Shown one piece after another: positions 1 to 64,000 of a stretch of DNA of 64,000 nucleotides (the stretch's first letter is position 1; each line of letters opens with the position of its first letter). The DNA lies in contig LSRY02000015.1 in the NCBI GenBank assembly GCA_001643675.2, forward strand, positions 434,001-498,000. The letters are read 5' to 3'. The stretch comes from Monocercomonoides exilis PA203 (taxonomy: Eukaryota > Protista > Preaxostyla). Position numbers and translations under genes: made by a program. The notes below the pieces were generated by a model that was not told the origin of the DNA, ran no database searches, and saw nothing but the letters and a program-made list of their open reading frames with translations.

Positions 1-3000
1 CTCCGCCAAAGTCTTCCCATTCGTTTGTGGTCATTCCAAGGCGCAAGAATCGAGGTGGAATGTTAAGCCGCTTTGCAATTTCTGAGCGGAGCTGGCTGAC
101 TGTCGATGCTGATGTGAGTGTCAATGTGAAATGCTGTTTTTCGGTTGGGAGAACATTTTGAAATGGATATTTTATGTTTTTTAAAGAAAGAGAAGAGGGT
201 TTGATAGACGATGATGAGGAAGAAGAAGAAGAAGAAGATGATGATGATGAAATGTCTTTGGCTGATTCGTATCCTTCGACTGGAAGATCTTTTTCCATCT
301 TATTTTTAAGTTCTTTTTCTTCCATCTCAGTTATTTTTATCAGTTCACTTGTGCGATTATCATAAGACTCGTCAGTTTCTTCAACAACAAGCAAAATTTG
401 CGAATTTGACTGTTTTATGTATCTTTCTCTTTGCGAAGGCGTCAAATAGTCCACATACACCTTCAGCAACGCTGGATCAATCACTTTTTCCTCTTTCCCT
501 TCTTTCCCTTCTTTCCCTTCTTTCCCTTCTTTCCCTTCTTTCCCTTCCTCTTTCTCAGCTGTTTCCAGTTTAACATCTTCATTATTGCTCGCTGTTTTTC
601 GCTTTGATCGTTCTTTAACATCAGCCGAATTCGTTTTGTTTCCTTTGCCTCTTCCCTTCGCTGTTTTATTTTTCTCTTTCTTTTGCATCGCTTGCTTTCC
701 ACCTCCTCCTTTTGCTCCATTTTTCTTTTGTTCTGCCTTGTTCTCTTCTTCGCCTCCACTCTCATCAACATAATAGAACTCCCTGCCATCATTGTCCACA
801 AGCCTGATAACATTTGAATTTGAAGCGTTTTGCTTGTCTTTCTTCTTCTTTGCTGTCACATTCTTCTTTCCCTTCCCTGTGTCTTTCTTTCCCTTCGGCC
901 TTCCTTTCTTCCCTTTCTTCTTTTCTGTATATTCCTCCGATTCTGATAGGTTATACTCTCCATCATCATCATCACCTCCTCCATTCTCCTCGCTCTCTGC
1001 TTCCATTTCGCCTGCAATGTCAATCACCTCATTCTCGTCAATGTCGTGCTGCGTGTGCTTCTCAATGTGCAGCGATACTCCATCGCCCAGAAAGTCCACA
1101 AGCGTGCTGATTGGCGCATCATCCACAAAACACACAAACATCCGCCCATTCGATTGCCCTGCTTTTGATGACAAGAAAGTGGAATTCCCCGCATTTCGGT
1201 CTCTTTTCCTCAAAGACCGGTCCAGCTGATCGTCAAAGGCCTTCGACGGCTTCTGAGTCTTCAGCAGAAACGGCTCAGCTCCAAAAACGGGGTAATCAAC
1301 AAGAAGAGAATCATCTTCAATTGCAGCAGACGCCATCAGGTTGAAGTTGCGAATTTGGGCTGGTGGATATGCAAAGTCCATTGGCAAAGATGAAATAGAT
1401 GCAATTTCAGTTATATCTTCATCTCCATTCGATTTGGACTCTTCATTGTTTGATTTTTGTTCATCTTGCTTTTCTTCTTTCGCTTCATCATTCGTATTTT
1501 GTGTATCCTTGTTAGCAGGAATATCCTCAATCATTTTGCCTCCCTGTTCTTTCTGTTGCAATGGCTGCATTTTCTCTCTGTTAAACGCCAGCTGTCTGTG
1601 AAACAGCTGGAACAGCGCATGTTTCACTTGCCCGACAGTCGCTTCTGCATTTTTGTTCACATAAAAATACCCCAAATCGACAATGTTGTGCTCTTCGTCA
1701 TCCCAAAAGGAGAATCGAATAATGAAGCACTGACTCACAACACTTGCATCAACCCATCGAGAGAAGAAAGGAACTTCAAATAAATCATTACCAGACCCAG
1801 AAATACTTGCAGATGAAGAGCTTCGAAGCTTAATTTTCTTTTCTTCCCCTTCCCCTTCTTCTTCTTCTTCTTCTTCTTTGTTTTTTATAGCAAGCGCATA
1901 AAACGGTTGAATAATCGATTTTTTCGGTTGAGTTCTCTTTGTCTGGTCTTTAATATCATTTTCTATTCCTTCCGTCTCTTTCCCATCAACCAATTCATCA
2001 TCACCATTCTCCTTCTTTTCGCATCCTGGTCTGTCTTCACCAACAGTCAACCGAATAAACCTTTCAGCTGTGCAAATCTGCTCTTCTTCTTCCAACTTCT
2101 CCTCCAAAAACACAATCGGGTGCTTTTTGTCTAGCACACTCCAAATCGTCTGGCTCATCTCGTCTTCGGTGAATCTCCCATCCGGCTGCAGTTTTGAGAG
2201 CAGCTCGTCTGTCTGCCTCGACCCAATCGAAGGGAAAGAAGAGGAATGCGAGGCAACAAGGAAGATTCGGCGAAGATAAAAGGGAGGGAGAAGCAATGAA
2301 GATGATGACATTTCTGATGTGTTTGAAGAGCCTGCTGAAGATGCTGAAGATGGTAAAGACAGTTCAGAAGCTTTGTCTTTTTCCAAAGTTGTGGATGTTT
2401 GCAGATCATTTGATGTTTTTGAAGAAATGTCATTGATTGAATTTGGAGAAGAAGAATCAGAATCAGTTGAGTGTGCTGCAGTTGTTTCAGACTGTTCAAC
2501 AGCATTGCCATCTTTTTTCTCATCTTCTTCCATTTTCCCATTCAAATCAGATGTTTCAGTATCCTTCACAATCTGATGCTCCGCCTGCTTTTCTAGCGAA
2601 GGCGAAAGCCAGCCAAGCGATGCCTCGTCATCGTCTCTAAATGGATCTTCATCATTTGCCTCTCTCTCTTTCTCTCTCTCCTTCATTCTTTTCTCTTCCA
2701 TTTCTTCTTTCATTTTCTGTGCAATCATCTCCTTCAGTGCAGACAGCTTCGTTTCCCTCTCCAAAGCAAAGTGGAATATCTGCCTTCCCGTCTTGCCCCG
2801 CAGCACATACACACTCATTAAAGCATTGATCTTCGCTTTCTCTGCGTCTTCTTTGTCTTTCAGGCTCTTTTCGAGTGAAAGGAACGAGAAAATCGACTGC
2901 GGAATGAGAGAAGCAGGAATGGATGGGCAGAAATAAGGATACACACGAAGCAGCTGCGGGCGGGAGATGCATTCGTATGGCAGTGCAGATGGAGGGAAAA

Positions 3001-6000
3001 GGGAAGAAGAGGAAGTCGAGGGAATGCTAATCAAGGAATCTGGGTGTTGTGCGTGATGTGGTTCAGAAATAGAAGAAACAGAAGAAATGGAGGAAGAAGA
3101 AGTTGTGGAAGTTGATGAGGAAGAAGGTGACGAAGAAGGAATAGAAAAACTTACTGCATCATTTTCTATTTTGTTAATTTCACTTTCTGGTGCATCGATT
3201 GTTGATAACAACAGAGCTGTTTGGAGATCGCTGTCCATTTCATCTGCCTCTGCATTTGCTGCTTGCTTTGATCTCCCTTTTGAAGAAGCTTGTAGCATCA
3301 GCTTCGGCTTCTGTTTATTCCTCCTTTTTGGAATGTCATCTGAAGATTCATCAAACGCACCTGAATTTATCAGGATGTTTATTTCGTCACTGTCATCTGA
3401 ACACACAAAGTTGTCTTCATAATAGTTTTCTTCTTTTCTTCTCCTCCCTCTTCTCCCCTTCTTTTTCCCCTTTCCTGTGTCTGCCTTCCTCTTCAGCTTC
3501 TTGTTTGAACCATACGGCGCATCGTCTTTGTCAAACAGGCTCTCATTCTCAACAATGTCTTCAATGCCCTCCACATCCTCCTCTTCCACATTGCACACAT
3601 CAGCCCCATAAAATGCATCACCACCTGTTTTATATCCCTCCTCTTGTTCTCTTTTCCTCAGCCCCCATTTTTTCGTGCCCACATATTCATTCTCAATGAC
3701 TGTCACATCGTCATCTCCACGCCTTCTTGCTCTTCTTCTCGCCACGCTGTCCACAACTCCGTTTTCCAGTTCTTGTTGCGCTCTGCACAACGCCTCGTCG
3801 TTCCTCTCCTGCTCTTCCTTCAGCTTCGCCATCATCCTCCTCATCCTCCTCTGCTCCCTCTCATCAACCTCATCTGCCTTTCCTGTTTCTGCTTTGCTTC
3901 CACCTGCTCCTTCTTCTTCTTTCTTCCCTTCTCCTTTCTTCTCTCCATTCACCTCCACCTCCCCTTCGTTGTCTGAGAACACATACAATTCGTCTCCTTC
4001 ACTCGTGTCCAGACGCGACTGAGACAAAGCTGCTACGCTCCTTCGGAACTCCAATGGAAGAATGCGTGTGGTGTAGATAGGCAGAATTGGGAAGGGCGGC
4101 TTTGTGGCTGAGGGAGGAATCGTATTTTGTACTTCTTTCTTCTTCTTGTTTTTGCTTTTGTTCCCCTTTTTCTTTGAAGAAGCTGCGTTTGCTTCATTTT
4201 CATTGCCGTTCTCGTTTCTTTTCTCTTCTCTTTCTCTTTCCAGCTCTGCCTCTTCGCTCTCCATCATCTGTGCCCATTCGCCCAGCTGCCTCAGACTCTC
4301 CTCGCTCGCCTCAACAAGCTCTGTGCGGCAGCGTCTATACAACAATCTGTAAGCAGAAGTGATCGGCGCTTGAAATATGCCTCCCAACGCATTCTTCCCT
4401 TTCTTCACTGTGAAAAGCCCTCCGCTGTCCTGCACTTTCTTCTTTCTTTTCCCTTCTCCCGTTGAATTTCCACTGTTATTTGCACCACTTGCACCAGAAC
4501 CTTCTGATCCGCCTGTTTTTCCCCCATCTCCCTTCTTCTTCTCTACTGTTCCATAGTTCTTCCCTGTGACTTCTGTCTCATTGGTGATCTTAGTCACTTG
4601 CGTATCGTTGAATTTGAACCAGCTCTGCGTCGCGAAGTTCTTAATGAACACAAAATAATGCCCTGACTGCACAAACCCGCTGTGAACAAGCACAGCAAAA
4701 AGCTCGTAAACAACTGGTGTGTGTGGAGGAGTGAAGTGGGTTGAATCTGTTAAAGAAGAAGATGAAGAAGAGGAAGAAAAAGGTGAAGTGTTATTTTGGA
4801 TAGTCTTTGATGGATATGGAGACAAACACACAAAAGAAGGAGCTTTTACTTTCTTCACATGCTGGTCATTTTGCGAGTCATCAACAGATTTGCTGCTTTT
4901 CTCGTCTGTTTCTCTCGCACTTTCGTCTGAGTCGATTGTGAGCTCTTCTCCTTTCATGTTCTGATCCAGCCACATCTCCTTCCACAAATCTTCTGGTTTG
5001 ATATTCTTGTTTGCTTCTTTTGAAGAGTTGCTTTCATTGAAATGACTGTCTTTAACTTTTTCTTCTCCTTTTTCTCCTTTTCCCTCTTTTTCTTCAACTC
5101 CGTCTTCTTCCATTTTCCCTTCCTCTTCCTCTTTCTTTTTCTTTTTCTCTTCTTCTTCCTGCTGCTGCTTCATCAATTCTCTTTCTCTCTCTTCCTCCAT
5201 CTCAATCTGTTTGTTGATGCTCTCATCTGTCATATACTTGTCAAATTGACAGAATAGCGGAAATGCCACCGAGTCATTCAACTTGACAGGGTTTCCCTCA
5301 AAATCCGATGTGTATCTCATCAGCTGTATTGAAATGACTGGCGGAAGACTCTTCAGCAGCGTCTGGCGTGTTGCTGTTTGGCGAGATTGGCAGCTGTCGC
5401 AGAAGTATTTGTTGTCTCCATCTAACACCTCTTTCGATGTCAGCTGCTGAAGCAGATCGTCCAGCGTGAGCATTTCTTTGTCTTTGCCTTGTGATGAAGT
5501 GGAGCTGTCTGAAGAAGAAGAAGAAGAAGAAGAGTTTTGATAAGCCCCAAATATTTCTGCTCCAAAATGAGACATGGGCATAGCAAGATTCAGATCATAA
5601 AAGGGATCAATTCTTCGTGAGCAGTGATGGCAGTTTTGACACTCAATAATCTGCACTGATTCGCCTTGATACAGCATTGATATTGTTGTGTCCCTTTCGG
5701 AAATAGCACTTTTATTTGTTTTGGCATTTGAATCTTCATTTGAAACACTCAATTCAAGTAGCTTCTTTTTCTCATCCATTTCCTTCATTAATAAATTATC
5801 GCAAAGCAATCGATTCAATTCTCCGACGTCGTGCTGATCAAATTGTACTTCTTCTCCCCAACCAAAACTCGTTGTTAAAGGAATTGTTGAATAGTATTTC
5901 GGTGATGAAATAACAGTTTCTGGCCAAGGAGAAAATTTAGCTCTTAATGCTTCTGTCGAGTATTTTTGAAGTCTAGCGAACAAAAGTTGTAGGTTAAAAA

Positions 6001-6399
6001 TAAGGTTTTTTTTCAAAGAAGCAGGCAGGACGCTAGAAAGATTTGAAGATGTAATTGGAACGTGCAATTCGGGAGATGCATTTTCTGAATTTTTCTCATT
6101 TTCTGAAGGCAAAATTTTATCATTTGGATCACTAAAAATAAGTTTTGAAAGGTTTTGAATTTCTGATTCATCAACAAGAGTTTTAAATGAAAAAACTAAG
6201 CTTCGAAATTCAGGTGTCATAAACCTTGAAAATAATAAAACAGATAAATAGAATAAATTCAATTAAAAATCTTGACAAACAAGCATTGAATCAAGCTGTT
6301 CAAATAACAAGTGGCACCATGATTCATTAATCCTGCAAATTGTTGATGTTCTGTTTGCTTCTTTCGAGGTTGGTCGAAAGCATAATCAATCGCGTACAT
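1..6399 (-). CDS. Ubiquitin-specific protease (C19, USP40/USP47-like) with very long low-complexity insertions; 3'-partial (runs off window start)
   Basis: Manual translation: ATG 6399 MYAIDYAFDQ...GLMNHGATCYLNSLIQCL (Cys box); GT-AG intron 6225-6280; then FMTPEFR, SFGW...QHDVGELNRLL, His box YELFAVLVHSGFVQSGHY...WFKFND (~4610-4710) and SAYRLLYRR. Spot checks keep one frame to the window edge; it is probably missing from the ORF track because there is no stop in the window. Confidence 0.9.
492..546. repeat. 9-bp tandem repeat (CTTTCCCTT)n, encoding (G-K-E)n in the USP frame
   Basis: Directly visible, about 6 units. Confidence 0.85.
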
Positions 6400-6691
6400 T
6401 TTTTATGAGTCAAATACCAATTAATGACTCTTAGTTGTTGCAGCTTCTATCAGAAAAGCTCTTTTTTGATCTTCAAGTTATTGGATATCTATTAAGGTTT
6501 GTTCACTTAGTTCCTTGTTTGTTTCGACTATTTAAACAGTGCTCTCGCATTTATTCGGAGAAAACTGTATTAGTAATTTGTATTTTTCTGAATAAAAAAA
6601 TAAAGAAATAAATACTATTTTGCTCTGATACAGTTTTTTCAGAAATAGAAATATGTGATAATAATGAAAAAAAGAATTATTACAAATAATG

Positions 6692-9600
6692 TCAAGTAAT
6701 AGCTTGACCAAAACGACGTTTTGGCACTCCATGCAACGTCTTCAAACCGACTTGTGAAGAAGTTCTTTGCAACTTTTTAGTTGCAACCTGCTGACTCCAC
6801 TGATTTTCGTTCCTTTTCCTCTCATTAATCCTTTTCCGAATGGTATCAACAATCGCCTGTATGTGGAACGAGCGTGTGAGCCACGGCCGCACATCTCTCT
6901 CCTGAGCCAGGAACCGCAGAAATCCCAGCGACTCGATCAGCTCATTGTCATCCTGCTCTCCAAAAAACGACTTTATCACAAACCCGTTTTCGATCTGAAG
7001 CACAAACGCCTGTGGTGAGTTGTCCATCATAATCACCCGGCTGAGGTCTCTGTTCAGCACACGCAGGTCTTTGATGAAGTTGCCGCTGCAGCAGAAGCAC
7101 GCATCGCGGTACAGGCGGTGGTGGATGCGGTGCTTGCCTTGCTCGATGATGTCGAGAAGGGCTGAGGCATATTCCGTCTTGGAGGCGGTGAAGACAATCT
7201 GATTAGACAATGAAAATGAGGATGAGGAGACGAATAAGAAGAAGAAAATTCAGAAAGAAAGAAAGAGATTGAGAGAAAATGAAAAAAAAAAAAAAAAGAG
7301 AGAGAGAGAGAGAAAGAGAAAGAGAGAGAAGTAACAATAAATAACATGTCAATTATTAATCATCATCATACCACTTCATACATCTCCGACACCTCATCCA
7401 GAAACTGCATCAGCCCTGGCCGGAACATCGCGTCAATCAAAAACTGCACTTTGTCTATTGTCACAGAGAACGACGCATCGAACTTCCTTCTGCTTCTCTT
7501 TACTGCCCTGTCGGCTGTTGTGTACTCACAATGCACCAGCGTCTCGTCCAAGTCCAGCACAAGATAGTTTCTGTTCTGCCTTTTAACCACATCCGACGGC
7601 GGAGGTAGGCGCGGCTGCGGGGCAGGGACCATGCTGACATCAGGAAACAGCGCCATTGAGAAGTAGTCGTTGCTCTCGTGCTCTTGCAGCTCAGGAATGG
7701 TCGGGTCGCTTAAATCAGGCATCGGTGGGAACTCGATGTGGAAGTCGTTCCGTGTCACTTCCAATGAATCGAACTCGTCGCTGAAGAGAGGAGTGGAAGA
7801 AGAAGATGATGATGATGATGATGATGAGGCAGAGGCAGATGTTTGTGATGTGAGTGAAGTGGCAGACTTGTCAAATGACAGAGAAGACGCAGAAACAGCA
7901 GGAGAAGCTGGCGGCTGCACCGAAATCGACGGAGCGGCGATCGACGGCGAGTTCACGCTGGACACGACAACTGGGCTCGGAATGCGGGGCACAGGGGAAG
8001 ACGCACGCGACTGCGAAACTTGAGTGATAAAGGAGCTGGGCGACGGCTGGCGGCGCTGCAGAACGGAAGCGTAGTTGCCATTGGTGTTCTCGGCATGTGC
8101 GGTTGATTGAGATGATTGAGATGATTGAGACACTTGCTGCTGCTGCTGTTGTTGTTGCATCTTGCCCTTTGGAAACAGCTTGCTGAAGAGCGATTTTTTC
8201 ATCGTGGTGAATCCGCCTGCTGAAGATGTGTTTGAAGGTGAGAGAGGAGGAGAAAGAACAGAAGATACAGAACTGCTCCGTGTTTGCCTCTGAGGCGTTG
8301 AAACTGCTGCTGCTGCTGCTGATGCAGCAGATGTTGCTGAATTCTGAAGCAAAGATGCCTGTTTTTGTGCATCGACTGCGCTGGATGAGAAAGTGTTTGG
8401 AACAACAGAAGAAGAAGATACCATTGTTTTGTTTTGATTATCCGTTTGTTGCTGTACATTGGAATTTTCTTGAGCAAACGCTTCATCCATCGCACTGCCT
8501 TCTCCTTCGATGTCTTCAATGTCCTCTTCCTCGTCAAATGTGAGCAGCTTGTCGTAGTACTCAAACTGTTTTTCCTCCGAAAGCGCATCCAAATCCTGTT
8601 TAATCAGCGGCACTTTCTTCTTCCTCTGTGGCTGGCTCTGTTGCTGCTGTTGCTGTTGCATCGTCTGCTTCTCAACAGCAGGCACCTCATCTGCCATTGC
8701 ACAGAATGTGGCGCTCTCTTCATCAACAGACAACCGCACAACAGACGGTCTCTTCACCAGCGGCAGTGGCAGAGGCAGAGAAGGAGAAGAAGGAGAAGGA
8801 AGTGAAGGAGAAGCTGGCTCAGACGAAGGCGGTGTGACTGTTGGCAGCTTCGCAGTCTCCTGAGACGAGCGGACGGGGGAGCGGGACGAAGAAGAGCGGC
8901 GAGAGCGCGAGCGACGTGACTTGGGAGATTTTTTGGCTTTTGTCTTTTGCGATTCATTTTGAGTGAAAGGTGGAGGTGACAGTGGAGGTGAAAGAGGTGG
9001 AGAGGATGTTGCTTCGGTTGCTTCGTAAGGAGAGAGAAGAGGAGATAGTACGAGATCTGAACTGCCCGGCTCTTCATCTGAGTACAGCTCGTCCAAACTT
9101 CCGTTAAATTCATCTGGAAGAATAGTTTCTTCAAGGCAGGTTTCTGCCAAAGAGAGGTCTTTTTCCCCTTTAATCGATTTCCGTTTGGCTTCATTACCAT
9201 ATTCTTTGACTTCGTGACTCGAAACAGGTGAAGCCATGTCTTCTTCATCGCTTTTGGATGCAGTTTTCTTTTTTCTTGATCCTGTCTTTTTGCGCTTTGG
9301 CGACGTTTTTGCGCTTGTTGTTATTGCTGGAATTTCTTCATTTGAATCTGGTTGAAGATTTTGTTGAAATGAAGATGGTGAAAATAACCGCTGTGGATTG
9401 AATACTGTCGTATGAACCATGGATGCTGTTTGTTTTTTATCTGTGCTCTTTTTATTTTCAAAGTCTTTTGCTAATTCTTTTTCAACAATATCAAGAGGTA
9501 ATGCAGTATCGGCATCTTCATCACCTGTCTCTTCAATATCTTCATGGAGAAGTGCATTTATTGTTTTCTTTGTTCCTAATTGTTCTGTGGGAGTAGCTCG

Positions 9601-9990
9601 AGATTGAACAAGTTTACTTGTATTTTTTGAATTTTTTGCTCTTGAACGTTTTGTTGAAGCTTTTTGCTTTCTTCCTTTCGTTTTCTTCAATAAAGGTGTA
9701 ACAGAAGGTTGTGGGTAAGACATGATATTAAGTTCAGTCAGCCCGTACTTTTCATATGCAGGATGAGGAAAATATCTTTTGTCCTTCCATTCGCCATCTG
9801 TTTTTGCCTGTGCGCCTGTTTCTGTTGATGCATTGTCTTTATTTGATAATGATGCAAAATCTCGAATTGGAGTAAAATAGTTTGTAATTTTTGGAATATG
9901 GAAAGACGGAGACAAAGGCGAGCTTTCATCACGCTTTTCAAGCTGTTTTCGAGGAGCGCGCACTCGCTTTGTCTTTTTCTTTACTTCCAT
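6692..9990 (-). CDS. SCP/CTDSPL-type (NIF/FCP1-family HAD) phosphatase with long disordered N-terminus
   Basis: LVLDLDETLVH and RPGL..FL in ORF 7366-9990; intron 7199-7371 joins YEV|IVFTAS; second exon has YRDAC, FIKDLRVLNRDLSRVIMMDNSP and DNEL. Confidence 0.92.
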
Positions 9991-10234
9991 AGCAAATAAA
10001 AAGGATTTATCTTTGCACCGTCGTGCAAATGCGAAATGAAAATATAAATGTGATCAGATGCCCATCTTTATTTACATCATTTCCAATGACAGAAGATGTT
10101 TCAAATATTTGATAGAATTCTTTTCATTAAAGTTAACGTTTGATAAAATTCAATAAAAATAATTGGAAATTTTTTTGATTAAATCTTCCTTTATGTGAAA
10201 TGGGATTATTTGAAATGGTGAAATTTTTAAATTA

Positions 10235-12189
<1,955 letters not shown>

Positions 12190-12491
12190 ATTAAAAGAAA
12201 ATAAGTGAAATGTTTTTTCTGCTTCACCCTTAACATGATTAAAAAAATAAAAAGATCAAAACACAGCATTTACATCTTGTAATCGATAAATATCAACGCT
12301 ATTAATGATCACATTAACATCTAACATTGAGCTCTTATGAAATTTTGGAATTTGGCCCGAATAAGAGATCCAATCTTTGAGAAAATGACTTTTCATCTTA
12401 TAAAACTATTAGTTGAATGATCATTTCTTTTCCCTTCGTTTTCTAATAGAAGAACTTTTTCTTGAGGGCGACTGATGTTCATCTTTTTGAG

Positions 12492-15400
12492 CTAGCCTTT
12501 GCCTTTCCAGCCTTTCTTCCCGTTTTTTCGCAGCCACATCAACTTCATGAATGCGTTGTTCAAGTAATTGTCTACTTTTCTTTTCGACTGAATATTTTCA
12601 AAGAATAAAAATTTCATTAAAGCATCAAAGAAAATTGTATAAATGAGCACACTTGTCTGCCTTTCTTGTTCAATGCTAGCTTTGTACATTGCTTTGAGCC
12701 TGTTTGAAACATCTTTGACTGCTTTTGTTCGTTCTGCTTCACTTTCTTCTCTGATATCAGCCTATTTATTTGCAGGGAAAATATTTGACAAAATAATGAA
12801 TAAATGCAACATTGATGTTATATAACGGTTATTCATGCAAATTTATTTGCGATTAAAAAAATTAACAAACAATTATCTGCTGCATTTGTTGCTGATGTTG
12901 CTGCTTTTCTTCTCTCAAAGAACTTTTATGTTGTTCGATCAGCTGCTCCCTCTGCCTGACAAGAGAGGCGCGGGCATCTTCGCTCAACATTGACAGCACC
13001 ATTGATTGCTTTGCGTGGTTGTGCTGCACAAGCCGTTTATATTTTGCTGCTTCTTTTTTAAATTCTGTTGAAAAAAAAGAAATCAAAAATGGAAAAACAA
13101 TGATGAACAAATATGAAGCAGATAAAAAAAATTGCAAAAGCAGACCATAAAGCATCTTTTCGCTTTTATGTTTGTACTTTAATATTTCATCGTTGCATCG
13201 TTGTTCATATCTGGAAATGCATGTGTAATAGTTGTCATATTTTGGATAAGCGAAGAAGAAAAAGATATTATTATGAAGAATTTTGTTAAATAATTTCTTC
13301 AAAAAAACAACAAACCCCGCTTTCAGTTGCTCAATCACCACTTCGTGCTGTGCATTTGCCTCGTCCATTTCCTTTTTAAACGCCTCGACCGATCGATGCG
13401 CATCTTCGTGAATCTTCTTCTGTGCTTCTAGTTGCTTTTCTTCAAGTTCTTTTTCTACAGCAATTCTTGTTGAATCGGCTATTTCTGCTGCTTGACGCTT
13501 CATTTCCAGAGAATGTTCTTCAGTCTTTTCAGAAAAAGATATTTTATTTGTTGAAATTAATTAATAAATTAATAATTAAAAGTAAAGTCGAAATGAAGAG
13601 TGTTAAAAAATTTAAAGTTTTAAAAAAACAAACCATTTTTGATATTTTCTGTTTGAGTGAGTCGATTTCAATCAAAAACTTCTCATTTGAATGTCGCATC
13701 TCCATCAGATCAATTTCAAGCTGCTTCTTCTCCGCCTGCTGCGAAGGTGTCAGGGAATTTCTTCTCGTTCGCTCCATCCATGATTCTGTTGCTTTTTTCT
13801 GTTCCTCTTCAATCTTTTGTTTTCTCTTCTCTTCGTCAATTTGCTGTTTCAGATGCTCCACTTCAAACAAGCTTTTCTCCAATTGTGATTGCTTTTGCCG
13901 CAATTCCAGTTTGTGTTGCTCGGAAAGCTCATTTTGTTGTTTCTGATTTATCATTATAAATGCAAAAGGATAAAAAATCATTGTTATAAACAATTAAATA
14001 ATAATAAATTTTTAAAATAAGAATTTTCAAAAGAAAAATCTGTGCTTCAAGAAATGACTTTGCATCATAAAGTTCTTGAAGCAGCTTCTAATTGAAATTT
14101 TTTATGTTTATAATAAACATACTATCAATTCTGCTTGAGCCTTTCGAGATGTTTCTTCAAGTTCGTTGTGGTGAGCAATCTTCACTGAAAGCAGTTCATC
14201 TTCCAGTTGCTTGATTCTGATTTTACTGTCATCTGCTCTTTTCTTCAAGCGGGCATTGTCCTCGCGAAGAGATGTTATTCGTCTTTCCAGCTGAGCTTTC
14301 TCGTTCCTTTCCTTTGAAAGCTGTATGAAAGACTCTTCGTTTTTCTTCCTTAATTCTTCTTCTCGCTGGTGCTCGTTCATCTCTTCCACTTCTTCCCGAA
14401 TTTTTGCTTCTAATTCTAACCGCCTATCTTCTTCTTCGTCTTCCTGCTTTTTTCGCTCTTCTTTCAGTTCGTCCAACTCTCTAAGAGCTTCATTCAAGTT
14501 GTGGCGCAGTTTTTCGCTTTCTTTCTTCTCGTCATCGAGCATTTTCTTGTATTTTTCAATGTCAGATAATAGCAAATTAGATTTTTTTATTGAGTGTTTC
14601 TTTGGAGAAAAAGATGAATCCGACTTTTTTGTGCGACGTGAGGAAGTTGTGTGCTTTTCTGACAACTGAAGAGAAGATACTGATGCTGGTGTTCCGGTAG
14701 AAGATTCATTAATTTCTGATGATTTGTCTATTTGGGGTGTCAATTCTTTTGAATTGGTTGTGAGCAATGATGGAGAATTAGACTTTTCAGATTTTTCTGA
14801 AGTGATATGCGAAGAAGGAGATGGAGTGATGGAAGAGATTGTAAAAGAAGAGGCTGAGACTGGAGTTGAATATGATTGTTGTGCAGTTGATGGTGTTTGT
14901 GGTGAAAGTGCAATTTGTCGTTCTGGTGAAGAGAAAGAACTTTGATGTGGAAATGGTGATGTGCCTGAGAAAATGAATGAATTTAGAAGGGAATGAGGAG
15001 GTGGGGGAGGTGGAGGTGGGAGAAGCTTAACGGTAGGTGTGATGTGTTCCAGTAAATGTTGTGGAGTGTTTGACTGAGATGTGAAAAAAGAAAATGGAGG
15101 GGAAGTTTTTGTTCTTAATGAAGGTTCAGTCGATGGTGTGGCAGAAAAAATAGGTGTCGAATCAAAATGAAGTGAATGAAGTGTAGGTTGTGTAAGTGTC
15201 AAATCAAGGTGAGAAGATAGAGAAGGAGAATGAGGTGTAATTGAAGGAGTTTCCATTGGTGATATTATTTGTTGTGATGCTAACTCGGAGCTGTGAAGAA
15301 TTCGTTGTGATTGCTTTTTTTCTGGAGTTTTTTGTAAATTTTTCCTTTCTTCTTTTTCTTTTGGAGAGTTATCATCGCTTCTTTTTGGTGATATTTTTTC

Positions 15401-15679
15401 TTTCTTAATTTGTTCAAATGTTTTTTTATAAGCGCCAGAATGATCCTTAAAGCTGACGTCTGTTTCATCAACATGAGATTCATCTAAAAGTAATGTATCG
15501 TCAATAGTTGATTCTGGATCTATCTGACTTTCAGATATATCACTCAATGATGTGTTGAATACTTTCATCTTTTGAAGAGGAGCCATCGTTGTTGTAATTG
15601 GAAACTTTCCTATTCCGAATTGAGAAAATGACAAATTTCCAAATGTGTTGTATGTAGGCTTTGTCAAAATCGCGGACAT
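12492..15679 (-). CDS. Multi-exon coiled-coil protein with Ser/Pro/Thr-rich N-terminus, function unknown
   Basis: Successive minus-strand ORF pieces (14108-15754, 13544-13993, 12862-13503, 12492-12689) rich in E/K/Q heptads and separated by AT-rich intron-like gaps; likely ATG 15679 (MSAILTK). Confidence 0.7.
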
Positions 15680-15967
15680 AGGAAACAACAAATTTTTCTT
15701 TTCAGAATTTGAAATGAATAGAAATTTATTATAAGTATCATGATCGTTAAACAAATTGATTTTTTAAAATTCTTTTCCAAGAACACTTCTTTGACAAATA
15801 ACAAATTCGCATAGTGAGCTTATTAAATATTATTTTTTACGTTACAGAACGATTGTGCACTTTTATGAATTATTGAACATTTTAGAATTGTGTTTTTATT
15901 GAAATCAATTTCTGACTTGTTAAAGTGTTTCGTGAATAACACTTTGGACATCAATTTTCTTTTAATA

Positions 15968-18181
15968 ATGACAAAAGAATTTGACGTTCGACGAAGCGAT
16001 AAGCTTTTTGAATCTTCTTATTTTACGTCTCAATCTCAACACTTGGCTTCGAGCTCTATTTCTGATATTTCTTCGTCAATTTTTAATTTCTCTAAAAGGA
16101 CCGATTCTACAAAACCGTTTTTCATATGCTCGAGTGAATCTACTTTTCCTCATGAACCTCGTCACGAAAAATTGCAATTACAGCCAATTTGTCAAAAGCA
16201 AAGCAATTCGACATTCCAAAATGTACATTCTTATATTGACTCTACTTCTTCCATTTCAACAATTCAAGGAAAAATGCAGACAAATCAACCTTTGGAAAAA
16301 TCACAACCTTTGAAAGGTACAGAAAAATATGGATTTGATGAAGTATCTTATCAAACTTACAAACAAAAATCACGTTCATATGCAAGCGAGATCGTTGAGA
16401 ATGTTTGTGGCTCGAAAAATAGCGGGTGTCAACAGGCGACTTCTTTTTCAAGATTTCAAGACTCTGCTCCAGTTCTTCTTGAGAAATATTCAAAAAACGA
16501 GGAAATGTCATACGCTGAAGCTATAAGCGGGATGGCTGCTCAATCAGGAAAAGAACAAGACATTGCCGAAAGCAGAGCCACGATCATCAAAATGGAGTGG
16601 GAAAATGCGATGAGGAATACAAACGCCAGGGCAGAGGAAAGAAGGGAGCTTCTGTACAACCTGGCACAAGCTAAAGAAGACGCTGGAGAAGAAATAAACT
16701 GGCTCACTAAAGATGAGCATATGAAGAAAAGAGAAGAGAAAGAGAGGCAGAAAGTTGTGAGTTCGCAGCTGCAGGAGGCAAAAGAGTTCTTCCAGATGTT
16801 TGGCGTTTGGCTGGAGAATGTGTGGCTAACTGAAGAAGAGCAAGCGATTTGGAAGAGAGAAGAGGAAGCAGCAAGGGCAAAGGCTGAAGACAAAGAGAGA
16901 AAACTGGAGGAGATGGGAGAAGAGAGGCTGACTGTTGAAGAGTTGTGGGCGATGCTGAACGATGCGCAGGAAAGGGGTATTAGCGAGAGCAGAAGGAAAG
17001 AACTTATCGATTTGATCAGGAAAAACGAGAAATTACAAGAAAGAGAAGAAAAGAAGAAGGACACATCCCTCAAAAAAAGGTATGAAAAGCATGCAGTTAA
17101 GCGATATCGCTGCAACAAGCTGTCTGCCGTTACGTTATTTGCAGACGAGCTGGTTGAGGAAAGCGGCGAGTCTGTTGAGGCAGCTAACGAAGCGCAGAAT
17201 TGTTCCTATGAATTTCAAAAGAGAGACAAAACAGAAAAGGCAACTTTTACTTCAAGCTGGTCAGGAGATAACAGGATTATTGAGGAATTGGATTACTCTT
17301 TGGAAGATGAGAACATGAAGAAAGAATTCACAACTGCTCAATTGACAAGCGAAAATGATGAAGAAGATGGAAAAGAAAAGGATTATTTTCTTTCTACGTT
17401 TAATGACAATTTGTCAGAGAAGCTGGTTACAGTATCTTCACACAAATCATTCATCAATAATCATTCAGCATTGTCTCAGCAGCTTCTTCTGCCTTCTTCT
17501 TCTTCTTCTTCTTCTTCAATTGATTCACCTCCTTTTCAATTTGCGATGGAAGCTCACAATTCTGCAAAAGAACATTATCATTCGCTCACTTCACTTCTTT
17601 GTCTTCCTTCTGTTCAATCAACAAATTCAGCTCACACAAAATTCTGTCCTTCTCATTCATATCCTGAGCAGAATATCCTCTCACTTTCTTCTCAGCAGTC
17701 TTCTTTGCCTTTTCTCCTCACCAGCTTCTCTTCCGAGGCACAACAAATGGTTCACTTTGAGCCATGTGCATTGCTTTTGGCACAACATCCCCTCGTTTTT
17801 GATGAAGACGCCTTTGAGTCTTCTGCCGTTTCAGTGCTCCCACAGTTTTCGCTCTCTTCTCTGCCATTTGCAGGCACACTCAATTTCAATGAAGAAGTTG
17901 TTGAACTTTGTGAAATTCCGCTCCCTCCTGAGAATGTCTTCATTCACCCTTCTGTCTCTTCTCTTCCGCTCGCTCGGCAGGTCAGCCGCCGCTTCTCCAG
18001 AGTTGTCTGTACACATCCGTTTGCTCCTTATGTAGTCTTTGGGGGAAGCAAATATCATCGCAGAAAGTGTCAGTGTGTTGTGCAGAAGAAGCTGAAAAGA
18101 TTGCGAAAGGGAAGAATTATATTTTGGAATATACAGTTTCACATACCAAAAAATCCGCATCTCTTTGGATGGTTTATGTGA
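15968..18181 (+). CDS. Hypothetical protein (~737 aa) with central charged coiled coil
   Basis: Long uninterrupted ORF, first ATG at 15968; no recognisable domain. Confidence 0.65.
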   Translation: MTKEFDVRRSDKLFESSYFTSQSQHLASSSISDISSSIFNFSKRTDSTKPFFICSSESTFPHEPRHEKLQLQPICQKQSNSTFQNVHSYIDSTSSISTIQGKMQTNQPLEKSQPLKGTEKYGFDEVSYQTYKQKSRSYASEIVENVCGSKNSGCQQATSFSRFQDSAPVLLEKYSKNEEMSYAEAISGMAAQSGKEQDIAESRATIIKMEWENAMRNTNARAEERRELLYNLAQAKEDAGEEINWLTKDEHMKKREEKERQKVVSSQLQEAKEFFQMFGVWLENVWLTEEEQAIWKREEEAARAKAEDKERKLEEMGEERLTVEELWAMLNDAQERGISESRRKELIDLIRKNEKLQEREEKKKDTSLKKRYEKHAVKRYRCNKLSAVTLFADELVEESGESVEAANEAQNCSYEFQKRDKTEKATFTSSWSGDNRIIEELDYSLEDENMKKEFTTAQLTSENDEEDGKEKDYFLSTFNDNLSEKLVTVSSHKSFINNHSALSQQLLLPSSSSSSSSIDSPPFQFAMEAHNSAKEHYHSLTSLLCLPSVQSTNSAHTKFCPSHSYPEQNILSLSSQQSSLPFLLTSFSSEAQQMVHFEPCALLLAQHPLVFDEDAFESSAVSVLPQFSLSSLPFAGTLNFNEEVVELCEIPLPPENVFIHPSVSSLPLARQVSRRFSRVVCTHPFAPYVVFGGSKYHRRKCQCVVQKKLKRLRKGRIIFWNIQFHIPKNPHLFGWFM

Positions 18182-19362
18182 TGAATCTGAATAATTAAAA
18201 AGAAATTTTTGAAGGGGTTTCATATTTTCTTTTAAACGTAAAAATCATTGGATTACGCATTAAAACTGGTAAACGTTATTTTCTGACACTATTTTTTGTT
18301 GAATTTTTATAATTGTTTTTTAACGTCACCTTTTGGACTATTAGATGAAAAGAAAATAATGGCAAGAATGGTCATGAAGCCTTTGAGCACCATTTTACGA
18401 ATTTTTTGTTAAGAATGAACTATTTTTTGTATTCACAATGGAGAAGACCATTTTGACAAAACTCAAACAAAAGAATGATTTCTTTCGGAATAAGTCATAT
18501 TGTATTCTGAGAAAAAGATGAATATGTTTTTTTGAATGAATAGTCAATTGGTTTTCCATATGAAAGTTACAAGTGATGAGACAACAATGAAAACGATAAA
18601 TTTTGCCTTTCTATTGTGGATAGGAATTTTGTAAAGAGGGAATAGTGTTGTTTGAAAGTGATCTTAATCAATAGAAGGAAGAAAAAGCTATCCAATTGAT
18701 TCGTTTCGATGAAGATTAACAGATAGGATAAGAAAAAATAAAATATAATATAATTTAATATGGAGATTCAAAAAATGAGTGAAGACAGAAAGTATTTTCT
18801 CATGAACTTTTTTGTCAGATCAAACTTTGGTTTTGAGAAAAAGATTAATTATCTTAATCATTTCAATCTTGCCAAGTCTTTATCAATAAATTCATCAAAA
18901 ACGACTCATGTCCTTTTCAAAGTTTTTCTTTTATTAAATCAAATATCCTATCATGAAAATGTACACGTAAATATTCACGCTCAACAATGCAAATAACTTT
19001 AATTTTTCGCAGGAAATAATTTTCAGTTAAAATTTTTCCTAATTTTTTGTTGAAACGTATTATTTGGTATAACATCAAGTGATATGTGCAATTCCTCTTT
19101 TTTGCTTGTTTGTCAGAATGTTCTGATAATAACATTTCATTTGCATTGTTTTCTTTAACTTCCACTTTTCTTCTCTAAAAATATTGAAAAAAAATTATTC
19201 GATAAATTTCCATTTTTTTAATTGTCAGCTGAAATGTTGATGCTTCATTCATAAACAGTTGTTCAACAAATTATTTAACTTTTATATGAACGTTTTGAAA
19301 AACGAATGCACAGTCCCATTCTTAATGTTTTCATTATTGGTTGACAGAAAATATCGATACTG

Positions 19363-21362
19363 ATGCTGAAAGCCAGTATCAATAAAAAATCTTATGAAAA
19401 TGGTTTCGAAATGAATGATGAAATGAATGTGGAAGAAGAAATTAATTATCTAAAAAGAGGTTTTTTGTTAATAAGAATAATTTTTAAAATCTGGCGATAT
19501 GAACAATCATATATTTTTTATTTTGTTTTATTTTGTTTTTAACTTTTTTATACAGAAATCAGGGAAAAAGAAGTTGGAGAAATTGAACCGCAGATGAGAA
19601 AACTTTATCACTTGCTAAAATTATTGAAGTCTGGATTGTATGGGCTGTTTAATGATTTGCAAGATGCAAAGATGATTGAAAAATTGATTGATAATTGCGG
19701 AAATTTTCAAAGTCCTCGTGAAGTTTTAACAGCTCGCGTCCTTGGGGGAATATCTCGAATTTTATGCCTTTCTTATGATTTTGATGAAGAAGAATATGAA
19801 ATGGATATGGGAAATCTTTCTGAGCCAGCGAAAAGACTGGCAAAATCAATTCCACTATTTTCTGGTGAGGAGAGATATAAAACTATTGATGATGAACTTG
19901 TTGCTTTAGGCGAATGTGATGACGAAGATATTTGTTTGAATACAATTGCTTATTATAGATATCTTAGTATCGATAACGGTATTGAATTCTTTTTGAAACA
20001 GAAACCCATTTCTTATTTTTATTTATCTTCTCAGGATGTACTCCAGTTATTGGAGAGTACTCATGCGCTTTGATTGGGAAATGGTTATATAGTCTTTTGT
20101 CTCACAGCATTCACTCTGTTATTATTGAAACATTGAAAACGGTGAAAAAGCTGTCATCACTGAAAGTTTATTTGAAATTAGGCAAGACAGTCAAAACGAA
20201 TAACGTTTTAACTCTTGATTCGTTTATTCCAAATCCAAATGCATCCAATACCAAACAAGCATCTGTTGGATCATCCAAGTTCAATTCTTCTGATTGGGTT
20301 CCACCTGTGTACTCACATGGTGCGATATGCTCAGTCGCATTAAAGGCATTTCATTGTTTATGCAGGCTTTCAGCAAAACATGTTTCTGCATTTGCTCATA
20401 TATTAACTTGCCAGGACAGAATTGTGGAAAAGGTGTTTTTTTATTTATTTGGAAGCTGGACCGAAGAAGAATGGAAGGCTATTTTCCCTGGAAGCAGATT
20501 TTTAGAGGAAAGTTGCTGTGATATTTATTCTTCAGGTGGAGCTAATTTCCAACATATGATTGATGGACAATATTGCGAAGAGCTTAGTGTGCGAAAAATG
20601 ATTTCAAAGTTTCAGATGTGCGCAATTATGTTCATCAGATGTTGGTTTGTGAGGCAGAGTTATGAAGCAGTCAACAGATGCATGAAAAGAGATGTTATGA
20701 GAAGAATAGCTTCATTGTTGTGCTACTCTGATAGCGATAAGATGAAACTGGAGGCAGCGAAGGCACTTTTGAATGGATGGGCCTGTTTATCATCGAATGC
20801 GCATATGCGGAAGCTAACTGTTAAGAAAAGAATAGTGTTTCTTGAATATTCTGAATGCCTTTCTCATCCTTTACGCAAAGAGTTAATTGCAAAATTGGCT
20901 GAAGCATGCGAAGAAGAAGGCGTTATTGACATGTTGAATGCACATTTGACACCAAATTTATCAGCAGATGTGGTCAAAGCGAAGAAGGATGAACGAATAA
21001 AAAGAAGGCTGAACGCAAAATGTGATCCAAGCATTTGTCCGGTTTGCGCCATGTTTGTAGATGCAGATATCAATTATAATGAAATTGGAAGAGAAGATGA
21101 GAAAGAGAGAGAAAAGAAAGTTATATATCTAAAGACGCAATTTCAGGATCTTTTGGATTCAAAAGTCAAAGGAAAAGAATATTTTGAACTACTTAATAAA
21201 TGCATAAATGCAGGAGATATGTCTTCGAATGAGTATTCGCAGCTTGAATATCAATATGATTGGGTGTCTTCGTTCATTGATGATAAAACAAATGATCAAT
21301 GCTGTGAAGATTCGGAGAGTGAAGAAGATGATGGATATGAGACGAAATATTATATTTTCTGA
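19363..21362 (+). CDS. Hypothetical helical (possibly ARM-like) protein, 3 exons
   Basis: Introns ~19460-19555 and 19979-20034 (GT-AG) join ORFs 19594-20073 and 20070-21362 in frame (DN|GCTPVIGEYSCALIGKW). Start codon uncertain (19363 or 19411). Confidence 0.65.
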
Positions 21363-22041
21363 ATTTTGTTCCTCCTCACCCATATGCACATGCATTTTTG
21401 AATCTCTAAAGTTGTTCAAAAAATTTTCAATACTTTTATTGCATTATTATGTTGGACTTTTTATGCAATGAAAACAGAAAAAGAATGGAACAAATCGTGA
21501 TTTTATTCAAAAAAGCAAATTTTTTTCCTCATATCAATAATTATTATTTCAAACATTTTATTTTTCTAACGAAACACAACGTTTATCAAAAATATTATGA
21601 AAGAGCTGCTCGCCGTTGAATTGATAACATCTCACTAAAAATGCATTCAGAAATAACAGTTTTTTATGATAATGTTGTAAGAGAAACATCACGAAAGAAA
21701 TTTGAAATCACATTTCTTCAAAGAGAAACAGATGAAAAAATCTCTTTGTATTTTATGTGTTTCTTTTTTGAATTCACAGAAAATATCACGACCGTATGGA
21801 TAAGTTATCAGAGTACTGAGAGGGATAAGAGTGATAGCATCAATTAAGTCGAAAGCGAATTTTTGGAAAATGTCAGGTTTAGTTTTCATTTGATGATTGT
21901 TGAGCAATGTACACAATTTATTTCTACTTGATTCATTAGAATTTTTTTAAAGGATCATCTTATTTAAGCTCATTTTTCTTTTTGATTCATAAAAATTTAA
22001 AAATAGAAAAAAATTAAAAAGTCCTGGCAAATTTTGTTTTG

Positions 22042-22491
22042 CAGTCTAAATCGGATATAATCACATCGGTTTTTGCACAACTTTTTGTGATTATATCCGA
22101 TTGTGATAATATCCGATGCTGTTTAACACAGAAAAAAAATAAAAAATAAAAAATAAAAAATAAATTTTTGGTAAATTTTTTTGTTTTTGGAAATTCTACA
22201 CAAATACACTTTTTTCACTTGCTTGAACAATTTTGATCATTAATACACATAATTTTGACGTATATAAATATAATTTTGACAAATCAAAAAATTGAGATTT
22301 CTGATCAAAAAATCGGATTTTCAATGAAAAATTCACACATAATGAAAAAAAAATGTGATAATATATTTTCAGCCCTGTGATTATATGCGATGGAAAATGA
22401 ATGAAAAAAGAAAAAAATTGACTGTACATCGAAAAAAGTGAATATAAACGAATGTGATTGAATTCGATGTAATTATGAAGGGATTAGACTG
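22042..22491. mobile_element. Non-autonomous pogo/Tigger-like MITE (450 bp)
   Basis: Imperfect TIRs CAGTCTAA-N7-ATAATYACATCG at both ends, TA on the right flank (TG on the left), repeated subterminal motif TGTGAT(T/A)ATAT(C/G)CGAT, no ORF. Confidence 0.7.
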
Positions 22492-23351
22492 TATTCTAAT
22501 TGTGTGATTATTTTTGAAATCATATTTTTTCTTTCAAAAATTTCGGTTCGAAAATTTCACTTGAAAATCAACAATAGAACGCTGAAAAGTGAACAGGTAT
22601 ATTCAAGACATCTTTATTTTTATTTCAAATAATGCATTTGTTATTAAACTAGTCATCATGAATTGTGCATTTGAAAACAAATTTTTTTCCAAAAATCAAC
22701 AAGTTTTGAAAAATATTCACCCAGAAAAAAGTTATGCTTTCAATAATCATCACCACATTCTTTCTTTTTTCACCTTTTCTTTTCCATTTTCACTATTTTT
22801 AAAAAAATTTGATTCATCGTGACCTTTATCTTCATCTGGGTGATTGTTAAAAAAATTATAACTGATTTTGGAGTTTTGATAAATGAGTGTATTTCATCTA
22901 TGGAAAGAAGTTTCAGGGAATAAGGCTTCATTATGAGTTTCGAAAAAAAAATTAAAAAAAAAAACATTATAAAAGGCTAAAGGTTTTCAAGTTAACTTTC
23001 ATTTAAACATTAAGGTGTTTGTTGTGTGCTTTATAAATCATTTGGGGCAAAATATTTTGCTTCAGGAATTTTCATTGAAAAATTATGATCTTTTCATTGA
23101 CTTTTTGTGAACAAGAAACATTATTATAATGTGTCCTTTTTTTGACATTCGTGAAATAATACAAAGCTTTATGTTTTGATTTCAATAATGCCTGTTTACG
23201 GATGTGAAAATCTTATTTATTTTGAAATCTGAGTGACATTTATGAAGTTGCCAGAGAAACAAGATTTTTCCACTTTGCGCTAAAAAAGCTTGAAAGTCAA
23301 TGTTTTCCCCCAAACATTAATCAAAAGTGAATAATTTTGCAATGAAAAAAC

Positions 23352-24911
23352 CTAAAGCTCGATATCATTCCCCATATTTTTATCTGAATATTCTTTTTGA
23401 AATACAATGATTTCAGCTTCAATCACACATTTGTTGTTTGTTTTCAAAACATTTAATATATGCTTTTTTTCTTCAAAAACAATTCTTCTTCTTAAATTTT
23501 CTTTTTTTTCAGTGATTCCTTATATTTTCATCTCATATTTTTCATTTCATTCATCCCATTCATCATCAAACATTTCTTTTGTAATTTCTTTTCCGAAAAA
23601 GTCGAAACAATGTGTATGCGAAGGAACTTTGATTTGAGAAGAGTTACATAGCATCATATACACTTTCACTGTAGCATTAAAGAAAAAAATACCATTGATA
23701 AAGGCTTATCTGATGACTGATGTTGTGAATGCTGTGTGAAGGGCTTGTGGCAACACATCTGCAACAGCTGTTCTTTTTGAAGATAAGGAGGTGGATGATG
23801 GGGAGCTGATATTGTTTGAAAGCTCCGACTTCAACACTGCAAATACGCCTCTGTCCAGCGGCTGAGATATGTGTGTAGTGTGTGGAACGAAGGTGACGAC
23901 GTCAATTTCGGCTTTTTTGATCAATCTCCATATTGTTGGATCTGCATGTGATGAGTGTGAGTCAAGGAGAAGAAGGCAACGATGAGATTCAATACGTGTT
24001 CGCTTTATTCTATCAATGACAGCCTGCAGTTGGACTGTAAAAACGTATTTTTTTCCATGACGTTTTGTCCATCCAGCCGTTTGTATTTGGCCAAATATCT
24101 AGCGAATGTGTTAACAGTGTTGTCAGTTCTTTCGGAAGATTTGCGCTCGGCCACAGCACGACAGACGGAAGCGAGAAGCCATCAGCAGCGATTCCAGCAA
24201 CGAGAGTGGTATTCGGCATCCGATCGGCAGTCTTTTTGAACGCAGCTTGTTCATCTGCAGGATGAACAACAACGCCACGTGTTGAAGTTGGAATTCGAAG
24301 CGAAGATCCATCTATATTGAAGATTAATTCCTCTGGATATTTATTTTCATTGAGTAATACTTGTAATTCCGTAAACCACGGCTTAAGGACTTTCTGGCAA
24401 GATGCTGCAAGTCTGTAAATATCAACTTTCTTTGGAATCGATGACTTCAATTCAGGATGACACTTTTTGAAGGTGCAAACTGTCTTCGAAGTCACTGTCT
24501 TTTTCTTTTATATCTTCCTCATCGTTGATAAAAACTTCCATCTTAAATACAAATTAATATATACAATTCAAATATCATTTACAAACCAGATCGCGCGCTT
24601 TTCGTAATGTGAAGCTTGTCCCAGATCGGGATTCAATTGTAACAACTTCCAAGTATTGCCTTTCTTTTTCGCCGCTGATAATTGGTGTGCGCCCAACTTT
24701 TGCAATCGGCCTGCCATTTTTTATTGCTTTTACTGCGTGCTCCAAAGATTTTTTTGCTTATTCCACAGTATTTTTCTCCATCGACCAGCCTGACAACATT
24801 ATCATACACAATGTGTGCAATTCTTTCCAATCTTGTCTCATATTTCCTGCGATGCAATGTTGACACTGCTTCCTTCAGCCTCTTTTCCCCAGCTTCTCCT
24901 TTTTGTTTCAC
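23352..24911 (-). pseudogene. Frameshifted pogo-like DDE_1 transposase
   Basis: Fragments IFNIDGSS, GWMDK, LLLLDSHSSHADP and FVPHTTHISQPLDRGVF lie in different frames; 45-nt intron 24542-24586; clear paralogue of 25526-27061. Confidence 0.88.
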
Positions 24912-25153
24912 AGAAATTTTTATTTCTGTTATATGTCTATGATCATTGAAATATATTTTAATTTATTGATTCTCATTTAAGAATTTTTTTATTTATATTT
25001 AAATTTTTGAATGAAGAGGAAAGTTTTATAAACCTTAATGTAGCACAATTTTTCATGAAAGCTCAATGGAAGGACTTGAACCCCTCCATTTACCCCCATG
25101 AGAAATTGGATTTCTTTCAAAATTCAAATATTGGAAAACTTCACATTTGAATA

Positions 25154-27141
25154 GGGTTATAATATTATCTCGACCTTTTTTTTAATAAATCATTAACTTT
25201 TCCCACAATTTCATATTTTTAAAGATTTTTAAGTATATATATGAATTCAATAGATAAAAATAAATACATTTTGAAACAAACCCAATTTCGCATGGGGGGG
25301 GAGATGGGGGGGTTTAGCCCCTTCATTGAACTTCTGTGTGGAATTGGAGGGTTGCATGGGGCATAAAACCTTCAGTTTGTTTAAAATGTTATTTTTCGAT
25401 TATTTTTTCATTTCATTTCAATTAAAAAAATAAAAAATTATTATGATCTTAAAAATATTATTAAAAAAATGAAAATATAAACAGAAATAGAATTAAAAGA
25501 AGGTCAGAAAAAATTACAGAGAGTAATGTCTTCGCGCAAGTACAGGAATTATCACAGTCGGCTGGAGCGAATGGCTCACATCGTTGTTGATGGAGTTGTT
25601 CGTATAACTGATGCTATCAATTCTAAGGAATTTAGTCGCACTGGAATAAAAAATGCAGTTAGAGCGCTGAGAAAAGGTAGGCTGGTTGGAAAAATTGGCA
25701 GACCTACAGCAGTGGTGGGCGAAAAGGAACAAAGAGTAATGGACATTATTCACATTGAAGTAAAGTCTGGAACATGTTTAACTTTGAAAAAAACAAGAGA
25801 ATGGGTTTGTTTAATTTTTATTTATATGTTTTAATCATTTGTTTTTCAGATAGAAAATGTTATAAACGACTACGATGACGAAGACGCACCATTTTCCGAA
25901 GTTTCAATGTCTGCAACTTTCGGCTTTGTCAAGCTTCATCCTGAGCTGATGACTGGAACACCGAAGAATCTGGACATTAACAGACTGGCTGTTTCGTGCA
26001 GAAGTGTTTTAAAACCCTGGTACAAAACACTTGACGAGCTGCACGAAAAATACCATTACAACCCAGCTTTAATAATAAACATTGACGAATCTTTAACGCG
26101 CGTTCCCACAGACTCAAAACGGCTTGTAGTGCATACAGCAGATACAAAAGCAGGTTTCACGAAAGAAACACCGAGGATGATCAATTCCACATTCGTAGCA
26201 GCTGTTGCAGCGGACGGATATGCCTTTCCTTCTGTCATTTTGTGGCCAAGCGTCAACCTGCCAGATGAGCTGAAATGCCTGTTATCTCCAACGCTTGAGA
26301 TATGGGTAAATGGAAGCGGCTGGATGGATAACGAGTGCTTTAAAATGTATGCTCTCACCGTTCTTCCACCTTCTATCATCGAAAGAAGAAAGCGCATGTC
26401 ACTTGAAAACGAACACATTCTTCTCCTTCTTGATTCGCATGCATCTCGTGCAGATCCATCGATCTGGCGAGAATTCCAAAAACAACAAGTCGACGTTTTA
26501 ACCTTCGTGCCACACAGCACACACATCTGTCAATCACTGGACAGAGAAGTGTTTGCTGTATTCAAATCTGAACTGACAAACAGATTTGAGGCTCCCTCTT
26601 CTTCTTCATCTTCCTCCAAACGAGCTGCAAATTCCGACGTTCTGCCTCAAGCCATCCACACTGCGTTATCTTTTTATGAAATACAGATAGCTTTCGTCTA
26701 CAGTGGTATTCTTCACAATTCTTCTGGGTCAGTTCTTTTGAAACTGCCTGAATCTTCGATTTACCCTCTTCCATCCCGAAGAAATAGATTCAACTTTTAT
26801 GGAAAAGTGATAACAGACGAAAATCTTTTAGAGAAATGTGAAAATCATTTGAAAATGAATATTGAAAGGAAAAATGAAATGGATGAAAAGGAGAAAGATG
26901 AAGTGAAGACTGTTGTGGATGAAAAGAAAAAAATAAAAAGAAAATATCTTCACGTTAAAAACGATGATTCTGACGATGAAAAGAAAGATAATGCATTAAA
27001 TCGAGCTGAAGGAAAAAGGAAAGTTATCAGAAGAATTAATTCTGATTTTGTTTTCTTTTAATCATGTTATTTTTTGAACTTTTAACACTTCATTTTTTTG
27101 GGTCAGAATAAAGAAAAAGGGTCAAGATAAAATAATAACCC
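25154..27141 (+). mobile_element. Full-length pogo/Fot1-like DNA transposon (1,988 bp) with TIRs and TA target duplication
   Basis: Left GGGTTATAATATTATCTCGACCTTTTT versus right (revcomp) GGGTTATTATTTTATCTTGACCCTTTT, 23/27 identical; TA at 25152-25153 and 27142-27143. Confidence 0.88.
25526..27061 (+). CDS. pogo-like DD35D transposase (DDE_1), 2 exons, ~496 aa
   Basis: Exons 25526-25804 and 25850-27061 join in frame across a 45-nt GT-AG intron; motifs GRP, INIDES, GWMD, LLLLDSHASR and PHSTHICQSLD with 35 residues between the last two Asp. Confidence 0.9.
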
Positions 27142-28062
27142 TATATACCAAAAATATATTTTGAAATATCATTTGTGGTACAGATTAATTTTTATTTAAG
27201 AAAAAAGTGCCAATGAAAAGATGACCCTATACAAATGAAATTTTTGAGCAAAGAACAAACATCATCAATTGGATATAAAAAGATATTTGCTTTGCGATTG
27301 TATTTCAAATCATCTTATTTCATTCACAACACTAAAATTTGAATTATTTTTGACGAATTGAATGGAAGTTAATTTTATAATTGTTTCTTTGTTGAAAATT
27401 CGTGAATAAATCGAAATGAATGAAGCTGATTCAAAATAAAAGAAGATTCTGTAAAAAACTCAAAGTGTGAGTGAAAAGTGTAAAGAAGGATTGAATATAT
27501 AAAAATAGTGCTTGAAAAAGCTGGTTGCTGATTATATAAACTCAATAAAACTCAATGGAAGAACATATTATTAACACAAAATATGAAACATTGAATAACA
27601 AATGAACAAAAAATTAAGAGATAAAATGGAAAAGCTAAAACACAAAAGTGAAATATATAAATGGATTTGTGTGATATGAAAATTGCAACAAACACGAATA
27701 ACAATGAAATGGTTGTAAATTTTGTGACAAATTGAAAAAAACCAAAACGTAGTCAAATGCCTAAAATATTAAAACTAACAAACAAAAAATTTGACAATAA
27801 CAAAAAGAATATTAAACAAACTCAAATCTTCAATTCAAAACAAAAGAAAAACACTCAACGTGTGCTCTCTCTTTTTTCAATTAAAATGAATCTAGCAATA
27901 TCACAAATAAAAAGCAAGAAATTAATCATGGTGATTGATGGTGTCAGCCATTCACAAAAAAAAAAATACTCATTTTTCACACTTTTCCTCCACAAAAAAA
28001 TTCATTCCCTATTTTCTGATTTTCAACATTCTCTCTCTGATATGAAAGTTTGAGTCTTCTTT

Positions 28063-31000
28063 TCATTTGACAGTTGTTGTGCTGTTTGTGCACAAAGAAC
28101 CGTTTTCTTCACCATTCCCACTCTCAATCCCACTGTCTGGCTCAAGTGTGATTGCATCAGAAATCGTCATTATCAAGGCGCCTGGTGGAAATCCCTGAAT
28201 GAGCTCTCTTTTCAATCCATTCAATGTTCCTCGACACTGGCTGTTCTGTTCCAGACAACTCTTCACAATGTCCAACTTCGAACTCCCTTTTATAATCTCC
28301 AGTGGGGGTCTTTCTCCATTCACTATCTTCTGCCCAGCCACCTCTGCCTCGTATTCTCCAAACGGGATTTGAAGAGTCAAACATTCCCACAGCATCATCC
28401 CAATCGAGAATGACACCGACTCCTTTGTTGCCCCCATCTTCTTGTTTATCTGCAGCTCTGGCGCCTTCCATCTCAGACACTCTTTTTTGAAACTATCTTC
28501 ATCCTCAAAGGCTGATGAGGGAAGGGAGTCCTCATCATCATCACCACTGGCAGATGTCACAACTGTTGACGAAGAGATGGATGATGAATCTGAATCATCG
28601 TCTGACAATAAGTCTGAATGCATCACAATGCAGATCACCATGTGTTCGGAGAACAATACAATGTGAGGGCTCAGATTGGAAAGAGATTGAAGAGGGTTTT
28701 CCATCTCATCAAATGAATGGAGTGCTCCATTCGCAACCCAGAACAAAATCTGGGCAGCTGTTTGCTCTCTTTCTTTCAAGGAGCCAATTGGCATCTCCTT
28801 TGTCTTATTCAGCCCATGAAGCAGCATGAACAGCGAATCCCTCAAATCCACAATCAGCTTCTCATGAGGAGACGAGCATGCCATTGCATCCACCAGATTC
28901 GACATCGATGATGTGGTTGGGCACAAATCTTCCCCTCGAACAAATGTGGAATCTGAATCAGTTGAACAAGTCGAAGAAATTGATGGTGATGGAGTCTGTT
29001 TTCTAATTTCCTCTTCTTCAACCTTCTCCAATGCCCATTCTGGGATCTTGTCTGAATCTTTCCCCAATATGTATTCGGTAGATCCACTCTCAGAAAGAAG
29101 ATGCTCCGATGACTCCGAATGTTGCATGTTCGTATCATATATTCTCTTCTTCATTCTTTCCTCATTCTTCTTCTCTGCCTCTCTCTCTGCTCTCCTCCAT
29201 TGCTCCTCAGGTGACATCTCCATCGTCACCATCTCAATCAGCTTCGGATCTTTTCTGATATTATCGTTCACAATCTCTCTCAGATCTTCAGCTTCATTCT
29301 TAACCTTCTTCCATCGAACAACAAACAAAATAAATCCAATCAGAACGATCAAAAATAATATTGCCAACACAATAACAATTAACAACCAATACGATTTCCT
29401 TTCTTTCCCTCCTTCAACAATTCTGTCATCTCCATTCACCTTTGGCTCGCTTCTGTTCTTCACAATGAAAGAATCAGTGGATGATGGGTTTTTGACATCC
29501 CCAAAAAGAATGCTCACTCTCACCTCTGCCTCTTCTCCTGCCTCTGTTATCATTTCATTTGGCAGTCTCCCTTCAACTTCTGTCTCAGACACATATCCAC
29601 TCTCATCAAACTCATATTTCTCTATCTGCTTTTCAGCCCCAATCTGCTTCACAACCATGAATGACAAGTTGCACGGGAGAAGCAGCTTCCCTTTGAACAC
29701 AACCTCAACTTCTGCTCCTTCTTCCCTTGTTTCAACACCCTCCAACACTGGAATGAAGAATGAAGATGCTCTTTCAGAAACAATCCCTTCAAGCAGACAT
29801 CCATCATTCAAAAACCACATCGATGAGTCATCTTTCACTCCATCTCCTCCTTTCAAACTGGAAATAGACAGTGAAGCAGAGTCTGAACAGATGATATTTC
29901 TTCTCAATGATGGATATTTTGTATTCACAGGGTTGTTGTTGCTGAAGTTTCCTGCTTCAATCTTCACATTCCCACTCGATATGGATAATCCACCTGAAGA
30001 AGCATTCAAAATTGTCACGTCCTTCATCGCCAATGAAGAATTAGTTGAGTGAACAAGTGATCCATTCCATTCGCATATTTCTTTAAATGCATTATTTCTC
30101 TCGGTTTCACTTTCTTTTGAAAGAACTCCAACAAATCGACACGAATCCATCAAAACATCCTTCGCATTGTTCATCCCCATGATGCTTCCTTTGCTTGACA
30201 GAGAATTACAGTCTGAACAAGAACAGTTGGAAAGAACAATTTGAGCAGAAGTTGAGGAAGCGGAAAGAACAGAAGCTCCTTCTGAATTCCTCGAGCAGTT
30301 CTTGAATGAGGAGCTTCCAACCGAAACACTTCCCGAAGTTGAGCTGACAATCAAAATGATGCAACCTTCAGACAACTTCACTCCATCTGCATCAATTCCA
30401 TTCAGCACAACACTTCCACATTGCCCAATCTCAACAACATTTCTTGTTGATTCAACTTTTTCCAGTTTGAAATTTGTGAATGAGACCTCATCTCCATTTA
30501 GCAGAAATGAATACTTCTTGAAAGAAAGCTTTGATATTGAGCAGTTGTCAACATGCAGAATCCCTTTTGCAACGCTCAGCAAGGTTGAGTTGAGAAAAAC
30601 AACAGGTTGATTATTGTTTGACTCTCCAACAGATGAGAAGTCAACAAATGAAAGAGAAAGCTGGCCACCTGATTCATGAATGATGGAACTGCCTGAATAT
30701 GAAAACGATTGGTCAAAGTTGAATTTCAATCTCTCAAACCGAACTTTCTCTGAAGTTGTGAGAAGACTGCCCTCTTTGCCAGTAATTGTTGAGTTCAGAT
30801 GCACCAAAGCAGTTGAGGGAGACTCAAGTGAGCGGATGATCACATCATGCACATCACATTCCCCATTAATGATCGTCTCCTCCGAGATCAACAGCTGAGA
30901 ATATGATGAAGGAATGGTGTGTTGAACTCCAACATCCAATGAGTGGCATGGAGCATTGAACTCTCCGCATTGCTTGCTGTCTCCGTGGTTGCCTGTTGCT

Positions 31001-34000
31001 GAAGAAACAAATATCGTCTCGCTCTGGTATTTCACAACCCTCAGCAGAAGATCCTCTTCCTCCACAAATGAGTCTGTTGTGGCACCCCACATCGCGAGCT
31101 CCTTCACAAATGGTGTTCTGAAATCCAAAAGGAATTGCTCATCTGCAATTTGTGTTTCAATTGAATGGCATCTCACATACACATCTCTTCCCCTGAACGC
31201 AGAGTTGTCTTTGAATGTGATGTTCGACAGCACAAAGTTCAGAGGCTGCTCAACTGTCGAGGTGCATTCCAGAAACAGCCACCCGCCTCTTCCTGTGGTT
31301 GAGCAGAAGCACTCAGAAATCGTGCAAAATGAGCAGTCAAACTTTCCTCCCTCAATCAACACACAAAACATCCCTCCTCCCTTTCCACATCTCTTTCCGC
31401 CACACTTCTTCATCGTTGTGTTTCGAATCACCATTTTCAATGGCTCATCATCATTGTCATTTCGGATGACGGGAATGTTCTCTGTTGTGTTCTGGGTGAC
31501 TTCTTCGAATGAACTCCACTCAAAAATAATGTTTTGTTCCTCTTCATTATTTTCTCTCCCTGAACTCTTTGATATCCTCAATCCGCTTGCCCCATCAAGC
31601 TCAACATTCTTCATCGACAAGTTCTTAATGTTCATAATAGTCGAAGATAGCACAGAAATAACATCCTTTGAAAAGCTAAGTGATTGCATCGTCACTAATT
31701 CCAATACAACTGTCCCTCCATCTGCCTTTATCAACCCAAAATTAGTAATTTGTCCTCTGCTTTCTTCATTTTTTGTGAATGAGCAGTCTTTCACAGTCAA
31801 TAATCCATTGCTTGATCCAACATAAATCAAATTACTGACTCCACTTGTGAAGGATGATGGAATAACAAAGTCAATCAGTTCAAAATTGGTAATTCCACAA
31901 ATCTTCATTGCTGCTTCTTCTGCTCCTTCAAGTGATGAGAGACATTCCAAAGAGCACATTTCTTCATCATCCGATTTTATTGAAATTCCACTCACATCAA
32001 CACTCCTCTGAAGAATCCCCTTCCCAATAACGCTGATAATCCTTTCGTTTCCCTCAGACAATCTTGTTTGTGAATAATCAATTGATAGACAAGGATAATC
32101 TGAGAATCCGCAAGCACCCATGTCCCTTCCATCGCCTCCAACAAATATCTCTGATCCAAGTGTGCGCCAGAAATAGATAAGTGGAATAGTATTCTCTGTA
32201 TCATTCCCATCAAACCCTCTCATCGAATCCAACGAAATATCAGCCAGATGGTCTGATACAAATGGAAGAGAAGTGTTGGTGATGCTCTTTGTCAAGTTGG
32301 ATGATTCAACAAACAGATCATTTCCATATTGCGCAACATTTGGCTCTTCTGAATCAAAAACAGGAGATGAGATCACAAATGAAGAATAATCATCAATTAA
32401 CTTCAGTGCCATCCCTCCTCCAAAGCCAGTTTTCCCTTCTCCAGCTGGTGCTGTGCATCCTGTAAATGTGCATGAAATAATATTCAATTGGGTATTCCCT
32501 TTCAACTGAGCATTGATAGCACCTCCTCTGCTTTCATCAGCCAAAACAGAACATTCATCAAAATCACATTCTTCAATATTTATTTCTCCATTTGAATTTT
32601 CATCATTGCTGTTGTCAATGCTCACACAGCCTCCACTTCCAGCTGCTCTTTCTATTTTTGTGAAATTGCAGTTCGTCATGTTCAACCATTGCATGTTCAT
32701 CAACTCTGTGTTTGTTGTGCTTCCAGTCAACAAGATCAATGGATTTCCACTCAAAGTGATTGACGAAGCTGAGAATGAATCAATAGCCAAGGTTCCAGAC
32801 TCAACAAATAAGAACAGAATTGTCAATTCTGACAATGGATTTTGAAGAGAAATACAGCAATGAGACAAAGTCAGTTGTGAAGAAGAAGAAATAAAAGTTG
32901 AATGTGAAAGAGATGGAGGAATAGAGAAGATGAGTTTTGATAATTCTGTTTCAACACTTGCTGTTATCATCGCTGAGTTTGATGTTGAACTTGTATCAGA
33001 GACTGTCCAGCCACTTTGCTCATCATTTCCTCGGATTTCATGTTTCTGATTAGTAAATGACAATTCATCACTCATTAAAATCATTCCATTCGCATTCACT
33101 TTCTTTGTTTCTGTTTGACGTGTGAGTGAGTGCTTCAAGGTCAAACAAGGGAATTGGACAATTCCACAATAAGAATGATCATATGCCTCAATGCTGCTCA
33201 CATAAATTTCTTCTGGGGTGGGAAGAAGATAGATGCACAGAGGGATTGCCAAACTCGTGTTTCCATTGTCATATCCTCTCACCTTATCAAAAGAATCCAG
33301 TGAAGCTGTCAATGAAGTAATTTTCCCGCTTCTTGCTGTTGTTTCCAGATCGACTGAGTCAACAAAAATGTCACTTCCCCATTTGGCTCTATTTCCTTCA
33401 AATCCTGATGAAATCAGAAACTCTGCATTTGTGTCTTTCACTTTCAGCCCAATCCCTCCTCCTCTCCCTTGGATGGTCGAGGCATAACAGTTCTTCACAA
33501 CACCTCCATTCATCGTCAAAGAACCAACATTCCCCACTTCAACCATCATCCCTCCTCCAAATTCAGAGGCTTCGCTTCCACAGCCATCAATCGTGCATCC
33601 CTCAAGAGTTATTGAATGTGATCCTTCACTCACACTCATCAGCGATGATCCTGCTGTTGTCCTCACAATGTTGCTGAATGTGCAGTTGTCCAGAGACAAA
33701 GAAATAGATGATCCTTGAGGCAGAGATATCACACTTGTTGTGCTGAATGTTTGCCCCCATCTCACATCTTTCATCTTCAAACTTCCCCCTTCCATCTTCA
33801 CAAGCGAGTTCTGAATGCTCCTCTCTTCTGAATGAGTTTCATCCATCGATATATTCATTCTCTCCAAATTGATCCCTCCAGCCCCTTGAACCTCAAACAA
33901 TCTGCTTCTTCGGTTATTTTCAATTGACGAATTGTGAACCACAGACAGATCGCTCACATTCAATTCCCCTGTTCCAACACAAAACAAATTCAGTCCACTT

Positions 34001-35730
34001 GCCTCAAACTTTGTTTCAATGGCTGAGCCAGATGAAGAAACTCCATTCACAGAGATTGTTTTCTCTCCAATATCAATTCCTTTTCCTTCCATAATTGTTC
34101 CACTCAGCACCTTCATTTCCTCCACGAACCCCACAATCATTTGGGAAAGGCAATGGCTGATTGTGAGGCATGCACAACTTTCATTCAATCCGCAGTAGAA
34201 TGTGTCTTTCGCATTTGTCTGATTTTGAACTGAAGCAACAAATCTGCTTCTTCCTCCTTCATTGGGAAGCCACTCACTTTTATCTCCTCCTGCATAATAT
34301 CTCACTCCTTCTGTTCGTGTTGAATAACAGAAAGCAACTTGAGATTCTATGTTGTTATCGTTCACGTAAATATCGTTACCATAGGGTGCTGTGTTATTAT
34401 GGAAAAAGCAAAACCAAAAAATATTTCCGTTATATCCATTTGTTTGAACACTCAAAGCACCTCCATGGCGAGCTGAATGGCATCTTTGATACAAACAATT
34501 TTTCGCAACAATTCTATCACTGGAATTCCAATTTATAAATCCTCCTCCTCCAGAAGTCAAAGAACTATTCCCACTGCAATTCTCAAAGAAACAATCCAAA
34601 ATACAATCTTTTGTTTCCATTGCTTTTGAATTCCATATTCCAAGTCCACCTGCATCATTTCCAGACCATCCATCTTTGAAAAAACAATTTTCAACAAAAA
34701 CTTGGATTTTCATTCCATCAATTTCTGCTCCTGCACCTCCTCCATCTTTTGATGAAACGCAATAGCACTCAATAAATGTGGAGTGTTTTACAGCGCATTC
34801 AGCAATATTCAATGCATATATTCCTCCACCTCTTTCGGATGTCGCATTGCACTTCACAAATGATGAATTCTCAACTGTTAATGTGGTATTTGTATTGTCA
34901 TGCACATACAACCCTCCACCACATGGAGCAGAACATTCATTCCATTCAGCATTCGTGAAGTGCTGAGATTGGGTTGTGTCCAAATGCTCATTATTTCTTT
35001 TTTTCCAATCCACTCTTTCGTTGTGGAGGAATGTGCAGTTCTTGCAGGAAAATGCAATGGATCCTTCTGTTCCGCTCACAATCCCTCTCTCCAGCACATT
35101 CATCGAACTTTCAACTCGGCAATCTTCCATAATGCTCATTTTCATCATTGACACTTTTCCGATTGGCATTTCATCTGTTTCCATGAATTTCATTGTGATG
35201 TTTGAAAAAGCACTGTTTTTGATTCCTTCAAATGACCCTTCTCCATTTCTCAAAATGCTTCCACTCCCACAAAACACAATGTTCCTCCACTCACTGTTTC
35301 TCACAAGCAACGATGCATCTTCTTCTTCCATCTTCACAAGACTATTCATCATCAACTCACAATTGTTGTTTCGTTTTTCGATGTTCAAAGAAGTGTTTAT
35401 CATTTCGCATGTTCCTTCATTGAAGACAAAATGTTCATCGAAACCTCTTTTTCTCATCAACAGGCAGTCATCAAGGCGCAGGAATGATTTTGCTCCCACA
35501 TCAAATGCCGCATCATCATCTGCCTTTTCCAACATTATTTCCTTCAATTCGACTGACGAGTTATGGATTTTGCAGAACAGTCGAACAACACTTCCCTGCT
35601 CCAAAATATGACTTTCTGACTGAGCAGGAATTTGAAAAATGAGATGTCCATTCCTTTGTGCATCATTTCTATCTGTGCCACAAAATGTGAAACACAAGCA
35701 CTCAGCAAAAACAAAAAGAATCATTATCAT
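28063..35730 (-). CDS. Giant single-pass receptor-like protein (2,555 aa): signal peptide, repetitive beta-helix (pectin-lyase/PMP-like) ectodomain, TM helix, degenerate kinase-like C-terminus
   Basis: Hydrophobic N-terminus; GGGLYV/GGGIY/GGAI and F..C.A repeats; TM YWLLIVIVLAILFLIVLIGFILFVV; kinase subdomain VIII-XI-like LRWKAPEL...SFSIGMMLWECLTLQIPF...GERP; no introns. Confidence 0.85.
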   Translation of the reverse strand: MIMILFVFAECLCFTFCGTDRNDAQRNGHLIFQIPAQSESHILEQGSVVRLFCKIHNSSVELKEIMLEKADDDAAFDVGAKSFLRLDDCLLMRKRGFDEHFVFNEGTCEMINTSLNIEKRNNNCELMMNSLVKMEEEDASLLVRNSEWRNIVFCGSGSILRNGEGSFEGIKNSAFSNITMKFMETDEMPIGKVSMMKMSIMEDCRVESSMNVLERGIVSGTEGSIAFSCKNCTFLHNERVDWKKRNNEHLDTTQSQHFTNAEWNECSAPCGGGLYVHDNTNTTLTVENSSFVKCNATSERGGGIYALNIAECAVKHSTFIECYCVSSKDGGGAGAEIDGMKIQVFVENCFFKDGWSGNDAGGLGIWNSKAMETKDCILDCFFENCSGNSSLTSGGGGFINWNSSDRIVAKNCLYQRCHSARHGGALSVQTNGYNGNIFWFCFFHNNTAPYGNDIYVNDNNIESQVAFCYSTRTEGVRYYAGGDKSEWLPNEGGRSRFVASVQNQTNAKDTFYCGLNESCACLTISHCLSQMIVGFVEEMKVLSGTIMEGKGIDIGEKTISVNGVSSSGSAIETKFEASGLNLFCVGTGELNVSDLSVVHNSSIENNRRSRLFEVQGAGGINLERMNISMDETHSEERSIQNSLVKMEGGSLKMKDVRWGQTFSTTSVISLPQGSSISLSLDNCTFSNIVRTTAGSSLMSVSEGSHSITLEGCTIDGCGSEASEFGGGMMVEVGNVGSLTMNGGVVKNCYASTIQGRGGGIGLKVKDTNAEFLISSGFEGNRAKWGSDIFVDSVDLETTARSGKITSLTASLDSFDKVRGYDNGNTSLAIPLCIYLLPTPEEIYVSSIEAYDHSYCGIVQFPCLTLKHSLTRQTETKKVNANGMILMSDELSFTNQKHEIRGNDEQSGWTVSDTSSTSNSAMITASVETELSKLIFSIPPSLSHSTFISSSSQLTLSHCCISLQNPLSELTILFLFVESGTLAIDSFSASSITLSGNPLILLTGSTTNTELMNMQWLNMTNCNFTKIERAAGSGGCVSIDNSNDENSNGEINIEECDFDECSVLADESRGGAINAQLKGNTQLNIISCTFTGCTAPAGEGKTGFGGGMALKLIDDYSSFVISSPVFDSEEPNVAQYGNDLFVESSNLTKSITNTSLPFVSDHLADISLDSMRGFDGNDTENTIPLIYFWRTLGSEIFVGGDGRDMGACGFSDYPCLSIDYSQTRLSEGNERIISVIGKGILQRSVDVSGISIKSDDEEMCSLECLSSLEGAEEAAMKICGITNFELIDFVIPSSFTSGVSNLIYVGSSNGLLTVKDCSFTKNEESRGQITNFGLIKADGGTVVLELVTMQSLSFSKDVISVLSSTIMNIKNLSMKNVELDGASGLRISKSSGRENNEEEQNIIFEWSSFEEVTQNTTENIPVIRNDNDDEPLKMVIRNTTMKKCGGKRCGKGGGMFCVLIEGGKFDCSFCTISECFCSTTGRGGWLFLECTSTVEQPLNFVLSNITFKDNSAFRGRDVYVRCHSIETQIADEQFLLDFRTPFVKELAMWGATTDSFVEEEDLLLRVVKYQSETIFVSSATGNHGDSKQCGEFNAPCHSLDVGVQHTIPSSYSQLLISEETIINGECDVHDVIIRSLESPSTALVHLNSTITGKEGSLLTTSEKVRFERLKFNFDQSFSYSGSSIIHESGGQLSLSFVDFSSVGESNNNQPVVFLNSTLLSVAKGILHVDNCSISKLSFKKYSFLLNGDEVSFTNFKLEKVESTRNVVEIGQCGSVVLNGIDADGVKLSEGCIILIVSSTSGSVSVGSSSFKNCSRNSEGASVLSASSTSAQIVLSNCSCSDCNSLSSKGSIMGMNNAKDVLMDSCRFVGVLSKESETERNNAFKEICEWNGSLVHSTNSSLAMKDVTILNASSGGLSISSGNVKIEAGNFSNNNPVNTKYPSLRRNIICSDSASLSISSLKGGDGVKDDSSMWFLNDGCLLEGIVSERASSFFIPVLEGVETREEGAEVEVVFKGKLLLPCNLSFMVVKQIGAEKQIEKYEFDESGYVSETEVEGRLPNEMITEAGEEAEVRVSILFGDVKNPSSTDSFIVKNRSEPKVNGDDRIVEGGKERKSYWLLIVIVLAILFLIVLIGFILFVVRWKKVKNEAEDLREIVNDNIRKDPKLIEMVTMEMSPEEQWRRAEREAEKKNEERMKKRIYDTNMQHSESSEHLLSESGSTEYILGKDSDKIPEWALEKVEEEEIRKQTPSPSISSTCSTDSDSTFVRGEDLCPTTSSMSNLVDAMACSSPHEKLIVDLRDSLFMLLHGLNKTKEMPIGSLKEREQTAAQILFWVANGALHSFDEMENPLQSLSNLSPHIVLFSEHMVICIVMHSDLLSDDDSDSSSISSSTVVTSASGDDDEDSLPSSAFEDEDSFKKECLRWKAPELQINKKMGATKESVSFSIGMMLWECLTLQIPFGEYEAEVAGQKIVNGERPPLEIIKGSSKLDIVKSCLEQNSQCRGTLNGLKRELIQGFPPGALIMTISDAITLEPDSGIESGNGEENGSLCTNSTTTVK

Positions 35731-36299
35731 GAGGATAATTATGGTTCATTATTAACCATTATTAATAAAATTCATAGATTATTTTGAACTCTTATCAATA
35801 TTGATTCTTCTTGCTTTTTTTAAATTTGTTAAATCCAATGTTATTCATATTGCTTTGCCTTTTTAATAACATAATCATTTAGCCGAAAAAGATTGAATTT
35901 TTCTTTTTCTTCGCTCTGTAATAACTATGGTTTTATTTTATTCTGCATGAATGAGGAATGTTAACATCTTGATATCATTTCCAACGAAATATTCTTCATG
36001 TGTAATTATCTTTCAATGAAAAGAAGAATAACAATTAAAAAAGATGTTTTCGTTGGAAATATTTAAAAATTAAAAAAATAAAAAAAATGAACAATATTTT
36101 TACAAACTTTAAATGTTCTGAGAGAGGCCTAAATTCGTTTGGGAAGTGAATTTGATTTTCGTCAATAATTCCATCACTTCAAAACCGTCCTTGCTTCAAA
36201 AACTTCATATCGAATTACTTTTTATATATATTTCCCTCATTTCTCTCTTCCTTTTTCTATCATTTCTTCATTCTTTATTTCTGAATCTTCATTATTTCT

Positions 36300-37000
36300 T
36301 CCAAAACTTTTAGTCTTGTATTGCAATTGTCTTCACTTTTTCCATATTTCTTTTTTATTTCTCGAGCTTCATCTTCAAAGCATTCTATATTTCCAAAAAG
36401 AACTTCCGAATCATCAATGGTGCTCTTCCTCAGCTCAGCGCTAATTTTTTCATTTTCACGTTTTCTTCTTCCAATCCTCCTTCATGATTCTTTATTTCTG
36501 ATTGTTTTGAAACAAACTGGAAAACATCTCATTCCGAGCTTTTGTTCTTTTTTCGCAAAATAATCCTTGCTTATAAATGAATACTTTAGAAAGAAAAAGA
36601 TTGGCCAATGGCATTGAATCAAATTCTTCATCACTTTTTCTGAAAGTCAAATATCTCTTGATTCTTTTAACAATAATTTCAAATTTTTTCATCAGGAACG
36701 AAGAACAGATGAATCTATGAAACAATGAAGAAAATATTAAAAAACCTTCAAATTTGTTGGTGCAGCGATTGTTGCCAATGAGCAATTTGTATTTTCATTC
36801 TGTTTTTGGATCACAATCATCTTTAATCATTGCAACCCACTTTTCCAGCAAATTAAGGTTATCTTTGCAAACCACCATTAAAAAGGCACTTGAGTCAGAA
36901 AATTAATCCGTTTCATCTTCAAAGCGCTTTGGGTCTTTCTCAATAAACGTTTTTTGTTCTTAAAACTCCATGAAATTGAACTGTTTTATTTCGAATAAAA
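36300..37000 (-). pseudogene. Possible decayed gene fragment of unknown family
   Basis: Protein-like frame broken by stops (KTFIEKDPKRFEDETD*FSDSSAFLMVVCKDNLNLLEKWVAM...*KYKLLIGNNRC) with one short intron-like GT..AG stretch. Confidence 0.3.
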
Positions 37001-37656
37001 ATTGAGCCTCTATTAGAAAACAAAAAAGGAATATAAAATTCAAAATAAATAAAGACTTTAAAGTCTTTCATGCCTCAAAATCATCCATTTTCTGCTGATA
37101 AAATATATCCGGCAAAGACAAAATAAAACTCTTTAGCATTCAAAGGAGAGCATGCCTAAAATATTTATTTGCGTTTTAGAAGCATTTAAACGTTCATCTG
37201 AGTCATAAGACCGGAAAAAACAGAAAATGTTAAAGGCAGGAATTGAAGTTTAATAATGGGCATGTTGATATTTTCAAAATCAAGTCAGCAGGATGCTTGG
37301 CTTTGTCATTGAAAACTTTGTAGAATTAATTGAACGAAGAAATTCATTCTGAAATATTTCATTTTGAAAACAATATTTCTTAATAATGAATGTGAACTCA
37401 AAAAAATATCAATTTCTCTGTTCATATGATATGTCAAACTGAAATTCTAACATATATGCACCAAAAATAATTGTATTTCGAAAAAAAAATAATTCAAAAT
37501 CAAAAAATAACTCTACAGTTTCAAAAATTAAAAATTCTAATTCTGAACTTATATTTCTGAAATTTTGTCATTTTTTTTTGAAATAGAATTTTTTTTTGGT
37601 GTGTGCATAAATATGATTGAAACTTCATTTTTTCCGAAACCCTTTATGAAAAAATA

Positions 37657-38637
37657 ATGAAAATTGTTTTGTTAACATTTTCCATAACGGGAAATACAGC
37701 ACATGTTGCGGATTCTATTTCAAAAACACTTTCTAAATATGGTCATTCAGTGCAATTGTTTGATGCTGTAAGTTTGGTAAAGTTATTAGGTCTGGCACAA
37801 AAAGTTCCAGAATTGAAGCATCAACCTGCACCAACTGGACATGAAGTCGAAATTTTATCTCTTTTATCTGCAATAAAGGAGGCAGATGCGTTTGGAGTTG
37901 GAAGTTATGTGTTTAATTTCTTTCCAGCTCCAGGAGTTCTTGAATTGTTAGATGATAAATGGATGCCTCCTGAGTTGTTCGAGTCAGTTAAAATGTTTTT
38001 CACATTTACAACACATGGAAGCCTTCCACATCCAGTTGGAGATATTTTAGCAACATGCATCTCAAAGAAAAATCCAGCAATGCTTTATGCAGGGAATATA
38101 AACGTTAGAGTGCCAGAGAATTTCGTTCCGCTTCAACCACATAAGCCATACTACGACATATGGGATCCTGTAGAAATTAAATTAATGGAAGAAAAAATTG
38201 ATAGATTAAGAGTATTTTTATCATTTCCTTCTTCATCTGTTCAATTTACTCATGTTGATAATCCTGATGTAAAACGATATATATCACCTTCAACAATGAT
38301 GGGTGCACCACTTTTGGACAAAGAAAAATGTAAAAAATGTGGTCTTTGCGTTATGAAATGTCCTTATAATCTTATCCAAATATCACCTGATATTGAAGAC
38401 GGATTTCCAGTGTTTCAAAGAGATGGGTGCTATGGATGCGGTCGATGCTTTAATAGTTGCAGACAAGAAGCTATTAACTTTACATTATTCGATTCAAAGA
38501 ACCGTTCTCGTTACTGCGGACCTGTTTTTCCAGGAGAAAAGAGAGCTTTAGATGGAAAGGAAAGTGGGATAGAATATACTCCCATTCCAGACGTTGATAA
38601 TCTCTTAAAACGTATACAATTTGAAGTGAAGCCTTAA
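37657..38637 (+). CDS. EFR1-type flavodoxin-ferredoxin fusion (flavodoxin-like domain plus 2[4Fe-4S] domain)
   Basis: N-terminal FSITGNT flavodoxin loop, F.THG and VPENF; C-terminal CKKCGLCVMKCP and CYGCGRCFNSC..EAI; no introns. Confidence 0.88.
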   Translation: MKIVLLTFSITGNTAHVADSISKTLSKYGHSVQLFDAVSLVKLLGLAQKVPELKHQPAPTGHEVEILSLLSAIKEADAFGVGSYVFNFFPAPGVLELLDDKWMPPELFESVKMFFTFTTHGSLPHPVGDILATCISKKNPAMLYAGNINVRVPENFVPLQPHKPYYDIWDPVEIKLMEEKIDRLRVFLSFPSSSVQFTHVDNPDVKRYISPSTMMGAPLLDKEKCKKCGLCVMKCPYNLIQISPDIEDGFPVFQRDGCYGCGRCFNSCRQEAINFTLFDSKNRSRYCGPVFPGEKRALDGKESGIEYTPIPDVDNLLKRIQFEVKP

Positions 38638-39157
38638 TTTAATTGTATTATAATAAATTTGCGTTGCATGCAAATGCTAAATCTATCGAGGATACTTTGT
38701 TATGTTTGATGATTTTTTTTTTCCGTTTGTTTTTATTAATGGACGAATTACCAAACTGAAAACCAAAAACTCTTTGTTTTGATAAATTTTGTTTTGAGTT
38801 TGATGAAGCCTTTGCAAATGAAACAATGGCATTGTTAAAAAAAATTGCTGCAACACGTTGAATCAAATGAAACACACAAAAAAGAAAAACTTCTTAAAGA
38901 AAAAACAAAAAACAGTGAAGAAAAGGAAGTTTCATTAATAATCTTGGTGAATGGCAAATAAATGTCCATGCCAATCTTATTAGAATTTATGCAGTGAGTA
39001 GATAAAATGATTTCGACGAATTTTTCCTTTCACTAAATCCATTTTCTTCAATAATTGCACTTTCAAAACTAATATATTTAATTAATTGAGTCAACACATT
39101 CAACTGCTGGCAATGTAAATAGCAAGCATGAAGCTTTATACATTTTCTTTAGCATCT

Positions 39158-40068
39158 TCAATCTTCGCCAGGAAGCGCCCCTTTTGAAAACCTTTCATAT
39201 ATATCTCCATCGTATCCTCCGCCAATTCCAAGTGCTGCCCATCCTTTCCCTGCAAAATCTGCCCCGCCTTTGACAGTTGCATTGACTACGTCTCTTTCTC
39301 TATCAAACGGAACATATTCAAACGAGGAAAATTTCGCACCAAAGTGTGATCCTTTTTTTGACTTGCTTGAATCACCTGTTGATTTTGTCTGTATTTTGGC
39401 GTTAATTTTTCTTTTCTTTTCTTCTTCGAGCATCATTTGCTCAAAGTGTTTGCGCAGAAGATGCTGAGAATAAAGGCTGCCTCTTTCTGCAATGGCTTTT
39501 TCTTGTTCTTCCGTTAGTTTGATTGTTGAACGGTTCTCCTTGTCTGGCTCAAACAATCCTCCTCTTTCATTATCTTTCAATTTCGCAGTTTGAATTTCCA
39601 ATCTTGAAGCTTCGTCTATAGCCTTTTCCTCATCCAAAAGGCGCTTTTCATTTAGCTCAGGAGATTGTGAATGCTCTTTTCTATGCTTTTTCTTATGAAG
39701 CTTTCTATCTCTTGAATCATTATCACGGGAATCCAAACTGGATCGAGATGCATGATGGTGCGCGCGCTTGTGCTTATGATCTTTTTTGCCTTTGTGATGA
39801 GAATGGTGGTGAGTAGTCTTTGCTTTTTTCATTTGTTGTTCATTATCTAATAGATCTGGTGATGAACGATGCTTTCGAAATTTCTCTCCATGACTCAAAG
39901 ATGAGCTCTCACTGTCTTCATCATCTAATTCATCCCACCATTCTTTATCCTGAAGAAAATTAAAAAAATAATAAAAGGAAGTTGTATTTTTTTTATGTTA
40001 AAAATTAAAGTGAGTATAATCATAAATCAAACAGAATCATCTTTAACATCTTTTTCGTTGCTGTTCAT
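39158..40068 (-). CDS. DUF3752/GPALPP1-like basic protein, 2 exons
   Basis: ATG 40068, intron 39950-40032 joins in frame to ORF 39158-39898; H/K-rich N-terminus, SLYSQH, PFDRERDV and terminal RFSKG resemble the DUF3752 C-terminus. Confidence 0.6.
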
Positions 40069-40143
40069 GTTTCAAAAATAAAACAAATAAGCAAAAAACA
40101 AAATTCTTAAAAACAAAAATTATTATAATGGTAATTCTTCTAA

Positions 40144-43100
40144 TTATGAAAGAGCCATGCGACCATATCTCGAGATAAGTGCAGGAGAAGTTGTTCTCTT
40201 GAATTCTAGCAAATCTTCTTTAATTCTTCCAGGAAGATATTTCAGATCATAAGTGTCAATTTCAACGTCTGAAGAATATTCTCTCAATTGTTCCACTCTT
40301 CCCACTCGTGACTCTCTGAACTCCTTCAGCGCGGCCAGCACAGACTCCCTCGACTGCGGCTTCTTCTGCTTGTCCTTGTGCGGTGTGTTGGCTGCTGACG
40401 TGCTCGAAATGTGAAGCGGCGGGAGCTGCGGGGATTTTGGTGTGGTTGGTGGCTCCAGTGGAACAAGATGTCCTGATTGTGAGGTTGTAACAGAAGAAGA
40501 AGACAAACTGGAAGAAGAAGAAGATGATGATGATGAAGTGTTTGGTGTTTTGGGTGTTTTTGGTGTTTGAGGCTGAGCAGACAGTCCCAGTGGCAGTTCG
40601 CTCCCGTATCCTTCTTCACCAGAAACAGAATATTCCATTGATTTCTTTCCCACATCAGAAGATAGCCCCAAAGAAGAAGAGGAAGAGGAAGAAGAAGAGA
40701 AGGAAGAAGAAGAGGAGGAGGAAGATAACGATGATGATGATGATGATGAAGATGCAGGCTGCTCAGTAAGGTACATCGAAGACGTCCCACACAGCTTCTG
40801 CCGGCGAGGCGAATGGTCTGTTTTTTCATTTCCTCTGTTCACCTTGTTTGTGTGCACCAACTTCTTCTTTGAGAAGATGAGCGGGTTTGTCAAGAGAATG
40901 TCTGCTGCTGTTGACGAACGCCACTTGCTCGTCTCCAGACGCTGCAGCAGCTCAATTGTCGACTGCGGATCGGATGTGCTGCCTGGCTGTGGGGTGGATA
41001 GAGAACGTTGATTGGCAGAAGGAGAAGAAGAAGAGGAGGAAGAGGAAGAAGGAAGAGGAGGCAGTGCTGCGTGCGGGTTCAGCCGGGAAGGAGAATTGTG
41101 GATGTACAAGAGAGGAAAGGGGATATCATTTTGTGAGATTTCTCCGCTTTTCCCTTTTTCCTTCTCCTTCTCACTTTCCTTCACATTATCTTTCTCCCTC
41201 TCCTTCTCCCTCTCCTTCTCCTTCTCCCTCTCACCCCATTCTGTGCTTTCAAACCTCATCTGCTTCGTGTTTGAGGCAAAACCTTCTCCAATGCCAATCG
41301 AAGATGCACGTGCTTTGAACCATCTTTCCAAGCCAGCTGAATCAACAGAGTGGCTCAACACCAGCCGCAGGCTCGCTGATTGTTGTGTTGCATCAGAAAG
41401 AGAAAAACCTGAGGAGGAGGATGAGGAAGAGGAAGAGGAAGAGGAAGATGATGACAATGCCGATAATGCTGATGGCAATGAAGCAGAACCAGAAGGACCA
41501 GAAGAAGAACCAGGACTTCGTCCTGCCTTGAATCCAGCAGCATCCTCGTCGTTCTTCCCTTTCATCCCAATCCCAAACTCCCCTTCTCCTTTCGCTCCTC
41601 CTTCGCTCCTCTTCCTCTCTGTGCTTGCCGCTGCCTCTTCTCCTCCTCCTTCTTCTCTCCTCTTCTCCTCCAAATGCGCCCTCTTCACAGAGCCTGCTGA
41701 GTTAACTGAGTTAACTTGGCCTATTAATCCTATTAATCCTGTTTTTTTTCCATTTCCTGCACTCAGCTGTGCCAGCTCGTTCATCTGCCTCTCTTCCTGC
41801 ATCTGGTTTAAGATCACTTTTGACTGCTTAATCATCAGCTCCCTCGCAATCTGCTCTTCTCTGTTGAACGAAGAGAACTTCGTCTTCCGCTTGCTCTCCA
41901 GAACTGAACACAGCTCGTTGAAAAAGGCCTCGCTTTGTGGGTTCTGAGGAGGATGGAGAGAAAAAAAGGAGCGAAGGGGTGGGGTGGGGGGGTATGAAAT
42001 GAATAAAAGAAAGATTATTTGAAGAACAATTTAAAAGATAAATAAATAAATAAAATGATTAAATGAAGTCAATGTGATTATAATAATAATTTCTGATTAA
42101 AACAAAACAAAACAAAACAAAACAAAACAAAATAAAACAAAATAAAATAGAACAAAATCAAGAAATAAGCATATTCTCAATAAATCCTCTCTTTCTCTCT
42201 TCCTCTCCTCCACACCTTCAGCATCTCCCTCAGCTTCTCCTTCGAGTTCTCCTGCATCCGCTCCAGCGCCATCTTCCCTTCCGCAATGTCCCTTTTGATC
42301 GCTTCTCGTGTCTCCTCATACCGCCGAATCGCCTCCAGACGGGGTTTTTCATTGCTTCCTATGCTTTTCTTGGATTTGCGGTGGGGGAGACGAGATGGAT
42401 AAGAAGGAGAAGAAGAAGAAGAATTAGCTACATCTGCTGTTGCTGCTGTTTCAATGGTAACACCTTTTTCTTTGCTTGAACGCATCGCCCATGAAAGAGG
42501 ATGTGTCGAATTCATCGTCGATCCCATGTTTCGAGGCGGAGAAGGCGAAGAAGAAGAAGAAGAAGAAATAGAAGACGACAAAGAACCAACTGTCCCACTC
42601 ATGCCTAAACCAGCTCCTCCTCCTCCTCCTCCATTTACCCCTGCCCCAACAGCTACAGTAGCTGAAGCAGCATTAACACCCCGAGCATTCAAACTTCCTT
42701 TTTTCTCTGTGTTTTTCGCATTTTTCGCATTCACTGTACTTTTTGTCGCATTTTTAGTAGCATTTCCTGTTGTTGTTGTTGTTTGAGGCATCAAATCTTC
42801 TGCAAAGAAAGGCTTTGGGCGGCGGTGTGGATGGACAAGCACGCTCATCTGAAGATGTGGATCGACAGAGCGGCGGAAGGGCTGCTGATGAGAAGGGCCG
42901 TATGGAAGTGTGCTGTTATTGCTTGAGGAGGAAGAAGAAGAGGAAGAGGAAGAAGAAGAACGTCTTTGAGATCGAGAAGGTGTGTGGAAGAGCGAAGAAG
43001 CAGATTGCTCTTTCTTTGTCTGATCAAAAGTTGAATGTGCAGCAGGGACAGTTGCAGATGCCAATGAAGAAGAGAACACAGCAGGAGAAAGAGAACGTGA

Positions 43101-46100
43101 TGGATCAGCCAGAGGTTGATTAGAAGAGCCATCTCCTCTTTCTCTTCCTTTTCCTCCTCCTCCTCCTCCTCCTCCTCCTCCTCCTCCTTCCTCCCCGTAT
43201 TCATCCTCCTCTCCCTCTCCCTCTTCCTCTTCCTCCTCCAACAGTCCCATCTTCTCCATCAGCAGCCTCCTCTTCTCCTCCTTCTGCTGATTGATCTGCT
43301 CTTCCTCTTCTCTCCACCTCCCTTCCAGCGTCGCCACAGCTGCCATTCGACTTTTGCTGGCCAACGAAAGCGAATCCTGCGGCACCACAAAGCGCATCAG
43401 AGGAGAAGAATGAGTGGAGAAGTAAGTGGCAGGATGGGCTGTCTCAAACAGAGAAGTCGCAGGCTGCTTGGTGAAGAAGGAGGAGGTGGAGGTCGGTTTG
43501 GCGGTGGATTGATAGGAAACAGAAGAAGAAGTGGAAGAAGAAGAAGAAGAAGAAGATGATGATGATGATGATGATGAAACATCAGCAGAAGCAGAAGAAG
43601 AAGCAGAAGCAGAAGGAGTGTTGCTGCCATCCACATCTTCCTGAACAGATCGTCTCAGCAGCTCTGCTTCTTTCAGCTTCGCAAGCCTGCCACCAGGCGA
43701 ACGAGGTGTGCGACGAGGAAATCCGCCCATTGAATTGAAAGAAGGTGAAGGCGGAACGCCTTTTGGAGAAGGAGAGGAGCGGAAGGCGAAGGAGATGGGT
43801 GAGGTGGAAGAGGAAGAGGAAGGTGAAGTGACTGAAGAAGAGGAAGAAGAGGAGGAGGAAGAAGAAGATAAATGAGGTGGTGATGTGTTTGGTGAAGGTG
43901 AAGGTGAAGGTGAACTTGAAGAAGAAGAAGAAGAAGCAACAGCCCCCGCAGCAGCAGCGTCGTCTGCCAAAACCACTTTTGTCACTTCAAACTGGCCAAA
44001 GACGGCTGCATCGAACTCATTCCCCCCAACCAATGGAAGCGACGCCTCGCGAAAGAGGATGGGCAAGCCGAAGCGATGGCGCTGGAGATGGAGCGATTGA
44101 ACGGCGTTCTGAGAAGAGTAAGGAGAAGAGGCAAAAGAAGAAGAATAAGAAGAAGAAGAAGAAGAAGGGGAGGGGGAAGTGAAGGAGGTTTGGGGTTGGA
44201 TGGAGAGAAGAGGAGTTGGACGGATGGGGGTGGATGGAGTGAGGAATTGGTGAATTGGTTGTTGTGGTTGTTGTTGTGATTGTGAAGAAGAAGAAGAGGA
44301 GGAGGAAGAGGAAGATGGAGAAAAAGAAGAAGGTGAAGATGTAACTGTTAGTGATGAATAAACTGGAGGAGCATCTAAAAACTCAGCCGGATGCGGTGCA
44401 AAATACGTGCTGTTCTCAAAAAACCCCTCCGGCAGCTGGATCGGCTCGCTATACAGCTCCTGAATAACTCTATCTGCCGATGGAAACAATCTGTTGTCTC
44501 GTGCTGTGAACAGCGCGGCCCTCTTCCTCTCGATCTCCTCCTTTCCCATCACCACGCCCGTCAGCAGGTGCACGCAGAACGCATACACCTTGTTTCTGAA
44601 CGTGGCGGTGCAGTATCTCTTCAGACACCCTTCAAAAAAGCGCTCTTTCAGCAGATGCGTCGCCACCCGCGCCGCCACAAACGGCCAGAGCTCCACAAAC
44701 GCATCGCGGAACGGGGCGTGCGGGCCGGGCATGCCGAGGAAGGTGAAGGCAGCAGAAAACGTTTCCGCTGCTTTTGACAGGAGGGACGTCTGAATCTGCA
44801 CACACTGCTCGATGATCCGCTGCCGGCGAGCTAGTGGGCGCTTGCGGGGCTTGTGGGAAGAGGAAGAAGAGGAAGAAGAGGAAGAAGAGGTTGATGAAAA
44901 AGAAGATGTTTGATTTGTGTTGTATGGCATTTGCTGTTGATGACTCATTGCTAATGATCCATCCATTTGCTGTTCTCTTGAGGCAGAAAATGGAACCAAA
45001 GAGATTCCATCGCCTGTCAAATCATCAGAAATATTAACATTTGCCCTTTCAGCAACAGGGTGGATGACAATTGGCTGCTGCAATGGCAGTATTTGAGGCA
45101 ATGTTGTGTGCTCATTGAACTCACCTGGTTCTTTTGATTCATTTGTATTGTCAATCAAATGTGGCATTTTCATGTCAGAAATGTTCTTCTCTTGCTGTTC
45201 AGATGATGTTTCGGTCATTTTATTCTGCATTGTTGTGTCTTCTGCTGCTTGTGGAGCTGCGATGTGTATTGTCGGTGCTGCAATCACAATCGGTGGGGCA
45301 ATAATTGGAAGATTCGTGTGAGTGCTGTTAGCATCAGAAGAAGAAGAAGAAGAAATTTGTTTGTTTGATTCTTGTTCATTTGTTGAGTATGGCACAAGCA
45401 TCGCAACGAAGTCCTTGGAATCAGACGGGTTCTGAGCTTGAATTCCTGATTCGTTTTTATTCCTGTTAATATCCTTTTCTTTGTTTAAGTAATCTTCCAT
45501 TTCACTTCCATCCTCGCTGTCAAATTCATCCCCCATCTCTTCCTCGTCTGCCGGGTCGCTGATGACAATGCCCCCGCTCTCCACAATCTTCCTCCGCCTC
45601 TTCGCGAGCAGTGCTTCCTTCGTGCGCCCGTACTCGTCCCAGTCCTTCCCGTCCAGATGCTCCCACCCCAGCGCACTGAACGCCCTCACCACCACCAGCC
45701 ACGTCAGCGCCTCCACAAACAGCTGGTGCTCCTCTGTCAGAAACGTTCCGGCAAACAGCAGCCCAAACGGAACGCTGATCAGCTTCTCGTCGCCTGGGCC
45801 AAAAAGCTGCTTGATCTCGTCCACTTTCCTCGTCTGCTCAGCCTCTTCCTTCAGACGCCGCCTCCTGTTCTGCTGCGGCATCGCGTTGATCCACTCGAGC
45901 TGCTGCTTCGTGCTGAGCGTGGAGTCGAGTTTTAGCGTGTTTGCAGGCTGTGAAGAAGAGAAGGTCTTTGTGTTCTCAAACACACACGAAGATAGCGTGG
46001 CATCTAATCCAATGGAAGAATGTCTGCTGTGTGAGACGATTGTGGATGAGGATGACGAGCCAGGGCGTTTTGTGGAATTAAAGCCTGCAGACGAAGTGGA

Positions 46101-46909
46101 AGGATTCGATGGAATACGCGGAGAAGATGCACGTCTCCATTTCAGCTGTGGTTGAGGATTGAATAAATGATTTGTTATCTGAGAAGAGTGAGCTGTTTGA
46201 GTTGGCAATTGATGAGATTGTGCTGTTGCTGCTAGATGAAGAGCAGATTGTTGCTTTTTTTGAAGAAAATGTGGTTGCTTTGGTGGGGGTTGAAGAATCA
46301 CTTGCGAAGACAAAGAACCAGCTCGAGATAATGTTGGTTGCTTTGCAAGAGGATTGTCATCTTCACGAGAAGGTGTTGTTGAAGAATGGTCTTGTTCCAC
46401 AGAAAAGTATGATTGAATGCATTGTTTTGCTAAAAAGAATTACGTGTAAAAAAACAATTCAAAATAAAGAGCATACATGCAAGAAGCACTGAATCTGGAA
46501 CATTGTAAAGGCGAATGCGACTGTCCTCTGGATACTTGATTGTTTGAAGTATATCCTCTTAAAACACAAAATCAATAGAAATAGTTCACTTATAAAAGCA
46601 AACCAGATGTTTTTCGAATCGGTAACTTTATTGGATAGATTTCATTCTTTTGGAGTGAAAATTGCTTCAGAATTTCCTTTAAATAAATTCAAATATAACG
46701 TATAATAATTATACAAAAACATAAAAAAACGTTTAATACCAGGAAAATTTTCGGAAATTTTTGATTTTGGCTATGAAGTGAAAATAATAAAAAACAATAT
46801 TTATATAAATTTCAACTATACAAATGTTCTCAATTTCTACACACATTTCCTGAAGTGAAGGAGATGGAGTTGGAGATGGGGCAGGCACAGAATTTGCAGA
46901 ATTCTCCAT
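40144..46909 (-). CDS. Very large poly-Ser protein containing a probable FAM227/FWWh-like domain, 6 exons
   Basis: Four short 5' exons from ATG 46909 splice in frame into ORF 42177-46400, then an intron (~41947-42215) into ORF 40144-41835. FVEALTWLVVVRAF and FRDAFVELWPFVAARVA...F...FRNKVYAFCVHLLTG resemble the FAM227 pattern. Gene structure is more certain than the family call. Confidence 0.6.
42098..42142. repeat. (AAAAC/AAAAT)n microsatellite in an intron
   Basis: Directly visible pentamer array. Confidence 0.85.
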
Positions 46910-46982
46910 ACTCCAATTATAAGAAAATGAATTGTTGAAATGAAAGATCAATGAGACATAATAATATATTCACTGACTTGCA
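46910..46982. promoter_or_regulatory. Putative compact bidirectional promoter
   Basis: Only 73 bp separate the divergent inferred start codons at 46909 (-) and 46983 (+). Confidence 0.5.
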
Positions 46983-49723
46983 ATGTCTTCACAAGGTGAA
47001 TCTCAGGCAGTTGCAGATGGAGGTGCTGCTCAGACTTTGAAAACGTCATCGCCTCCAGTTCCACCTCCTATTGATACCACACAAGCACCAGATGCTGGAC
47101 AAGAACAATCTTTGCAAATGGTTGAGGATCAAGAAGAAGGTATTTCATTTATTTGTTTGCTTTAATTTCTTTTGGTATGACATTTTTCATTACATAATAG
47201 TAATTGATGAAAAGCCACATAGCATCATCATGGGGATTGTTAAACAGCTTCATATCGGAATGGATCTTTCTCGAGTTTCTTGTGTGCTCTCTTCTATTAT
47301 ATTAGCTTTCACAGCAATGTATTTGTTCAGTGCCAACATTTGTTCTCGAGCCACGTTCAATTATCGAGCGATATACTGACTTTATGGTGCATTCCGATTT
47401 GCTTATTCAGTTTGTGAACATTTTCATGTCAATTGTTTTACGAACGAATTTTAATGCAGGGCAATTAAAAAGCCAGATCCAATTGAACGTTTAATAGGGA
47501 TATCAGTTTGGTATTATTCTGGGTGGCATCCTCAACGACGTGGAGTAAAAAAACCTTATAACGCAATTCTCGGTGAAGTTTTTAGATGTTTTTGGAATAA
47601 TTATGATGGAACAAAGACATGGTACGTGGCAGAGCAAGTTTCTCATCATCCGCCCGTTAGCGCTTTTCGGTATGAAAATACTGAAAATGCAATGAGTCTT
47701 CAATGCCATGTCTACACAAAAACAAAATTCCTTGGAAACTCCATTCAAGCAATCATGGAAGGAGATGGAATCCTGACATTAGGCAATCAAGGTGGAGAGC
47801 AATACATCTTCGATTTTCCATCTGTCTATGGGCGTGGTATATTTTTGGGGAAGTTGGCCGTTGAAGTTGCTGGAGAAAGCACCATCAGATGCAAACAAAG
47901 CAAATTGATGACTTATTATGATTTCAAGCCAAAGGTTTGATGATGCGTAGAACTTGAATATAAAATAATTAATTGCATTTTGAAATGGATATTTTATTCT
48001 TATTCATCATGAACTTTTCTTTTGAAATTATTTGACAAAATTATTTTCTTATCATTTTTTTTTTCTGTGTGTGAATATTATTTAATTGGAAATGTTCTTC
48101 TTCAGCCGATGATGTTTGGCAAATACAACCAAGTCTCCGGGAAAATCTGCGAATTGACAGGAAAGCTGAAGGACGACAGAAAAGGCAAAGGCAAAAAGCT
48201 GTTTTCTCTGTCTGGAGATTGGACACAGAATCTTGTGATAACAGATGAGAGAAAGCCAGCAACATTGAATGTATAATCATTTGATTGAAAATTATCCGTT
48301 TTGTACTTTCAATTTGTGGAATATTTTCTTTTTCTTCTTTTTCTTCTTCTTTTAAAAATTTAAAGGGTGGAAAACCATTGGAGATATTTAATGTTAAGAC
48401 AGCAACAGAAACAAAGAAGCTTGTTGCTCGCGAAGAAGATCAATTGCCTTACGAAAGCAGACGGTTTGATTCATTTTCAAATTTTTTAATCTTTTATTAT
48501 TAATGTATTTTTTTATCTCTTCCATTTATTTAATGATTTCCTCATTGAAATCAACACATTTCAAATTTTGTGATTTTCTTTTCTTTTTTCTTTTTTCTAA
48601 TCCCTAACAATTCCCACCCCAACCCACACCCCCAGCCTATGGCACGACGTGACCGATGCACTGAAGCGAGCGAGTGTAGAAGACGCATCCAACGCAAAGC
48701 ATGTCATTGAAGAAAGACAGCGAGCAGCAGCAAGAGAGCGATTGGATCAAGGGATCGGGTGGAGACAGAGGTACTTCCATTGGGACGAGGCACAGCAGAG
48801 GTGGCTGTTCAACTACCCGTTTGACTCAACGCTGGTTGATGAGAAGTATCAGGGCGAAGAAGACGATGCTGATGGGAAGAAGAAAGGAGAAGCGAAGGAA
48901 AAGGAGAAAGCAAGCTCTTCTGCTACACCTTCTTCTTCTTCTTCTTCTTCTTCGGATGACTCGAAGAAGCCGATCAATCCAAATAAATTGAGGACGGTCG
49001 AGCTGACGCCTTACAACATCCCTGATGCACGGAGCCTTCTTCCACACCCAGACAAAGGGAAACACACAGAGAAAGGCAAAGACAAGGACGTGTGGGGTTT
49101 GTGGTGATTTCAAATTAGGATTTATTAATAAATGATGTAATGTTTTAATTTATTTATTTACTAAATAAAAACATGTTGGTGGCTTAACATTATGAAATTA
49201 ATATTTGATTTATTTGTAATTTCCTATTTATTTAATCACTTGCTATTATTCAGCCACTGAGTGCCCGCCTTTGCCCAAAGCAGTTGGACGCCCGTGGCCA
49301 ATGCTCATTCCATCCACACCTCTCACCCCTCATTCCCCTCATACTCCCAAAGCAGATAACACTTCTGAACCTTCTTCTTCCTCCTCCTCTCCTTCTTCTT
49401 CTTCCTCTTCTTCCTCTTCCTCTTCTTCTACCACACCCGTTCCTGTTCCTGCTGCCCCAGCTGTTGTTGAGCCCGACGACCCGTCCAAGTCCCCCGAGCT
49501 CCCCACAATCACTGCTCTGACAGAAAAAGCCCCGCCCGAAGCACTCGAAGCTGACATCTCCTCCAGCGGCGTCGTCTCCTGCTCTCCTTACCCTCCTTCT
49601 CCTACCCCTGGCGCCTTGCCTTCTACCGGCAGCGCTCCGCCGCCAATTCAGCAGAACCAGTTCGGATTGCTGGCGTCTCAGACTACAAAGCCACAGCCTT
49701 CTGGTCCGTCTAAAAGCTCGTAG
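46983..49723 (+). CDS. Oxysterol-binding protein-related lipid transfer protein (Osh6/7-ORP5/8-like), multi-exon
   Basis: Spliced GMDLSRVSLPTFVLEPRS, KKPYNAILGEVF, EQVSHHPP, ESR.LW..VT.AL and AKHVIEERQR; last exon (from 49254) adds a Pro/Ser-rich tail ending TAG at 49723. Confidence 0.93.
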
Positions 49724-50156
49724 AGTCCTTTTTTTACGTTCATGTCATTTTATATTTTTAACATTATTTGTGCTTTCTTCAAAGGAAAAGCAACAATCAT
49801 CACACTCAATATTATTAGAATATAAATTTAATTCGAGGTAAACAGGATATCGAAACATTTTTCAAAGAATAAAACACAAATAATTTAGGAAAATTTTGTG
49901 TAGTTGATTGTTGGCAGCAATAATAACTGAAATGAAGAATCTTGTTTTCATAATTTTAAGTGTTGATTGCTCATTATTCGTTTAACAAATACACAAAAAA
50001 ACATATTGTTTTGGAAAAAAAAAGGAGAAAAAAGAATGACGAATGATTATCCAATAATAAATTTTTTTTTATATTTTCGAAAAGAAATTAATATGGGGTA
50101 TCAAAAATATTTTTATATTTTTCGGAATTTTACAGAAGCTTCAGGAAGCATACTCG

Positions 50157-51574
50157 ATGAGGATTTTTATTATTCAATTACTGCTTATAATTTCTCGATG
50201 CTCCGATGAAGTCCGTCTTTCAAAAGTTGACTCTCTCATTTTTTCTTCCTTCCATTCAACAATTCCCCACAACGGACTTCGAAAAATTCAAGCGGAAGTA
50301 TTTGATTCAATTAAAATTTATTTTTCAAAAACTAATTTATTGAATTTTTTAACAGTACATCCAAGTTGATCCATCAATTCCAAATTCACCTTTGTCAACT
50401 ATAACATGCTACAATCAAAAGAACAGGAAACATTTCAATGGTATCCCCAAAATAAACTTTTTATTTGCTGTAATATTTAAATGATATTTAAGGTTCATGG
50501 TTATGCGCTTCTGCAGAAATGCCAGTTGGTATGGAATTTGGTTTTGCTGAAGTTCATTGCGAAAATCCGAAAAAGAAATACAGTGACAATGATCCCTATG
50601 TTTACAAAGATGTTTGCATTATATTTATCAGCTATCTAATAATAATATGATTATTTCATTCCAAAATTTTGAATCTAATTTTTTTCAAAAAATTTTCAGT
50701 CTTGCTGGCTAACTTATTCCTTGAAATTGTCCCCGAATCAAAGATATGCAACAACAAGCACTTCTTCTTCTGGTGGTAGCTCTTATACTTCGTCTTCTGC
50801 ATACTCTTCATATTCATCATCTTCCTCCCATTCAAATCCTTTGCAATCACATCCACAACATAATAACCAAAAGTATCAACATCCACGTTCAACAAAAAAT
50901 ATGTTGACAAACGAACTTTCGATTTCCAATGGAAATGTTAAGACAGCCTTCCTCAAAAACAGCAATGGAGAGAAAGAATATTTTCTGACTGAAATACCAT
51001 TGAAGCAAAAGAACCATCTTCTTTTCCATCTCTTCGACTCCAACGGAGAAATTGTTTTGAGCCTCTCGAAAATGGACAGCCGCGTTCTGAGCTTTTATTC
51101 CTCTTCAACGCCGCTGGGGTCAATGGCTCAGAGCCAAACAAATTCTGACGAGTACATCTTCTACACGCCCGAGGCAAAGGCATTTGCGAAAGCTGTATTT
51201 GTGTGAACAATATTTCATTTTTTTTTCCTGTTTATCGATTTATTTTTTAATATAACGTCTTTTTTCCAATGTGCTTAAAATGAATCTTTTTGTCTCTTTG
51301 TGTCTTTTTATTTATTTATTTATTGTTTCAGACATCCAAAACAACCATCGACATCGTCCAGCTCTCCACAAATGAAGTCATCACTTCTTTGAAACGCTCG
51401 TCTCATTCATCTCGTTCAGGCATATTTTCTGGCTTGTTCCCTTCGCCTTTCGCACGTACCGAGTCAACCTGGAGCATCGAGTCGTACAAGATGGATGTGA
51501 TGGACCCGCGGCTGGTGGCGCTGTTTGCAGCAGCGTTTGACACGTCAAAGGGAGGATTCACACTGGAGCTGTGA
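50157..51574 (+). CDS. SARAF (TMEM66/DUF1183) luminal-domain-like protein fused to a tubby/scramblase-like domain, 5 exons
   Basis: Exons 50157-50297, 50356-50440, 50493-50611, 50700-51200 and 51332-51574 join in frame; signal peptide, then VRLSKVDSLIF...ITCYNQ...WLC...MEFGFAEVHCE...DPYVYKDSCWLTYSLKL. Confidence 0.7.
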
Positions 51575-52831
51575 GGATATGGAGGATATTCATTTGAAAA
51601 TAAATACATCTGTACAATGAATATGCTTTTTTTTTTTTTAAATAATCAATTTATCCTTTTTATATAATTCTCCTTTATGCTCTTGATTGTTATTTAAGAA
51701 CTGAACTGGATTGAACTTATAACCATTTTAATATTTGTTGGCTTTTTGCTATTGGATTTCGTGGCATTGATGTTTTCTTTCTTAAAGTTATTTTTTTGTT
51801 TCTTCAACAAATTTTTTGATTTCCAAAGTTTTGCGTGCTTTTCTGTTAATTTGTTAAATTCAAAACATTTCTTTCTTTTTTTCAAATTTCTTATTTCTTC
51901 ATTTCAAAGCCTCTTGAAATAAACATTAAATTTATTTATTTATTTATTTATTCATTGGATAATTGTTTTTCTTCAAATAAAACATTGGCAAAGCATTTTA
52001 AAAAAATCGAATGTTACGAGTTTGTTCAAATAAATGACAGAAACAAATAACCAGAAGACGAATCCCCGGAAACAAACAAAATGCAGCCACGCAATTAGAA
52101 ATACACGACAGTCAAGGTTCTAATATTTAATAAGCGAACATAATAGTTAATGGAGAAAGAGAGAAAGAGAAAGGGAAGGAGGAGAAAGGGAAGGAGGAGA
52201 AAGAGAGAAAGAAAGAAAGAAAAGAAAAGAAAAGCAAAGAAAATAAAAATCAGAGCAGACACATAGCAAAACATGAAGACAGAAAAGCAATAAGAAAATG
52301 GAGGAGAACAAAAGGATATTTAATAATTTATAATCAAATAAAAACATGACAGCTTATGCATAAGAAATAAACTTCTTTTCCTTTCCTTTTTTTTTTATTC
52401 TTTTTCTTCATTCTTTTGAAGACACGAATGATTTCAGCATTCGAAGAAGATGCACAAAACAATAATCATCAAAAAAGAGATGAAGAAGAAAGAAGAAAAG
52501 GAGGAGGAAGAGAAAGAAGAAGAAAAAGAATTAGATGAGGAAGAAGAAGAAAAAGAAAGAGAAGAATATGAATAAGAAGAATAGTGTCAAAGTTATAACC
52601 AAATTCTCAAACACAAATAACACAATCATAAAAATAGAACTCACACAAAACGGAAGAGCAAAACATTATTATTATTATTATTATTTGTTATTTTCTAAGG
52701 AAAATACAAATACTCGGAAAATTAAAAAAATAATAATAAATACAATTTTGATTTTTTTTGTTTATTTTATTTAATTTTATTTAATTTTATTCCAAATTTT
52801 TCTTTTCTTTTCTTTTCTTTTCACATTTCAT

Positions 52832-55800
52832 CTAAAACCCTGCTGTTTCTCTCCCCAAAATCGCCATTTTTCCCCAGTCTCCCATCAAAAGTGGCTTCTT
52901 CGATGTTTCCAGCGAGCGAAGAGGGACAAAATCTTTCTCATTCCCCTTGAATGTTGGCATCACAGCAGCTGGCTTGGGCTTGTTGGCTGGTTTTTCTGGT
53001 TCTTCGATAGAAGATGGAGAAGAAGAGGAAGAAGAAGAGGAAGAAGAAGAGGAAGAAGAAGAGGAAGAAGAGGAGGAAGAGGAGGAGGAAGAGGAGGAAG
53101 AGGAGGAGGATGATTGAGTATTGGATGAAGAAGAAGGTTTTTCGTTTGAAAACTTTTTCTTGGGGGCTTTTTGAGCATTTGGAGAAGAATATGAAGAAGA
53201 AGAAGAAGAAGAAGAAGAAAGAGAAGAATAAGTATCACCCGAAGAAGCTGAAGCAGAAGCAGAAGAAGAAGTCATTCCTGTCTTCCCTTTCCTATCAACA
53301 CGAGCTTTCGCCTTTGGCGCAGAATTAGCTGGGGAATATGAAGAAACAGGAGTTGAATACGAAAAAGCTGATAGCGTTTGTTGTTTTTCTCTTTCTTTCT
53401 CCTTCTCCTTCTCTTTTCCCTTTCCTCCTTTGCTCTTTTTATCCTTTTTGTCCTTTGAATCATGTTCTGGTGTGTAGCTTGACACAAACCCAGTTCCATA
53501 TGCAGGAGAAGAATAAGAGGAATAAGACGAATAAGACGAATAAGAAGATGAAGCAGAGGCAGAAAAAGAAGAGAAGGAGGAAGAGGAGGAAGAAGAAGAA
53601 GACCCACCAGGCACATAAAACAGTTCAGTTCCTGTAAGCATCTTCGGAGCATCTCTCTGCTTCTGTCCGTTTTCTCCCTTTTTCTCTCCTTTTTTATCAT
53701 TCATCTTCTTCTTCTCTTCTTTTTGCTCCTTTGTTTGTGTTTGTGACTGTTTTTGTGATTCAGCTACAGTTCCTGTTGTTTCTACTGCCATCTGCTGTGC
53801 ATCTTCCCAGCTAACCTCCCACTCGTCTCTATTGCTGCTATACGTATCACTGCCTTCCTTCTTCTCTTTCTCTCTTCTTTCTCCTCTTCCCCTCCTCTCC
53901 CTCCCACTCCCACTGCCTCTGTAGCTCTCATCAAACAGCTCAATCGGAAACCTCAAGCTCCCCATGTCCTCTGGAGGCGGCTTCACTCGGAATTCTTCTT
54001 TCTTCGCACGCACCTCAGCTATCTTTGCTGGAATCTCGTCTTGTGACATCGGCACATCAATGCCAAGCTCAATCAGACCAGCTGTGATGGCGTGGGTGAG
54101 CTTCAGGATTGACGGGGCGGATTCAGATGAAGAAGAAGAAGAAGATGTTGATGATGATGATGATGATGAAGCAGAAACAGAAGAAGAAGAAGCAGAAGAT
54201 GAACCTCCCTCCGCTTCTTTGCTCTCTTCAGCGTGTGGTGGATGATGTGGTTGCGTCTGCCTTTTCTTCGCCTCTTCTTCTCTCTCTTTCTTTTTGTCTG
54301 GCAGCATCTGATAATCCTTCGGAATCCCCTCTGGCCGCCCTTCTTCTTTCTCTTTCTTCTCCTCGTTCTTCTTCCCTTTCCCTTTGCCTTTCTCTTTTTC
54401 TTTCTCTTTCTCTTTCTCTTTCTCTTTCTCTTTCTCGTTTTCTTTCCCTTTCCCTTTCTCTTTGCCTTTTTTCTCTTTGCCTTTCTGTTTCTCGTCAGAC
54501 TTCGAATCTTTCTCTGATTCAATTTCCTCTTTTTTCTCTTTTTTCTCTTCTTTTCCTTCTCCTTCCTCAGTTGCAGTTGTCGAATCAGAAGAAGAAGAAG
54601 CAGAAGCAGAAGCAGAAGCAGAAGATGAAGACAAAGCCATCAAATTCCTCTTCTGCTTCTGTGCCGGAGGTGCGTGCTGCATCAACAGCCGTATCAACAC
54701 ATCGCATTTGTCCATCTCATCGCTCCATGGGTGGAACATCGCCACGCTCTCTTCCCACTTCTTCCTCTTCTCTTCCAACTCTTTCCGCTTCCGCTCTCTT
54801 TCTTCTTGGAGCTTCGCTTCTCGCGCTTCTCTGAATTTTTATTATTATTATTATTATTATTATGGTTATTGTTATTATAATCGTTAGGATTATTATAAAA
54901 ATTGATAAAAATTAAAAAAAAAAAAGATTATAATAAAAACATGAATACATAAATTAATGAAGCAAATGGTCATATCACATATGTATAAATATAAACATAA
55001 GCAGATAGGGAAAAATAAATAAATAAATAAATAAATAAAAATCAGTTATCTTATTTTAACCCCCATATTGCATCTTCATCCAAACCTTGCTTTTCTCATT
55101 TTTTCGCGCTGCTCCTCCTTCTCTTGCTCTTTCAGCTTCTGAATCTCTAACAAATAGTCGTTGTAAGCATCCTGCTCTTTGTGGTACCTTTCAACTTCTT
55201 TGTCCCAATCCTCGTCTTTCACATCTCTTTCGGCTTGCAGCTTCTTGATTTCTTCTGGATCAACTCGCTTTGTTGCTTCTGTGCGCTGGCGCCGCGCATC
55301 CTCAAGCCTCTTTTTCTCCCTTTCTATCCACGATTGGCGCATTTCTATCTCGCGATTTTGAATTGCCACTGCATTCTGCATCGCGCGTAACTCTCTGAAA
55401 GCAACGTTTTTTTGTTCTAATTTCTTTTTCAATTCAGGAAACATAGAATGAGCAGCTTTCAAGCGTGTAATCTCGCCTGTCATTAACTTTTGTTCCCTCA
55501 ATGTTAATGTATTTATTTCAATCTCATGCATTTTTTCCCTGAAAAAAAATTCTTGAAATAATAACTGCAAAAATGATTCAAACCCAATAAGCTTATCCAA
55601 TCTCTCTGGAGTATCACATGGAAGTTTTTGTCTATATGCATTATATTGTTGAGTCTTAATAAAAATATTTCAGTAACTTGATATCTTCAGAAATTAGGCA
55701 TACCAATTGATTAAACACTCTTTCTTTTGTTTCAACGTTATGCTTGTATTCCTCAAGCTTTTCATTTTGGGCTTTTAGCTCCTTTTCAGCGTTTGAAATG

Positions 55801-56101
55801 TTTGCTTCGGTGCGCCGAATGTTGTAATCAAACTTTCTAATATCGCGCTCTTGTTGTTGCTTTCGAAAATAGAAATCACGCTTTGAAAACGATTTCATTA
55901 TATGTCATAGGTAAGAAGAAAGTTGAAAGGAAGCTGAAACTTATTATATCATACGATTTTCTGTTCGACAACTCGTGTTTCATCAGTGATCCTGCGAAGT
56001 GTTGCAAAGTGGGCGTTTTCATTTGCTGGGCGTACCTTTGTAAGTTTTTCTGCTCCTTTTGGAAGTTTTTCTTCCTCCTTTGTTGGATTTTTTGAAGTCA
56101 T
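52832..56101 (-). CDS. BFR1-like (nuclear segregation protein family) coiled-coil protein with poly-Ser tail, multi-exon
   Basis: ATG 56101; EIEINTLTLREQKLMTGEITRLK, PWSDEMDKCDVLIRLL and LGIDVPMSQDEIPAKIAEVRAKKEEF follow the BFR1-family motif order. Confidence 0.68.
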
Positions 56102-56524
56102 TCAGATAGTTATAACAGGAAAGATTCTCTCCAAATGATCAAACCATATTTTTCAATAACACCTTTCAGTTCTGCAGTTGAGATTTTTCGGATTTAAAAA
56201 GAAAGTTTCAAAAATAATCAATGTATGTTCCTTTTAAACTTCTCATGTGATTTAGATTAATCACTTAACAGAGAAATACATCCATATGAAAAAGGAAAAA
56301 TTAATGTGAAAAAAATATCTCTAATTTATAAATGGATACAGCAAAAGAAAAAGACTAAATACTAACTATATAAAACAAATGTGTGAGCATCAACTTCAAA
56401 GAACATAATTTATGAAAATTTTTAATAAAAAATTTTTCATTAAACAGGAAATGATGAAATGAAATGAATGAAATGGTAATGAAATGTAATTTTTCCGAGA
56501 AACAATAAATAAGCACGTGGATGT

Positions 56525-57330
56525 TCAAGAAATGTACTGTCGAGTTTTGGATTCGTTTTTATCTTTTTTCAGTTCTTCAATGATCTTCATGTAATGAACT
56601 TCGCACTCTGCATTTTGCCAAATATGAGATAAGAAAGGAAAAGTTGATGAAGGTGGGAAGTGAGAAATAAATAAATAGGAAAATAAAAAATAAATAAAAA
56701 ATAGAGAGAAAGAGAAAGAAAGAAAGAAAGAGAGTTAGAGAGAGAGAAAGAGAGAGAGAGAAAAAGAGAAAGATAAAGATTAAAAAATAGAGAAAAAGAA
56801 AAAGAAAATTGGTCATAACAAGTTGAAAATAATACTCCTGATACCTCGAAGCCTGACATTCATTTCTTCAAAAGCTTTTTGTGATGTTTCTTCTTCTGTT
56901 TGCCTGATTGCCTTTTGCACAATCACATTGATATCCTTCAATGAAAATTTAACCTCAGAAGATTTTGCTGAACAAATGCGATCTTGCAGTTCTAATGGTA
57001 GCGTTTCAAATACACTTGCTATTTCAATAAAAAATTATAAAGTGACAAATAAAATACAATAATAAGATAATTCATATATTCAATTGAATTCAAACTTGGT
57101 ATTAAATTTTTTTTTTGATACTTCTCCGACGATAACGGATTCATTGTTTCAGAAAGGGATGGCAACGTGATAGTTTCATCACCTTCGTCACGGGAAGCAT
57201 CGGGAGATAAAAGCTTTCTGTGAAGCTGGTTCAAGTCCATTGGATGAAATGGAAGAGGAATTCCCGTTGGAAATCTTCTTTGAAATTTTAGATAATTGTA
57301 TTGGTCGTCAAAAACAGACGTTGAAGCCAT
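56525..57330 (-). CDS. Akirin-like small protein, 3 exons
   Basis: Spliced C-terminus KFSLKDINVIVQKAIRQTEEETSQKAFEEMNVRLR|ECEVHYMKIIEELKK...RQYIS* (intron 56608-56844). Start could be 57330 or up to 57399. Confidence 0.6.
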
Positions 57331-57481
57331 GAATAAAATCGTATCTTTTCTGGAACCCATAAGTATAAAATAAGATTTCATTTTCATTGCAATCTTCATT
57401 TGAGAAAATTTTAATAAAGCTTTATTCCAAAATGTGAATCGTTAAGAATATTTCATAAGAAAAAATTGAACCATTACTAAA

Positions 57482-58658
57482 ATGCTTGCTTCTTTCGAGC
57501 AGTCCTCTCATCGAAAGAAATGGCTATTTACAAAGGAATATTTGAAAGAAAATGAAAAGAATTTGTATAAAGATGAAGAGCTTGAATTAAACATTCAGAA
57601 TATTCTGCGCTATTTTGTTTCTTGTATGAATTCAATTATCGATTATCTTGTTCTTTATTGTTTTATGAGACATTCAACAGATGGGAAAAGAAGCTCATTC
57701 TAGTCAAAAAGTTGTTGAGCACGCAATTTATTATTTTAAGCGTTTATACACGAAGTGTGGCAATGCTTTTTCGCATAACAAATAATTTTGGTATACTTTT
57801 AGGGTTACAATTTATGATATAGATCCTCACCAAGCTGCAATGACGTGTTATAGAATTGCGTTAAAATTTGTGGAAAATTCATTTGGAATTGACTTATTTC
57901 GGATTTTTCAATCTAAATCATCTGATTCAACTTTTCTCATATCCAAAACAGACGAAAGTTACATGGAATATTTTATTCTTCCGGAAATTGATTTTGATCT
58001 TGTGATTTATGTACCAAGTCGTATTCTTCTTCAATTTTGTGCTGACTCTCAAGTCGATGAATCGGTTATCTATCTTGCTAATTGCACCCTCAATGATACA
58101 TATTTCCTTGATTTCGCTTTAACTGATTCTCCTTATGCAATTGCAATCGCCTGCTTATATTTTGTATGATAAATTCTGTTTATTGTTGTGTATGTTCACA
58201 AAAATAATATTTATTATATATTTTATTCAGGCTGCAACTGTTCATAAAATAGATCTTCGTGAATACTTGGGTTCATTAACAATAGACTTAGATAGAGTAT
58301 GCTATCCCACAGATTTTTTTTTAATTTTTTATTTATTGACACAAAATTTCAAAATTTTGTATTTAGATGTTTGAGATGTTCGATGAAATTAAGCAATTTT
58401 ATCTCTCTCCGTTTAATCCAGGTTTGACTTAAACCATTCATCAGCTTGTTTTATATAAATTACTCCAACTTTATGTTTGATTATTTTTTAAAACTTTGCT
58501 GCTGTTCGTTTGCATTCTCTCGTTTAGAAGCTGCGGAAATTTCTTTAAAAAAACTGTATAAATATCAATTATATTACCAACCAAAGAACGTTTTGAAAAA
58601 TGAAAAGGATTGGAGGGAATGGTGTGAGAATTCCAAAGATGAAAAAAAAGAGGAATGA
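57482..58658 (+). CDS. Cyclin C-like protein (transcriptional cyclin), multi-exon
   Basis: SFEQSSHRKKWLF, QKVVEHAIYYFKRLY, DP..AAMTC...ALKF.E, DLVIYVP.R.LLQF, NDTY..D..L...PYAIAIACL and DLREYLGSLTIDLDR; closer to cyclin C than cyclin H. Confidence 0.8.
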
Positions 58659-59559
58659 TGTCGTGTAGTTTTTTTTAAAATTAAGTTTTATTTATTTAAA
58701 CAAAGATTTTAAAAAAAAAAGGGAGAAATGTATGCGCTTTAAATTAAATCTGTTTGTTGTCTAAGCATTAATTTTGAAGGATATAATCGATTTGATCTAC
58801 ACACAAAAAAATCAAAAGATCAAATAGATAAAAATTTTTTGTGATGATTCAAATGTTTGTTGTTTTTGAAACACTGTTTGAGGCAAATTTTTTACAATTT
58901 TGATAAAAATTGTTATTTGTTCCAAACTTTTTCTGCTATGTTATAATTAAAAGTCTTCCATTGCAACGCCTTTAAATATCGAATATCTTTAAAATTGATA
59001 TAATTACTTGAAAATATAGTGTGGAACAAAATTCATAAGCTAATAAATTTTGTCCCATTTGATAAATTTAGAGAACAGACCAGTTGGACGGAAAATGCAA
59101 ATTTGAAATAAACGAGAAAACTCAATTCTCAATGAGTGTTCAATAAATAAATAAAAATTTAATTTCATTAACTTGAAAAATCAAAAAGCATAACAACTAT
59201 AAATGCAGCTGTATTGAAAAAAATATAGAAAAAATAATCCATGAAATATATATTTTTTGAAAAAAATGGCTTCAACATTGAACTTTTCGAATAATCCTTC
59301 TTATTTGAATTACCATCGTTCTTTAATTAGGAACTTTTTCTTAAACCAGGGTATATTCTTCTTTGATTATTCACACTAATTTTCTTTAAGTTTAAAGTGA
59401 ATTTTGAATATCTTTTTTGAATAAAAATCAAAACATCTTTATTAATAGCAATCTTTATATTAATTCACAAAGAAGTCAAAACACACACACTTTTTCAAGA
59501 AGTTAATTGAATTGGATTGAACAGTAAAAATCTTAATAGTACTGAAATTCTTTGCAAAG

Positions 59560-61197
59560 TTTGCATCATCATCGTACGAAATTAAAAGTCGCTTTTTCTT
59601 AACTTTTCTTTCTCTCAATTCATGCTTGTTTAATGTTTTCTCATAATTCAAACTCTTCTCCTTTGGCTCATTTATGTCGCTCAGCAATTTCATTAACTGA
59701 TTTCTTGATTGTTACACTTTTTTCGTGCGAATTTTCACAGAAATGCTGTCATCCTTTTTATCTGGAAAATTTGTGACAGATGTTTTCTTTCCTTCTGCTG
59801 GCTTCATGTTGCTACTATCCATATGACTTCTTCATGTTTTTATCCATTTGTTTGTGGGAGAAAATTTTCCATTCAACTCCGAATCCCAGCTTTATTTTTT
59901 TTTTTCTGTTCTTTGCAAAACGGGTGAATCAGAAACTTTTGACAGAACAGGTGCTGCCATCACAGGCCAAATACAAGTTTTCTGAAACGGGCTTTATGTA
60001 GTTAATGGAGATGTTGAAGAAGTGAGTGCTTCAGGAAGAACTTTTGCTAATTCACTTCGAAACGAAGAGGAAGAATGTGGTTGCGGTGGGTTGAAATTGT
60101 CATTAAAAGTCTTTTTAAATCTTGCAAATATGCTGCTGTTTCATGGCTGAAGAAGATGAGAGAGATTTGGAGGAAATCTCATCATTATTATTCCTTGTTT
60201 ATCTGCGCATTTCTCAACTTTTTCATTGATGTGAGAAGGATGGTTATCAAGAAGGAAAACAGCTTTTGGCATATTTGAGAGTTTCATTTTTGTATTAATC
60301 GAAGGTATCCAATGAGAAATCATGATAGTTTCAAAGATTGATGGATTTTTCCATCCTGAAGATGATGAGATAAAACGTTTGTTGAATGACGGAAGAGTTC
60401 GAAATTCTATTGGAAGCTTTCGACTGGAATAAAGGAGAAAAGAAGGCAAAGACGATCCATCAGCACAAACGCAAACACAAAGAGTCGAATTTGCTGTTTT
60501 GTTGGGAATTGGATGTGACGGAGGTATTTGATTTCTCAAATACACTCACAGCTTGCGTGAGCTTTCTCCACATCTCAAAGATGTTTCATCGAAATTCAAT
60601 ATACCGTTTTCACCTATATTGCATGTTTCCAAAACATTTTTGAATTGATCAAACCATTTACGGATGCCATATGGTGACTGTGCCAACATTTTGGATCGTT
60701 CCATTTGTTTGAATAATGCAGATTTGAGAATTTTGTTATGATCGATCATATAACATGCAGCTGAAATACATGGAAATTTTATTTTTGTTTTTTCCTTAGA
60801 GTTTTCTTCATTATAATCTTTCATCTTAATAACAAAGAAAAATTAAAAAAAATAAGAAAATTGCACTTCAGATCATTTTGAAGATATCTTTCACTCGAAC
60901 AACCTTCCCTTCTGACAGCATAACAAGTATTTTGTTTTCGATTGTTTCAATCATTGAGTCTGCAATAATGGAAGGTCTACCATTGATTCCAACTTCTCTG
61001 TTATTCTTTTGGGCATTCACTCCTCGATACTAAGAGCCTTTCGAAATAATGCCAGATCCTATTGCCACACCAGGTGACACAACATTATTCTATTTGATTT
61101 CAAAAATTTTCTTTGAAATGCTGCCCAATTTCCTTATTTCAGCACATGCCAATTTTTTTTGAAGGTCTGATGCAGAAAGTTCGCAATGGTTTGTCAT
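59560..61197 (-). pseudogene. Decayed, more divergent pogo-like DDE_1 transposase
   Basis: GRPS, ILNFDETSL, CVCADG, SSGW, FLLDNHPSH and FPPNLSHLLQP* with frameshifts and stops; 42-nt intron 60825-60866. 3' boundary approximate. Confidence 0.82.
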
Positions 61198-62135
61198 TTT
61201 TATGGTTTTGATCTTTCGACTAAAATAATGTAATTTTTAAAAAGGAAACGAAAATCATTCGATCAAATATGTTTCATCATAAATAAATTCCATATAATCA
61301 ATCTTAGATTATTTCTTCATGTTTCACAATTTGCAATTTTGTTGTTTGTCTTCTCTGAAATATTTCGTTGTTTCTTCAATTTTTAGGCAATCATTGACAT
61401 AAAATAAAAAAATACAATGAAATCCAACTGTTTGAATTTTGAGAACGATTGTCTGAAATTGGATGAACAAATATCAGTAACGATTGCGAAATTAATATGT
61501 GACATAATTTTGTTTAGTCCGAGTACTAGAAAAAGTACCGGGTTTTAGAACGATGGTAGTCAAAATGCAAATATGTAAAAAATGATGAATATACACGTTT
61601 GTGAAGTACATCAATTCTGAAAATAACACAACTGTGGAATGAAAAAAAGCAGAGCAAGAAAAATGACTGATTAATAAATTTCAACAGGCTTTTCAAAAAT
61701 AAGATTAACAAAGAAATCCAAAACAAACTGGGGAATGATGTGAAACAACAAAAAACAGATGATGAAAATTATGAATATTGCTGATTATTGAACAAAAAGC
61801 TTGATTTCACACAAAAAATCTGATTCTTTCAAATGAAACAATTTCACATGAATAATAAACAGAAAAAAATTGACAAACAGAATTCAGGCAAATGCAAATG
61901 CAAATGCAAACAAAAGTGAATGCACAGCAGCGGAAGATGCTGCTGATTTCACAAATAAAACACAAGACAGGGAGATACAATATCTTCAAAAGATTCAGGA
62001 TTTCAAAAAGTCTTCATTTCCTTTTTCCATTTCCTCCTCAGCTCAATTGAGTGCTTTTCGAATTGATTGAATGATTATCATTTGATGGATTCTTTGACTG
62101 AGCTGATTTCTTCCTCTTTTTCCCTTTGTTTTCGC

Positions 62136-64000
62136 TCATCTGTCTGTTGTGCTTATCTGGTTGCTTCCATCTTGTTCTGAGTCTTCGATATATATCACTG
62201 CATCTGACATCGTGAGCATCACCGCTCCTTCTGGAAATCGCTGGATGAACTCGCGCTTCAGACCTTGAAGAGACAGCCGCTTTTCACTCTCTGATGACAG
62301 GCACGACAGAATCATGGGCAACAGCACCGACTCTTCTGCTTCCTTCATGCTTGGCCTCTCTCCATTCACGATCTTCTGCCCTGCCACCTCTGCCTCATAC
62401 TCCCCAAACGGGATTTGAAGGGTCAGACACTCCCACAGCATCATCCCAATCGAGAATGACACCGACTCCTTTGTTGCTCCCATCTTCTTGTTCATCTGCA
62501 GCTCTGGCGCCTTCCACCTCAAACACTCTTTTTTGAAGCTATCTTCATCCTCAAAGGCTGATGAGGGAAGGGAGTCATCGTCATCATTGCCACTGGCAGA
62601 TGTCACAACTGTTGATGACGAGATGGAGGATGAATCTGAGTCATCATCGGACAATAAGTCTGAATGCATCACAATGCAGATCACCATGTGCTCGGAGAAA
62701 AGAACAATGTGAGGGCTCAGATTGGAAAGAGATTGAAGAGGGTTTTCCATCTCATCAATTGAATGGAGTGCGAGATTAGCAACCCAGAACAGGATTTGGG
62801 CAGCTGTCTGCTCTCTTTCCTTCAATGTGCCAATTGCCATCTCTTTTGTCTTATTCAGCCCATGCAGCAGCATGAACAGTGAATCCCTCAAGTCCACAAT
62901 CAGCTTCTCATGAGGAGACGAGCACGCCATTGCATCCACAAGATTCGACATGGATGAAGTTGTTGGGCACAGATCCTCCCCTCGAACAAATGTGGAATCT
63001 GAGTCAGTTGAACATGTTGAAGAAATTGATGGTGATGGAGTCTGTTTTCTTATTTCCTCTTCCTCCTCCTTTTCCAATGCCCAATCAGGAATCTTGTCTG
63101 AATCTCTTCCAAGGATGTATTCTGTTGAACCACTCTCAGAAAGAAGATGCTCTGATGACTCAGAATGTTGCATATTCGTATCATACACCCTCTTCTTCAT
63201 CCTTTCTTCATTCTTCTTCTCTGCCTCCATCTCTGCTCTCCTCCACTGCTCTTCAGGTGACATCTCCATCGTCACCATCTCAATCAGCTTCGGATCCTTT
63301 TTCACTGTGTCATTCACAATCTCTTCCAATTCTTCTGTCCTTCTCTTTTGTTTCCTCCACCGAAGTGTTGAAATTACTGCAACAATTAGAATAAACAAAA
63401 GAACAACAACAAGGATAATAACAATCAACAACCAATACGATTTCCCTTCTTTTCCTCCTTCAACTATCCTTTCATCTCCATCAACCTTGGGCTCGCTTCT
63501 GTTCTTCACAATGAAAGAATCAGTGGATAATTGTTTGTCAACATCTCCAAACAGAATGCTCACTCTCACCTCTGCCTCTTCTCCTGCATCACTTATCATC
63601 TCCCTTGACACCTTCCCTTCAACTTCTGTCTCCGATACATATCCACTCTCATCAAATACAAACTTTTCTATCTGCTTTTCTTCTCCAATCTGCTTTACAA
63701 CCATGAATGACAAGTTGCAAGGCAGCAGCAGCTCCCCTTTGAACGCAATCTCAACTTCTGCTCCTTCTTCCCTTGTTTCAACACACTCCAACACCGGAAT
63801 GAAGAAAGGCGATGCTCTTTCAGAAATAATTCCTTTAATTAGACAACCCTCATTCAATATCCACATCGATGAGTCATCCTTCACTCCATCTCCACCTTTC
63901 AAACTGGAAATGGTCAATGAAGCAGAATCAGAGCAGATGATATTTCTTCTCAATGATGGATATTTTGTATTCACAGGGTTGTTATTGCTGAAGTTTCCTG
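62136..64000 (-). CDS. Second copy of the giant receptor-like pseudokinase gene, 5'-partial
   Basis: Collinear and largely near-identical to the last ~620 aa of 28063-35730; frame continues past the window end. Confidence 0.88.
   Translation of the reverse strand, partial: GNFSNNNPVNTKYPSLRRNIICSDSASLTISSLKGGDGVKDDSSMWILNEGCLIKGIISERASPFFIPVLECVETREEGAEVEIAFKGELLLPCNLSFMVVKQIGEEKQIEKFVFDESGYVSETEVEGKVSREMISDAGEEAEVRVSILFGDVDKQLSTDSFIVKNRSEPKVDGDERIVEGGKEGKSYWLLIVIILVVVLLFILIVAVISTLRWRKQKRRTEELEEIVNDTVKKDPKLIEMVTMEMSPEEQWRRAEMEAEKKNEERMKKRVYDTNMQHSESSEHLLSESGSTEYILGRDSDKIPDWALEKEEEEEIRKQTPSPSISSTCSTDSDSTFVRGEDLCPTTSSMSNLVDAMACSSPHEKLIVDLRDSLFMLLHGLNKTKEMAIGTLKEREQTAAQILFWVANLALHSIDEMENPLQSLSNLSPHIVLFSEHMVICIVMHSDLLSDDDSDSSSISSSTVVTSASGNDDDDSLPSSAFEDEDSFKKECLRWKAPELQMNKKMGATKESVSFSIGMMLWECLTLQIPFGEYEAEVAGQKIVNGERPSMKEAEESVLLPMILSCLSSESEKRLSLQGLKREFIQRFPEGAVMLTMSDAVIYIEDSEQDGSNQISTTDR

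Follow-up and report, generated by a model that had tools for sequence, protein, structure and literature searches.

The window analyzed here, a stretch of 64,000 nucleotides of Monocercomonoides exilis DNA, carries on its minus strand a gene for a membrane protein (ORF 35745-28063) and, at its edge, part of a second member of the same family (Table 1). Translation from the Met at 35730 begins with a hydrophobic stretch that resembles a signal peptide (as judged by eye), and the 2,555-residue product is laid out with about 2,110 residues outside, one membrane helix and 417 residues inside; a database protein, P0002, is the same frame begun 70 residues further in. The RNA contigs, which are fragmentary, contain no splice joint within the gene. 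The region singled out by the first-pass annotation (28063..29400), which had read it as a receptor-like pseudokinase, makes up the last 446 codons of this minus-strand frame. Genes for DDE transposases adjoin the family gene.

Table 1. Features of the gene and of the second family member, in window coordinates, with the basis of each assignment.
Feature	Position	Strand	Basis
Whole gene	28063..35730	minus	Single open frame, 2,555 codons from Met at 35730
Ectodomain, five segments of about 340-500 aa	29746..35730	minus	Mutual similarity of segments; right-handed beta-helix, last segment modelled
Membrane-proximal all-beta domain, sandwich-like, ~118 aa	29392..29745	minus	Strands only in model
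Single membrane helix	29317..29391	minus	Sequence
Juxtamembrane helices, charged, coiled-coil-like	29128..29316	minus	Model residues 2-64 helical
Ser/Thr/acidic linker, predicted to be disordered, where beta1-beta3 and alphaC would lie	28912..29124	minus	pLDDT
ESSEHLL (Ser-x3-Leu-Leu), candidate phosphorylation-switched dileucine sorting motif	29095..29115	minus	Putative function
Beta4-beta5 hairpin, sole N-lobe remnant, then shortened hinge	28846..28896	minus	Model and profile alignment
Kinase C-lobe (alphaD-alphaI) lacking the catalytic residues	28150..28845	minus	Model, fold search
Catalytic-loop position, LSNLSPHIVLF	28651..28683	minus	H-R-D-L-K-x-x-N replaced by L-S-N-L-S-P-H-I
DFG position (M-H-S) and Asp/Ser tract replacing activation segment	28492..28623	minus	Profile alignment
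RWKAPE, alphaF, IPF, alphaG, GERP: candidate docking face	28306..28473	minus	Conservation, ILK alignment
Variable end: alphaH-alphaI and C-terminal tail	28066..28305	minus	Homolog identity
Second family member, cut by window edge	62136..64000	minus	Sequence comparison with first copy

The cytoplasmic part resembles a protein kinase, and it does so over the C-lobe only. The Pfam PK_Tyr_Ser-Thr profile matches it at positions 163-258 of 258 (E 3e-6; 27.2 bits against a cut-off of 23.1), so that the match is beyond chance and confined to the C-lobe, and the sequence matches in the PDB are TKL-type kinases (TNNI3K, ILK, MLT/ZAK and TAK1). An AlphaFold2 model built on a 43-row alignment gave a confident domain over 28911-28150 except for the Asp/Ser insert (low pLDDT at model residues 247-259), preceded by a linker (29124-28912) that is predicted to be disordered, with pLDDT mostly below 50 at model residues 66-136; strands beta4 and beta5 lie at model residues 142-147 and 154-158, and alphaD onward follows. 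Fold searches with this half-kinase model returned kinases only, with Z scores of 17.5-18.7 for CTR1 (18.7; rmsd 3.4 Å, 190 aligned), BRAF, IGF1R, ILK (18.1) and TAK1, the RAF-type kinases being the nearest folds to the C-lobe. The kinase-like fold on which the first reading of this region depended is thus predicted, for the C-lobe.

Several lines of evidence point to the loss of most of the N-lobe and not just of its motifs. The tightest superpositions (rmsd 2.5-2.9 Å) begin at BRAF 510-511 and TAK1 87, positions that we take to be just past alphaC, while among the looser ones (rmsd 4-7 Å) some thread low-confidence linker residues onto N-lobe strands. A profile-profile alignment against five intact kinase domains begins at template residue 69 (probability 99.3%), finds no counterpart for template residues 1-68, which hold the Gly loop, Lys and alphaC, and places a 3-residue gap at the hinge, which is therefore shortened. 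In the 188 homologs with an upstream membrane helix, the linker is polar and 44-172 residues long, and one GxGxxG-like and one VAIK-like string were found, both in unrelated contexts; the hydrophobic fraction of the linker is 0.14-0.29, against 0.34-0.40 in five intact N-lobes. One stretch of it, LLSESGSTEYILG...WALEK, was considered as a decayed Gly loop plus VAIK and rejected, though not strictly, because it has low model confidence, is unmatched in the profile alignment and is absent from the Blattamonas members, to which the juxtamembrane helices are not common either. It is highly likely, on the strength of the model, that strands beta1-3 and helix alphaC are absent from the domain. The term pseudokinase therefore stands in part: the catalytic residues are lost (one missing residue would suffice for the name), but the two-lobed fold is not predicted, since model and profile alignment give beta4-beta5 only, so that the domain is better described as a half kinase than as an ordinary pseudokinase. 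The disordered linker could fold when on a partner; a predicted homodimer of the half kinase scored 0.00, which weighs neither way.

The individual motif readings of the first-pass annotation hold up well. It had seen no GxGxxG or VAIK after the membrane helix, in keeping with the unmatched Gly loop and Lys; its placing of LSNLSPHIVLF (28683-28651) at the HRDLKPxN site has the register that the profile-profile alignment gives (HRDLKxxN as L-S-N-L-S-P-H-I, DFG as M-H-S); the Asp/Ser tract that it saw in place of the DFG and activation segment spans 28617-28492; and the motifs that it found to remain, RWKAPE (28473-28456), SFSIGMMLWE (28413-28384), IPF (28368-28360) and GERP (28317-28306), all lie on the minus strand in the one open frame. 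Helix alphaG reads AGQKI (28338-28324), and the alphaF Asp is replaced by Val. These losses extend across the family. From 267 proteins examined, 250 match the core profile, and removal of six unrelated multi-kinase proteins and of partial cores left 215 near-complete cores, in which column counts gave the catalytic Asp in 1, the His in 0, the catalytic Lys in 1, the catalytic-loop Asn in 6, the DFG Asp in 1 (a deletion artefact) and the alphaF Asp in 1. None of the hallmarks of an active TK/TKL kinase was found (Gly-rich loop with VAIK Lys; HRD Asp and Asn; DFG and alphaF Asp). The features of a protein-kinase-like fold are present, with a C-lobe from alphaD to alphaI, the APE Glu (214/215) and the alphaH-alphaI Arg (207/215). 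The cytoplasmic domain is almost certainly catalytically dead.

This dead domain is nevertheless conserved. The region had been described as almost identical in the second copy (62136-63998), which is true of a 315-residue core (29250-28306; 96% identical) and fails on both sides of it, identity being 44% in the membrane helix, 55% over the 22 cytoplasmic residues next to the helix and 41% beyond GERP. By the Nei-Gojobori method, applied to one pair, the window's two copies, the core has a dN of 0.023 and a dS of 0.453 (ratio 0.05); the ratio within the Asp/Ser tract is also 0.05, and the 62 codons of 28491-28306 show 1 non-synonymous against 14 synonymous differences. With silent divergence this high and replacement this low, the near-identity of the copies is not just the result of recent copying, and on this sequence comparison the core is under purifying selection. 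The variable end (28066..28305) has a median identity of 33% to homologs, and no more than 3 of 119 reach 60% or above.

The gene, or a close sister, is also expressed. RNA contigs from four runs of one study cover the gene's variable tail without mismatch, and two of these extend into the 3' flank (e.g., 27894-28336); since two paralogs carry the tail at 96-99% protein identity, the signal belongs to this copy or to a close sister. In each run 213-260 contigs are 95-99% alike, which suggests that several paralogs are expressed in one culture. As a control, 35724-36095 and 36964-37583 are without cover in all runs and a spliced joint lies nearby in three of the four, so the RNA libraries are not simply genomic DNA; the little cover over the 5' part (34193-35730) is uninformative, since these are contigs. 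A ratio near one together with silence would have told against the first reading of this region; neither was seen, the one pair giving 0.05 for the core and the gene being covered by RNA contigs.

Outside the membrane the protein is modular. Four Cys cap motifs, CG-x3-6-[PA]C, at 34194, 33168, 32112 and 30969 separate five related segments. The last 636 ectodomain residues were modelled (pLDDT 87.9), and the last segment forms a right-handed beta-helix that matches AlgE6 (Z 28.1; rmsd 2.9 Å; 318 aligned; the search covered model residues 85-505), with alginate lyases, phage tailspikes and the adhesin PfbA (Z 25.5) close behind, at sequence identities of 7-12%; the membrane-proximal domain, modelled as strands only, falls barely within the span of this search. 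From the similarity of the repeats and the enrichment of GG[AG][ILVM], which occurs 8.9 times per ectodomain against 0.58 in shuffled sequences (120 proteins), we infer that the other four segments are beta-helices as well. FxxN is barely enriched (8.8 against 6.7 shuffled) and FxxC occurs 11.9 times against 3.7. The modelled segment is closest in fold to beta-helices that bind polysaccharides, and the outer domains are probably sugar-binding, although a beta-helix fold alone is no proof of sugar binding.

The first-pass annotation had pictured a family in a gut protist with a fixed cytoplasmic module and diverse ectodomains, and both the homolog search and identity by region agree with it. 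Median identity in 150 random pairs was 86% in the core (a figure inflated by the ranking of the 120 close homologs on core similarity), 48% in the membrane helix, 36% in the tail, 53% next to the membrane, and 20-26% in the distal ectodomain. The similarity is patchy. Identity with P0011 reaches 80% in segment 2 and 81% in the sandwich and drops to 34-44% over segments 3-5; P0007 has the opposite pattern. Of 119 paralogs, 25 resemble this copy in segments 3-5 alone and 12 in segment 2 plus the sandwich without segments 3-5, and 62 have no segment in common with it at the 60% level. Such a patchwork suggests that the outer modules have been shuffled by recombination between paralogs.

A search with the cytoplasmic part returned 534 proteins of 1,408-4,480 aa at E values up to 0.001, which is not a gene count, as double annotations are included. 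Of the best 120 of these 534 matches, 72-100% identical over the region, 118 are named M. exilis and two are the window's own, and 108 carry PF07714. Exactly one strong hydrophobic segment lies beyond residue 60 in 118 of the 120; a hydrophobic start is found in only 28 of these database proteins, a rarity probably due to gene-model starts, as for P0002. A word-free homolog search gave 384 clusters, the best 150 of which were examined, and yielded a distant tier of 14 proteins named Blattamonas nauphoetae and 16 from JGI, ENA or Logan metagenomes; those that reach far enough have the same membrane-proximal ectodomain and helix, and by profile alignment the fold is kept at 20-35% identity in these other lineages. 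An alignment-based search returned 3 proteins only, the ESM Atlas generic kinase clusters only, and two scans of metagenome contigs no family loci, and neither Streblomastix, Paratrimastix nor Trimastix was among the 30 homologs looked up by name. In a 38-row tree, one branch sets off the M. exilis members (92/71) and another those of Blattamonas (97/91), which fits separate expansions in the two from an already truncated ancestor; the tree itself names no ancestor, as its outgroup consists of five domains from three unrelated proteins.

A family of this kind has been counted before under another name. Protein tyrosine kinases were reported as the largest M. exilis family, with 332 genes, 320 of them TKL (Karnkowska et al., 2019; PMC6759080), and tyrosine kinase genes of this organism were found to overlap unclassified repeats (Treitli et al., 2021; PMC8767320). 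The half-kinase family is very probably this published family, as far as sequence can tell: the organism is the same, both are very large, and the present gene has the PF07714 match. The difference is one of interpretation, since in the accessible parts of both papers the genes are treated as kinases; the word "pseudokinase" does not appear in PMC6759080, and the accessible parts of Karnkowska et al. (2019), Treitli et al. (2021) and Novak et al. (2023) make no mention of inactivity, truncation or receptor architecture. Literature searches, with most subscription journals outside their reach, found neither an oxymonad pseudokinase nor a kinase N-lobe loss, and the family is apparently undescribed in such form. 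If our interpretation is correct, what has been published as the largest gene family of this model eukaryote without mitochondria would consist of non-enzymatic variable surface receptors and not of kinases.

The closest precedent is the KIND domain of animals, which is also a kinase C-lobe without catalysis or a functional N-lobe, used for protein binding (the formin FSI peptide, MAP2). KIND, which is said to derive from a PAK-like kinase, occurs in soluble proteins, whereas the half kinase is TKL-like, keeps beta4-beta5, and follows a membrane helix in the members of a large, expanded family. By this analogy the half kinase is probably an independent counterpart of KIND; KIND is not among the Pfam or fold matches listed, which are filled by kinase families and whole kinases, and its absence there excludes nothing. 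If true, kinases would have been pared down to a C-lobe for binding in a second, probably independent instance, this one multi-copy and strongly selected. ILK, the best sequence match of the C-lobe piece (E 0.002), and the receptor pseudokinases PTK7 and ROR2 likewise have a TKL/TK-type fold without catalysis and act as scaffolds, but they keep both lobes, and ILK lacks a membrane helix. All three are few-copy genes. ILK still binds ATP (PMC8933812). Among metamonads, the trichomonad Pmp-like proteins form an expanded family with GGA[ILV] repeats, a membrane helix near the C-terminus and endocytic tail motifs, with no kinase-derived domain in the parts of their description available (PMC6701047); the oxymonad family has the helix and, in the looser form GG[AG][ILVM], the repeat, and lacks the repeated FxxN. 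The Giardia kinome is also dominated by one expanded, mostly inactive family (Nek; 139 of 195), but its members are soluble, carry ankyrin repeats and are mutually very divergent, and Giardia was concluded to have no receptor kinases (PMC3218828).

We favor, with modest confidence, the view that the family consists of variable surface receptors that bind bacteria or glycans and carry a constant, ATP-free docking tail coupled to uptake or the cytoskeleton. Recombination between paralogs would shuffle the outer modules and diversify binding, ligand binding outside would cluster the receptors, and the APE/alphaG face of the C-lobe would bind a cytoskeletal or trafficking adaptor, as in the pairing of ILK with parvin and of KIND with formins or MAP2. 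Phosphorylation of the Ser-rich linker by another kinase may then switch on the Ser-x3-Leu-Leu motif and lead to uptake through an adaptor complex; our best guess is that the receptors serve a bacterivorous cell in capturing and taking up its prey, with sensing and adhesion as other candidate roles. Ser-x3-Leu-Leu resembles phosphorylation-dependent dileucine sorting signals. In a pattern chosen after viewing the sequences, [DE]S-x3-LL occurs in 120 of 120 close homologs, and [DES]S-x3-LL, chosen in the same way, in 5 of 25 divergent ones, where shuffled sequences lead one to expect 0.27; the motif is absent from most Blattamonas members. M. exilis has AP-2 alpha and mu subunits (PMC10703272, supplement) and an expanded endolysosomal toolkit (PMC6759080), and eats bacteria by phagocytosis (PMC12308965).

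The docking face is the less secure part. AGQKI aligns with the parvin-binding alphaG of ILK, where M402/K403 are involved (PMC8933812), and the corresponding surface positions vary among 29 divergent members (Lys 6, Gln 13, Arg 5), which weakens the case for a shared ILK-like docking site; the conserved residues of the C-lobe are mostly structural. In its fullest version, this scheme has a KIND-like half kinase arise independently in oxymonads and become the basis of their largest gene family, hundreds of beta-helix receptors that recombine, recognize bacterial surface glycans and trigger uptake through an invariant docking domain and a phospho-switched motif; we regard it as tentative and rather doubtful as a whole. 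If true, a mitochondrion-less eukaryote would possess a diversified system for recognizing prey or symbionts whose genes have so far been taken for kinases. The family is also a candidate for how oxymonads recognize the bacteria that they eat or carry, which bears on the resistance of M. exilis to bacteria-free culture.

Other explanations account for parts of the evidence. The proteins may form a variant surface coat or act as adhesins, with outer domains that shield or attach the cell and a half kinase that does no more than anchor or sort the protein, nothing being triggered by a ligand. The tails of Giardia VSPs and the acidic tail of PfEMP1 are parallels for such an anchor. The many copies, the patchwork ectodomains over a constant acidic tail and the 37 N-glycosylation sequons in the ectodomain would suit this, as would the increase in adhesion caused by trichomonad Pmp-like proteins (PMC6701047), but the roughly 250 folded residues that divergent oxymonad-type lineages have retained exceed what a tag needs and RNA contigs suggest several paralogs active in one culture (a bulk culture, not single cells), so we consider it unlikely. 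The same conserved domain might instead belong to an allosteric co-receptor whose partner, an intact TKL kinase, may pack against the beta4-beta5 hairpin or complete it and would be switched on by the half kinase once ligand has bound. HER3 and KSR are the models for this. In its favor, residues fill the beta4-beta5 columns of 24-29 of the 29 divergent members, and it is compatible with RAF-type kinases as nearest folds and with M. exilis MONOS_7647, a TKL/DRK-like kinase by annotation only; the matches inspected included no intact-kinase relative save the six unrelated multi-kinase proteins, and we think this arrangement quite improbable. The ectodomain itself raises the question of membrane-tethered polysaccharide degraders, whose beta-helices would be lyases or hydrolases for capsules or gut glycans and whose tail would route them to food vacuoles. 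We give this little credence: epimerases, alginate lyases and tailspike depolymerases are indeed the top structural neighbors, but the non-enzymatic adhesin PfbA scores alike, no Pfam enzyme family passed the cut-off on four ectodomain pieces, and conservation within the modelled segment is strongest at Cys, Trp, Gly, Pro, Phe and Asn, with no acidic or basic residue among them.

Two further possibilities carry hardly any weight. Conservation might be non-functional in a repeat family homogenized by gene conversion or carried by mobile DNA, as the neighboring DDE transposase genes and the overlap of M. exilis kinase genes with unclassified repeats (PMC8767320) might suggest; this is very improbable, being largely refuted by a dS of 0.45 against a dN of 0.023, with the same constraint even in the Asp/Ser tract. 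The fold is also retained in the distant lineages. An active atypical kinase with relocated catalytic residues has practically no likelihood, for an Asp three residues past the DFG-Asp position, present in 179 of 186 close members, recurs in only 5 of 29 divergent ones, and the domain has neither Gly loop, Lys nor alphaC and its hinge is shortened.

The end of the receptor gene that follows its GERP motif, comprising alphaH-alphaI and the C-terminal tail, exists as discrete versions, as segment-by-segment identity comparison across 119 homologs demonstrates: three database proteins (P0003, P0004 and P0008) are 85-99% identical to it, while the remainder are about 33% identical. P0008 carries the same tail version as the receptor gene despite an ectodomain that is less than 41% identical. 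Within M. exilis, the half-kinase family also includes two divergent members, P0186 (MONOS_9821) and P0207 (MONOS_15528); in the 38-row tree, the branch of the latter adjoins all remaining M. exilis rows, and it is through this protein that the metagenome members are tied to the M. exilis rows.

The surroundings of the receptor gene are summarized in the table. Directly downstream lies a DDE_1 transposase that is preceded by a short frame, as if an intron lay near 25805-25850; a similar second copy, broken into three short frames, has the opposite orientation. On the other side, three of the four RNA runs contain a spliced transcript from a region that precedes the start Met of the receptor by 0.5-1.2 kb; the 82 bases that it skips have CT..AC borders, and the transcript is therefore on the minus strand. 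It may stem from a small gene of its own or be a 5' exon of the receptor; no contig of the four runs joins the two. The flavodoxin-like/4Fe-4S gene is covered by a single long RNA contig in all four runs.

Features of the window
Feature	Position	Strand	Basis
Presumed ubiquitin-specific protease, very long	2-6262	-	motifs, by eye
Presumed FCP/SCP-type phosphatase with DLDET	6692-10053	-	motifs, by eye
Presumed KRR1-like protein	10915-11616	-	motifs, by eye
Transposase, fragmented copy	23706-24962	-	open frames
DDE_1 (pogo/Tigger-type) transposase	25481-27061	+	Pfam, E 4e-11
Receptor end after GERP	28066-28305	-	segment identity
Spliced transcript	36219-36939	-	RNA contigs
Skipped segment of transcript	36664-36745	-	RNA contigs
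Flavodoxin-like domain fused with two 4Fe-4S motifs	37621-38637	+	Pfam

Follow-up and report, generated by a model that had tools for sequence, protein, structure and literature searches.

A SARAF-family luminal domain fused to a tubby/LURP/scramblase-type barrel in Preaxostyla, with a probable location in the ER lumen

In ordinary SARAF (TMEM66) proteins, the luminal domain (PF06682; PDB 6O2U, 6O2V and 6O2W) is joined to a transmembrane (TM) helix and a cytosolic tail. The role of this domain is described in PMC8391525 as mechanistically unclear, with no Ca2+ site resolved in its structure. The phospholipid scramblases (PLSCR, PF03803) and the LURP-one-related proteins (DUF567, PF04525; At5g01750, 1zxu) share a 12-stranded barrel, and the C-terminal domain of tubby belongs to the same superfamily (PMC2639001); the same account describes the hydrophobic last helix of this fold as buried and not transmembrane. 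Reported locations of scramblase and tubby barrels are nuclear or on the cytosolic side, and a copy in the ER lumen would, if true, extend the fold to a new setting. Our literature search found no report of a SARAF-barrel fusion or of an ER-lumen member of the barrel fold, a point on which supplementary files and subscription papers may also bear.

Here we describe MONOS_4176, a gene of Monocercomonoides exilis PA203, a protist without mitochondria, which lies in a stretch of 64,000 nucleotides of contig LSRY02000015.1 (the window, in which all positions are counted from the first letter). The gene comprises five exons on the + strand at positions 50157-51574 that form one open frame when joined (Table 1), and their translated product of 362 amino acids is identical to the database protein P0001 (MONOS_4176, uncharacterized, Monocercomonoides exilis). 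The coordinates given in the initial annotation, which proposed five phase-compatible exons, were exact. The P0001 record probably derives from the same genome, so that the match represents agreement with the annotation and not independent proof. The introns are GT-AG, 52-131 nt long and have a GC content of 14-22%, compared to 33-51% in the exons. An in-frame donor lying 6 nt earlier at intron 4 would yield a protein of 360 amino acids, and the annotated protein uses the later donor. The junctions at introns 2 and 3 are indirectly supported by the relative P0012, in which 19 extra residues are inserted precisely where intron 2 lies and the match stops at intron 3. In addition, four RNA runs of one study contained 0.65-0.66 of the sampled words, close to the 0.62-0.71 expected if spliced, which is a weak hint of a spliced transcript.

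Table 1. Features of MONOS_4176, with positions in the window
Feature	Positions	Strand	Remarks
Exon 1	50157-50297	+	start codon, predicted signal peptide; SARAF domain begins
Predicted signal peptide	50157-50204 (residues 1-16)	+	pattern and hydropathy only
Intron 1	50298-50355	+	58 nt, GT-AG, phase 0; agrees with annotated protein
Exon 2	50356-50440	+	SARAF domain; area of first Cys pair loss; Cys65
Intron 2	50441-50492	+	52 nt, phase 1; insertion in relative P0012 at the same place
Exon 3	50493-50611	+	SARAF core, Cys80 and Cys98; Pfam SARAF E 0.018 for the exon alone
Intron 3	50612-50699	+	88 nt, phase 0
Exon 4	50700-51200	+	residues 116-282: final SARAF strand with Cys117, linker, most of barrel
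Ser/His/Gln linker	50733-50900	+	within exon 4
Intron 4	51201-51331	+	131 nt, phase 0; a second donor at 51195 keeps the frame
Exon 5	51332-51574	+	final barrel strands, candidate ER-retrieval tail, stop
Phe-rich loop	51404-51463	+	low confidence; exon 5
Predicted buried helix	51506-51541	+	exon 5

The N-terminal domain (residues ~17-126), which had been proposed to be a SARAF luminal domain, was confirmed as such by Pfam (PF06682; E 8.6e-11; score 42.5 bits, curated cutoff 30.8), and the Paratrimastix orthologue P0002 also scored just above this cutoff (31.2 bits). A profile built from three family members found the human SARAF luminal domain as its top PDB match (E 0.0013-0.002). Structure comparison of the low-confidence model of MONOS_4176 pointed the same way, with 6o2w/6o2u as the top three Foldseek matches (E 2-3e-4) and a VIA match to the SARAF fold with a Z of 7.3 and an rmsd of 5.6 over 95 aligned residues. 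Pfam matches to chi-conotoxin on the leader, and to LAP2alpha and SR-25, were below cutoff and were rejected.

An alignment of 14 proteins bore out the proposal that four cysteines are kept and that the first pair was lost together: Cys 65, 80, 98 and 117 are invariant, as are the core W/V/DP residues, and the first pair, present in 11 of the 12 ordinary SARAFs, is absent from both full-length fusions (P0001 and P0002). MONOS_4176 thus retains four of the six SARAF cysteines, short of the three disulfide pairs of ordinary SARAF. The residue following the third kept Cys is aromatic in all 12 ordinary SARAFs but Pro in the fusion, and the C-terminal tail motif that is conserved in ordinary SARAFs was lost along with the first Cys pair; this joint loss suggests that the fusion's SARAF domain has a remodelled binding edge. 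A MAFFT overlay of P0001 residues ~320-326 on the ordinary SARAF tail was not accepted as homology. The region that matches the domain-swapped beta9/beta10 dimer switch of human SARAF (150-165) is occupied in MONOS_4176 by the Ser-rich linker (pLDDT <50), and the best alignment of the model to 6o2u ends at residue 152. In a tree of the 14 domains, P0001 paired with P0002 (97/92), a weak result given that both are long branches and the tree is unrooted.

The C-terminal part of MONOS_4176 (residues ~183-352) is a barrel by structure comparison of predicted models. The barrels of P0001, P0002, P0003 and P0026 had no Pfam match at E<=10, including to PF03803 and PF04525. The tubby/scramblase-like barrel nevertheless held up at the level of structure. 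The AlphaFold model of MONOS_4176, built from four sequences, has a mean pLDDT of 48.6, although values of 60-84 are reached in blocks that make up much of the barrel (the single-sequence model, at 36.5, was unusable). Residues 180-356 of this model matched 1zxu by VIA with a Z of 12.9 and an rmsd of 3.1 over 143 aligned residues, whereas the natural barrel ranked next was far behind (Z 6.6); Foldseek also matched the barrel to 1zxu (E 4e-4). The Atlas model of the barrel matched scramblase/LOR clusters with TM scores of 0.70-0.77, the nearest being PF03803 scramblase clusters that are bacterial, an origin that is no sign of transfer. An Atlas feature search gave best values of 0.88-0.89 for the barrel, which we treat as a lead, and no match for the whole protein. 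The model resolves ten strands of the 12-stranded fold as well as a helix at 341-352, around which the predicted barrel closes; confidence is low for the first two strands. What it shares with the LURP-one-related and PLSCR proteins is therefore a barrel around a C-terminal hydrophobic helix (143 of 162 residues), whereas it differs from them in its identity of 10-12%, in lacking a Pfam match and a palmitoylation Cys cluster, and in being fused to SARAF. No tubby chain was among the structure matches listed by Foldseek and VIA. Tubby domains are characterised by a basic PIP2-binding pocket; the barrel here is about neutral in net charge. We regard the domain, on these models, as a tubby/LURP/scramblase fold that matches none of the Pfam profiles. 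A complex prediction of the SARAF domain with the barrel gave a median of 0.01.

The claim that no TM helix follows the SARAF domain also stood. Outside the N-terminus, the highest 19-residue Kyte-Doolittle mean of MONOS_4176 is 0.91, at the terminal helix, and the corresponding maxima are 0.82-0.97 in all four family sequences, compared to at least 1.65 in 18 of the 19 ordinary SARAFs; by hydropathy, then, MONOS_4176 is predicted to lack a TM helix at this place. The fusion shares with SARAF/TMEM66 the Pfam match, the fold, the four cysteines, an N-terminal signal-like leader and, in the Paratrimastix orthologue, association with the ER. It lacks the first Cys pair, the TM helix, the cytosolic tail and the C-terminal RR; instead, its SARAF domain is followed by a barrel and then by a tail ending in [D/E]L. 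MONOS_4176 therefore contains a SARAF-family domain but falls outside the SARAF proteins, having neither TM helix nor tail and only two of the three Cys pairs.

These differences bear on whether the fusion could act in the manner of human SARAF, sensing Ca2+ or redox state in the lumen and regulating store-operated calcium entry. Its SARAF domain is genuine by PF06682, and PMC8391525 proposes the SARAF disulfides as a redox sensor; however, the same source reports that inhibition of CRAC by SARAF needs no luminal domain, and the fusion is missing the TM helix and cytosolic tail. Text searches, which are not searches for homology, gave no matches to 'stromal interaction' or 'calcium release' in the Paratrimastix proteome descriptions available to us, nor to STIM or Orai in the main text of PMC6759080. 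A role as a STIM regulator is thus unlikely, and we consider the SARAF-like reading as a whole very improbable. Paratrimastix expresses an ordinary SARAF (PaPyr746), while by the same text search those descriptions contain no STIM or CRAC annotation.

The fusion, for which the initial annotation knew no described counterpart, proved to be present in two other metamonads, Paratrimastix and Streblomastix. A phmmer search with MONOS_4176 over 1.84 billion representatives returned 25 matches, consisting of the query, P0002, P0003, P0012, 19 ordinary SARAFs (those listed by phmmer, and not a survey of all SARAF architectures) and two unrelated repeats (P0009 and P0010), which had no SARAF match and were dropped. 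Four of the 19 ordinary SARAF matches, the metagenome records P0004, P0005, P0006 and P0016, have two tandem SARAF domains. P0002 is the 328-residue protein PAPYR_3225 of Paratrimastix pyriformis and has a leader, a SARAF domain, a short Pro-rich linker and a barrel in the same order as P0001, to which it aligns over residues 60-349 (E 1e-25). In Streblomastix strix, a single ORF, P0026, encodes the barrel together with the latter half of the SARAF domain (E 2e-22 to P0001), and P0003 is a partial model with the barrel, a different N-terminus and no SARAF part. Each of the three genera thus has an ORF that spans the SARAF and barrel domains (P0001, P0002 and P0026). Orthogroup q2010634 (PMC10703272, S3 File) contains MONOS_4176, two Streblomastix genes and PAPYR_3225, and is empty for the other 16 of the 19 taxa, including Blattamonas and Trimastix, in which the gene may be dispensable or may have been missed. 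Word-index protein searches, one of them with exon 4 as the query, returned P0001 only; a further one, in which 7995 candidates were scored, returned P0001 and P0002 but missed P0003 and P0026 and is therefore insensitive. A metagenome scan found no relatives among 202 pattern matches. These searches suggest that the fusion is absent outside Preaxostyla.

It might be argued that the annotation has joined two genes, or a SARAF remnant and a barrel gene, into one model, since the exon junctions of MONOS_4176 were not seen in reads (no records in any of the four RNA runs) and the Streblomastix models are partial, P0003 having no SARAF part. However, exon 4 spans the SARAF/barrel junction, which makes the join of the domains independent of predicted splicing, and the domain order is repeated in P0002 and P0026. 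Furthermore, LOPIT proteomics of P. pyriformis (PMC9746703) recorded 15 unique peptides for the orthologue PaPyr3225, which together cover 65% of its 328 residues; the 213 covered residues exceed both the 176-residue barrel and the 133-residue SARAF-plus-linker, and the peptides must therefore come from both halves. An artefact of this kind is exceedingly improbable, and we are all but certain that the SARAF-barrel architecture is real; so far it is restricted to Preaxostyla. It is a new combination of known parts whose function is so far undescribed: the terms 'SARAF' and 'PaPyr3225' have no matches in the main text of PMC9746703, and in the supplements, as far as these were available to us, the fusion genes occur only as 'hypothetical' rows.

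In Paratrimastix, the ordinary SARAF (PaPyr746) and the fusion (PaPyr3225) occur in the same cell, from which we infer that the fusion likely arose from a SARAF duplicate. In this duplicate, before the split between Paratrimastix and the oxymonads, the TM helix and the cytosolic tail would likely have given way to a barrel and a retrieval tail. The orthogroups of PAPYR_746 (q2004801) and of the scramblase PAPYR_9060 (q2004908) are empty for all three oxymonads in the S3 File of PMC10703272, Blattamonas being empty in these as well as in q2010634. The emptiness of the PAPYR_746 orthogroup means that MONOS_4176 may be the last SARAF-domain protein in M. exilis, with the caveat that tight clustering can split divergent genes. 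We distrusted the members of q2004801 from outside Preaxostyla, because one identifier maps to dynein in the S2 File, which is likely an identifier collision. A tubby gene distinct from the fusion is also present in Paratrimastix, and MONOS_3676 belongs to its orthogroup. Since the fusion keeps the SARAF domain without the STIM-regulating parts, the presence of both forms in Paratrimastix allows them to be compared within one cell.

The fusion has a signal-like leader and a candidate retrieval tail. The N-terminus of MONOS_4176 is hydrophobic and ends where ordinary SARAF leaders end, unlike PLSCRs, which are described as cytoplasmic in PMC2639001, and PLSCR1 and TULP1, which are described as having no signal peptides in PMC3590573. 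At the C-terminus, P0002 ends in KDDL, P0001 in TLEL and both Streblomastix sequences (P0026 and P0003) in FSDL, so that a [D/E]L end is found in all four family sequences but in none of the 19 ordinary SARAFs, 14 of which end in RR. This [D/E]L is kept across tails that are otherwise unalignable. TLEL is a non-canonical candidate retrieval tail; a human tail ending in SLEL has been verified as a retrieval sequence, and Thr at -4 is expected to act like Ser (PMC8276033). The orthogroup of the KDEL receptor, in the tables consulted, includes MONOS_5675 of M. exilis.

The fractionation data in the tables of the LOPIT study allowed the location of the Paratrimastix orthologue to be addressed. We compared the 40-fraction profile of PaPyr3225 with those of 26 rows, hand-picked for clear annotation or class (for example, 5 of 12 rows were kept from one listing) and labelled as lumen or membrane by us. 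Among these comparators, the profile was nearest to BiP (0.051) and Grp94 (0.060), followed by calnexin 1 and PDI, and its distances to the class centroids were 0.063 for the ER lumen, 0.093 for the ER membrane, 0.180 for Golgi/vesicles, 0.201 for the plasma membrane and 0.253 for the food vacuole. The lumen marker PDI1, on the other hand, was farther away (0.139) than the membrane markers. PaPyr3225 was distinct from Sec61 in the 30k and 80k fractions in all four replicates, and its cytosol-fraction share of 0.9-1.2% fell between those of BiP/Grp94 (1.3-1.6%) and Sec61 (0.3-0.8%), which is not decisive. As controls, the ordinary SARAF PaPyr746 was nearest to Sec61 (0.045-0.048) and the scramblase PaPyr9060 to a plasma-membrane marker (0.091), while the Paratrimastix tubby protein tracked neither. 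The orthologue PaPyr3225 is thus expressed and ER-lumen-like in fractionation, and follows the lumen chaperones whereas the ordinary SARAF follows Sec61. Co-fractionation with BiP/Grp94 is a property it has in common with KDEL-type soluble ER proteins, in Paratrimastix alone and as the nearest two of 26 comparators.

The [D/E]L tails in three genera, the verified human SLEL tail and the BiP/Grp94-like profile together favour the ER lumen, and it is very likely that the fusion is resident there, a location that in Monocercomonoides is expected from orthology. The earlier proposal of a soluble secretory or ER-luminal protein is accordingly upheld as to a soluble-lumenal protein, the tails and the profile favouring the second of its two options. 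A variant of the first, in which the protein would only transit the ER on its way to secretion or to the food vacuole and would bind prey or host-side membranes, would suit the non-canonical tails of Monocercomonoides and Streblomastix, and PMC3590573 describes PLSCR1 and TULP1 as able to function extracellularly. It is nevertheless improbable, because PaPyr3225 lies far from the food-vacuole and plasma-membrane centroids, the Paratrimastix orthologue ends in KDDL, and the [D/E]L end has persisted where the rest of the tail has not.

Our preferred reading, which we hold tentatively, is that MONOS_4176 may be a lumenal lipid-docking adaptor. Signal cleavage and retrieval by the KDEL receptor would keep the fusion in the ER lumen. 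There, exposed hydrophobic loops of the barrel would attach it reversibly to lipids of the lumenal leaflet, and the SARAF sandwich would bind a protein partner; by replacing the TM helix, the barrel would make the placing of the sandwich at the membrane reversible instead of permanent. The partner-binding step is suggested by the human SARAF domain, which accepts swapped strands (PMC8391525). The docking step is suggested by PLSCR1, for which PMC10371867 describes a barrel that binds membranes peripherally, exposes hydrophobic loops, is not long enough in models to cross the bilayer and shows only weak scrambling, and by the Phe/Leu-rich stretches that are kept in the barrels of P0001, P0002 and P0026; tubby barrels are likewise described as peripheral membrane binders (PMC2639001, PMC10371867). 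The top amphipathic 11-mers fall in such stretches in P0026 (183-198) and P0002 (262-274), although the Phe-rich loop of P0001 itself did not stand out by hydrophobic moment, and the P0002 stretch may, depending on the alignment, be a different loop from that of P0001.

The properties of PLSCR1 also bear on the suggestion that the fusion itself moves lipids on the lumenal side, as a scramblase or as a lipid-transfer protein. That the nearest Atlas models are scramblase clusters would fit such an activity, but the length and weak scrambling reported for the PLSCR1 barrel do not, and the core of the predicted barrel is filled by a helix, as in the fold described in PMC2639001; this possibility is quite remote.

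Several observations speak against the lipid-docking adaptor: the barrels are about neutral (net charge -1 to 0 in P0001, P0002 and P0026), that of P0001 contains no Cys for palmitoylation (P0002 and P0026 have one each, and none has a Cys cluster), and the profile is nearer to soluble lumen proteins than to membrane proteins. The same observations, and the separation of PaPyr3225 from Sec61, would be expected of a chaperone-like or cargo-binding factor that is entirely soluble in the ER lumen, with proteins as the ligands of both domains and a barrel that no longer binds membranes. We consider this possible but rather unlikely, since the described members of the barrel fold act at membranes (PMC2639001, PMC10371867) and the Phe/Leu-rich stretches have been kept in all three barrels. 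As the fusion protein is small and likely soluble, ligands of both its domains can be searched for directly.

To a wider scenario we give a low probability as a whole: in Preaxostyla, a barrel of the scramblase/tubby type would have been transferred to the ER lumen and joined to SARAF, the oxymonads would later have lost both their membrane-bound SARAF and their ordinary scramblase, and the fusion would serve as a sensor of lumenal-leaflet lipids. If such a lumenal lipid sensor were true, the SARAF domain would have an ancient job in the ER that is independent of STIM/Orai.

Elsewhere in the window, an oxysterol-binding protein gene (47455-49720, + strand; Pfam E 3.8e-38) ends ~440 bases upstream of MONOS_4176 on the same strand, with no evidence of a functional link between these neighbours. 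The broken frames at 23709-27058 and 60144-60545 resemble remnants of DDE transposases, and the frame at 10918-11616 (- strand) resembles the ribosome-assembly factor KRR1. A stop-free frame of 338 codons at 37621-38634 (+ strand) has a flavodoxin-like N-terminus (FMN_red, weak) and 4Fe-4S dicluster motifs. A stop-free frame of 2560 codons at 28066-35745 (- strand) and a frame at 62139-63998 (- strand) that runs off the window end look like paralogues, and these two regions carry near-identical text in opposite frames.
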